A stretch of 34,434 nucleotides of DNA. Source: Escherichia coli. GTDB taxonomy: Bacteria; Pseudomonadota; Gammaproteobacteria; Enterobacterales; Enterobacteriaceae. The stretch's first letter is position 1, and every line of letters starts with the position of its first letter. The position numbers were made by a program, and so were the translations under genes. The notes beneath the pieces were generated by a model. That model searched no databases and had not been told where the DNA came from. It was given only the letters and a program-made list of their open reading frames with translations. The stretch lies in the NCBI RefSeq assembly GCF_003334385.1, contig NZ_QOWN01000046.1; one strand, 5' to 3'. This document shows positions 1-34,434 of this stretch, in pieces.

Positions 1-1060
1 GAGGAGTGGCAGATGGCCACGGGATAGGGCTTCCCACCGGGTAGGATTCAAAGCCAACCCACACACCGGATTGGCACGAAAGTATTGCCCCTTTACTGTC
101 GCGGCCTACAAGTCCGTCCGGTGAGCAGGAAGTACCTGCGGTGGCTGTTTTTTCCAGCTGTAAATACTCACCTGTGGAAAGACGACCGTCAGACCGGATC
201 GTTCCACCGCTGACTTTGCCCCCTTTGATTTCACCATCGGTGGTGATCCCTTTGTTATTGACGGCGCGTATCCACTGGCTGTCAGTCATGGTGAAACCGC
301 CTCCGTGCGTCGTGTTCATCCACCCCTTGTTGTTTCTGGTGATAAGCCAGCCGTCTTCGCTGGTTATATCGCCTTTCACCGTGGCTTTCTGACCATTGAG
401 GTTACCGGCGTTATTGATGTCATTTCCGCCCATGTTGATGGCGGTGTGCATCTGGTTCAGCTCTGGTCTCCCCGGGACCTGAAAACGATACAACCTGTCG
501 CTTTCCTGCAGATCATCACCCGTCATGACGACGGCAATGTGACCTGCCGAACAGGTGAGTCCGTAATCCCCCGGTTTGTCTGTCCAGGCGCCGAATGCGC
601 CGGTTGCTGTTCCGTTTTTACCAATATAACCACCCAGCCCGGGAAGCTGTCCTGCCACACTGCGCAGACCATCTTCTTTGATATTCTGCCCCCCTGTTGA
701 GCAGGTCAGGGCTTCAAGACGTCCTGTAGTCTGGTTACGGCGGATACCCGTGATATAACTCTGCCCAAACGGAGAACGATTAAATCCCTGTTTCAGGTAT
801 CCCTTGCGAATCAAATCATCGGCTGTAAAGTTTGCCGGAAGGCTGCCGTTGTGCAGAGTGGCATTGTTATCGGCAATGTAATTTCTGGCTGCGGTATTGT
901 AGGCATCTGCATGAGAAGCAGCACTCTGGTAAAGCTGTTCATTCAGCCAGTTTTCTATTTCGGAATAAATCAGCGGCGTGGCGATACCAATCACTATCAG
1001 TCCCGCCAGTATTTCAAGCAGAATAAAACCTTTGTCGTCATCGTGTCTGAACTTTTTCAC
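1..1060 (-). CDS. pilV: PilV, type IV pilus minor pilin/adhesin; partial, C-terminal shufflon-variable end runs off the left edge
   Basis: Minus-strand frame open from the window edge to a GTG at about 1060 preceded by GGAGAT; N-terminus KKFRHDDDKG/FILLEILAGLIVIG is a prepilin-like leader plus hydrophobic helix; GTG overlaps the pilU stop (GTGA). Four listed plus-strand ORFs here are antisense to it. Confidence 0.75.
   Translation of the reverse strand, partial: MKKFRHDDDKGFILLEILAGLIVIGIATPLIYSEIENWLNEQLYQSAASHADAYNTAARNYIADNNATLHNGSLPANFTADDLIRKGYLKQGFNRSPFGQSYITGIRRNQTTGRLEALTCSTGGQNIKEDGLRSVAGQLPGLGGYIGKNGTATGAFGAWTDKPGDYGLTCSAGHIAVVMTGDDLQESDRLYRFQVPGRPELNQMHTAINMGGNDINNAGNLNGQKATVKGDITSEDGWLITRNNKGWMNTTHGGGFTMTDSQWIRAVNNKGITTDGEIKGGKVSGGTIRSDGRLSTGEYLQLEKTATAGTSCSPDGLVGRDSKGAILSCQSGVWVGFESYPVGSPIPWPSATP
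59..77 (-). repeat. Shufflon 19-bp recombination site (Rci target-like) inside the pilV 3' region
   Basis: Minus strand reads GTGCCAATCCGGTGTGTGG, matching my recollection of the R64 shufflon repeat consensus GTGCCAATCCGGTNNGTGG; it sits where the constant part of pilV would meet the variable segment. Confidence 0.6.
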
Positions 1061-1764
1061 GTGAATATCTCCGAAGTGCGGAAAACGGAATCAGGGAGGA
1101 GGGTTAGTGCATACAGTGATGCGCAGAGAAACGGGGCGAACGGCAGTGCCTGCTGACGTCTGCGACGGCAGAAGAGGAGGATAAACAGAAATGCCCCGGA
1201 AGCTGCGGCGGTGATTAGCAGCGGCGTGTGTTGTGGCTGTGTCCACATTGCAATTCCTGCTATCAGGAATACATCACCAAGGCCGAGTGCTTCTGTTCCT
1301 TTTGCCGTTATGAAAAACTGCCGTAGCAGGTATGTCATGCCGAACCAGAGTGATGCGTTGAGGAGGCTGTATGTGAGCTCCTCCAGGCTGTACCTGAACG
1401 CTGCCCCCAGAACAATCAGTGAAAGCGTGAATATCCGGGGAAGCCGACAGACGGCGATGTCCGTCAGCGTCATTACAGTTAATAATCCCGTCAGAATGGA
1501 AAGGAATAACAGCCCCGTGGCTTCAACACCATATGCGCCGTTGAGGCTGACACTCACTATGGCCAGAAGGCAACACACGTACACCACCGGCCTGGGCGGC
1601 CGGGTGTCGTGTACTGCTGACAGGTAGAGAGCGGCGGTGCTGTATGCAAGATAAAGAATAACCGCCAGGATGATGATTATTATTGTCATGCTCAGTAATG
1701 CGCTCACCGTCACCTCGTATTTATTAATATTGTCTGAAATACCGGTTGTGGATTTTTCGGGCAT
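1057..1764 (-). CDS. pilU: Prepilin peptidase PilU (start may be an internal Met near 1689)
   Basis: 235-aa polytopic membrane protein in the prepilin-peptidase position of the operon; overlaps pilT and pilV. Confidence 0.75.
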   Translation of the reverse strand: MPEKSTTGISDNINKYEVTVSALLSMTIIIIILAVILYLAYSTAALYLSAVHDTRPPRPVVYVCCLLAIVSVSLNGAYGVEATGLLFLSILTGLLTVMTLTDIAVCRLPRIFTLSLIVLGAAFRYSLEELTYSLLNASLWFGMTYLLRQFFITAKGTEALGLGDVFLIAGIAMWTQPQHTPLLITAAASGAFLFILLFCRRRRQQALPFAPFLCASLYALTLLPDSVFRTSEIFT

Positions 1765-2206
1765 ATATCATGCGCCGGGCTGTGTTATTTTTGCTGAAAC
1801 CGGCGTTATAGCTGCCCAGACATTCCCAGTTAACGCCGCAGCGTTGAAAATGGCGGGCCAGTATCCAGGCCCCGGTCTGAATATTCAGGCAGGGATTATT
1901 AAGCAGGTCATTTTTGTCTTTAATGACTCCAAGCTTTTTCAGCTCAGGAATATGCACTGAATTAATCTGCATAATCCCGTAATCCGTACTGATGATTTTT
2001 CCGGATTTGTTTTTATTGTGATTTATCGCAGTGGCGACCAGACTGCTTTCCTGCTGTGCAATGGTTTTAAGAAGATCAGGCGCAATCTGGTAGCGTTTTC
2101 CGGCCTGAATAAAGCAACTGTCCAGTAATGTGTTTGTGGCGACAGCCTCAGCGGGAAGGGCGAAAAATAACGGACAAATCACGGCAGAAAAAAATAACCA
2201 CTTCAT
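1724..2206 (-). CDS. pilT: PilT-like lytic transglycosylase (SLT domain)
   Basis: 160 aa with signal peptide (MKWLFFSAVICPLFFALPAEA); size and operon position match the R64-type thin-pilus PilT as I recall it. Confidence 0.7.
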   Translation of the reverse strand: MKWLFFSAVICPLFFALPAEAVATNTLLDSCFIQAGKRYQIAPDLLKTIAQQESSLVATAINHNKNKSGKIISTDYGIMQINSVHIPELKKLGVIKDKNDLLNNPCLNIQTGAWILARHFQRCGVNWECLGSYNAGFSKNNTARRMIYARKIHNRYFRQY

Positions 2207-2253
2207 GCGGATACACTCCGGAAAAGCGCCCCGGAGGGCGCTGTGTCAGGATA

Positions 2254-2790
2254 TTAACTGCTGGTTTCGAGCGTGATATCGTTTGTGGCGGCAGAGCATA
2301 CAGTTACCGGATCCACACTGGCAGGTGTCTGGCCTTTGATTTTTGTGAACATGGATGAACTGCGCAGACTGTTAATCAGCTCAACACAGTTTTCTTTCGG
2401 TACGGCTTTACTGGTTATGGTATAACCGTATTTATTACTTGTTGCTGCAATGGTGACATCGCCTCCCCATGCATTTTTGGCCTTGTTACTTCCGGCGATC
2501 ATATCAGCCGGCAGGGAACCGCTTTCTGTCAGGGTTTTGATATAATCTGTGCCGGTATATCTGCCCTGGAACTTGTACTGCTTCATTTTTGTTGCAATAG
2601 TCTGCAGGTTTTTCAGTTCACGCTGGTTATCACTGGATGACATTGTGCTGGACATCTGACTCATTGCGAGAGCTACCACAATACCGATGATAATCAGTGC
2701 ACCGGCAATTTCCAGTAATGTTAAACCTTTATCCTCCTCTTTCTCTTTTTTTAAAGCAAAATAAGAATAAAGACATGATCTGAAGTTCAT
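2254..2790 (-). CDS. pilS: Type IVb prepilin (major pilin) PilS
   Basis: 178 aa; charged leader followed by KG/LTLLEIAGALIIIGIVVALA, a type IV prepilin cleavage motif and hydrophobic N-terminal helix. Confidence 0.8.
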   Translation of the reverse strand: MNFRSCLYSYFALKKEKEEDKGLTLLEIAGALIIIGIVVALAMSQMSSTMSSSDNQRELKNLQTIATKMKQYKFQGRYTGTDYIKTLTESGSLPADMIAGSNKAKNAWGGDVTIAATSNKYGYTITSKAVPKENCVELINSLRSSSMFTKIKGQTPASVDPVTVCSAATNDITLETSS

Positions 2791-2837
2791 ATATCACTCC
2801 TAGTGTTATGGGGATCAGAAATATTCTGTATGCGGGA

Positions 2838-4004
2838 TTATTGTTTCAGCATGTCGCTGATACTGTAGATGGCAGATATCATGTTAAGAATAAAAAAGAA
2901 GACAAAACCTCCTGATATACCGGTAATAATTAATCCAATTCGTTTTACCCGTTTTTTTGCTTCCTCCAGCCACTGATCGGCATAGAGTGCCATGGTTGCC
3001 ACACTGTCCTCCCTTTCGGAGTTCAGGAGCAGTTTATTGATGCATATTCTGGACGGAAAATCATAACCGGAATTTCGCATTGCTGTGGCCAGATTCTGAC
3101 CGGATAATACATGTTTTCGTATTGCCTGAATTCTCTCCTTTAACCATTTATTCTTTTCTGCACCTTTTTCCATTCGGAGCAGCGCCTGCGAAAGAGGAAT
3201 ATTAATCTGCAGCATGGATGAAATACTGAACAGATAATTCACCCCGTGTAAGGTCTGATACAGTGACCAGGGGGGAGCCTTGTCCAGCATCCTCCGGCCG
3301 GGGCCGGTATACCGGCTGAATGAAAAACGGATCAGAAGCGTCAGGGCGAAAATGGTCCCACAGAGCCAGAATCCGTACCCGATGAAAAATTCCGACATGC
3401 CGGCAAGCAATTTCATCTGGAATGACCATTTATCTTCTGAAGCAAACGCACTGACGATGGGGATGATACGGGTATGGGCGTTGTACATATTCACCACACA
3501 GAGCGAAAGCAGCAGAAGGGGGTAGAGGCAGACGGCAATGAGGCTGGATGTCATTTCCCGCCGGGCTTTAACGGTTCTGGCCACCTGGAAAAGGGCGTCG
3601 GCAATATTTCCGCGCTCTTCCCCGTTTCTGATTAACGTGGCTTCCTCCGGTGGCACCCAGGTTAACAGGGCACCGGATAACATGCCGCTGGCTTTGATGG
3701 AATCGATGCATTCTTTTGCCAGAAAATACATGCCGGATGTGCCTTTCTTTTCACCAAAATCGGTTTCGATCTCGCAGAGAAATTCGAGTGCACGCAGGGA
3801 CGGCGTTCCGTCACGTATCATGCCGCCCAGGGCTTCGTAGAACTCCACCCGGTTCAGGGCAAAGGTTTTTCTGGCTATCCAGACAGTCAGTGCTGTCAGC
3901 TCAATGTCGGTGTTGTTGAGTTTTTCCAGAAATCTCATGTCAGTGCAGCAGCGTATAGCTGTCCTCGTCGATGGGAGAGATGTAATGGGCCGCCAGCGGA
4001 TCAA
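2838..4004 (-). CDS. pilR: PilR, GspF/PilC-family inner-membrane platform protein (probable true start about 3938, just after the pilQ stop)
   Basis: Polytopic membrane protein following the ATPase gene; the internal Met (MRFLEK...) gives about 366 aa and abuts the pilQ stop. Confidence 0.75.
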   Translation of the reverse strand: MIRWRPITSLPSTRTAIRCCTDMRFLEKLNNTDIELTALTVWIARKTFALNRVEFYEALGGMIRDGTPSLRALEFLCEIETDFGEKKGTSGMYFLAKECIDSIKASGMLSGALLTWVPPEEATLIRNGEERGNIADALFQVARTVKARREMTSSLIAVCLYPLLLLSLCVVNMYNAHTRIIPIVSAFASEDKWSFQMKLLAGMSEFFIGYGFWLCGTIFALTLLIRFSFSRYTGPGRRMLDKAPPWSLYQTLHGVNYLFSISSMLQINIPLSQALLRMEKGAEKNKWLKERIQAIRKHVLSGQNLATAMRNSGYDFPSRICINKLLLNSEREDSVATMALYADQWLEEAKKRVKRIGLIITGISGGFVFFFILNMISAIYSISDMLKQ

Positions 4005-5448
4005 CCTGTCCGCTGTTGATTTTTCCCAGCAGATGCTGATTTCGTGTCATGCCGCCCAGCTCCCGGTGCCAGTATGTTCTGGCCTCAATACGCCCCTTTT
4101 CCCGGTACAACTGGAAAAAACGGGCATCCGGGGAGATGACTTCTGCGATCACCGTTCGTCCTGTCACGCCACGCCAGCAGTGCGGGCAGCCTTCATGATT
4201 TCGCAGATATACCTGGTCCGGGTTGCAGACGCTTTCCACCAGGCGCCGTTCATCATCCGTGCGCTCGGTCGCCACCTCATGCCAGGGGCGACGGCAGTGC
4301 GGACATATCAGCTGAACCAGACGCTGGCTCAGCAGGCCAATGAACAGTTGCGGGTCGGCAATCATCCTGGCCTGCACCCCCTCCATCTCAAGACGTTCGA
4401 GGATGTTAATCGGGTCGTTCGCATGGATGGTGGTCAGCATCAGATGGCCGGTCATGGCGGCTTTTATTGCCGTAATGGCGGAATCGTGGTCGCGGATTTC
4501 ACCGTTCAGGATCCCGTCGGGGTCAAGACGCAGTGCCGATTTGATGGAGTCCACCCAGCCCTGCGCGGTATCCATGACGGCGGTCTGAATGGCACCGGGA
4601 ATACGCCCTTCCGGCGGGGATTCGATGGTGAACAGCCTGCGACGGGGAAGAAGAATACCGCCGGTGTTGTTGAAGCCGTACTGTTCAAGGTACGCCGCAG
4701 AGGCGGTTCTCAGCGTGGTGGATTTTCCTGAGCCGGTGGGGCCTGAGAGCGTGATAATGCCTTCAGGGCGCTGCAGAATGCGGCGAAGAGTGCGCTCCTG
4801 GTCAGGGTGATAGCCCAGCATACTGAAGGTCGGGATTTGCTGACTGTCATCCTTGATCAGACGGAGCACAGCATAGAGGCCGCCCACACAGGGGTAGTGG
4901 GAGTAGCGTGCACCAAACAGACCGGCCAGTTTCAGATACTGCTCTGAAAGACGTGCATCCTGAGGCACCCCGGGATCAAACTGTGTGCCTTTGATAACAT
5001 CGGTCATGCCGGAATAGGTGGCCCCCAGTAATTCGAGGCCTTCTTCTTTCCGGAGGATATCGAGCACTTCCAGTTCGCCGTGAACCCGGGCTTCCACATA
5101 GGTGAAGTCCGTGTTGTCTCGTCCCGGGGTCATATGAAGGTCTGAGGCACCAAGAGAGGCAGAATGGCGGATATAGCCGAGCATTTTCTGCTGTACCGGG
5201 TTAATGACGCTTTCATCACCGGCGGTTGTGGTGTCCTGTCTGAGGCGGGCTATCACATCCAGGGTGGTGAACTCAAAGTCTCCCACACGCCCCTGATGAC
5301 GTGCGCGCAGGCGGGTCAGATATTCCTGGACGGCACGCAGATGTTTTTTTCCCTCCACGACCCTGACCCGCAGATGACCGGTTTTATCTGTGTCGATAGC
5401 CACATAATCCAGAATGTCATCCGGTGGCAGGTCTGCAGACTCCAACAT
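3940..5448 (-). CDS. pilQ: PilQ, type IV pilus/type II secretion-family assembly ATPase
   Basis: 502 aa with Walker A GPTGSGKST and a C-terminal tetracysteine motif (CPHC...CPHC) typical of GspE/PilB ATPases. Confidence 0.9.
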   Translation of the reverse strand: MLESADLPPDDILDYVAIDTDKTGHLRVRVVEGKKHLRAVQEYLTRLRARHQGRVGDFEFTTLDVIARLRQDTTTAGDESVINPVQQKMLGYIRHSASLGASDLHMTPGRDNTDFTYVEARVHGELEVLDILRKEEGLELLGATYSGMTDVIKGTQFDPGVPQDARLSEQYLKLAGLFGARYSHYPCVGGLYAVLRLIKDDSQQIPTFSMLGYHPDQERTLRRILQRPEGIITLSGPTGSGKSTTLRTASAAYLEQYGFNNTGGILLPRRRLFTIESPPEGRIPGAIQTAVMDTAQGWVDSIKSALRLDPDGILNGEIRDHDSAITAIKAAMTGHLMLTTIHANDPINILERLEMEGVQARMIADPQLFIGLLSQRLVQLICPHCRRPWHEVATERTDDERRLVESVCNPDQVYLRNHEGCPHCWRGVTGRTVIAEVISPDARFFQLYREKGRIEARTYWHRELGGMTRNQHLLGKINSGQVDPLAAHYISPIDEDSYTLLH

Positions 5449-5544
5449 AAGGCCTCCTTACGGGCAGCGGTGCCCGGAAAATATGTTTTCTGTTATTAAG
5501 CGAGGGAAATAATCAGTTCTTCTGCGGAGAGAATCTGGACATTT

Positions 5545-6141
5545 TCAGCACAGGCTTAACAGTGTAAAAATGATTACGCCTCCAAAGGCGAATAACAGGG
5601 GAATGTTTTTCTCCGGCTGTGTTGATCTCAGCGTTAATACCGGTGTGGCGAGAGCGTAAAAAATAATACCTGCGGTATAAATAAAATAAGGTGTGATGCC
5701 GGACAGATTACATATACTGGCGAATATCATAAGAATGACGGCAACTACCGATAAAATAATGGAAGTATTCTTCCATTCACCAGATGGTGTAAGTGAAATG
5801 ATATCGCCATCCTGTTTATAGTTCGTGTTCAGCTTCAGGAAATGACGGATATCTTTCAGCGTGTTCAGTTTCTGCTGGATCTCTTCCACAAGTTCCTGTC
5901 TGTCGGTTTTTTCACGGAGCAGCTGGAATTTTGTCTCCCTCAGTACAGATATAATACGGTCCACCTGGCCGGGGGAGGGATAGTAATGATGTTCGAGCAT
6001 CCACCGGACATCGGCGATTAACCGGTCAGTTACCGGTGTATTACCGTTGTTAATGAGAGGTGTTTCGTGCATCCACTGAAATATGCGGTAGATATGTTGC
6101 TTAACAAAAATAAAATCATCGGTGGTTTTATTCTCCAGCAT
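5545..6141 (-). CDS. Hypothetical membrane protein (soluble N-terminal domain plus C-terminal transmembrane helices) embedded in the pil operon
   Basis: 198-aa ORF between pilP and pilQ; noticeably more AT-rich than the flanking pil genes; no family recognised. Confidence 0.5.
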   Translation of the reverse strand: MLENKTTDDFIFVKQHIYRIFQWMHETPLINNGNTPVTDRLIADVRWMLEHHYYPSPGQVDRIISVLRETKFQLLREKTDRQELVEEIQQKLNTLKDIRHFLKLNTNYKQDGDIISLTPSGEWKNTSIILSVVAVILMIFASICNLSGITPYFIYTAGIIFYALATPVLTLRSTQPEKNIPLLFAFGGVIIFTLLSLC

Positions 6142-6236
6142 GAGATATATCCCGTCGAGTGTTAATAATAAAACGTCCCGGGTGTGAGGTGATTTGTGAT
6201 GTATTGTACGGAATATTATTTCTGCACTGTAATCGC

Positions 6237-6791
6237 TTACGCAGGTGATATATCACACCAGAGGAAATACAGCGGAATGAAGCTGTAGAGTGACCAGAAA
6301 AGCCCGACGGGATCTTTTGCCCACAGGCATAAGAATGTCAGTCCGGTGCACCATGCGCCGGCAAGTGCCGCGCATAATTCAGCGCCTCCGGAATTGCCGC
6401 TCTTCATCATATAACAGAGCACGATCAGCAGTGGGATAATGAAGACGAGCGGCAGGACAAAGGATTCGGCTGCGGATATCCATTCCCGGTAACGCCAGCG
6501 GTCGTTTAATCTGTCGGCATCATATTTCAGACAGTTGCTCAGGAACGCCAGATCGTTCATGAGGGGGGCGTCCTGGCCATACTGCGCCGCGAGGCGCATT
6601 CTGGCACCCCACAACCGGGCACTCAGGGCACGGAGTTGTGCCGGGGTGACCTGTTTTCCCCGACAAAGTTGTTCCTGTAATTGTGTTGCCTCGTGGACAA
6701 TATCTGTGTGGTTCACCCCGTATTCTGCAGCGGCTGTTTCCAGGTCACGGATGATCAGGCTGAGCCAGGATATCAGTTCACTGATGTTCAT
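6237..6791 (-). CDS. Hypothetical membrane protein embedded in the pil operon
   Basis: 184-aa ORF with the same architecture as its neighbour (soluble N-terminus, hydrophobic C-terminal segments); no family recognised. Confidence 0.5.
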   Translation of the reverse strand: MNISELISWLSLIIRDLETAAAEYGVNHTDIVHEATQLQEQLCRGKQVTPAQLRALSARLWGARMRLAAQYGQDAPLMNDLAFLSNCLKYDADRLNDRWRYREWISAAESFVLPLVFIIPLLIVLCYMMKSGNSGGAELCAALAGAWCTGLTFLCLWAKDPVGLFWSLYSFIPLYFLWCDISPA

Positions 6792-6839
6792 TGTCGTTCA
6801 TCCTTTTGCACGGACAGCCGCCTGTACTGGCGGCCGGTT

Positions 6840-7292
6840 TCATGGTCGCAGGGTTTTTCTGATGCCGGACTGCTCCAGTACCACACTGTCCGGTGTGATT
6901 TTCTCCACGAGATAAGGGGTTCCGGGGATGTTCTGGCCCGTCTTCACATCGGTGATGTGTCCACCCGAAAGTTCTATCCGGGCGCTCAGCTGAGGCTGTA
7001 CACCAAATATTTCTGTCAGACGGGGGGATGCCGCCGTCGACGGGGCAGTCGGGATGGCGGACGTGCTTTCCTGCGGACGACCGGGCTCTGCGGGAATACC
7101 CTGCTCCAGCATGCGCAGCTCATGACGGATTTTCTCTCTCGCCAGCATGGCTTCATACAGGGCTGTTTCGTCCTGTATCCGCTCAATCTGCAGTTGCCGG
7201 GGACTCTGTTCCTCTGCGTTTCCGGTTGTGGCCATTGCCGTTGCCGGTAACAGCAGCGCTGAAACCAGAAGGGCTTTTGTTTTAGCGTGCAT
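6840..7292 (-). CDS. pilP: PilP-like periplasmic pilus biogenesis protein
   Basis: 150 aa with signal peptide (MHAKTKALLVSALLLPATAMA); operon position and size match R64 PilP as I recall it. Confidence 0.65.
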   Translation of the reverse strand: MHAKTKALLVSALLLPATAMATTGNAEEQSPRQLQIERIQDETALYEAMLAREKIRHELRMLEQGIPAEPGRPQESTSAIPTAPSTAASPRLTEIFGVQPQLSARIELSGGHITDVKTGQNIPGTPYLVEKITPDSVVLEQSGIRKTLRP

Positions 7293-8577
7293 AATATTTA
7301 CCTGTAAATTGATAGTGGAAACGACCGTTCTCCAGTTGTCGTGTGACAGAGATAAAACGGACAGAAGGCGCCTTCAGACGTTCAACCAGCTGGTATGCCG
7401 GGAGTAGCGTCTGTATCTGAAGGTCATACTCTTTCCACGGAGGCTGGATAATATTTCCGTTTTCATCGGTGACACTGTTACTGACCTCCTGCCAGTCCAG
7501 CGTCAGTGGCATTGACTGAGCAAGCGTGGTCAGTTGTTCCTGCAGGACAGAGCTTTCCGGCAGAGCATCAACGTCGACGGGATGTTCAGGCAGGCGGAAG
7601 CTGACTGGCAGGCCAATGCCGCCGGTCTTTCCTTCCGGCATCACAATAAAGGGGCGGGTGCCCGTCATATCACTGATGCGCCGGATGAAGTCAGTCACTG
7701 TCGCGCCAGCTGTATTAGTGTACGAGGCGCGAAGATTGCCGCTGCCGCCGTCAGTTGAACATTCAGCCAGCGAATAACGCCATCCGGCGGCAGACAGTGG
7801 CAGTGACGTCCATATGTCAGCACATCCCTGGATAAATGCGTCGGTTTCGGGGAGTCCGGGCCAGGGGGGACTGATTTGTTCCTCTGTGACCTGTCGGGCA
7901 GCTGCTGCCTGCGCGGCTTGTTCAGTCTTCCACCGTTCATAATACTGCCAGCCGTACCATGCAGCGCCGAGAAGGGCGATGATCAGCGAGACAGTGATGA
8001 ACTGCGCTCCCCGGGATACCGGATTCAGGCGCGCGGCAGCCGGATGTTTACCAGAGCCGGTCAGGGTGGACAGCGGCAGGGCCTGATTCTGATCGCCTGC
8101 TGAAAATGCCACCGGTTCATAGCGTGTCCAGCCCTGCTCCGGTTCGGTGTTGATGGAAAGAAAGGTATCCCGGGCTTCACGGACCTCTTCTCCGCTTCCC
8201 ACTAGGTCACTGACGAGAACACCGTCGACAGCGGAAACAAAGCTGTAGCGCGGTGTTTCTCCGGGTAACGTCAGTTCCGTGATGGCATAGCCGCCCTGTT
8301 CAAGCAGTGGCAGGATCAGCAGGGCGAGGGAGAGGTACTGACGGGGTTTTCCGGGCAGTATGCGGCGACTGGCTGTGGCCACCATGGTGTGGGTGTTGGC
8401 ATCTTCATTACTGAGATACTGACAGGCCAGGAAAAGGTCGGCTTTCTGTGCCCGGGCAAAGTCGCGGGCATGCCGGTACTGTGAGGGCAGTGTTTTCCAT
8501 TCCAGACCGGCCAGAAACACATTGCGCCCTGCCGTCAGCGGAAACATCTGCCGCTCTGTCGGTGAAATATCCGTCAC
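7282..8577 (-). CDS. pilO: PilO-like pilus biogenesis protein
   Basis: 431 aa with a central transmembrane segment; position between pilN and pilP; size matches R64 PilO as recalled. Confidence 0.7.
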   Translation of the reverse strand: MTDISPTERQMFPLTAGRNVFLAGLEWKTLPSQYRHARDFARAQKADLFLACQYLSNEDANTHTMVATASRRILPGKPRQYLSLALLILPLLEQGGYAITELTLPGETPRYSFVSAVDGVLVSDLVGSGEEVREARDTFLSINTEPEQGWTRYEPVAFSAGDQNQALPLSTLTGSGKHPAAARLNPVSRGAQFITVSLIIALLGAAWYGWQYYERWKTEQAAQAAAARQVTEEQISPPWPGLPETDAFIQGCADIWTSLPLSAAGWRYSLAECSTDGGSGNLRASYTNTAGATVTDFIRRISDMTGTRPFIVMPEGKTGGIGLPVSFRLPEHPVDVDALPESSVLQEQLTTLAQSMPLTLDWQEVSNSVTDENGNIIQPPWKEYDLQIQTLLPAYQLVERLKAPSVRFISVTRQLENGRFHYQFTGKYYAR

Positions 8578-8597
8578 GATCGTCCTCCTTGTGCAAA

Positions 8598-10219
8598 TCA
8601 GATGATATTGGGCGTGATCAGCACCACGAGAATGGTGTCGTCGTTTTCACTGTTGATCCCACCGCCAAGACCGAAGAATCCCGGCGTGCCTACACCCTGT
8701 TTTCCGCTGCGACGTCCTGACTGCTGGAAGCCACTGATAATGACCGTCTGCCCGGATTTCAGATCCACGGTCTGATTGATGGTTTTCAGATCCACATTCG
8801 GCAGCTGGGCTTTACTTCCACCGCTCTCATAATTCTCAATAACCGGTTTGTCGGAGAGACTCATGGAATAGAGCAACTGCAGTGTCTGTGAGTCCGGGAG
8901 AATGAACGGCAGAAGGGTCATGTTAAAACCGGTGGTGATGGTGGCCGCATTCAGGGAGGTGGATGAGCCGACATTGGCAGTGGTATCCGTCGTCACACTC
9001 TCTATGTAACTCTGCTGATTGGCGATCTGCATTGGCACCGGCGTCAGGTTTTTGGTGACGGCAGAGTTCTGGGTCACCACACTGACATCCCCCTGGGAAG
9101 ACAATGCTTTCAGGAAGGCTTTTGAACCGGTGAGTTTACCGTCCACAATGGAAACACCACCTGTGATGGCATCACTGGCTGCACTGGTGAATGTGCTGCC
9201 GAGACTCAGTCCCAGCGTTCTGTCGCTGAAGACTGCGTTCCAGTCGATACCGGCCTGCTCATTGCGGGTTTTCCGGATACTCAGAATTTCCACATTCAGC
9301 ACCACCTGACGTTTCATCTCTTCATTGCGTTTTTCAATGAATGCCCGGACCGTTTCCAGAACCTGTGGATTATCTGTGACGGTGATAAAGCCCGTGGACA
9401 TGAACATGCGTCCGATACCCGGGGTCAGCATTGATGTGACCGCATTTTTCACATCCTGATACAGCGCAGACTTCATATCCACTGTGGTGGTCTGGGTATT
9501 GCTGGCATCACCGGAAATGGCATCTGATGCACTGCCTCCTGATGAGCCGTTTGAGGACATGGTGCCGCTGACCACAGTAGCGTTATAGGCCACCTGACTG
9601 TCCATATAGGTGATGGGGAAGGTCTGTGTCTCGAGATAATAGAAGATGATATGCGAGCCGTCATAGCGCCAGGATATACCGAGACGGGAGGAGACCGCAT
9701 TCAGCAGGGTCGTCAGGCCGGAGGCATTCAGTTCAGACAGTGCTGCGGTATTTCCCGGCAGACGGGATGGTGGCGTGTCAGATGCGCCAATGGCGGCAAG
9801 GGGAACCATGCCGCTCGCATCCGGTGGGGGGGTAACGCGCCCTGGATTTGTTGTGTGCTGCCGGTTGTGGATGTATTCAGGTATGCCAGTACATCAGGTG
9901 TGATCCGTACCGGAATATGGCAGCTTTCCGTGATCCGCTGAACCACCTGCTGAAGGGTGATGCTCTGACGGGTATGAATGACAATGGGACAACCGGGAAC
10001 GGTTTTGCCGGTGTTTTTATCCATGACCGGACGGGGATTGATCCATTGTCGTGAGGATTCCTTAACAACCGGCGTCCGGGTTCGCAGATCAGACATCATT
10101 TCCCGTGCCCGTTGTTGTTCCGCAACGGCTTCCTTTCTTGTGCTCTCAAGCTGTCTGTAACTGGCACAGCCCTGTAACAGAGCGGCGGCAATCATAATGG
10201 CAAGAATTTTTTTATTCAT
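8598..10219 (-). pseudogene. pilN: PilN secretin lipoprotein, reading frame interrupted (or sequencing error) at a G7/C7 homopolymer
   Basis: The N-terminal ORF (9728-10219) has a lipoprotein signal (LLQGC) and the C-terminal ORF (8598-9809) is secretin-like; they overlap in different frames. One extra C in the C7 run at about 9826-9832 would fuse them into a roughly 540-aa protein. Confidence 0.7.
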
Positions 10220-10249
10220 GGGAGATCCGTGATTTATTCAGATTCGTGA

Positions 10250-10687
10250 CTAATTCATCCAGAGGATGACGTGATCGGGGATCACTGACGGAAGTGTGAT
10301 GGAAAGCGCTCTGCCGGCAGTGTCCAGCAGTCGGCCGTTTTCCACCCTGCCGAGCAGAGCAGAGTCATTACACTGTTCCCTGAGCGCGGCCATCAGGCCC
10401 GGGGTTTCTGTAGCCCAGACAAAAACACGTTGCTGGCTGATGATATGACTGACGGTATCCGTCCCGGGAATCCCGAGCTGAGTGGATGTCAGCCGCCCTC
10501 CGGCTGTCCGTCGTTCCGGATGCTGATGCAGGTAATCATTGATGGCGTTCATATAACGAATGAACGTTGCTGCCTGTTGTGTATTTTCTGCGGCCTGATG
10601 ACGGTGTTCGCTGCGGGAGAGCTGACTGGTGAACCAGAAATTGCCTGTGGTCGTGATGACCATGATGAACACGATGAACCAGCCCAT
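10250..10687 (-). CDS. pilM: PilM-like pilus biogenesis protein
   Basis: 145 aa with an N-terminal transmembrane helix; position between pilL and pilN. Confidence 0.65.
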   Translation of the reverse strand: MGWFIVFIMVITTTGNFWFTSQLSRSEHRHQAAENTQQAATFIRYMNAINDYLHQHPERRTAGGRLTSTQLGIPGTDTVSHIISQQRVFVWATETPGLMAALREQCNDSALLGRVENGRLLDTAGRALSITLPSVIPDHVILWMN

Positions 10688-10691
10688 AAGG

Positions 10692-11762
10692 TTATTCCTG
10701 TGGACGATCTGTCACCCGCAGCAGACATTGTGCTGTGCTGGTCCGGGCATACAGCGGTTTTTCCACCGGGGTGTAGAGTGCGAAGAGCTGTTCCAGCGCC
10801 TGGCGGAAACTGCCGGTGAAAACCAGAGGGGCATCGATGCTGTAGTTGACAGGTGTTTCCCAGCGTAGCGTCCAGGTGCCGTGGGGGCATTTTTCGGATG
10901 ATGTCCAGCGGGCCAGTCCGTCTTTCAGGGTGGTCCCCTTTTCCATTTTCCACTGCCGTGGCGGTATGACCTTCTGCGGTGGTGGCACTACCGGTTTCGT
11001 GGCCACCGGGGCTGGCGTGGTTGTTCTGCTCTCTGGTGTTCCGGATGTCCCGGTGGTGGTCTGAGCCCGGGAAACGCTGACGGCAGGTGTCACTGGTGTC
11101 GGGCCTGCCGGCGTTGCGGTGCTGCCCCTGAACGGATTACGCGGTGTATCAGCAGCTTTCTGTGAACCCTGCGGTGCCGTGACGTCGACCGGCGGTGTTG
11201 CAGAGGTCGTGACAGTCAGTATTTTCCTGTTCCAGTCCATATGTCCGTAAAGCTGCTGGCCGGCCAGCAGCGCATTCAGTGCCCGGTGCCACTGGTCATT
11301 AACGGACCAGACGGGGAGGCGTTTGTTCAGTGCCGGTATGGCAGCGTTCTGTTGCCGGAACTGCCAGCCGGGTGGCAGCAACGGGCGTATCCAGTCACTG
11401 ACGGAGCGCTGACGTGCCTCACGTAAATAAACGACGGATGACTGACCGGGTTTACCGGTCATAACCAGTGCGGGCAGCTGTGTGGCCTGAAGGAGCGGGC
11501 GGGGAGGCAGTGCGGTACTCTGGCTGCTGACTGCGGTTGTGGGCGTCGCTGTTGTTGTCGGGCGGGGCGGCGTCACAGGGCGGGTCACCGGTGGCGGAAG
11601 CAGACGTTTTTGCGTATGGGCGATAATGGCAGCGCTTTCGCGAATTTGTCCGTCGACGAACACCAGAGCCGGAGGCGTGGTGTCAGGAACAGGCGTGGCA
11701 TTAAAGGCCGTACAGCCGCTGAGTAATGACGGCAGAAGGAGTGTAAGTGATTTCTTTTTCAT
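10692..11762 (-). CDS. pilL: PilL lipoprotein, first gene of the pil operon in this window
   Basis: 356 aa; lipoprotein signal LLPSLLSGCTAF followed by a Pro/Thr-rich linker. Confidence 0.7.
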   Translation of the reverse strand: MKKKSLTLLLPSLLSGCTAFNATPVPDTTPPALVFVDGQIRESAAIIAHTQKRLLPPPVTRPVTPPRPTTTATPTTAVSSQSTALPPRPLLQATQLPALVMTGKPGQSSVVYLREARQRSVSDWIRPLLPPGWQFRQQNAAIPALNKRLPVWSVNDQWHRALNALLAGQQLYGHMDWNRKILTVTTSATPPVDVTAPQGSQKAADTPRNPFRGSTATPAGPTPVTPAVSVSRAQTTTGTSGTPESRTTTPAPVATKPVVPPPQKVIPPRQWKMEKGTTLKDGLARWTSSEKCPHGTWTLRWETPVNYSIDAPLVFTGSFRQALEQLFALYTPVEKPLYARTSTAQCLLRVTDRPQE

Positions 11763-11863
11763 AGAATAAATCCGGTATGTATCGGGTTACGGTATAAGAC
11801 AGGTGGCTGGTAACAGGTCTTCAGATAAATATAATATCATCAGGATATTGATGATGAACATTC

Positions 11864-12304
11864 ATGTTCGGGGTGATTATGAAAACTAAAACATTCCGGT
11901 TCCGGAAATATAAAAAGAAAAACGTTCTGCTGCAAATAATAGTTTCCAGGAAACAAGTGATATTGTTACGCAATATTATGACGGACTCTTTATTGTTTTG
12001 CTCGATAGGTTTTGTGTTTATGAATATGTGTGATTCAAAATATACGTTGATTTCTGGTGAGGGTGGTTTACGTGCTGATTGTGCCGATTATTTATTCTTT
12101 GCCGTATATGCAATTGCGTTGCTAATGATAATTTTATGGATGACAGCTTCAGTTATTTATTCTATTGAAGAATATACGAGTCAGGAAAAATACGGTAAAA
12201 GTAAAGTCTATAGCTACTTCTGGTTTTTTATCTGGTTTTTTGTTTTTAACTGTGCTGTTTATTCTTCTCTGAAGGCAATAAATATAAAAGATATAATCAG
12301 CTAA
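11864..12304 (+). CDS. Hypothetical small membrane protein (AT-rich islet)
   Basis: 146-aa ORF with hydrophobic segments in a low-GC region; convergent with the next ORF. Confidence 0.35.
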   Translation: MFGVIMKTKTFRFRKYKKKNVLLQIIVSRKQVILLRNIMTDSLLFCSIGFVFMNMCDSKYTLISGEGGLRADCADYLFFAVYAIALLMIILWMTASVIYSIEEYTSQEKYGKSKVYSYFWFFIWFFVFNCAVYSSLKAINIKDIIS

Positions 12305-13184
12305 TGGCAGCAGAGGGATTCACGATAAAACCAATGACGTAACCTGTTCCCGAGCAATAAAGGACTGTTGCCGGGGATGTTTTTCGTGTATCCCATATCT
12401 TTGAATCTGTATCAGATGGCGTGTGTTCAATGACCGATAAACTGGCCGGAATGGTCGTGTTAAAAAAAATACTTAACGCGCCTGTAAATAAAGCAGCGGG
12501 AAGAGAAATGCTGGAATGATATATCCATGTGGAGAGTATCAGTGCCAGAATAGCATTTCCTGTATTTATATAATAAAACCAGTCGTTATGGCGCAGATAC
12601 CGGGTAACGGAGAGCCCCCTGGCGGACACGCCATCCGGGAAATGCAGCGCCAGAAGTAGGAGATAAATAACTGCTATTTCAGCCAGTGTAACAGGCAGCA
12701 TAATGGAAAGACGTGACAGGAATGACATCAGCATGTCACTTATGACAGGATTAAGTCGTGTTGAAGATAATTCGTAAATGCCGGTTGTAAAACAGAACAT
12801 ATAACCCAGTCCGGCATAAGCAATAATGGAAACCGGCGTCAGTTTGTTTGATTTGTATGTTTTATACGTTCTCGTTGCTTCTTTAATGGTTAAAATTGTC
12901 AGCAGGGATGTGAGAATCATAACGGGTGGTATATATATGCAGATATATACCTGCAAAGGGTACTCAGTATCGTATACCCGGGTTGTTAATATAACGGACA
13001 GACTCAATAAGGATATATTTCCGAAATGAAACCAGCGATACTGTTGAAGATACTGGAAAACAGTGATGCCTGAAGAAAATGTCCATTTGCCGCGAGCATA
13101 AATAACAACCCAGAATAAAGAACTAATGATACATATCATCAGTATGCCGGGTAATATTGCAAAAATAAATGATGATGTGCTCAT
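12297..13184 (-). CDS. Hypothetical polytopic membrane protein (AT-rich islet)
   Basis: 295-aa ORF with multiple predicted transmembrane helices; low GC relative to the neighbouring pil and yqiK genes. Confidence 0.45.
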   Translation of the reverse strand: MSTSSFIFAILPGILMICIISSLFWVVIYARGKWTFSSGITVFQYLQQYRWFHFGNISLLSLSVILTTRVYDTEYPLQVYICIYIPPVMILTSLLTILTIKEATRTYKTYKSNKLTPVSIIAYAGLGYMFCFTTGIYELSSTRLNPVISDMLMSFLSRLSIMLPVTLAEIAVIYLLLLALHFPDGVSARGLSVTRYLRHNDWFYYINTGNAILALILSTWIYHSSISLPAALFTGALSIFFNTTIPASLSVIEHTPSDTDSKIWDTRKTSPATVLYCSGTGYVIGFIVNPSAAIS

Positions 13185-13376
13185 TATTAAATCTCCATCA
13201 GCATGGTGATGCTTAAATTTTTACGGTTGTGAGGTGCGTAATAAATATCATGTGTAGTTGTGAATAATAGCGTCAGCAACATATATAAAAATAATCTGCA
13301 TTCCTGAAAAATATCGTGGTTGTGAAATATTTAATTTTTACCCCCTTTTATGGGGGATGAAAAGCAGGCTGTCAGG

Positions 13377-13694
13377 CTATAACTGAACGCGGTTTCTGGA
13401 TTTTGGTGCTAATGTCACATCTTTCCATTCACAGCTGCTTCCGGGGATACGCTCTTTGCGTCGTATTATACGGGAGTTCTGACACACAATAATTAAGCCA
13501 TTGTCTGCCGTCTGAAATGGCATTATAGCGATGTTTATATCTTCTGTTGCAGGAATATAACTGACTTTCTTTTCACATGTATTGGTGTATATGACAACTC
13601 TGAATTTTTCTGCGGACATTTTCAATCCTCTTTTAAACCAGAATATCCCGTGAGGGCATTCTTTGTGAAAAAGATGCCGGAAAAATTCCGGCAC
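13377..13694 (-). CDS. Hypothetical protein immediately downstream of the flotillin gene (true start possibly the internal Met MSAEKF)
   Basis: ORF begins 6 nt after the yqiK-like stop on the same strand, consistent with co-transcription. Confidence 0.35.
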   Translation of the reverse strand: MPEFFRHLFHKECPHGIFWFKRGLKMSAEKFRVVIYTNTCEKKVSYIPATEDINIAIMPFQTADNGLIIVCQNSRIIRRKERIPGSSCEWKDVTLAPKSRNRVQL

Positions 13695-13699
13695 GGGGA

Positions 13700-15394
13700 T
13701 TAAACCTGTTGTGGTTCTGAGTTATCCGGAGCGGTTACCGGTTCGCTGACATCCGGAACCTTTTCCGGGGCAGGCATGACCAGTGGACGTGTCAGGGCTG
13801 TAAGTCCTTCACCGGATAAACCCACCTCTTTCAGCAGGGAGTCGATGAGCGGAGCCTGTGTACGGTAAGCCAGAGCGGCGGTTACTGCCTGTTCAGCGAG
13901 ATTTCCGCCACTTATGTCGGTTGTTGCTGTTTTACCGCGGGTAACACCGCCATTCAGACCATCCACCTGAATGATTTTAATACCGTCAATGGATTTCATT
14001 GGTTCTGTGGACTTCTCTATGACGGCAGGTAATGCATCCAGCAGGGCAAGACGGAAGCGGAGGCTGGTCTGCTCATCCGAAAGCACGTTAATGGCATCGT
14101 TCAGTGCGCGCTGTGCTTCTGCTTCTGCCAGACCTTTCTGACGGGTGGCCTCCGCCAGTTCAATAATTGCTGCTGCCTGGAGTTCGGCTGCTTCTTTTTC
14201 AGCCTGTGCGCAAACCGTCAGTTCAACCGCTTTCGTTTCAGCTTCCTGAGCAGCAGCAATCAGGGCAACCTGTTTGGTACGGTCGGCCTCCGCAGTCTGG
14301 CGGGTGGTTTCCACATCCTGCTGGGCCTGTACGGCCTCAGCCAGTGCTTTACTTGCCCGGGCTTCTGCCTGTGACTGCTCTTCCGATTTTGCCGCCACGG
14401 CAATGGCTCTGGCCTGGCTGGCGATTTCGGTTGCCTGCTGTTGCTCAATTTCCCGTATGGCCACTTCCCGTTCGGCTTCGACCTGGCGGGTACGCACTAT
14501 CTGCTGTCGTTCGATTTCGGCTTCCTCTATCTTACGTTCAGCCAGAATTCGCGCGGATTCTGCTTCACGACGTCGTTCAGCTTCAATAGCAGCAATACTG
14601 GCACTCTGCTCTGCCGTACGGGTTTTTACCCGTTGTTGTTGCTCCAGAGTCATGAAGGCTTCCTGCTGTTCAATCTCCAGACGTCGGGAGAGTGCATCCC
14701 GGTTTTTTTCCCTGATGGCCACTTCAACATCCTGCTCAACTTCGTTGCGTTCGCGGCGACGACGTTCTGTTTCCTGGGTCAGAAGGGTCAGGCCTTCAGC
14801 ATCAAAGGCATTGTCAGGATTAAAATGTACCCGTGCAGTCTGGTTGAAACTTGTCAGCGACACACTTTCAAGCTCCAGACCGTTTTTGGATAAGTCTTCC
14901 GCAACGGTGTTCTGCACACCCTGAACAAAGTTCTCGCGGGCATCCTGTAAATCCTGCATGCTCATTCTGGCCGCCGTGGCCCGTAGGGCATCAACAAATT
15001 TATCCTCGACCAGACTACGCAGATCTTCAGGTGTGAGCGTGCGTTGTCCCAGCGTCTGGGCTGCAGTGGATATTCCTTCGGCTGATGGTTTTACCCGAAG
15101 AAAAAAGGCAACGGCAACATCAACACGCATGCGGTCGCGGGTTATGAGACTTTCAGCCGCTGCACGACTGACTTCCAGCTTCAGGGTGTTCATGTTGACG
15201 GGAATTGTTTCGTGAAAAATAGGCATAACAATTGCACCGCCACTCATTACCACTTTTTGGCCTCCCAGACCTGTGCGGACAAAGGCCTGCTCTGCCGATG
15301 CCCGGCGGTACAGGCGGGCAAATATCAGCCCGATAACGAACAGGGTGAGGACCAGCGCTATAACGGTAAACAACCATCCCGGAAGATTAAACAT
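13700..15394 (-). CDS. yqiK: Flotillin-like SPFH/band-7 inner-membrane protein (YqiK-like)
   Basis: 564 aa; N-terminal transmembrane helix, SPFH-like domain, long Ala/Glu/Gln/Arg-rich coiled-coil region; matches E. coli YqiK (about 553 aa) in architecture. Confidence 0.8.
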   Translation of the reverse strand: MFNLPGWLFTVIALVLTLFVIGLIFARLYRRASAEQAFVRTGLGGQKVVMSGGAIVMPIFHETIPVNMNTLKLEVSRAAAESLITRDRMRVDVAVAFFLRVKPSAEGISTAAQTLGQRTLTPEDLRSLVEDKFVDALRATAARMSMQDLQDARENFVQGVQNTVAEDLSKNGLELESVSLTSFNQTARVHFNPDNAFDAEGLTLLTQETERRRRERNEVEQDVEVAIREKNRDALSRRLEIEQQEAFMTLEQQQRVKTRTAEQSASIAAIEAERRREAESARILAERKIEEAEIERQQIVRTRQVEAEREVAIREIEQQQATEIASQARAIAVAAKSEEQSQAEARASKALAEAVQAQQDVETTRQTAEADRTKQVALIAAAQEAETKAVELTVCAQAEKEAAELQAAAIIELAEATRQKGLAEAEAQRALNDAINVLSDEQTSLRFRLALLDALPAVIEKSTEPMKSIDGIKIIQVDGLNGGVTRGKTATTDISGGNLAEQAVTAALAYRTQAPLIDSLLKEVGLSGEGLTALTRPLVMPAPEKVPDVSEPVTAPDNSEPQQV

Positions 15395-15420
15395 AGTGAG
15401 AACCTCTGTATATGTCGGGA

Positions 15421-16041
15421 TTAAAGAACATCCGGCCAGGGATTCAGTTCGCCCAGCCAGCAGGAACCGGAAAGACGGCAGACAATAATCACTTTGTCTC
15501 CTCGTCTGAATTCTTTCCCGGCCTCCGGCTCCAGCAACAGGTAATGAACCTGCCCGAAGCGGTCTGTGAAGCGACCTTCACAGGGGGAACCCGCCACTGC
15601 GTGATAACCGGTGATGGTGGCCATACAGCCGATGAATGCCTCCTCGGTGAGCGCCGTTGTTTCATCACGGGGTAACCAGGGGGCAATCAGTCTGCCGGTG
15701 CGGTGTACGAGAGGACATGTCAGCAGCAGGCAAAGTGGTGTAAGGAGAATGTTCGGGGCAGGAGCCTGCAGCAGATGAATAATAAGACCCTGCAGGAGAA
15801 TGCCGGATATACCAAAAAAACCTGCCAGCATACAGAGGACGATCAGCAGGGGGATCCGTCCGATGTTCAGCCAGTCCAGCGCCTCTCCTGTCAGACCCTC
15901 CGGTAAATCAGGTGTATCCATAGCTGAAGAGAGGGAGTGTCCGCAGAGCAGGGCGATAAGTTCAGCGATACCAGTAAGCAGAACAAAAGTCAGGGCTGCC
16001 AGATAGGGTGCGTTATACGCGGTAAGTAACGTCAGTGTCAT
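15421..16041 (-). CDS. yqiJ: NfeD-like inner-membrane protein (YqiJ-like), partner of the flotillin
   Basis: 206-aa membrane protein directly upstream of the yqiK-like gene with a 27-bp gap; size matches YqiJ (about 209 aa). Confidence 0.7.
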   Translation of the reverse strand: MTLTLLTAYNAPYLAALTFVLLTGIAELIALLCGHSLSSAMDTPDLPEGLTGEALDWLNIGRIPLLIVLCMLAGFFGISGILLQGLIIHLLQAPAPNILLTPLCLLLTCPLVHRTGRLIAPWLPRDETTALTEEAFIGCMATITGYHAVAGSPCEGRFTDRFGQVHYLLLEPEAGKEFRRGDKVIIVCRLSGSCWLGELNPWPDVL

Positions 16042-16307
16042 TTTTCCTCCTGTGGCAGGTCAGTCAAACAACATTATGGCGTGAAGCTTCCGCTTCTTTA
16101 ATTGTCAGAAGAAGCATATCGTCAGTCATCAGAAGACAAGGGGATGTCTGCAGGAGGGGATGATAACAACAGAAGCCTCACGCCGGAATGCGCTTTATGA
16201 CAACCGGAGAGGACGGATAATCAAAAATGGGACATCCACATCAGCAAACCGCGATTTGCGAAAAAAAGTCTGCGGAGAGTGGCTGCCGTTGTGGCTGTCC
16301 CGGTATT

Positions 16308-17093
16308 TCAGTGTAAAAGCAGACTGTTGTCCATGCCCCATTCCTCTTCCGCTAAACCTGAATGGCCCACATGAAGAATGCGTGACAGCATATTTCTGCC
16401 GCTGCCGTTCAGACTGCATTCGCGCCCGTGTGCGAGCATAAAACCTTCATCCCGGAATATCTCTTCAACCTCAGACGTGTTGATGGTGGCCGGATGGATT
16501 AATGAAAATGCCACCGGTCTGATCATTCTGCCCGTGGTGGAAAAGGTGTCCCCGGTGCTGTTCAGCTGCAGGATATGACGTTTCCCGGTCTGTGCGCGGG
16601 AAAGTGTCTCACTCAGTAACTGGTCATTCCATGCGCACGTGCCAATCTGCCATCCCAGACTCCTGCACGTGGCAAGCGCTGCTCGGAAGCGGTACAGGTC
16701 ATACAGTGCAGCGTTGTGGCCACTTTCCAGCAGTGATTTCAGCGTGTTCTCTACCGGTATGTCCGTATTGGTGGCCAGCAGTTTGCGCAGGGCGGTGAAC
16801 TCTTCAGGCATCCCCCTGAACTCACTCATCTGTCGGGCGGAATCAAGCCAGTTCAGCAGGAAGCGCCGGCGACGTCGTTCATTGTTGATGCTGTCCGGGG
16901 AGGTGGAGAGCGCTTCAAGCATATTCTCCAGTAACTGAATGACAGGGTTTTCCGGGGATTGAATGGTCATAACGATGTCCTGAAAAAAAATGCCCGGCAG
17001 CCGCTCTCCGTACACGCAGGTGTCACCGTTGCTGGGCATTGGGGAAAAGATGGGGAAAAAAAGCCCGGCCATAAAGGCCGGGAAAGTCGTCAA
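16308..17093 (-). CDS. Hypothetical protein (probable start at the internal ATG about 16970, MTIQSPENP..., with an AGGA 7 nt upstream)
   Basis: Open frame between the NusG-like gene and yqiJ; no family recognised. Confidence 0.5.
   Translation of the reverse strand: MTTFPAFMAGLFFPIFSPMPSNGDTCVYGERLPGIFFQDIVMTIQSPENPVIQLLENMLEALSTSPDSINNERRRRRFLLNWLDSARQMSEFRGMPEEFTALRKLLATNTDIPVENTLKSLLESGHNAALYDLYRFRAALATCRSLGWQIGTCAWNDQLLSETLSRAQTGKRHILQLNSTGDTFSTTGRMIRPVAFSLIHPATINTSEVEEIFRDEGFMLAHGRECSLNGSGRNMLSRILHVGHSGLAEEEWGMDNSLLLH
17056..17082 (-). terminator. Candidate rho-independent terminator after the NusG-like gene
   Basis: GC stem CCCGGCC / GGCCGGG with a 5-nt loop, followed on the minus strand by a run of 7 T (plus-strand A run at about 17056-17062). 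Confidence 0.45.
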
Positions 17094-17109
17094 ATGAAGA
17101 CAGCAATTT

Positions 17110-17751
17110 TCATGTCAACGCTCCGTCATCAGATACCAGGTGCAGGAGCAGGGCGATCCTCGACTCCGGCAGAGGCTGGGCATCAAGCCGGAGGAGGTAC
17201 TGGTAACGCGCTTTTGTCAGCCAGAGGGTGGAGGCAGCATCCAGCTCCTCCCTGGCTGCCGGATTGAGCGCAGGATCCGGGTACACTTTCATCAAAGACT
17301 GAACGATATCCTCCCTGACGGTTTTGATTTCACCGGCCATTTTCACGAAGTCCAGAAAGGCACTGTGACGGCGAAGGTGAGTGAAGCTGTGGCTTTCGGG
17401 GTCTGCTTTCAGGAAAAAGTAACCGGGAAACACGGCGTGTATATGTCGACGGTAACCACAGACTTTATCCGTGCGGCGGACCTTTTTCAGTATCAGGGGT
17501 GTCCAGGGAAGGACGTGTTGTTCGGAAAGCCAGGAAAAGAGATGTTCGCGGTTTTTGCCGGCAGGGATGTACTGTGCCAGATACCAGTTGCGTTGATGTA
17601 ATTCACTGATATTCAAAATCCGGAACGCTCCGCGAAAATCGATCCCCGCAGGGGGGCTTCGATGTTGTTGTGAACGGCGAATACATAAAGCATGTGTCGG
17701 AAACAGCGGCTGACCCACGTTCAGCCTGGCCTGCAGTTCTGACAGGCACAT
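17110..17751 (-). CDS. NusG/RfaH-family (NGN domain) transcription antitermination-like protein; start uncertain, probably downstream of the listed Met
   Basis: The segment NWYLAQYIPAGKNREHLF...LFPGYFFLK resembles the RfaH/NusG N-terminal domain (WY...LFPNY.F). IncI1 plasmids are recalled to carry a NusG-like transfer activator. Confidence 0.6.
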   Translation of the reverse strand: MCLSELQARLNVGQPLFPTHALCIRRSQQHRSPPAGIDFRGAFRILNISELHQRNWYLAQYIPAGKNREHLFSWLSEQHVLPWTPLILKKVRRTDKVCGYRRHIHAVFPGYFFLKADPESHSFTHLRRHSAFLDFVKMAGEIKTVREDIVQSLMKVYPDPALNPAAREELDAASTLWLTKARYQYLLRLDAQPLPESRIALLLHLVSDDGALT

Positions 17752-18296
17752 GATTTACGCACTCTTGTAAGCCTTGTGGACGGTTTCGAGGCGGGCAAAA
17801 ACCGACAACTCCTGCAAACAGGATTAATGGCTGGAAAATATATTACATAAGGATGTATCTGTGGCAAGAGTGAAGATAAGCAGTTGAATAGATCGTTATA
17901 TTTGATAAGACAGCATATTATTCTATATCTGATGTTGTGTGCGGGATATTAGATCGTTTAAAAAAATTCGGCGATCTCTTCTACTGGAAAAGAAGAAAAA
18001 AGCAGCATAAAAGATCGTTTGTGAAATTGTTCATTTTTTTGACACAGTTCAAAAAAACGACGCTTTTTAGGGGGTTAAAGAGGGCAACTGTAACCCTGAG
18101 AAATCGTGTCGGCTTTTCAAAGCGGTGGAAAAGGGGTATATTGCGGATCGTTATTCAGTGGCTTTTGGGATCCTCGCGATCCGGAAAGTCAGAAAACGGC
18201 AGGATGCGCCATAAGGCATTCAGGATGTATGGCAGAAACGACGGCTGTTTGCCGGGGCCGGAAGGCTGAAAAAAGTTTCAGAAGACCATAAAGGAA

Positions 18297-18352
18297 AACC
18301 CCCATAATCTTCTTATCGAACTTGGCGGAACGTAGAGAAGATTATGGGGGCC
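18297..18352 (-). ncRNA. inc: Inc RNA/RNAI-type antisense RNA region (stem-loop I) of the replication control system; exact transcript ends not determined
   Basis: Long perfect stem (ACCCCCATAATCTTCT / AGAAGATTATGGGGG) whose loop contains TTGGCG, the hexanucleotide recalled for IncI-alpha/IncB antisense-target kissing loops; about 25 nt upstream of the leader peptide gene. Confidence 0.5.
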
Positions 18353-18376
18353 TCACAGAATACGGGGTAAGTATAT

Positions 18377-34434: not shown

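Follow-up and report, generated by a model that had tools for sequence, protein, structure and literature searches.

A shufflon recombination site and the start of a phage tail-collar-type tip in pilV of an Escherichia coli I-complex plasmid

The stretch of Escherichia coli DNA analyzed here (the window; 34,434 nucleotides of contig NZ_QOWN01000046.1, assembly GCF_003334385.1) opens within a pilV gene. It raises the question of whether the pilV C terminus at the left edge is one of several interchangeable tips of a shufflon, and whether that shufflon can still switch. The first part can be addressed by comparison with related plasmid, genome, and metagenome loci (numbered L001 to L019 where they need to be told apart). 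The second concerns the rci recombinase gene and any second sfx site, which would lie beyond the left edge and are read from relatives only.

An sfx site in frame within pilV

The minus strand of the window is open from a GTG codon at position 1060 to base 2, a run of 353 codons with no stop, and pilV leaves via the left edge. The GTG corresponds to the start that RefSeq assigns to pilV in relatives, overlaps the pilU stop, and opens the N terminus VKKFRHDDDKG and then FILLEIL, read directly from the sequence as a type IV prepilin leader and cleavage motif. A pattern search of the whole window locates an exact 19-bp sfx site, GTGCCAATCCGGTGTGTGG, at 59 to 77 on the minus strand, with 0 mismatches to the consensus pattern GTGCCAATCCGGTNNGTGG, of which 17 bases are specified. 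This Rci recombination site consists of the 12-bp arm GTGCCAATCCGG and the 7-bp core TGTGTGG, and is identical to repeat-g of IncK2 plasmid shufflons (Seiffert et al. 2017, PMC5350095). It spans the third base of codon 328 together with codons 329 to 334, reading S-C-Q-S-G-V-W, with C-Q-S-G-V-W encoded in the pilV frame by codons 329 to 334; as full-length pilV has 457 codons in relatives, the site lies about 72% along the gene. The constant region, codons 1 to 328 (78 to 1060, minus strand), is defined by its translation, by the Pfam domain Shufflon_N (PF04917), and by RefSeq pilV annotations in records that are 99.8 to 99.9% identical; in the full-length relative L001 (CP053733), the Shufflon_N match covers residues 37 to 332 and ends at the sfx-encoded peptide. 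The preliminary description had placed an sfx site about 60 bp from the left edge in the 3' part of pilV, and these coordinates bear it out.

It could be argued that the 19-mer is a chance match or that the open reading frame is not pilV, and a second sfx-like 19-mer at 21493 to 21511 does illustrate that weak matches can arise by chance. We judge that look-alike to be itself a chance occurrence, with 3 mismatches that all fall in the conserved arm and a location within an open reading frame for a DEDDh 3'-5' exonuclease (20820 to 21668), and there are no other matches to the pattern in the whole window at up to 3 mismatches, against a chance expectation in shuffled sequence of 0.06 matches per window with 3 mismatches allowed. 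Against this reading, the site at 59 to 77 matches all 17 specified bases exactly and lies in frame at the end of the Shufflon_N domain, the open reading frame is 99.9% identical to annotated pilV genes, and homology with isomers (see below) breaks exactly at sfx. These observations refute it, and we give it almost no weight. Window positions 1 to 1060 are thus the first 353 codons of pilV, and the gene belongs to an I-complex conjugative plasmid, in whose type IVb thin pilus PilV is the minor pilin and tip adhesin.

The site and its setting closely resemble the shufflon of the IncI1 plasmid R64. The 12-bp sfx arm is identical, the core has the same T...TGG frame, sfx likewise encodes C-Q-S-G-x-W where the Shufflon_N constant region ends, and the gene order pilV-pilU-pilT-pilS-pilR-pilQ is shared. 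In relatives of the window, rci lies downstream of pilV as it does in R64, and L001 Rci, aligned along its full length, shares 75% identity with R64 Rci. There are also clear differences, in that the R64 repeats seen in NC_005014 have the core triplets ACG, ACC, ACT, and CGG and lack GTG (repeat-g), and R64 has four segments compared to one, two, or none in close relatives of the window. IncI1 plasmids have only 60 to 80% pilV DNA identity to the window. A closer likeness is to the IncK2 blaCMY-2 plasmids (pDV45, pTMSA1088, and pNVI1292; PMC5350095), which carry the identical repeat-g, and window bases 1 to 77 are 100% identical to KR905384, KR905386, KR905389, KR905390, and KU312044. Among IncK2 plasmids, the number of sfx sites ranges from two to eight and varies between otherwise identical plasmids (PMC5350095). 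The IncK2/Z plasmids L002 and L004 carry this same cassette and differ in the pilV constant region, which is ∼97.5% identical to that of the window, compared to 99.8 to 99.9% for the group containing CP053733 and CP145695. The window shufflon is accordingly a member of the known R64-type family, within an IncK2/Z-like branch that has already been described.

A mobile cassette with a tail-collar-type tip

Bases 1 to 58 of the window (minus strand) are the start of the variable C-terminal cassette fused to pilV, encode codons 335 to 353 (VGFESYPVGSPIPWPSATP), and are identical at 57 of 58 positions to L001, L002, and L004. In the IncK2/Z plasmids L002 and L004, this sequence adjoins an internal sfx site rather than pilV, and pilV carries a different tip. 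Across L002, L004, and L014 to L019, bases 1 to 58 lie beside other sfx sites or are inverted, with homology breaking exactly at sfx, and several complete E. coli genomes match window 59 to 6000 at 98.7 to 99.8% identity with the match ending exactly at base 59. Plasmids listed with window bases 1 to 77 have that 77-mer on either strand, and by annotation it is part of pilV in some and unfused in others. We find the exact 57-mer of the window, which includes a C at position 38 that is absent from the closest relatives compared (L001, L009, and L010), in six metagenome contigs, and in all six the cassette is within a complete 747-bp segment between two sfx sites; none of the six is the origin of the window itself, and no match to the 57-mer is present in species-representative genomes. 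Together with these six contigs, 43 plasmid records, including the IncK2 blaCMY-2 plasmids, are 100% identical to window 1 to 77. Neither PLSDB plasmids nor complete E. coli genomes contain a full-length, 100%-identical match to the window.

Isomers are readily recognizable among the relatives. In CP129253 (L013), the single 617-bp segment found in CP053733 (L001) is present as the inverted isomer, matching at 92.5% as the reverse complement and at 25.8% directly, and the annotation of the collar tip there is an incomplete "phage tail protein." Metagenome contig L016 has the arrangement of the window itself followed by two segments and the start of rci, and in metagenome contig L018, a pilV that is 99.86% identical to window 59 to 1437 is joined to the opposite end of the same 747-bp segment. 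At least two inverted sfx sites flanking segments are present in L001, L002, L004, L008, L009, L012, and L013 to L019 and absent from L006, L007, and L011. In all ten shufflon-bearing loci that were translated, each sfx is followed by a tip open reading frame in the C-Q-S-G-x-W frame; the complete sfx-adjacent tips of shufflon-bearing relatives are 73 to 129 amino acids long, with shorter ones ending at contig ends. As judged from these alignments, bases 1 to 58 belong to a mobile shufflon cassette, and isomers with breakpoints at sfx can be recognized in L013 relative to L001 and in L018 and L014 relative to the window. With the cassette mobile and relatives carrying two to eight alternative tips, the earlier proposal that the pilV C terminus is one of several alternative tips is supported.

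The variable core bases of sfx in L001 to L019 mostly travel with the cassette, with GTG at the collar and A-like tips, GTC at the KNNISD tip, and ATC at the TTTKMNF tip. The GGNKVNY tip is preceded by TTTGTGG plus c when unfused and by TGTGTGG plus g when fused (L002 and L004), and these variants look like a hybrid core arising from recombination between unlike sfx sites.

In relatives, the fused tip extends 123 amino acids beyond sfx and is of the phage-tail-collar type; the window carries its first 19 codons, VGFESYPVGSPIPWPSATP. Pfam Collar (PF07484) matches residues 343 to 390 of full-length L001 PilV (E = 3.4e-12), the window itself spanning PilV residues 335 to 353 of the tip region, and we provisionally assign the collar domain to the window tip because 57 to 58 of its 58 nucleotides are identical to cassettes encoding PF07484. 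The full cassette of relatives matches the T4 long-tail-fiber protein gp37 (PDB 2xgf; E = 7.8e-16), a short tail fiber, and PHROG tail-fiber families with E values down to 2e-41. Two other, noncollar tips have no match in these PDB and PHROGs comparisons, there is no NCBIfam model match for PilV or the alternative tips, and none of the seven tips extracted from R64 (NC_005014) is a counterpart of the collar tip. By tblastn, 408 plasmid records carry the collar tip at 95% identity or more, and its identity to tail-fiber genes on other plasmids and phage-plasmids is 37 to 66%.

Related architectures have been noted elsewhere. A PilV-collar fusion under programmed inversion is reported at one chromosomal locus, CP084655.1, with the hypothesis that a phage domain has been repurposed for recipient specificity (Milman et al. 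2023, PMC9881135). That locus similarly has PF04917 followed by PF07484, lies beside pilus genes, and has variants generated by inversion; it differs in being chromosomal and in having been presented as previously undescribed, whereas the window fusion is on an I-complex plasmid, and the two are likened by domain architecture. Databases already annotate the collar tip type, the literature had taken note of it by 2023, and the system is already known. There is also a likeness to the Gin system of phage Mu, the Cin system of P1, and P1-like phage-plasmids, in which C-terminal receptor-binding modules are exchanged by DNA inversion, and the collar tip itself matches the T4 gp37 collar and is 37 to 46% identical to phage-plasmid tail-fiber genes. 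The Mu and P1 systems use serine invertases acting at gix and cix sites, not a tyrosine recombinase and sfx, and their acceptor protein is a tail fiber, whereas that of the window is a pilin.

Is the shufflon still active?

As in R64, the constant N-terminal part of PilV ends in the translated sfx, with everything downstream being cassette. Rci, a tyrosine recombinase that would be encoded beyond the left edge, would pair the sfx at 59 to 77 with an inverted sfx and invert the DNA between them, so that the tip encoded at the opposite end takes over, in frame, the place of the cassette end facing pilV. The tip fused in the window is assigned to the collar type, outside the R64 repertoire.

Whether this can occur in the window plasmid depends on what lies to the left, and close relatives are split. 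The rci gene lies 0.3 to 0.8 kb past the pilV stop in CP053733, CP132729, CP182309, CP061259, and CP129253; it is full length in CP053733, CP132729, CP182309, and CP129253, and a 195-bp pseudogene in CP145695 and CP196680. Next to rci there is one segment in CP053733 and CP132729 and two in CP182309 and CP061259, and as many as four segments, with eight tips, occur in some relatives and metagenome contigs. A contrasting class, examined in CP145695, CP136142, and CP196680, has a single sfx, a 113-bp A-like remnant of the partner tip, and a 195-bp rci fragment that RefSeq annotates as "integrase; incomplete," followed directly by traE; in NZ_CP145695.1 (L006/L010) this arrangement, with the collar tip on pilV, occupies 5215 to 5686, and it is also present in L007 and L011. 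The preliminary description had held that rci and further repeats should lie immediately to the left and had named their absence as the outcome that would count against it, and in NZ_CP145695.1, NZ_CP136142.1, and NZ_CP196680.1, a second sfx is indeed absent and rci is only a remnant. Its claim that rci lies to the left is unproven for the window and possibly wrong.

We favor the interpretation that rci and at least one further sfx are still present to the left of the window, constituting an active shufflon, with a probability of roughly two in three. The grounds are the position of the contig end, the several independent rci-positive lineages, and the C38 allele. The left end of the window is exactly 58 + 19 = 77 nt from the constant-side edge of sfx, and on the right the window stops at the final base of an exact inverted repeat of 171 nt (24783 to 24953 and 34264 to 34434) corresponding to an IS2 end, with IS2 terminal repeats at 24927 to 24952 (minus strand) and 34265 to 34290 (plus strand). 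Both ends look like branch vertices of a k=77 de Bruijn assembly, and the left one implies that the 77-mer of sfx plus cassette had two entries in the reads, with the collar joined to pilV and also elsewhere. Such a branch is compatible, for rci-proximal or "ggcca" spacer contexts, with the bases that precede sfx sites in relatives. This argument for isomers in the source reads is circumstantial and assumes that the window is a whole short-read contig, and hints at isomers accordingly; a second shufflon plasmid in the same strain would yield the same break at the left end. Breakage of short-read assemblies at shufflons is a recognized problem (Brouwer et al. 2015, cited in PMC5350095; PMC5430464), and it is the probable reason for the contig ending where it does.

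The competing interpretation, which we consider improbable but far from negligible, is that the shufflon is a frozen relic in which two deletions took the far-end sfx and the bulk of both rci and the partner tip, leaving the sfx at 59 to 77 as a fossil and the collar tip as a permanent C terminus with no switching. The frozen records NZ_CP145695.1 and NZ_CP136142.1 are colinear with window 1 to 7300, with no gaps and 5 and 6 mismatches, respectively, NZ_CP145691.1 and NZ_CP196680.1 are equally close over 1 to 6000, and the lineage of L006, L007, and L011 is marginally the closest over 1 to 7300. This arrangement always has the collar tip fused, as in the window, and five informative pilV sites (113, 214, 221, 777, and 914) side with it and not with the rci-positive CP132729. 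A total of 132 plasmid records share its deletion junction, their hosts being E. coli, Shigella, Salmonella, and Klebsiella, compared to at most 213 records with the collar tip at the pilV junction, these counts of fused and unfused records by BLAST coverage being approximate, with nearby pieces joined. Inactive shufflons are also reported in related plasmids (Cottell et al., PMC3377399), and those in the literature include pO113, pO26_vir, and pSERB1. The frozen plasmids p1-S1-KEN-03-A (NZ_CP145695.1), pJNQH940-1, and ∼130 others share with the window the pilV allele WP_042100569.1 and the collar tip at the same sfx, but lack both its private C at position 38 and its pilN frameshift. The C38 allele is instead found in cassettes of intact multisegment shufflons, and the single-copy junction of the frozen lineage offers no reason for a contig to end exactly 77 nt past the sfx edge. 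Moreover, the rci-positive CP053733 has 1 mismatch in window 1 to 1300, CP182309 and CP132729 (also rci positive) are as close as the frozen plasmids over 6 kb, and whereas there are several distinct rci-positive lineages, the frozen records come down to essentially a single plasmid lineage of ∼126 kb. Over 7.3 kb, the window has 5 mismatches to CP145695 and 7 to CP132729. A single-nucleotide polymorphism (SNP) phylogeny was rejected as a means of deciding between the two states, since the backbone is a mosaic of recombination tracts in which the window is about equidistant from CP145695 and CP132729, and no single relative therefore predicts the flank beyond the left edge. SNP clusters at 7747 to 7849, 10622 to 12005, 16317 to 17179, and 17834 to 18368 match CP145695, CP132729, or neither by turns.

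Insertion sequences are also found close to rci. In the 130-kb metagenome contig L017 (OAUP01000031.1, 12915 to 14282), an IS2 end identical to that of the window lies ∼90 bp beyond rci, and insertions beside rci may be one route to shufflon inactivation. The internal IS2 copy of the window encodes only TnpB residues 102 to 301.

The thin pilus, the plasmid, and recipient specificity

Beyond pilV come pilU, pilT, pilS, pilR, and pilQ with the remaining genes of the thin-pilus operon on the same strand, after which the window carries traC, traB, and an I-complex replicon. On the minus strand, pilU (1057 to 1764) is an intact open reading frame for an A24 prepilin peptidase that would process PilV and PilS, and its counterpart at this position in relatives bears the annotation "A24 family peptidase"; pilU is followed by genes for a PilT-like lytic transglycosylase (1724 to 2206), the PilS major type IV pilin (2254 to 2790), the PilR platform protein (2838 to 3938), and the PilQ ATPase (3940 to 5448), assigned from their open reading frames, from their place in the thin-pilus operon in the case of pilT, and from relatives for pilS, pilR, and pilQ. 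This linked type IVb operon (pilI to pilV) is present in the window with a frameshift in pilN (8598 to 10219, minus strand), the gene for a secretin-type outer membrane lipoprotein, where a run of seven G residues at 9826 to 9832, compared to five in four relatives, gives a +2 frameshift and a stop at codon 164 of 539. All of the other pil genes of the window (pilU, -T, -S, -R, -Q, -P, -O, -M, and -L) are intact. The G7 run could be a sequencing error or a tract prone to slippage, or the thin pilus could truly be inactivated. Yoshida et al. in 1999 reportedly counted pilN among the twelve genes that the R64 thin pilus needs. A real frameshift would mean that no thin pilus is made and that tip choice has no phenotype; conversely, for tip choice to matter in the window plasmid, the frameshift would have to be an error or reversible. 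Secretins are in general required for type IV pili in Gram-negative bacteria (PMC9045228).

The replicon is recognizable from a PK-repZ regulatory pseudoknot (Rfam RF01087; 168 bits) at 18291 to 18441, directly upstream of repA (18454 to 19326), which is as long as in relatives, and together these mark an I-complex replicon. The pil backbone is closest to plasmids typed as IncK2/Z, and the types assigned to those relatives whose pil region is closest vary between IncK2/Z and IncI-gamma/K1. Between pilI and traC (13700 to 16041), the window codes for a flotillin family protein (564 amino acids) and a DUF1449/OB-fold (NfeD-like) protein, as do its relatives, a pair that R64 lacks at the corresponding place. 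An accessory island at 26169 to 33902 lies between IS3 family transposase genes (26169 to 27185; 32769 to 33095 and 33213 to 33902) and codes for an ABC exporter ATPase resembling bacteriocin exporters (28529 to 29161), a weakly Lnt/nitrilase-like protein (27305 to 28372), and three open reading frames without an NCBIfam match (29154 to 32147). The arrangement of the island as a whole is not covered by any plasmid or E. coli genome record.

For R64 and TP114, and partly for pCT, it is established that the tip governs recipient specificity during liquid mating. The collar-type tip may influence recipient choice as well, and the preliminary description, which had the fused C terminus determine recipient specificity, is right only on condition that the thin pilus is intact; a literature search found no experimental work on the receptor of such a tip. 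One could go further and propose that the collar-type tip is a phage tail-fiber receptor-binding module captured as a shufflon cassette, lending the thin pilus a phage-like receptor specificity, and locked by rci deletion as advantageous in a widespread E. coli and Shigella plasmid lineage (∼130 records). We offer this tentatively and think it rather unlikely.

Which bacteria can be reached by an I-complex resistance or virulence plasmid, in liquid and in the gut, is set by its shufflon, and knowing both the fused tip and the remaining ability to switch predicts plasmid spread. We note that the very close relatives of the window include a lineage without a functional recombinase gene and that the secretin gene of the window is broken as sequenced. 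What is left is of modest interest, namely, a phage-derived tip and its fixation in a widespread rci-deleted lineage. If the captured-module proposal were true, plasmid recipient range and phage host range would share one receptor code, and a normally trimeric fiber domain would be working on a pilin.

Follow-up and report, generated by a model that had tools for sequence, protein, structure and literature searches.

Two extra membrane-protein genes between pilP and pilQ of an IncK2/Z plasmid and their relatives in F-type, I-type and thin-pilus transfer operons

Two additional genes in the pil operon

The DNA analysed here, called the window throughout (a stretch of 34,434 nucleotides from Escherichia coli), is part of an IncK2/Z, MPF_I conjugative plasmid and is 100% identical to plasmid NZ_CP132729.1, from which the annotation of pilP and PilI was taken. 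Its pil operon encodes PilL, PilM and PilO products of 356, 145 and 431 aa and, between pilP and pilQ, two further genes that we designate A (ORF184) and B (ORF198) (Table 1). An earlier note, made from the letters of this DNA, had placed ORFs of 184 and 198 aa at this position, on the pil strand and with short gaps; the coordinates agree, the intergenic gaps pilP-A, A-B and B-pilQ being 48, 95 and 96 nt. The statement of the note that pilP is directly followed by pilQ in R64 was also borne out: in NC_005014.1 pilQ follows after a gap of 10 bp with no gene in between, so that both A and B are extra relative to R64. The leader hairpin ahead of gene A has a predicted RNA fold of -19 kcal/mol (z-score -2.67).

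Table 1 Features of the pilP-pilQ region of the window
Feature	Position	Strand	Description and basis
pilP	6840..7292	-	150 aa; 5' neighbour of A; ORF list and annotation in NZ_CP132729.1
Leader hairpin, GC-rich	6815..6836	-	Directly 3' of the pilP stop codon; followed by the AAGGA ribosome-binding site of gene A
Gene A (ORF184)	6237..6791	-	ATG start; ORF list, hydropathy, AlphaFold2
A-B spacer	6142..6236	-	95 nt; slot of antisense X in three-gene loci, X absent here
Gene B (ORF198)	5545..6141	-	ATG start; ORF list, hydropathy, AlphaFold2
Trailer from B to pilQ	5449..5544	-	3' end is the pilQ ribosome-binding site TAAGGAGG
pilQ	3940..5448	-	502 aa; ATPase of the secretion/pilus family; 3' neighbour of B; ORF list and annotation
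Segment absent in NZ_CP013024.1 (closest cassette-less IncK2/Z plasmid)	5490..6791	-	Junction alignments

Upstream of pilL, the R64 genes pilI, pilJ and pilK had been described as not obviously present. This is correct for pilJ and pilK, which are the only R64 genes missing there, and incorrect for PilI, a homologue of which (32% identity to R64 PilI, annotated as PilI in NZ_CP132729.1) is encoded at about 13422-13607. A flotillin and NfeD-like gene pair lies 5' of pilI on the same plasmid, and excA is found beside traY elsewhere on the parent plasmid. The 198-aa gene is AT-rich, as previously remarked, with a GC content of 0.43 compared to 0.54 for ORF184, which is not AT-rich, 0.576 for pilP and 0.577 for pilQ. 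Because pilS (0.436) and pilT (0.447) are equally AT-rich, GC alone is weak evidence for a foreign origin of ORF198.

The architecture that the two ORFs were said to share was confirmed by hydropathy and AlphaFold2. In both proteins, the N-terminal part is hydrophilic and the C-terminal segments are hydrophobic, with Kyte-Doolittle segments at residues 104-133 and 139-158 of ORF184 and at residues 122-154, 153-171 and 178-198 of ORF198. AlphaFold2 modelled each protein as four N-terminal helices followed by three long C-terminal helices, with moderate confidence in the membrane helices of both models (pLDDT 50-70). The predicted four-helix domain covers approximately residues 1-100 of A and 1-110 of B, with three membrane helices after it in each case, and the N-terminal domains would face the cytoplasm. 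The C-terminal motif LWAKDPVGLFWSLYSFIPLY of A is nearly invariant, and the N-terminal domain of B contains the conserved core YP-P..V......LR.EKFR.VRE........IQ..I..LK.

Profile comparison of A with B gave an hhalign probability of 90.5% (E 1.4e-6) over the whole N-terminal domain, in register, and cross-matches were also seen between their two HMMs and between the two Foldseek searches. These similarities show A and B to be distant paralogues that were anciently duplicated and are now very divergent. They are real genes and not chance ORFs, since homologous A-B pairs exist in other plasmids (34-37% identity) and their dN/dS values are below 1. Gene B, with a dN/dS of 0.20-0.30, similar to that of pilP, is under purifying selection. 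For gene A, the ratio is 0.40-0.59, divided between 0.38-0.40 in the membrane part and 0.8-0.95 in the N-terminal domain, the latter value resting on small counts of 13 non-synonymous versus 4 synonymous changes. The high ratio of this domain would fit a specificity or arms-race surface and could equally reflect relaxed constraint.

Contexts, composition and loss of the cassette

HMMs of the two families match the window with E 9e-84 (A) and E 7.5e-100 (B). A and B are adjacent and co-oriented in a conjugation-machinery operon in the window and at loci L002, L003, L008, L009-L013, L019, L022, L027 and L028. The insertion points differ: pilP-pilQ in IncK2/Z plasmids, pilO-pilP in an E. coli ICE, traU-trbC in F-type operons of Klebsiella, E. 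coli and metagenomic origin, and three points in I-type tra operons (after traR, after traK and before traH). Every locus examined that was long enough has the cassette within a conjugation-machinery operon; this survey comprised about a dozen independent loci and could have missed copies outside such operons. Nearly all carrier plasmids were typed as conjugative, namely 148 of 150 with B, 164 of 165 with A and 82 of 85 with X, the third gene described below. Because the same pair occurs in F-type and I-type tra operons as well as in an ICE pil operon, often together with antisense X, the A/B pair is not a pil-specific factor. On the transcriptome plasmid pBIC1a, trbC comes directly after traU and there is no cassette.

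In its full form, the cassette has the order A, antisense X, B and carries no mobility gene. X encodes a third membrane protein of 200-270 aa with a conserved soluble C-terminal domain. Using tblastn and HMM scans, we located X between A and B at L003, L008, L009-L013, L019, L027 and L028, with frameshifts in L003 and L011; the same scans found no X in the window, where the A-B spacer is the 95-nt gap given above, or in L002. The window and L002 thus contain a reduced, X-less two-gene form of the cassette.

This pattern brings up the alternative of a selfish toxin-immunity or addiction unit, in which X would be harmful to the membrane and expressed from its own promoter against the operon, A and B would be membrane antidotes, and the window would hold orphan immunity genes after the loss of X. 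In agreement with it, the I-type loci with X show X and B as a conserved divergent pair, the three-gene loci of F-type and ICE have X placed between A and B, and X is the component that is missing (window, L002) or frameshifted (L003, L011). A RelE/ParE pair at pilP-pilQ in another IncK2/Z lineage also indicates that the site accepts addiction cargo. Against it, the three proteins resemble no toxin-antitoxin or defence model, and X, at its length and with a conserved soluble domain, is unlike the known small membrane toxins. In addition, A and B are intact, with B under purifying selection, in two X-less IncK2/Z lineages, where an antidote without its toxin would not be expected to persist. 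We consider an addiction unit to be quite unlikely.

Among IncB/O/K/Z relatives, the cassette has been deleted at least twice and once replaced by RelE/ParE. Two lineages with an "empty" pilP-pilQ site keep the leader hairpin and trailer, with differing deletion end points, and a third (NZ_CP075854.1, IncK2/Z) has a 72-aa remnant of A beside the RelE/ParE pair at pilP-pilQ. The leader hairpin is kept in cassette-bearing, RelE/ParE-replaced and "empty" IncB/O/K/Z sites, accompanies the cassette at L009 in the ICE, and is lacking in R64; the trailer is partly kept in "empty" sites and likewise moves with the cassette in L009. The site is also empty in pMS7163B, an I-complex plasmid used for transposon sequencing. 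The earlier suggestion of a later acquisition is therefore valid relative to IncI1/R64 only: within IncB/O/K/Z, where the empty sites keep leader hairpin and trailer, the cassette looks older than its absence.

Some copies of the cassette are frameshifted or truncated. Direct duplications of the target, 136 bp and 173 bp long, flank two of the copies, and the cassette seems to move by recombination. The pil operons of cassette-less sister plasmids are otherwise complete, and this speaks against A or B being required for thin-pilus formation. In view of this apparent movement by recombination and the frequent loss, we infer that the cassette is a dispensable accessory that does not belong to the pilus assembly machinery. 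The two extra genes behave as accessory cargo.

Identity tests and proposed function

The earlier note had allowed that the two genes might simply be orthologues of PilJ and PilK, and BLASTP and profile comparisons found no such kinship. Tested against R64 PilI, PilJ, PilK and ExcA, I-type TraR/S/T and F-type TraP, TrbA, TrbF and TrbI, A and B reached an hhalign probability of at most 1.6%. For R64 PilK, BLASTP gave E of at least 1.7 and hhalign probabilities of 0.2% (B family) and 1.5% (A family); for R64 PilJ, the corresponding values were E above 4, 0.2% (B family) and 0.1% (A family). A relocation of PilJ/PilK from 5' of pilL to pilP-pilQ would be in keeping with the near-equal lengths of ORF198 (198 aa) and R64 PilK (196 aa) and with the absence of pilJ and pilK from their usual place in the window. 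At the sequence level, however, it is refuted by the comparisons above, and PilK has its domains in the reverse order, the operon position is another one, and the pair has been found in F-type tra operons too, where there is no thin pilus. We regard relocation as having practically no likelihood.

Yoshida and colleagues are said to have found in 1999 that pilK is required for thin-pilus biogenesis in R64. The A/B pair as a substitute for the missing PilK was also rejected: cassette-less IncK2/Z and IncI-gamma/K1 plasmids likewise lack pilJ and pilK. In pMS7163B, a gene of 111 aa carries the label "pilK" without being related to R64 PilK. The only resemblance to PilK is a weak one between its C-terminal domain and X (hhalign probability 39-47%, E 2-3e-4), a gene that the window lacks, and it is only suggestive of homology.

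A second alternative sees A and B as non-essential modulators of the transfer machine, similar to F TraP/TrbI, which would tune pilus extension or retraction, stabilise the membrane platform or adjust the assembly ATPase and persist because mating benefits in certain settings, such as liquid or particular hosts. The constant location of the cassette within machinery operons, co-oriented with them, would be expected of such proteins, as would its position just 5' of an ATPase gene or cluster in several loci (pilQ here, traH-I-J in L019 and traT-traU in L024). Moreover, small non-essential inner-membrane trb genes are numerous in F tra operons, and L003 has several of them annotated. However, the three machines concerned (type IVb pilus, I-type and F-type secretion) are mechanically different with no common partner apparent, the F-type position traU-trbC adjoins no ATPase gene, and the profiles show no similarity to TraP, TrbA, TrbF or TrbI. 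Repeated loss of the cassette from otherwise intact operons, and the finding that surface mating of a related plasmid needs no pil gene except pilT, also weigh against this role, which we judge to be unlikely.

Wider searches returned no functional relative. No match was significant when A, B and X were scanned against Pfam, NCBIfam, PADLOC and PHROG, and this includes toxin or antitoxin domains such as RelE/ParE in Pfam and NCBIfam. Against the PADLOC-DB 2.0 defence models, the A and B proteins of the window and of L002 gave no match, and relatives of X, A and B gave none or E 0.037 at best; PHROG phage families matched A and B with E of at least 0.12. PDB sequence-profile searches with A, B and X returned nothing below E 0.8. 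Foldseek searches of AFDB50 with both models retrieved only uncharacterised Enterobacterales proteins of the A/B families. Other structure matches were generic helical bundles, and no enzymatic or binding domain was recognised in A or B. With strict peptide patterns, no relative was found in IMG/VR viral contigs and a single Klebsiella locus in a scan of species-representative genomes, a weak negative given the strictness of the patterns. Among 5.8 billion proteins, the A family forms 34 clusters, and every cluster with a named source comes from Enterobacterales; the B family has 42 representatives among 1.84 billion proteins. A literature search on A, B and X, and on traU-trbC or F-like accessory genes, found no paper on these genes. 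A, X and B are an unnamed three-family gene set without a Pfam model.

These searches also bear on the possibility that A and B dampen the stress on envelope or membrane that comes with building large trans-envelope machines, as a housekeeping helper of the donor with no target outside the cell. Co-orientation inside machinery operons and independence of machine type are consistent with this, the restriction to Enterobacterales would fit a host-specific partner, and the flotillin and NfeD-like pair is other membrane-organising cargo on the plasmid. However, the only hints in this direction, matches to PspB (E 0.14) and RseC (E 0.15), fall short of significance, and the frequent loss of the cassette and the fast evolution of the soluble domain of A fit a conflict-type function better than housekeeping. 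A stress-buffering role therefore seems improbable.

On the minus strand, every terminator-like site found lies within a coding region (one at 6287..6268, 31 nt short of the A stop), and the gaps to pilP and pilQ have none. Since no such site parts the pair from its neighbours, we infer that A and B would be transcribed by read-through with pilL-pilV and be made only while the cell builds its transfer apparatus. We propose that the two proteins insert into the inner membrane with their N termini inside and, being paralogues, may form a hetero-oligomer. The basic conserved face of helices 3-4 of B and the fast-evolving bundle of A would then engage a cytoplasmic or membrane partner. The resulting complex would shield transfer-competent cells that carry pili, its most likely action being that of a barrier or immunity device against unwanted entry by the pilus route, whether of a pilus-specific phage or of redundant DNA. 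This protective role is proposed instead of help in pilus biogenesis.

Our preferred reading is that A and B are an X-less cassette, an accessory of conjugation operons that forms an inner-membrane complex of protective or exclusion type in transfer-competent cells; we hold it tentatively, at somewhat less than even confidence. Against protection stands the lack of any PADLOC or PHROG link to a known defence or superinfection-exclusion family. Against exclusion in particular, A and B reach an hhalign probability of at most 0.6% to ExcA (IncK, R64) and do not lie beside traY. With an ExcA already encoded on the parent plasmid, and with the E. coli F-type locus of the survey continuing into the usual traG region, the classical exclusion slot is not obviously vacant. 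A more far-reaching version would see in A/X/B an undescribed portable inner-membrane barrier in pilus-displaying cells, switched on with the transfer operon, blocking pilus-specific phages or other DNA or RNA that enters by the pilus route, and passed on by recombination among the F-type, I-type and thin-pilus operons that enterobacterial plasmids of clinical importance carry. We offer it as a speculation with a small chance of being right.

Significance and comparison with known systems

Conjugative plasmids of the IncI complex and IncF rank among the main vehicles of antibiotic resistance, and the gene content of their transfer operons is generally considered well documented. The unnamed set described here is present on about 150 (B), 165 (A) and 85 (X) plasmids of the plasmid collection and is shared by three mechanically different machines. 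If the cassette protects piliated donors, for example against male-specific phages, it would bear on proposals to deploy such phages against resistance plasmids and would add a type of defence or exclusion coupled to expression of the receptor. Should it tune the machine, it would point to a requirement common to F-type, I-type and type IVb systems. On either reading, the cassette is a defined deletion target with clear assays.

Like A and B, PilJ and PilK of R64 are small membrane proteins of a thin-pilus operon, and PilK is close to ORF198 in length. The arrangement of PilK, with N-terminal membrane helices and a C-terminal soluble domain, is reversed in A and B, and PilJ and PilK are encoded 5' of pilL, whereas A and B lie between pilP and pilQ and also occur in operons without thin pili.

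The F tra operon contains the non-essential inner-membrane genes traP, trbA, trbE, trbF and trbI, together with the antisense gene artA. The cassette resembles them in encoding small, dispensable membrane proteins co-directional with, and placed among, essential transfer genes; artA is antisense like X, and the traU-trbC site of the cassette lies in the same F tra operon. In contrast, the F trb genes belong to the backbone of F-like plasmids, while A/X/B varies among close relatives and crosses between F-type, I-type and type IVb pilus systems.

The exclusion proteins ExcA of IncI, TraS/TraT of F, TrbK of RP4 and Eex of SXT are likewise small, inner-membrane, encoded in transfer operons and dispensable for transfer, and they evolve fast in their specificity regions, as the soluble domain of A may do (dN/dS 0.8-0.95). 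Exclusion systems are normally tied to one cognate machine; the A/B family is not, and here the pair is found in a pilus operon. We found no homology between A/B and known defence, toxin-antitoxin or exclusion proteins. Finally, the RelE/ParE pair of NZ_CP075854.1 occupies the same pilP-pilQ slot and is, like A and B, dispensable two-gene cargo; unlike them, it is soluble, unrelated in sequence and on the opposite strand, and it appears to have displaced the cassette.

Two genes between pilP and pilQ

By sequence comparison, the window corresponds to E. coli conjugative plasmids of the IncK2/Z type, with 99.4% identity to NZ_CP132729.1 over 1-15302 and 100% over 5400-7300, and its minus strand carries, in this order, pilL, pilM, pilN, pilO, pilP, ORF184 (gene A), ORF198 (gene B), pilQ, and then pilR to pilU. 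As the earlier note had described, A and B (184 and 198 aa) are two extra same-strand ORFs between pilP and pilQ, separated by short gaps (48, 95, and 96 nt for pilP/A, A/B, and B/pilQ). Its statement that pilP is directly followed by pilQ in R64, the IncI1 reference thin-pilus plasmid, agrees with the 10-bp distance in NC_005014.1. The claim that B is more AT-rich than the surrounding operon held against pilP and pilQ (GC 0.43 versus 0.58; A, 0.54) but not against pilS and pilT, which are as AT-rich as B.

Features of the cassette region and of the loci compared with it (window coordinates unless a locus is named)
Feature	Location	Strand	Remark
pilP	7292..6840	-	ORF listing
ORF184 (gene A)	6791..6237	-	RefSeq "hypothetical protein"
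ORF198 (gene B)	6141..5545	-	RefSeq "hypothetical protein"
pilQ	5448..3940	-	ORF listing
pilI-pilL interval ORF, 146 aa	within 11864-13184	+	ORF listing
pilI-pilL interval ORF, 295 aa	within 11864-13184	-	ORF listing
RelE/ParE-type toxin and small upstream partner	L004 (NZ_CP075854.1) 1940-2719	opposite	adjoins 72-aa N-terminal A remnant
Distant B-family members, I-type tra operons	after traR; after traK; before traH
X, E. coli ICE	L009 9257-10078	-	compared with PilK
X, compared locus	L008 4270-4944	-	compared with PilK
X, compared locus	L028 5001-5642	+	compared with PilK
PilK of R64	L014 20693-21283	-	reference

In pilN (8598-10219, minus strand), seven consecutive C at 9826-9832 split the gene into two ORFs (163 and 403 aa); the otherwise near-identical NZ_CP132729.1 has five C and an intact pilN of 539 aa, and the difference could stem from an error in sequencing or mark either a slippage switch or a pseudogene. 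The pilI-pilL interval is a second variable slot of the pil operon, holding two AT-rich polytopic membrane ORFs (GC 0.32-0.44) in the window and a 111-aa soluble gene in other IncB/O/K/Z plasmids. The latter, labeled pilK in pMS7163B, was unrelated to R64 PilK in our comparison and is also absent from the window. The segment at 13700-16041, immediately upstream of pilI and on the same strand as the pil genes, carries a gene of the flotillin family (564 aa) next to an OB-fold (NfeD-like) gene, a membrane-microdomain pair riding beside the transfer genes.

Paralogy of A and B and distribution of the cassette

A and B each begin with about 100-120 hydrophilic residues predicted to form four helices (pLDDT about 80-90), followed by three long hydrophobic helices (pLDDT 50-70). 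Hydropathy and AlphaFold2 agree on this predicted layout, in line with the shared architecture of a soluble N-terminal part and C-terminal membrane helices proposed earlier. Both genes are real, and they are paralogs: profile-profile alignment of the two families gave a probability of 90.5% (E 1.4e-6, 101 columns) and runs in register across the whole N-terminal domain, with YPSPGQV of B opposite VTPAQL of A. Moreover, the HMM of each family matches members of the other, and each structure model retrieves the other family's members. Plain BLASTP found no similarity between A and B, indicating that the duplication is old. We hold this genetic and structural description with high confidence. By the positive-inside rule, the RWRYREW stretch that precedes the first membrane helix in A would place the N-terminal domains on the cytoplasmic side, and, given their paralogy, A and B probably combine into a hetero-oligomer.

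F-type tra operons of a metagenomic contig and of plasmids from Klebsiella and E. coli hold homologous pairs (34-37% identity) in the traU-trbC interval; an E. coli chromosomal ICE carries a pair between pilO and pilP. Many loci include a third gene, X, on the strand opposite to A/B, whose product combines three membrane helices at its N terminus with a conserved C-terminal domain and has no known relatives in database searches. X sits between A and B in the three-gene form, several I-type loci have a divergent X-B pair alone, and the window and one other compared locus (L002) have an X-less form. In an I-type plasmid (L018, 6977-8426), antisense X is followed by a tandem of B-family genes, of 199 and 272 aa, so the family has duplicated more than once. 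In a plasmid collection, nearly all carriers were typed conjugative (B, 148 of 150 records; A, 164 of 165; X, 82 of 85), the cassette lies inside a machinery operon in every locus with enough flanking sequence, and viral contigs, scanned with strict peptide patterns, yielded no relative. Many related operons lack the A/B cargo, which is confined to conjugation operons. A and B are more interesting than a simple insertion, being part of an unnamed three-family cassette that rides in F-type, I-type, and thin-pilus operons.

History of the pilP-pilQ site and probable movement of the cassette

Three states of the pilP-pilQ junction occur in IncB/O/K/Z plasmids. The cassette is present in 111 records; in NZ_CP075854.1, another IncK2/Z plasmid, addiction cargo appears to have replaced it, a RelE/ParE pair lying on the opposite strand next to a 72-aa remainder of A; and in the third state only a spacer of 84 or 102 bp is left. 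These "empty" spacers are not naive sites: they retain the post-pilP hairpin leader and part of the pre-pilQ trailer, neither of which is found in the 10-bp gap of R64. Their break points are not the same, since about 6792 is joined to 5489 in NZ_CP013024.1 and about 6813 to 5519 in NZ_AP022263.1. The simplest reading is that an ancestor with the cassette lost it in two separate deletions. The GC-rich hairpin (6815-6836; -19 kcal/mol, z -2.67) directly follows the pilP stop, is kept in all IncB/O/K/Z site variants, and travels with the cassette. Lacking a T-run, it is not a typical terminator and may be an mRNA stabilizer or attenuator.

Leader and trailer are also found with the ICE copy (L009), where they include a degenerate pilQ start. 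This copy is flanked by a 173-bp direct duplication that covers the 3' end of pilO and the 5' end of pilP (8503-8675 and 10699-10871), so that a truncated pilP of 34 codons remains upstream of the cassette. Likewise, a 136-bp direct duplication of the traU 3' end flanks an E. coli F-type copy (L003, 7575-7710 and 9458-9592). These duplications suggest insertion by single-crossover or unequal recombination, not transposition. Since no transposase or integrase accompanies the cassette, recombination between transfer operons seems to be how it moves, and not autonomous mobility. The ICE copy also has a 21-bp tandem duplication (AAAGGATGAACGACAATGAAC x2, about 8715-8757) over the ribosome-binding site and ATG of gene A.

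Constraint, possible roles, and relation to PilI, PilJ, and PilK

The dN/dS of B (0.20-0.30) is in a range like that of pilP and pilO (0.24-0.36; pilQ, 0.16), and the comparisons include one between two X-less IncK2/Z lineages, so B is maintained without X. One rival explanation makes the cassette a toxin-immunity unit in which X would be the toxin. For A, overall dN/dS is 0.40-0.59, with constraint on the membrane part (0.38-0.40) and a soluble domain that, on small counts, is nearly unconstrained or diversifying (0.8-0.95). Truncated or frameshifted cassette copies are common in databases. A scan of the operon strand placed terminator-like sites inside coding regions, including a site 31 nt upstream of the stop codon of A, but none between the A/B pair and pilP or pilQ, so co-transcription with the pil genes is likely.

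Our literature search found no paper on the cassette genes, and because the cassette is absent from both pMS7163B (the I-complex plasmid studied by transposon sequencing) and pBIC1a (the Klebsiella transcriptome plasmid), no published phenotype applies to A/B. For surface mating of pMS7163B, pil genes except pilT are not needed. We favor a role in which A/B would protect the piliated cell, in an exclusion-like or immunity-like manner, over one in pilus assembly, on the grounds that one family serves three machines that have no relation to each other, is frequently lost, and shows rapid evolution of a surface in A; even so, this functional part is possible rather than probable. The parent plasmid encodes its own excA, which makes classical entry exclusion less likely. 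A/B might instead modulate the transfer machine or buffer envelope stress, and no known mechanism can be assigned to them.

Using R64 PilI, PilJ, and PilK from NC_005014.1 as queries, we located a PilI homolog at about 13422-13607, so the earlier statement that pilI, pilJ, and pilK are not obviously represented upstream of pilL fails for pilI. A and B have no link to PilJ or PilK by BLASTP or profile comparison, and their layout is opposite to that of PilK, in which the membrane helices come first; identity with PilJ/PilK is thereby ruled out. Nor does the pair stand in for pilJ and pilK, since both are also missing from cassette-less IncK2/Z and IncI-gamma/K1 plasmids. The finding of the earlier note is real and its interpretation right in part. 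Some likeness to PilK is suggested for X: hhalign gave a weak but specific match in the SHL...RKT.L.E region (probability 39-47%, E 2-3e-4; at most 2.4% for twelve control proteins), and X and R64 PilK share the same layout of N-terminal membrane helices followed by a C-terminal domain.

Follow-up and report, generated by a model that had tools for sequence, protein, structure and literature searches.

How a gene for an outer-membrane secretin comes to be divided between two overlapping reading frames, and whether the division is real, reversible or an error, is the question raised by the pilN locus of an Escherichia coli contig (NZ_QOWN01000046.1), of which we analysed a stretch of 34,434 nucleotides, hereafter the window. 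The initial annotation described a split of pilN at a run of seven cytosines and proposed for it an inactivating slip, a slipped-strand on/off switch of pilus expression, or an undercalled homopolymer. The split is present as it was described. On the minus strand the junction reads ...CAG GGC GCG TTA CCC CCC CAC CGG ATG CGA..., the C count is exactly seven, and ORFs of 163 and 403 aa overlap in different frames and meet at this run. The parts of the locus are the following.

8598..10219, minus strand: the pilN pseudogene in full, 1622 nt long where the intact form has 1620 nt, delimited by sequence comparison with intact alleles
9728..10219, minus strand: 5' pilN fragment, 163-aa ORF, matching positions 5-78 of the TIGR02520 profile with 33 bits
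9826..9832, minus strand: C7 homopolymer (G7 on the plus strand), site of the +2 insertion, intact alleles having C5 here
8598..9809, minus strand: 3' pilN fragment, 403-aa ORF starting at an internal Met (M137 of the native protein), matching PF07655, PF00263 and positions 111-511 of TIGR02520 (390 bits)

The 163-aa ORF starts with MNKKILAIMIAAALLQGC, which on inspection is a lipoprotein-type signal, and carries native residues 1-131 (10219..9827) with the signal, the lipobox (LLQGC) and the N-terminal region. After Pro131 it runs into an out-of-frame tail of 32 residues (HRMRAAWF...HCLN) and stops at 9728..9730. Both secretin domains, Secretin_N_2 and Secretin, lie in the 403-aa ORF, which itself lacks a signal peptide. 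G/C runs of seven or more are expected about 2.5 times per window by chance, as estimated from mononucleotide shuffles; judged by comparison with its relatives, what is non-random about this one is its position exactly at the frame junction together with a length two nucleotides greater than in every relative. An intact pilN joins signal and secretin in a single polypeptide read in one uninterrupted frame, and in the window this frame is broken by a +2 frameshift at 9826..9832. The locus is a pseudogene of the PilN family and not a functional member of it.

That the gene is pilN and encodes a secretin, as had been proposed, is confirmed by the agreement of TIGR02520, the Pfam Secretin domains and the order of the pil operon. 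The NCBIfam model TIGR02520 (PilN family type IVB pilus formation outer-membrane protein; curated cut-off 287.65 bits) matches an intact relative with 433.1 bits over profile positions 5-511, precomputed Pfam matches on the 403-aa product are PF07655 Secretin_N_2 and PF00263 Secretin, and secondary profile matches are to the MshL, SctC and PilQ secretins. From where the TIGR02520 and Pfam matches fall, the break lies in a linker of weak conservation that separates the N-terminal lipoprotein part from the secretin domains. PilN of the IncI1 plasmid R64 (WP_000748143.1) resembles the window gene in operon position, in its TIGR02520 match, in its C-terminal secretin domain and in its lipoprotein signal, to which the window signal with its lipobox Cys aligns (by inspection, without a dedicated predictor). 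Both also have the L-P-x-P-D motif at the site of the break. However, R64 PilN is 560 aa long against 539 aa in the intact window-type allele and reads LPAPD without a C run, whereas the window copy is frameshifted and cannot give a full protein; with an amino-acid identity of 41%, R64 serves for motif comparison only and is unusable as a nucleotide reference for the run.

By its gene content, the region around pilN belongs to an I-complex conjugative plasmid and is its operon for the thin (type IVb) pilus. The plasmid records nearest to it, typed IncK2/Z or IncI-gamma/K1, show the order pilV-pilU-pilT-pilS-pilR-pilQ-(two ORFs)-pilP-pilO2-pilN-pilM-pilL..., followed by a RepA of the IncFII family, and the placement of pilN within pilL-pilM-pilN-pilO-pilP-pilQ-...-pilV matches both the annotated relatives and R64. 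In the window the neighbours of pilN are as follows.

1057..1764, minus strand: pilU prepilin peptidase, full length as in relatives
1724..2206, minus strand: pilT transglycosylase, full length as in relatives
2254..2790, minus strand: pilS pilin, full length as in relatives
2838..3938, minus strand: pilR, full length as in relatives
3940..5448, minus strand: pilQ ATPase, full length as in relatives
5545..6141 and 6237..6791, minus strand: two hypothetical ORFs, full length as in relatives
6840..7292, minus strand: pilP, full length as in relatives
7282..8577, minus strand: pilO2, full length as in relatives
10250..10687, minus strand: pilM, intact, upstream of pilN
10692..11762, minus strand: pilL/TcpQ-family lipoprotein gene, intact, upstream
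18454..19326: I-complex RepA

The hypothetical ORFs between pilQ and pilP (5545..6791) encode 198 aa and 184 aa. This pair is absent from R64 and from several I-complex contigs, in which pilP is followed directly by a PilQ of 502 aa.

The meaning of the run depends on what intact relatives carry at the same place. Three intact relatives that we aligned read TTA CCC CCA CCG GAT (LPPPD), with five C's, in a gene of 1620 nt and 539 aa, and the window pilN minus two C's is identical to the allele encoding WP_001034996.1. Relative to C5, then, the window carries two C's too many and not one too few. The initial annotation had supposed that one C was missing, which would make C8 the intact state, and this is contradicted by the relatives. 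Its observation that one added C restores the frame is correct, since in silico the addition gives ...GALPPPPDASGMVPLAAIG... and a fused product of 540 aa, but the natural protein is not recreated in this way, the native state being C5 with 539 aa. WP_001034996.1 is the intact PilN of I-complex plasmids (among them NZ_CP027341.1, pJNQH940-1 and p1-S1-KEN-03-A) typed as IncK2/Z, IncI-gamma/K1 and IncB/O; outside the run it is the same gene, with C5 and a single 539-aa ORF where the window has C7 and two ORFs, and the backbone of the window is 99.9% identical to these intact-allele plasmids over 16.3 kb. Of the intact C5 alleles, the two most frequent occur on at least 1000 contigs each, other intact alleles on 666 and 477, and intact pilN alleles in total on more than 3000 contigs. 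A separate case is CP061259.1, whose pilN is otherwise identical and lacks one G at nt 48, with the CDS annotated from a downstream start (420..1919 of the locus); this loss probably reflects either a fault of assembly or a further frameshift.

Variation in the length of the run is rare among the relatives. With an 81-nt query centred on C7, no C6, C7 or C8 was found in 216 PLSDB plasmids or in 192 RefSeq complete E. coli records; in neither set did the identity exceed 97.5%, a value that corresponds to a gap of 2 nt and that any record with one of these longer runs would have surpassed. With a 261-nt query in sensitive mode, the span was 259 nt in all sampled records (40 of 462, evenly spread down the ranking) except a single one, which has an 11-bp deletion. 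Sister allele groups of 246 and 19 records encode the same three prolines as CCA CCG CCG, without a homopolymer, and on this comparison the C run is a codon-choice accident of one allele group and not a conserved tract. A single C6 occurs at the same run in an unrelated pilN allele of ERR271222. It is an independent +1 slip, which makes the run a minor slippage or indel hotspot, and it is consistent with a stepwise history C5->C6->C7. On the same ERR271222 contig pilR is also split, into ORFs of 106 and 244 aa (contig 12319..13420).

We consider it about 85% probable that pilN in the window is a real, inherited frameshift pseudogene caused by two additional C's in a C5 run, and neither an error nor a switch. 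The possibility that C7 is a sequencing or assembly artefact, and that the real plasmid has an intact pilN, gains something from the fact that homopolymers are a classical spot for platform errors and from CP061259.1, a PLSDB relative in which another part of pilN lacks 1 nt, likely through error. However, the discrepancy is +2 from C5 and not -1, and the same C7 is found, among the contigs listed, in at least four separately deposited samples (SRR3823653, SRR10357324, SRR7819145 and GCA_002190145.1 with contig LYBI01000532.1), which came from at least two assembly pipelines and carry it within stretches of 7.2-19.8 kb that match the window at 100.000% identity. Being identical over the compared DNA, these samples could all stem from a single strain sequenced repeatedly and need not be independent isolates, and their long error-free k-mer contigs suggest accurate short reads. 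Within positions 1..16300 of the window only one of the 91 homopolymers of at least 5 nt, the pilN run, differs in length from the two nearest complete plasmids; the other 90, including runs of 7-8, agree with them, and the complete plasmids differ from the window there by 22-23 SNPs with the pilN run as the only indel. The same context has been assembled as C5 in hundreds of other records, and it is very unlikely that an artefact would add two bases reproducibly to one C5 run and never do so in hundreds of like contexts. The undercalled run of the initial annotation is contradicted by the C5 reference, by the shared C7 and by the single deviating homopolymer, and a technical origin of C7 altogether appears extremely improbable to us. 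A slipped-strand contingency switch, in which C7 (off) would alternate with C8 or C5 (in frame) and turn the thin pilus off and on within populations, has several points in its favour: the run sets the coding frame, one further C would give a protein of 540 aa with a single extra Pro in a poorly conserved linker, ERR271222 shows an independent C5->C6 slip at the same run in an unrelated allele, and C7 is generally known to slip more readily than C5. Poly-G and poly-C contingency loci are familiar from pilC and opc of Neisseria and from surface genes of Campylobacter and Haemophilus, where likewise a G/C homopolymer in the 5' part of a gene for a surface structure sets the frame. In these mucosal pathogens the ON state typically has a tract of at least 8, the tract is conserved as such, and its length varies from strain to strain and inside a strain. 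The only functional state of pilN, in contrast, is C5, below the classical length of a contingency tract; the alleles do not conserve the run, and no variation of this kind in its length is seen. Thus, of the features that characterize contingency genes, a frame-setting repeat tract within the gene is present, but close relatives show no ON/OFF length polymorphism, and the tract is neither conserved beyond the need of the protein nor long in the functional state. The 216 and 192 records show no length polymorphism, the Pro-Pro-Pro is kept but respelt CCA CCG CCG in sister alleles and replaced by LPAPD in R64, and the other pilN lesions are of irreversible types (nonsense codons, deletions, an IS insertion). 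The hypothetical revertants of this allele background, C8 with 540 aa and C2 with 538 aa, gave no record in the gene-position index by exact full-length match. Every contig of the C7 lineage has C7, and this uniformity, seen in an assembly-level comparison, is what the initial annotation had named as the sign of a fixed pseudogene. The comparison with relatives gives no support to phase variation, which we regard as decidedly unlikely, and of the three explanations offered at the outset it supports only the inactivating slip.

Recoding would leave the gene functional in spite of the frameshift, through a -1 slip of tRNA-Pro on CCC CCC C or through slippage of RNA polymerase, with functional full-length PilN as the outcome. 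A -1 shift on the run would indeed yield exactly LPPPPDASG..., 32 sense codons precede the stop in the 0 frame, and a hairpin can be drawn just downstream. An in-frame X XXY YYZ heptamer is however absent, the 0 frame being TTA CCC CCC CAC with an A before the run, and the downstream fold (MFE -31.5 kcal/mol) is no better than that of shuffled sequences (z = -1.45; 20 of 200 shuffles as good) and lies in normal coding sequence shared by every intact allele. The frameshift arrangement is moreover confined to one clonal lineage and is not conserved. Some full-length protein could leak through if ribosomes or RNA polymerase slipped on C7 at a low level, but recoding at the run is unsupported on the sequence evidence, and functional rescue by this route is very unlikely. 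Two further ideas are unlikely, if somewhat less so, namely that C7 is an accidental newborn reversible switch (C7<->C8, with one extra Pro) or that pilN knock-outs are under positive selection for loss.

Under the pseudogene reading, the C5 run encoding the Pro-Pro-Pro linker would have grown to C7, likely by replication slippage, either in one step or through C5->C6->C7, where the second step would have struck a gene already dead and been neutral. From the native start, translation leaves the frame after Pro131 and stops 32 codons further on, producing a lipoprotein stub of 163 aa. The secretin domains are translatable only from the internal Met137, without a signal peptide, so that this piece cannot reach the outer membrane. 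The lesion is recent, the remainder of pilN and all of the pil operon being free of damage, and the data are best described by a young pseudogene fixed in one clonal I-complex lineage (IncK2/Z-like) that has been sequenced several times. The premature stop may have some polar effect on pilO-pilV.

The truncated 403-aa product is not confined to the C7 lineage. It is recorded on 21 contigs and already stands in public protein records (EEQ1570815.1, OWD65976.1), while an exact look-up of the 163-aa ORF gave no record, and the C7 contigs listed have no gene called between pilM and the 403-aa gene. The same 403-aa product is left by other pilN lesions, most of them irreversible, which comprise a TAC->TAA nonsense mutation, a CAG->TAG nonsense mutation in two samples, an A5->A4 frameshift, deletions of 8 bp and of 11 bp (the latter in CP088605.1), an insertion of IS21 and a large deletion; one apparent lesion is only a scaffold gap. 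The other broken alleles are likewise inactivated in the 5' third with the same 403-aa downstream ORF remaining, but they are independent events of different mechanisms, and the same run was hit only in ERR271222. As this sample of broken alleles was ascertained by construction, through the look-up of the 403-aa ORF, it gives no basis for a claim of enrichment. Set against the more than 3000 contigs with intact alleles, the lesions have the look of ordinary pseudogenisation, occurring at low frequency in an accessory transfer function. In CP088605.1, which belongs to a sister allele group with CCA CCG CCG, the 11-bp deletion affects the same Pro-Pro-Pro-Asp codons (locus positions ~1614-1640) and pilN is unannotated; the record was found as the weakest match of the query, which is an ascertainment effect.

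The consequences can be predicted from the genetics of related plasmids. [quoted passage not shown] (1999), cited in PMC4288162. In the IncI1 plasmid pESBL, pilN has a score of 1.00 and is non-essential for surface transfer (PMC4288162), although some pil genes behave differently in pESBL and R64. The thin pilus of the IncK plasmid pCT has been described as an aid to conjugation in liquid (PMC3377399). By analogy with R64, pESBL and pCT, the prediction for the C7 lineage is that thin pili are missing, that transfer in liquid is inefficient and that surface conjugation is retained; thin pilus and liquid mating are thus probably abolished, and mating on surfaces would persist through the tra/trb system, as the genetics of R64 and pESBL indicate. 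The predicted loss extends beyond the thin pilus and efficient liquid transfer to the choice of recipients mediated by pilV and the shufflon, which bears on the spread of an I-complex plasmid in fluid or gut environments. If the knock-outs (C6, C7, nonsense mutations, deletions and IS21) were selected, the advantage might lie in escape from pilus-specific phages or from an envelope cost of the secretin, with the rest of the operon kept. A search of the literature found no described pilN frameshift, only general pil biology, and the accessions of the C7 samples and assemblies gave no match. For annotation, the locus should be entered as a frameshifted pilN pseudogene (+2 in C5), and it should neither be "repaired" to C8 nor be called phase-variable. 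The gene is well known and the mutation an ordinary loss of function, which poses no challenge to current understanding.

Several other features were observed in the window. Identity to the two closest plasmids falls sharply at 16329..18460, where SNPs are clustered and several small indels occur, among them A8 against A6 at ~16983 and, at ~17014, a difference of 2 nt that compensates, and the hypothetical ORF at 16308..17093 has a length unlike that of its annotated counterpart in these plasmids. The pattern suggests a recombination boundary in the region from the traB/nusG-like genes to repA. An A11 run (32672..32682) and a C11 run (32715..32725) lie 33 nt apart (TGGTACCCCCCCCCCCGGGAATCCTGGAGACTAAAC) at the left end of an IS3-family element (IS1203/IS629-like); matches in PLSDB start only at or after the C11 run (query positions 72-83 onward), which places this run at the boundary of the repeated IS element. 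A run of C8 on the plus strand (28228..28235) lies inside a 355-aa ORF (27305..28372, minus strand), which has only a weak apolipoprotein N-acyltransferase-like match and adjoins an ABC-ATPase gene (28529..29161) and three unnamed ORFs (29154..32147).

Follow-up and report, generated by a model that had tools for sequence, protein, structure and literature searches.

A co-inherited pair of predicted membrane-protein genes between pilI and pilL in I-complex plasmids

Heads of thin-pilus operons

The closest described counterpart of the locus considered here is the head of the R64 pil operon, where pilI, pilJ and pilK lie after the traBC regulators and before pilL. The pilJ and pilK genes of R64 follow pilI on the strand of the operon, encode small membrane proteins and are AT-rich (GC 0.36 and 0.37, against 0.50 in pilL); pilK is reportedly required for R64 pili, a finding attributed to Yoshida and colleagues in 1999. 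Two other groups of small inner-membrane proteins are relevant to the comparison. The immunity proteins of pore-forming colicins have 3-4 transmembrane (TM) segments and about 110-180 aa, are encoded convergently to the colicin gene, carry no catalytic residues and diverge rapidly into specificity types. The exclusion proteins, such as IncI ExcA, F TraS and SXT/R391 Eex, are likewise small inner-membrane proteins and are encoded among transfer genes; for TraS and Eex, divergent and allele-specific versions occur in backbones that are otherwise alike.

The R64 arrangement is not shared by all relatives. The traD, pilI and pilJ genes are absent from 48% of IncI1 plasmids (PMC10682676), and TP114 lacks pilI, pilJ and pilK (PMC9045228). 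In pCT, a pilS::aph insertion lowers liquid mating and an rci::aph insertion changes the recipient range (PMC4083329). The gene pilI is already known; accompanying it in the sequence studied here is an uncharacterised, co-inherited pair of predicted membrane proteins.

We analysed a stretch of 34,434 nucleotides from Escherichia coli (contig NZ_QOWN01000046.1; the window), which belongs to an IncB/O/K/Z-type I-complex plasmid. Plasmid p1-S1-KEN-03-A is 99.8% identical to the window, and all of the matches to it are MPF_I conjugative plasmids. An earlier reading made from the sequence alone (the sequence-only reading) had noticed a sharp GC drop between pilL and the yqiK-like gene, and this is borne out: GC is 0.60-0.64 in pilL, 0.33-0.41 over 11750-13700, and back up to 0.53-0.58 in the flotillin gene. 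The edges of the AT-rich patch carry the following features.

10692..11762, minus strand: pilL, TcpQ-family lipoprotein, left backbone flank (356-aa ORF)
11763..11878, no strand assigned: divergent intergenic region between pilL and gene A, part of the conserved backbone (sequence reading)
13377..13619, minus strand: pilI, 80 aa, first pil operon gene as defined in R64 (Pfam PF10623)
13642..13669, minus strand: sigma-70-like promoter candidate TTCACA-16-GATATT, upstream of pilI (consensus scan)
13674..13694, minus strand: intrinsic terminator at the end of the nfeD-flotillin transcript (9-bp stem, then CUUUUU)
13700..15394, minus strand: flotillin-family gene, right flank (ORF, PGAP product)
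15421-16041: NfeD/YqiJ-like OB-fold gene, upstream of the flotillin gene (ORF, PGAP product)

The pilL product is 43% identical to R64 PilL (E 3e-92), its homologs in other loci carry the PGAP product and Pfam PF10671, and the conserved genes of the thin-pilus machinery begin with pilL. At the opposite edge, the flotillin and NfeD/YqiJ-like genes have Pfam Band_7/Flot and YqiJ domains in the homologous loci. Next to the flotillin gene the sequence-only reading had placed a small ORF beginning 6 nt past the stop and matching no recognised family. A 105-aa ORF is present there, at 5-6 nt, as a GTG over-extension of pilI that reads through the intrinsic terminator hairpin. The gene itself does have a family: the PF10623 profile matches residues 5-79 of the pilI product (E 1.2e-31), which is 32% identical to R64 PilI (E 7e-11), PLSDB records annotate the gene as PilI, and the order of pilI upstream of pilL is shared with R64, pCERC6, pCT and others. 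The lack of a recognisable family stands for the two larger ORFs of the patch.

These assignments change where the patch belongs. The sequence-only reading had it separating the pil operon from the flotillin pair. The R64 pil operon begins with pilI, however, which puts the patch within the operon head, at the position that pilJ and pilK occupy in R64 and next to a homologous pilI. The patch very probably forms the variable front of an I-complex plasmid's operon for type IVb thin pili. Its independent acquisition by this plasmid, also proposed earlier, is not supported, given that an AT-rich pilI-pilL slot is general in I-complex plasmids.

The best-defined control signal at the right edge is the terminator, which lies 5 nt past the flotillin stop and folds with -13.4 kcal/mol (z -3.41 relative to shuffles). 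The putative promoter upstream of pilI has 9/12 consensus matches, and such matches are no commoner than in shuffles. On the other side, the pilL/A intergenic region contains a TATAAT at 11830-11835 (plus strand) followed by a 7-bp perfect inverted repeat, ATCATCA-GGATAT-TGATGAT, at 11836-11855, which may serve as promoter and operator, respectively. Folding compared with shuffles found no convincing terminator in the pilI-B-pilL interval: candidate hairpins at 11885-11915 (minus), 12365-12405 (plus) and 13335-13375 (minus) fold no better than shuffles. A search for RfaH-type ops sites gave a single match with one mismatch, at the distant position 21258, which is below chance expectation, and known RNA elements were rejected.

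Genes A and B

Between pilL and pilI lie two genes, separated from pilI by a spacer.

11879..12304, plus strand: gene A, predicted small membrane protein, 141 aa (ORF; PGAP CDS WP_243053132.1)
12297..13184, minus strand: gene B, predicted polytopic inner-membrane protein, 295 aa (ORF; PGAP CDS WP_134871779.1)
13185..13376, no strand assigned: AT-rich spacer between B and pilI (blastn breakpoints)

The two reading frames agree with the earlier description of a 295-aa ORF (12297-13184, minus strand) and a convergent 146-aa ORF (11864-12304, plus strand) with overlapping 3' ends, the overlap being 8 nt, and hydropathy supports the membrane-protein nature of both as hydrophobic, multi-helix products. 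The length of 146 aa for A assumes a start at 11864. The true start is likely the ATG at 11879, which agrees with PGAP and lines up with the start of a distant homolog, A' (131 aa; 35% identical to A, E 3e-18), found at the same site and in the same orientation in pEC013. The A protein has about three hydrophobic helices by hydropathy, and 8 of its first 15 residues are K or R.

Gene B lies on the strand of the pil operon and has a Shine-Dalgarno GGAG 8 nt before its ATG. Its two halves are 25% identical to each other (E 2e-10), and B reads as a tandem duplication of a module of ~145 aa with ~4 TM helices, predicting an inner-membrane protein of about eight TM helices in all. Single-module homologs, B' and B'', exist, and related plasmids carry the module either as such single genes or as decayed tandem copies. 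In loci L014-L017, pilI is followed after 27 bp by B'' and after a further 79 bp by B, then by convergent A and pilL, a spacing that looks like operon packing. No D, E, H or R is invariant in the alignment of the B module, a pattern that speaks for binding or structure and against enzymatic activity.

Neither protein could be connected to a described family. Searches with A and B against Pfam (to E 10), NCBIfam, PADLOC and PHROGs were empty or at chance level; within these libraries, Pfam (E up to 10) and NCBIfam gave no immunity family, NCBIfam and Pfam no toxin, antitoxin or transposase-like match, and NCBIfam, the same library that names ExcA elsewhere in these plasmids, no exclusion protein. 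PADLOC-DB 2.0 at E up to 1 returned no family for A, B, PilI, orf111 or A'. An exhaustive phmmer search of 1.84 billion representative proteins found only the A/B family itself, as did a word-index search and a search with the B-module profile; PDB profile searches with A and B were empty, and tblastn against 50,697 phage records yielded no homologs. The profile searches that the sequence-only reading had suggested thus lead back to the proteins' own family, and by these comparisons A and B are true orphans. AlphaFold2 run with family alignments gave unusable models (pLDDT 46 for A and 37 for B). We also considered A as a distant B module and rejected this (hhalign probability 0.1%). Homology to PilK was rejected as well, BLASTP returning nothing for A or B and an hhalign comparison between the B-module profile and PilK giving a probability of 0.2%, as was homology to PilJ, for which hhalign gave 2.9% and the aligned part is a 14-residue QYLQQY stretch.

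The alternative cassette and deletions in the slot

The A/B pair occurs only in E. coli-type I-complex plasmids and never outside the pilI-pilL slot. Among PLSDB records, A is present in 50 and B in 50, and A and B are inherited together. A second cassette, A'/B', occupies the same site (A' in 87 records, B' in about 100) and encodes proteins 27-35% identical to A and B. Outside the cassettes, up to 11862 and again from 13396, the flanking sequences share 96.3% identity, and no part of what lies in between can be aligned. The cassette segment, 11863-13395, holds only A, B and the spacer. The two genes of either cassette are always convergent, with their ends abutting or overlapping, and topology and motifs are kept between these distant alleles. 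Whichever cassette is present, pil gene identity stays at ~96%. Contigs with exact A/B or A'/B' sequences number from hundreds to over 1000 in surveillance genomes.

Loss of the pair is common. About two thirds of the related plasmids have deleted it, at least three independent deletions have occurred in the slot, and pMS7163B, the TraDIS plasmid, lacks the pair. The deletion variants keep the backbone to 11880-11967, and those of pCERC6 type retain the first 34 codons of A. Damaged versions are seen as well: A is truncated and B intact in L016, a 171-kb plasmid lineage has an intact A with a B that has lost its last helix by frameshift, and pECOED carries a truncated B''-like remnant. The window itself bears the mark of an 864-bp deletion, located from blastn breakpoints at ~13288 in the B-pilI spacer with the microhomology ACATA..AA, which removed orf94 and orf111. 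Both of these genes are carried by pO104_H21-type plasmids, and the window version reads as a deletion derivative of the larger region of that type, a further argument against independent acquisition of the islet.

The cargo-like nature assigned to the islet by the sequence-only reading has fared better. Both membrane genes are accessory, dispensable and cassette-like, as judged from their deletion in about two thirds of related plasmids and from the alternative version that replaces them without alignable sequence in a 96%-identical backbone. The ORFs are nonetheless kept across related plasmids, intact in 48 of the 50 plasmid records, and their dN/dS values (0.38-0.42 for A, 0.26-0.37 for B; 0.26-0.42 overall) point to purifying selection on both.

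Possible roles of the pair

In the model that we tentatively favor, A and B are cognate membrane partners that make up a self-contained system. Its likeliest role would be allele-specific protection, in the manner of immunity or exclusion, with expression coupled to that of the pilus and transfer genes. A possible immunity, exclusion or defence function was also suggested in the sequence-only reading; none of the family or phage searches lends it homology support. Specificity or conflict determinants would be expected to show what is seen here, namely that one site in a near-identical transfer backbone is occupied by either of two co-inherited cassettes that have diverged deeply. The near identity of the pil genes across cassettes whose alleles are ~70% different argues against co-evolution with a pilus partner, and the specificity of A and B may instead be directed toward each other or toward an outside agent. 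The B module resembles colicin immunity proteins in form only, however; the cassette contains no colicin or other exported toxin gene, and A is predicted to be an integral membrane protein rather than a secreted toxin. Similarly, neither protein is homologous to ExcA, TraS or Eex, and no donor-side partner is apparent. The absence of homology to immunity, exclusion, toxin or defence families weighs against the protection model, as do the absence of any toxin-like partner besides A and the presence of excA elsewhere in these plasmids. The deep allelic divergence could also have arisen simply because membrane helices are weakly constrained and recombination took place. Because most relatives have deleted the pair and broken variants exist, any selective value that it has must be conditional.

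As we picture its expression, the flotillin transcript would end at the strong terminator and a promoter-like site would then precede pilI. Gene B follows pilI on the same strand and, because no convincing terminator separates pilI, B and pilL, is probably co-transcribed with it; transcription may continue across the antisense strand of A into pilL-pilV. Gene A would be transcribed convergently, from the region that it shares divergently with pilL, and this convergent transcription may also dampen read-through into pilL.

Such an arrangement could in principle be the whole purpose of the locus, with convergent transcription of A restraining, through interference, transcription from the pilI promoter into pilL-pilV, and with the two proteins mattering little. 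The missing terminator would fit this, as would the position of the A start, which is ~115 bp away from pilL within conserved divergent sequence that includes a perfect inverted repeat, and the 34 codons of A left by pCERC6-type deletions. We nevertheless give a mainly regulatory role little credence, since both proteins are under apparent purifying selection and are conserved across alleles that lack DNA similarity, and interference alone needs neither conserved membrane proteins nor a duplicated module. A closer tie to the pilus, which we regard as possible but somewhat unlikely, would make B, with or without A, a non-essential accessory or modulator of the thin pilus, a lineage counterpart of PilJ and PilK that tunes assembly, dynamics or membrane placement. 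B shares slot and strand with R64 pilJ and pilK, which are likewise AT-rich and membrane-anchored; it is packed directly after pilI, the pair is confined to the pilI-pilL slot, and the operon tolerates lineage-specific membrane ORFs in the pilP-pilQ gap. Neither PilK nor PilJ shows sequence or profile likeness to the pair, however, A lies on the opposite strand, where R64 has no convergent gene, and the alleles differ far more than the pil machinery around them. In addition, pili function in pCT, whose layout is pilI-orf111-pilL with neither A/B nor a PilK homolog, and in TP114, no such gene being present in either. Because the thin pilus of pCT works without the pair, A and B are not an assembly factor; judged through this plasmid, they lack the kind of requirement reported for pilK in R64.

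The gene arrangement also recalls a toxin-antidote or addiction pair, with A as a small membrane-damaging toxin and B as its membrane antidote, stabilizing the plasmid or acting by abortive infection. Strict co-inheritance, convergent genes with overlapping 3' ends, the small, hydrophobic A with its polybasic end, the truncation of A beside an intact B in L016 and the joint loss of A and B in deletion variants are what such a pair might produce, but we consider it unlikely: no known toxin-antitoxin family, Abi or defence model is matched, the 171-kb lineage retains A with a damaged B, and several TA and Hok-type systems are already present on these plasmids. It is very unlikely that the genes are simply functionless ORFs decaying in an AT-rich hotspot of recombination and deletion. 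The repeated deletions, the pECOED remnant and frameshift variants, and the lack of known domains in A and B suggest decay, yet the dN/dS values, the intact ORFs in nearly all plasmid records, the conserved topology and motifs at 27-35% identity and the exact sequences on hundreds of contigs do not. A degenerate IS or transposon remnant, which the sequence-only reading had itself envisaged, is effectively refuted; it would account for low GC and variable presence only, whereas the region has no transposase-like matches, apart from 12-17-mers at chance level it lacks inverted repeats at its ends and direct repeats beside them, and its deletion junctions are microhomologies rather than IS ends.

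The protection model can be carried further, although we think this extension improbable. A/B and A'/B' would then be two specificity types of an unrecognised plasmid-borne, allele-specific membrane system, either an effector A with a multi-module immunity protein B or an exclusion pair, switched on with the conjugative type IV pilus and providing discrimination or protection, either among cells whose I-complex plasmids differ or against phages specific for the pilus. If this is true, the B modules seen in tandem or as orphans would be immunities that have been collected.

In E. coli, Shigella and Salmonella, resistance genes, those for ESBLs among them, are carried to a major extent by IncI/B/O/K/Z plasmids. 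Both the pair and its alternative occur very commonly in genomes from surveillance, and every source calls them hypothetical. A role in specificity or conflict would add a layer to plasmid competition, mutual exclusion or resistance to pilus-targeting phages. If the pair instead modulates the pilus dispensably or does nothing, the result has corrective value, in that the patch would be a normal variable pil head and no defence island of foreign origin. The two additional ORFs found in the pilP-pilQ gap are also lineage-specific membrane ORFs; we rejected a linkage of A/B with them, as they accompany both cassette types and occur more widely.

The AT-rich slot at the head of the pil operon

This region and the E. 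coli plasmid p1-S1-KEN-03-A show 99.8% identity. In PLSDB it has matches in 463 plasmids, almost all of which are conjugative MPF_I I-complex replicons (IncK2/Z or IncI1/B/O types), and no E. coli chromosome matches. The GC drop claimed from the sequence alone is borne out, with a fraction of 0.60-0.64 over pilL, 0.33-0.41 at about 11750-13700 and 0.53-0.58 in the flotillin gene. The convergent ORFs with overlapping 3' ends, here called A and B, are present as described.

10692-11762, minus: pilL, left flank
11864-12304, plus: A, longest ORF, 146 aa
12297-13184, minus: B, 295 aa, overlapping the 3' end of the A ORF by 8 nt
13377-13694, minus: GTG-start ORF beside the flotillin gene, 105 aa
13669-13642: promoter-like site downstream of a terminator hairpin, before pilI
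13700-15394, minus: flotillin gene, right flank, partnered by an NfeD/YqiJ-like gene

We rejected the 105-aa GTG ORF as a real gene. A hairpin with a 9-bp stem and U tract (13694-13674; folding energy -13.4 kcal/mol, z -3.4 against shuffles) directly follows the flotillin stop and precedes an ATG at 13619, with AAAGAGGA just upstream. The 80-aa product beginning there matches Pfam PilI (PF10623, E 1.2e-31) and is 32% identical to PilI of the IncI1 reference plasmid R64 (E 7e-11); the longer frame is therefore an over-extension of pilI through the terminator. The sequence-only reading, which recognised no family for three ORFs, was right about A and B and missed PilI in the small one. Since the R64 order is traB-traC-traD-pilI-pilJ-pilK-pilL, the islet lies within the pil operon head, at the pilJ/pilK position, and not between the operon and the flotillin pair, where it had been placed. 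The R64 occupants, pilJ (150 aa) and pilK (196 aa), have GC fractions of 0.36 and 0.37 against 0.50 in pilL and encode membrane-anchored proteins, so that an AT-rich slot for small membrane proteins is a general feature of I-complex plasmids and not peculiar to this window.

R64 PilK (L007, 16693-17283) and TraD (18350-18916) are apparent paralogs (27% identity over 180 residues, tblastn E 6e-12), and their genes flank pilI-pilJ in the operon's variable head. In the IncK2-type plasmid pEC013 (L004, 3968-4348) the nfeD-flotillin pair is deleted and the flotillin C-terminal codons (…LSDEQTSLRFRLALLDALPAVIEKSTE) are fused in frame upstream of pilI. In the window, the conserved divergent region separating the pilL and A start codons has a TATAAT hexamer (11830-11835) and, directly after it, a perfect inverted repeat of 7 bp (11836-11855, ATCATCA GGATAT TGATGAT); this repeat could be an operator.

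Alternative cassettes and their loss

A and B are real genes forming a unit. Both ORFs are intact in comparison with their most divergent full-length variants, with dN/dS of 0.26-0.42 (PilL, 0.25; PilI, 0.05-0.48), and conservation across related plasmids, a check the sequence-only reading proposed, is found: 50 PLSDB records carry each gene, B being uninterrupted in 48. At the same site, IncK2 plasmids like pEC013 have A' (131 aa, plus; 87 records) and an unannotated, one-module B' (143 aa, minus; about 100 records), convergent and abutting, with 35% identity between A' and A and 27-33% between B' and B. The window and an A'/B' plasmid with the flotillin pair (L012) share a backbone 96.3% identical up to 11862 and from 13396, with nothing alignable between, so A/B and A'/B' are alternative cassettes with sharp borders, at the A start and about 20 bp inside the pilI 3' end. 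The borders carry no IS-like repeats or Rfam elements, and the idea of a degenerate IS remnant is not upheld.

Among the compared plasmids we saw five slot arrangements, in which B'' is a further single-module B relative.

(i) pilI-B''-B-A-pilL: L014-L017, tightly packed, gaps of 27 bp and 79 bp
(ii) pilI-orf111-orf94-B-A-pilL: pO104_H21; also pECOED, where a B''-like remnant is truncated at its N-terminus
(iii) window type: as (ii) but lacking 864 bp at 13288; the junction shows microhomology
(iv) pilI-orf111-pilL: pCERC6, pE2863-1, pCT, pMS7163B; the majority type, (ii) with a deletion of about 1.8 kb
(v) pilI-B'-A'-pilL

The deletions of type (iv) arose at least twice independently. Deletion of the pair in this majority type, together with the alternative version at the same site, supports the view of an accessory, dispensable module; independent acquisition finds no such support, the slot being general and the window type a deletion form of the pO104_H21 type. 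Variants with B frameshifted or A truncated also occur. In a 171-kb plasmid lineage (L018, 2059-2922) B has a C-terminal frameshift (287 aa) and A is intact; in L016 (4892-5176) only 94 aa of A remain, B and B'' being whole. Such natural knock-downs are possible ready material for phenotype work.

The commonest pilI-pilL occupant, on at least 1000 contigs, is orf111 (L002, 2727-3062; L005, 4530-4865), whose 111-aa product is soluble, has paired cysteines of CxxC type and matches no family. The window lost it, and the 94-aa membrane ORF, in the 864-bp deletion.

Proteins A and B

Neither Pfam (E up to 10), NCBIfam nor PADLOC matched A or B, PHROG gave nothing meaningful, and no phage homologs or relatives with a solved structure were found. 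A word-index search of 5.8e9 proteins returned B relatives from E. coli only, at 89% identity or more, and close relatives of A; when 1.84e9 representatives were scanned exhaustively with phmmer, the one addition was a 143-aa protein at 27% identity. A B-module profile matched nothing beyond its own family, and every source annotates A, B and their relatives as 'hypothetical protein'. By these searches A and B are orphans; the two are an uncharacterised, plasmid-restricted gene pair in an already known variable slot.

B has a GGAG Shine-Dalgarno 8 nt 5' of its ATG. Its halves align (25% identity, 136 residues, E 2e-10), so B is a tandem duplication of a module of about 145 aa. Each module would have four helices, judging from hydropathy and the positive-inside rule; the N-terminus would lie outside, and the basic loops at 33-51, 103-117 and 187-211 in the cytoplasm. 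Invariant in all module copies are Y45, F52, N56, L62, I65, L77, K108, P117, Y128, N145 and P146, including a juxtamembrane YLxxxxWFxxxN motif; no acidic or histidine residue is invariant across them. B residues 38-51 and R64 PilJ 63-76 have QYLQQYR/K in common after a membrane helix, an insignificant likeness (hhalign probability 2.9%). The likeliest start of A is 11879, giving 141 aa, from the PGAP call and alignment with the distant homolog; residues 1-15 include 8 K/R, and hydropathy indicates about three hydrophobic helices. A is unrelated to B by hhalign (probability 0.1%), and the AlphaFold2 models are unusable (pLDDT 46 for A, 37 for B).

Possible function, and other variable regions

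With no homology clue, the functional argument rests on context; searches of Pfam, NCBIfam, PADLOC and PHROG gave no homology support for the immunity, exclusion or defence role that had been raised. We tentatively suggest that A and B may be a cognate membrane pair, self-contained and protective in kind (immunity or exclusion), whose expression would accompany that of the pilus genes. Several observations point this way, if at less than even odds: the two genes are strictly co-inherited, their alternative alleles are ancient and share one backbone, modules have multiplied and decayed, no catalytic signature is seen and the pair is often lost.

A non-essential pilus modulator is a less probable reading. 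B resembles R64 PilJ and PilK in its position in the operon head but not in sequence, and we rejected it as a PilK replacement, the sequences being unlike and some plasmids having no need of such a protein. Plasmid pCT is without A/B, PilJ and PilK, and there pilS inactivation lowers liquid mating and rci inactivation changes recipient range (PMC4083329); IncI2 TP114 works without pilI, pilJ and pilK (PMC9045228). Between the cassette alleles there is about 70% difference, against about 96% identity in the surrounding pil machinery genes, so neither A nor B co-evolves with a pilus component; it is with each other that the two co-vary. A toxin-antidote pair is improbable, as is a convergent A unit acting mainly as a transcriptional brake, and functionless decay is slightly less probable still. 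The pair is absent from pMS7163B, an I-complex plasmid that has been studied by TraDIS. The interest of A/B is moderate to low unless an allele-specific function is shown.

Two extra pil-operon ORFs lie between pilP and pilQ, which directly adjoin in R64, pCT and pMS7163B.

5545-6141, minus: 198 aa
6237-6791, minus: 184 aa

Each product has a soluble N-terminal part and C-terminal membrane helices. About 113 plasmids encode the 198-aa protein with an identity of at least 90%, alongside both A/B and A'/B', and it has relatives at 33-43% on Klebsiella, Salmonella and Erwinia plasmids.

A much larger AT-rich block of minus-strand ORFs (27000-32600, GC 0.27-0.32) adjoins an IS3-family transposase (26169-27185). 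Among its ORFs are one for an ABC ATPase, which in NCBIfam comes closest to 'putative bacteriocin export ABC transporter' (2e-55, short of the curated cutoff), one for a weakly Lnt/nitrilase-like protein and four without a family. Roughly at its position, the near-identical reference plasmid carries colicin Ia/Ib, IS26 and qnrS1.

Follow-up and report, generated by a model that had tools for sequence, protein, structure and literature searches.

The stretch of DNA analysed here (the window, 34,434 nucleotides of the Escherichia coli contig NZ_QOWN01000046.1) carries, from a conjugative resistance plasmid of type IncK2/Z (I-complex, B/O/K/Z), the transfer-regulatory head, within which a flotillin/NfeD-type gene pair, yqiJK, constitutes an old insertion between traC and pilI, limited to its own plasmid lineage and one sister lineage. 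Comparison of the coding sequences between these two lineages shows that strong purifying selection has maintained the pair, and yet it is not needed for conjugation. Taken as a whole, an account with traBC as the regulatory head, with TraB acting by antitermination and with an old, selected but dispensable yqiJK that may bring a conditional benefit appears to us reasonably probable.

The plasmid backbone and its genes

The backbone was matched by 556 plasmid records, the best of which is 99.8% identical and typed as IncK2/Z, MOBP and MPF_I. In fact, I-complex IncB/O/K/Z plasmids share this layout as their standard backbone, and the genes were already annotated and named in papers; current understanding is consequently unchanged so far, and the link between the flotillin and transfer is a candidate one. 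On the minus strand, the order is the traB leader, traB, a terminator (T1), traC, yqiJ, yqiK, a terminator-like hairpin (T2) and pilI, followed by the pil and tra genes (Table 1), and the approximately 40 kb of genes (pil, tra) from traB to excA all run in one direction.

Table 1. Features of the region, in minus-strand order (positions in the window)
Feature	Position	Strand	Remarks
Leader block 1, CTGTC(A/T)GAACTGCAG	17731..17745	-	~115-130 nt upstream of traB start
Leader hairpin (CCCC-TGC-GGGG), then block 2	17631..17656	-	From alignment of traB leaders
traB	17110..17616	-	Predicted NusG paralog, RfaH-like architecture; 168 aa, TTG start
T1, intrinsic terminator traB/traC, CCCGGCC-TTTAT-GGCCGGG then T7	17054..17082	-	-18.8 kcal/mol, z = -3.2
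traC	16308..16970	-	220 aa; I-complex transfer regulator partner of TraB
Spacer element, block CATCCCCTCCTGCAGACATCCCCTTGTCTTCTGATG + hairpin GCTTCTT-N10-AAGAAGC	16092..16162	-	Conserved, non-coding, in 266-nt traC-yqiJ spacer
yqiJ-like	15421..16041	-	206 aa; NfeD-type membrane + OB-fold partner of flotillin
yqiK-like flotillin	13700..15394	-	564 aa; SPFH/Band 7 domain, long helical region, Flot domain
T2, terminator-like hairpin, GTGCCGGAA-TTT-TTCCGGCAT then CTTTTT	13666..13694	-	-13.4 kcal/mol, z = -3.0
pilI	13377..13619	-	80 aa; first gene of thin-pilus (type IVb) cluster; Pfam PilI 1.2e-31

The first-pass annotation had placed a flotillin/NfeD pair on the pil strand, downstream of a NusG-like gene and of a gene for an unknown 220-aa protein, and all of these genes are present on the minus strand. 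The 220-aa protein, however, is not unknown: it is TraC, with 38.5% identity to the IncI1-type (R64-type) protein (tblastn, E 2e-34, 82% of the protein), its gene lies directly after traB and several records already name it traC. No significant Pfam match was obtained for TraC, DUF2913, which is annotated on relatives, not being detected. Similarly, the 105-aa open reading frame proposed at 13377-13694 corresponds to a real gene, but its true extent is that of PilI, as annotated in matching plasmid records. A 213-aa frame (17110-17751) was rejected as TraB, as it is a mechanical over-extension: frame-breaking indels upstream in the cross-lineage alignment place the start at the TTG at 17616. 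The PADLOC defence protein models gave no match for TraB, TraC, YqiJ, YqiK or PilI.

The product of the plasmid yqiK contains a Band_7 domain (PF01145, 1.4e-18, residues 35-183) and, C-terminal to a long helical region, a Flot domain over the full model length (PF15975, 1.5e-38). Residues 196-420 consist of 67% A/E/Q/R/K without any proline, which fits the long coiled coil that had been noticed at the outset, and a hydrophobic N-terminal anchor (approximately residues 6-26), read from the sequence, aligns with that of chromosomal YqiK. Solved structures of YqiK were sought by sequence, and none was detectable. YqiJ, encoded directly upstream, matches YqiJ_N (PF21001, 3.4e-15) and YqiJ_OB (PF07290, 2.7e-14). 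The pair is as tight as was originally described, with a gap of 26 nt, and gene order, spacing and Pfam architectures are common to the chromosomal yqiJ-yqiK of E. coli; by contrast, the plasmid copy lies inside a transfer-regulatory region, between traC and pilI, and the C-terminal tail of YqiK differs. Likewise, FloT/NfeD2 (YuaG/YuaF) of Bacillus subtilis are an operon-encoded pair of an SPFH flotillin and an NfeD-type membrane/OB-fold protein (PMC10434171), although they belong to a different phylum and not to a plasmid context, and YqiK is not an ortholog of FloT (79.5 bits against a cut-off of 700 for the equivalog model NF058507).

TraB, its leader and the terminators

It has been shown that TraB is needed for pil transcription and transfer in pESI, R64, pESBL and pMS7163B (PMC5013300, PMC5801416, PMC10286972). 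In pMS7163B, traBC are required for conjugation (TraDIS, log2FC -5.3), as TraBC are for transfer in the IncI1-type plasmids R64, pESBL and pESI (PMC5801416, PMC5013300, PMC10286972). The latter resemble the plasmid described here in their TraB and TraC (63% and 38.5% identical, respectively), in the position of these genes beside the replicon and upstream of pilI, and in a terminator after traB and leader blocks common to both. By contrast, no traA was seen upstream here, and traC and pilI are separated by the inserted yqiJK.

The predicted structure of TraB suggests that it is an RfaH-like NusG paralog. At the sequence level, it matches the Pfam NusG model (8.8e-5) with no KOW match in the same search, and it falls below the NCBIfam cut-offs for RfaH equivalogs (39 bits against 144.5 for TIGR01955; 38.9 bits against 124 for NF006534). 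The AlphaFold model (pLDDT 86.6) comprises an NGN domain, with pLDDT >90 over residues 10-110 and fold matches to the N-terminal domains of RfaH and NusG, and a helical C-terminal domain (helices 119-128, 135-146 and 150-162; pLDDT 69-83). In the PDB, its fold is closest to that of autoinhibited RfaH (5ond_A, E 3.4e-9), with which it aligns over 156 columns, and to that of PrfaH (9ik0), to which the sequence match (E 1.1e-7) is confined to the N-terminal domain. The predicted fold, NGN plus an alpha-helical hairpin C-terminal domain, would be common to RfaH and PrfaH (ActX, IncX); traB likewise opens a long one-directional array of transfer genes and, as for PrfaH, has conserved elements in its own 5′ leader. 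By contrast, the sequence likeness is weak, the GGCGGTAG ops is missing here, and TraB requires a second protein, TraC.

An ops-like element had been suggested for the leaders of the traB unit and of pilL, but no canonical ops is present: the GGCGGTAG type is absent from the leaders of the tra and pil units of the plasmid, where GGCGGTAGnnTG was not found with 0 or 1 mismatch either, and ops-like matches overall (34 observed, 23 expected) are close to chance. The traB leader does, however, contain other conserved sequences. Block 1 recurs exactly at each of the 8 I-complex and pYR4 loci, with TraB identity down to 51%, and occurs as a single exact copy per plasmid; such conservation makes it a candidate cis element, an ops-like loading site being one possibility. 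Block 2 (GGATCG.TT...GCG) is invariant at -40 to -16 relative to the start codon, and the stem of the hairpin that precedes it is kept by differing sequences (CCCC/GGGG in K/Z and pYR4, TCCA/TGGA in IncIgamma). The position of the hairpin and block 2 resembles that of the PrfaH target in IncX3, at -42 to -25 (PMC11880322), and by analogy they may be linked to TraB loading, but the conserved blocks could instead serve translation or promoter control.

A hairpin noted near 17056-17082 is a good intrinsic terminator: T1, whose hairpin proper (17082-17064) is directly followed by T7. A terminator is found directly after traB in six of the seven TraB lineages; T1 itself is conserved in a diverged locus (L008), IncIgamma and pYR4, while two further loci (L017 and L015) have a terminator of unrelated sequence at its position. 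T2, directly 3′ of yqiK and upstream of pilI, retains its stem in L008 with a different loop. Hence, both hairpins lie inside a long one-directional array, downstream of the gene for the factor. In pMS7163B, mating enriched for TraDIS transposons with outward promoters in ORF160, pilI or pilK (+2.6 to +3.2). Both the terminator conserved after traB and the invariant blocks of the leader are concrete targets for studying how TraB switches on transfer.

The proposal of an antiterminated long operon running into pil is indirectly supported by the predicted RfaH-like fold of TraB, the terminator after traB, the leader blocks, the one-directional array and the published need for TraB in pil transcription and transfer, as well as by the post-mating enrichment of outward-promoter insertions, while its canonical ops is absent. 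According to this model, TraB probably joins RNA polymerase at a site within the conserved leader of its own gene and would then enable elongation past T1, and probably past T2, so that traC, yqiJK, pilI and genes further downstream are transcribed. Such read-through would mean that synthesis of the flotillin and its NfeD-like partner coincides with that of the pilus and type IV secretion proteins.

Origin, selection and loss of yqiJK

As first noted, yqiJ and yqiK are chromosomal genes in E. coli (5424 of 5426 complete genomes have a chromosomal yqiK), and a second, plasmid-borne copy occurs in 228 of the 5,426 (approximately 4%). A recent capture is ruled out, as identity to the chromosomal proteins is only 81% for YqiK and 54% for YqiJ and synonymous sites are saturated (pS 0.74-0.78); the closest chromosomal relatives of YqiJ are 56-62% identical, with none above 62%. 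The order traB-traC-yqiJ-yqiK-pilI is also found in L008, where traC overlaps yqiJ by 29 nt, so that in both pair-bearing plasmid lineages the insertion occupies a single position, with traC on one side and pilI on the other. No yqiJK is found in IncI1/Igamma, pYR4 and three distant traB loci, whose order is traB-traC-pilI-pil. Relative to L008, dS is similar for yqiJ/yqiK (0.58-0.76) and traB/traC (0.56-0.74), and dN/dS is 0.12 for yqiJ and 0.046 for yqiK, with 0.21 and 0.20 for traB and traC; low ratios over a synonymous divergence of approximately 0.6-0.76 show long-term selection on the YqiJ and YqiK proteins.

In spite of this selection, at least 80% of yqiK is kept in only 269 of the approximately 540 plasmids with the backbone. 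In about half of the backbone plasmids, yqiJK is deleted or disrupted, and yet they are typed as conjugative. The losses comprise two or more types of deletion and several frameshifts: type A is an in-frame yqiJ'-'yqiK fusion formed at the 10-bp repeat CAGCCCTGAC (96 records), type B is the pDV45-type double deletion (75 records), in which T2 is also lost, and other yqiJ alleles are frameshifted or truncated. For instance, pMS7163B, which is experimentally conjugative, retains only a 144-nt yqiJ'-'yqiK fusion remnant, and its 35 genes required in TraDIS were obtained without yqiJK. The dispensability of the pair follows from the many conjugative plasmids that have deleted or broken it, and such frequent loss implies that any benefit is conditional.

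Possible roles of the pair

The above observations bear on whether the pair could be a required scaffold for assembly of the thin pilus or the I-type secretion system, an extension of the suggestion in the first-pass annotation that membrane-microdomain organisation is linked to transfer. The location between transfer regulators and pilI on one strand and the purifying selection would agree with it, and for Agrobacterium there is a report of type IV secretion components occurring in detergent-resistant membranes (PMC8656257). Nevertheless, a transfer requirement does not hold given the type A and B deletions in plasmids typed as conjugative, the conjugation of pMS7163B and its TraDIS gene set, and the IncI1, pYR4 and other relatives that run equal pil/tra machinery without yqiJK. 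The chromosomal copy could partly substitute, so a scaffold role is not completely refuted, but we consider it very improbable. We give hardly more credit to a functionless hitch-hiker decaying by drift: the many independent deletions, frameshifts and truncations, and the chromosomal copy in nearly every host, are what it would predict, but the dN/dS ratios of both genes are below those of the essential regulators traB and traC, and about half of the plasmids retain yqiJ and yqiK intact. Chromosomal yqiK mutants have almost no phenotype and the native protein was undetectable (PMC10434171), which, together with the near universality of the chromosomal copy in the hosts, puts the added value of a plasmid copy in doubt and counts against the account preferred here.

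A more serious alternative, though one we still regard as unlikely, is that yqiJK forms an autonomous cargo unit driven by a promoter of its own, benefiting the host apart from transfer (membrane stress, motility, biofilm) and lying beside traC by historical accident. The traC-yqiJ spacer contains a weak promoter-like match (16067-16040), so that yqiJK could have its own promoter, and T2 bounds a two-gene unit. Additionally, plasmid yqiK has been proposed as a candidate for reduced biofilm formation (PMC7824781), and loss in many lineages fits niche-dependent cargo. By contrast, the overlap of traC with yqiJ in L008, which leaves no spacer, argues for operon membership in that locus, and the one insertion site in both lineages also speaks against cargo. 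The spacer element, found once per plasmid, is homologous to the IncIgamma traB-traC spacer (local score 34; shuffles 17.2 +/- 2.1, 0/1000), where the leader element lies 5′ of traC whereas its counterpart here lies 5′ of yqiJ; it is consequently part of the tra regulatory region rather than imported cargo DNA.

Within our preferred account of an old, selected and dispensable pair downstream of TraB, a more specific role can be only tentatively advanced, and we would hold it to be doubtful: yqiJK may be a transfer-coupled membrane module, which TraB antitermination would switch on along with the genes for the secretin, the pilus and I-type secretion, and which lowers the envelope cost or raises mating under particular conditions (liquid mating, particular hosts). 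Speculatively, SPFH assemblies of YqiJ and an inner-membrane-anchored YqiK would buffer or organise the membrane during insertion of secretin, pilus and secretion complexes, the benefit (a reduced cost, or improved mating in certain hosts or conditions) being conditional and not essential. If so, this would be the first flotillin of bacteria for which a physiological client is defined, and the keeping of the pair in some epidemic lineages and its loss in others would be explained. Gram-negative flotillins are still without a clear function, as the near absence of a phenotype in chromosomal yqiK mutants illustrates (PMC10434171), and the plasmids with yqiJK, along with close relatives naturally deleted for it, constitute a ready-made natural experiment on the role of a flotillin/NfeD pair.

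The traBC regulatory head and its genes

The locus represents the traBC regulatory head of a plasmid of the I-complex, because its TraC is 38.5% identical to IncI1-type plasmid TraC (E 2e-34) and its TraB is 63% and 51% identical to those of IncIgamma and of the Yersinia plasmid pYR4, respectively. The replicon adjoins it (repA, 18454-19326, with PK-repZ and CopA-like RNAs upstream), and its 4.4-kb stretch is matched by 556 plasmid records; the best matches, nearly all from Escherichia and Shigella, are 99.8% identical and typed IncK2/Z, MOBP and MPF_I. In R64 and pESBL, traBC are established as essential positive regulators of transfer (PMC5801416). Additionally, both pil transcription and transfer need TraB in pESI (PMC5013300), and the I-complex plasmid pMS7163B likewise depends on traBC (TraDIS log2FC ~ -5.3; PMC10286972).

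These genes are annotated in hundreds of records, and some have been mentioned in papers. For instance, yqiJ and yqiK are named in a figure legend on Shigella IncB/O/K/Z plasmids (PMC8549364), and yqiK has been suggested as a candidate biofilm modulator in IncK plasmids (PMC7824781); two papers on IncK2 biology leave the genes of the locus unmentioned (PMC6803427, PMC12987596). Thus, the locus is already known and is ordinary for its plasmid group. The searched literature contained no functional study of plasmid yqiJ or yqiK, nor any description of the pattern of yqiJK selection and loss, the positionally conserved terminator after traB or the invariant blocks of the traB leader, which are modest yet testable additions.

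Features of the locus and its deletion forms, in window coordinates
Feature	Position	Strand	Description
pilI	13377-13619	-	Pfam PilI 1.2e-31
T2 hairpin	13694-13674	-	after yqiK; -13.4 kcal/mol, z = -3.0
yqiK (flotillin)	13700-15394	-	564 aa; Pfam Band_7 1.4e-18 and Flot 1.5e-38
yqiJ	15421-16041	-	206 aa; Pfam YqiJ_N and YqiJ_OB; 26 nt upstream of yqiK
Promoter-like match	16067-16040		weak; traC-yqiJ spacer
Spacer hairpin	16115-16092		traC-yqiJ spacer
Spacer block	16162-16127		conserved; traC-yqiJ spacer
traC	16308-16970	-	220 aa; homology to IncI1-type TraC
T1 hairpin	17082-17064	-	followed by T7; 28 nt past the traB stop
traB	start TTG 17616	-	NusG-like; Pfam NusG 8.8e-5
Leader block 2	17645-17631	-	GGATCG.TT...GCG; invariant; -30 to -16 relative to the traB start
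Leader block 1	17745-17731	-	CTGTC(A/T)GAACTGCAG; invariant
Deletion type A	removes 15988-13801		10-bp direct repeat CAGCCCTGAC; in-frame 47-aa yqiJ'-'yqiK fusion; 96 records
Deletion type B	removes 16265-14183 and 14001-13674		pDV45 and other IncK2 poultry plasmids; 75 records

The first-pass annotation had described a full flotillin and its YqiJ/NfeD-like partner as a pair lying downstream of a NusG-like gene and of an unknown 220-aa protein. Reading frames and family scans agree on the pair, with all genes on the minus strand, and the Pfam match bears out the NusG-like gene; the 220-aa protein is TraC. By every sequence feature tested, the pair belongs to the YqiJ/YqiK (flotillin/NfeD-like) family, and residues 196-420 of YqiK (67% A/E/Q/R/K, zero proline) are compatible with a long coiled coil. 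Three boundaries had to be redrawn. The 220-aa protein spans 16308-16970. A NusG-like ORF of 213 aa was over-extended, since frame-breaking indels fall within its first 135 nt in pYR4; according to the six-lineage alignment, TraB begins at a TTG here, a GTG in IncIgamma and an ATG in pYR4. At the low-coordinate end, the ORF of 105 aa corresponds to PilI, 13377-13619. YqiK was rejected as a FloT ortholog (79.5 bits against a cut-off of 700). No match was obtained for TraC, YqiJ and PilI among NCBIfam families, for YqiK and YqiJ among solved structures by sequence search, or for the five locus proteins among defence-system models, and nothing significant resulted from a Pfam scan of TraC. Many long ORFs of up to 216 aa overlap yqiK on both strands in the mechanical ORF list (13971-15424), and we do not consider them genes but by-products of a repetitive coding sequence rich in Ala/Glu/Gln/Arg.

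An ancient, lineage-restricted and dispensable yqiJK insertion

In IncIgamma/I1, pYR4 and three more distant TraB loci, the order traB-traC-pilI-pil is found without intervening genes, and the order traB-traC-yqiJ-yqiK-pilI recurs in L008, a diverged metagenomic sister locus where traC overlaps yqiJ by 29 nt. The pair is an ancient insertion restricted to this plasmid lineage and its sister. Its gene order and 26-nt spacing are those of E. coli chromosomal yqiJK, but a recent capture from that chromosome was rejected, because synonymous sites are saturated (pS 0.74-0.78), YqiJ is just 54% identical to its E. coli counterpart (81% for YqiK) and no chromosomal YqiJ exceeds 62% identity in a collection of 5.8 billion proteins; the gene for this closest relative adjoins glgS, a chromosomal context. 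Alphaproteobacterial plasmid flotillins were judged unrelated to the locus (<60% identity, mostly on non-mobilizable replicons). On the E. coli chromosome (2919-7517 of the chromosomal region L003), yqiJK is a neighbour of yqiH and yqiI, chaperone-usher fimbrial genes that share its strand, and glgS lies in between on the opposite strand; this proximity to pilus genes may be a coincidence.

Between the window and L008, TraB is 80%, YqiJ 87% and YqiK 93% identical. The dS values of the pair (yqiJ 0.58, yqiK 0.76) resemble those of traB (0.56) and traC (0.74), and its dN/dS values are lower (0.12 and 0.046, against 0.21 and 0.20). Thus, yqiJK is a long-standing companion of traBC and has been under strong purifying selection.

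Despite this selection, the pair is dispensable. Although this TraC type is present in ~540 plasmids, YqiK is kept at 80% or more in just 269; within complete E. coli genomes, the pair is retained at 80% or more in 233 of ~456 matching plasmid records, and at this threshold it is found in 228 of the 5,426 genomes (the chromosomal copy is found in 5424 of 5426). Two deletion forms are recurrent, and in protein clusters yqiJ shows additional frameshifts and truncations that arose independently. Plasmids with either deletion are typed conjugative. Additionally, pMS7163B has the exact type A geometry (traC 12691-13353, a 144-nt ORF at 13620-13763, pilI 13844-14086), conjugates, and had its 35 required genes defined without yqiJK (PMC10286972). 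Consequently, a required role in conjugation is excluded, unless the chromosomal copy stands in for the plasmid pair.

In the type B plasmid pDV45, a 181-nt yqiK remnant (L006 1506-1686, window 14182-14002) is 100% identical to the window, with flanks at 92% and 89%; this suggests, from the identity profile, inter-lineage recombination before or during the deletion in IncK2 poultry plasmids.

Terminators, leader elements and a putative antiterminator

The hairpin that had been noted near 17056-17082 is a strong intrinsic terminator between traB and traC (T1; -18.8 kcal/mol, z = -3.2), and it is also present in L008, IncIgamma and pYR4. Two loci with a TraB of just 44% and 39% identity have a terminator of unrelated sequence at this position, and none was seen after traB in one further TraB locus. 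A second, terminator-like hairpin lies between yqiK and pilI (T2), with its stem kept in L008.

In the traB leader, two blocks are invariant across lineages with TraB identity down to 51%, and the hairpin ahead of the second keeps its stem through differing sequences. PrfaH, the IncX3 plasmid factor, binds its own 5′ UTR at -42 to -25, and block 2 is nearby in position. Block 1 has a single exact copy per plasmid. Degenerate copies of this 15-nt block were rejected as extra sites: three-mismatch matches are over-represented on both strands and in both plasmid halves, a surplus that most likely reflects codon-like CTG/GAA/CAG composition. The whole traB leader folds no more stably than shuffles (z = 0.14), and the sole Rfam matches were replicon control RNAs (PK-repZ, CopA-like) located elsewhere, with none in the tra leaders.

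The AlphaFold model of TraB (25 family members, pLDDT 86.6) combines an N-terminal NGN domain with a helical C-terminal domain, and its best matches among solved structures are PrfaH (9ik0) and RfaH in its full-length, autoinhibited form (5ond_A, E 3.4e-9, 156 aligned columns). The resemblance to RfaH is thus one of predicted architecture, whereas the sequence scores 39 bits with the RfaH model, far under the cut-off of 144.5, and canonical ops (GGCGGTAGnnTG, up to 2 mismatches), which the first-pass annotation had proposed to look for in the leaders of this unit and of pilL, is absent from the tra/pil leaders, with counts near chance. With 54 cluster representatives among 1.84 billion, TraB forms a small family, best regarded as a plasmid NusG-paralog family in its own right beside PrfaH/ActX.

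From traB to excA (~40 kb), every gene of the near-identical complete plasmid CP056818.1 is on one strand. In pMS7163B, surface mating enriched for insertions in the ORF160/yqiJ'-'yqiK fusion ORF, pilI and pilK, a region equivalent to window ~13377-16041 (log2FC +2.6 to +3.2; PMC10286972 Table A). As the transposons carry an outward-reading promoter, this enrichment may represent read-through into pil/tra, as would be expected were downstream transcription limiting; this interpretation is ours and was not discussed by the authors. Together, the predicted fold, T1, the leader blocks, gene direction and transposon data point to TraB as a putative processive antiterminator acting on its own operon. 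The initial interpretation is thus partly supported, in its reading of an antiterminated operon.

The 266-nt traC-yqiJ spacer contains a conserved block and a hairpin, present once per plasmid, that are homologous to the IncIgamma traB-traC spacer (score 34 vs. 17.2 +/- 2.1 for shuffles, 0/1000), with compensatory changes in the stem (GCTTCTT/AAGAAGC here, TATTTCTT/AAGAAATA in IncIgamma). In this lineage, yqiJ is thus preceded by the leader element found ahead of traC in IncI-type plasmids, which implies that the regulatory region was rearranged.

In our model, TraB would load at its own leader and take RNA polymerase past T1 and probably also T2, so that yqiJK would be co-expressed with traC, with pilI and with the other pil and tra genes. 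More speculatively, the flotillin/NfeD pair might buffer or organise the inner membrane during the insertion of secretin, pilus and secretion complexes, which could give a conditional, easily lost benefit. Among rival readings of yqiJK, an essential scaffold is largely refuted by the natural deletions, and a drifting hitch-hiker is contradicted by the dN/dS of both genes. The pair may also be autonomous cargo with its own promoter, given the length of the spacer and its weak promoter-like match, but the homology of this spacer to DNA preceding traC in IncIgamma ties the region upstream of yqiJ to the tra regulatory region and not to imported cargo DNA.

Other features of the window

Between pilI and pilL, an insert of ~39-42% GC (11864-13184) contains a 295-aa hydrophobic ORF (12297-13184, -) and a 146-aa ORF (11864-12304, +), neither with a match in family searches. 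This insert is present in NZ_OY019090.1, and an ORF of ~320-340 nt is found instead in CP056818.1 and CP088840.1. Upstream of repA, replicon control RNAs occupy 18290-18441: the PK-repZ pseudoknot (168 bits) and, on the other strand, a CopA-like antisense RNA whose loop reads CGCCAA (37.5 bits, under the gathering score). The plasmid maintenance region encodes a 282-aa protein with a DnaQ-like DEDD 3'-5' exonuclease domain (20820-21668, +). Finally, five or six ORFs that all point the same way, three of them without a match in a family search, make up a very low-GC island (27300-32150, -; 28-31% GC) between IS3-family transposase ORFs (26169-27185 and 33213-33902); the island encodes an ABC ATPase, best matched at 187 bits (under the cut-off) by a 'putative bacteriocin export ABC transporter' model, and a weak Lnt/nitrilase-like protein.
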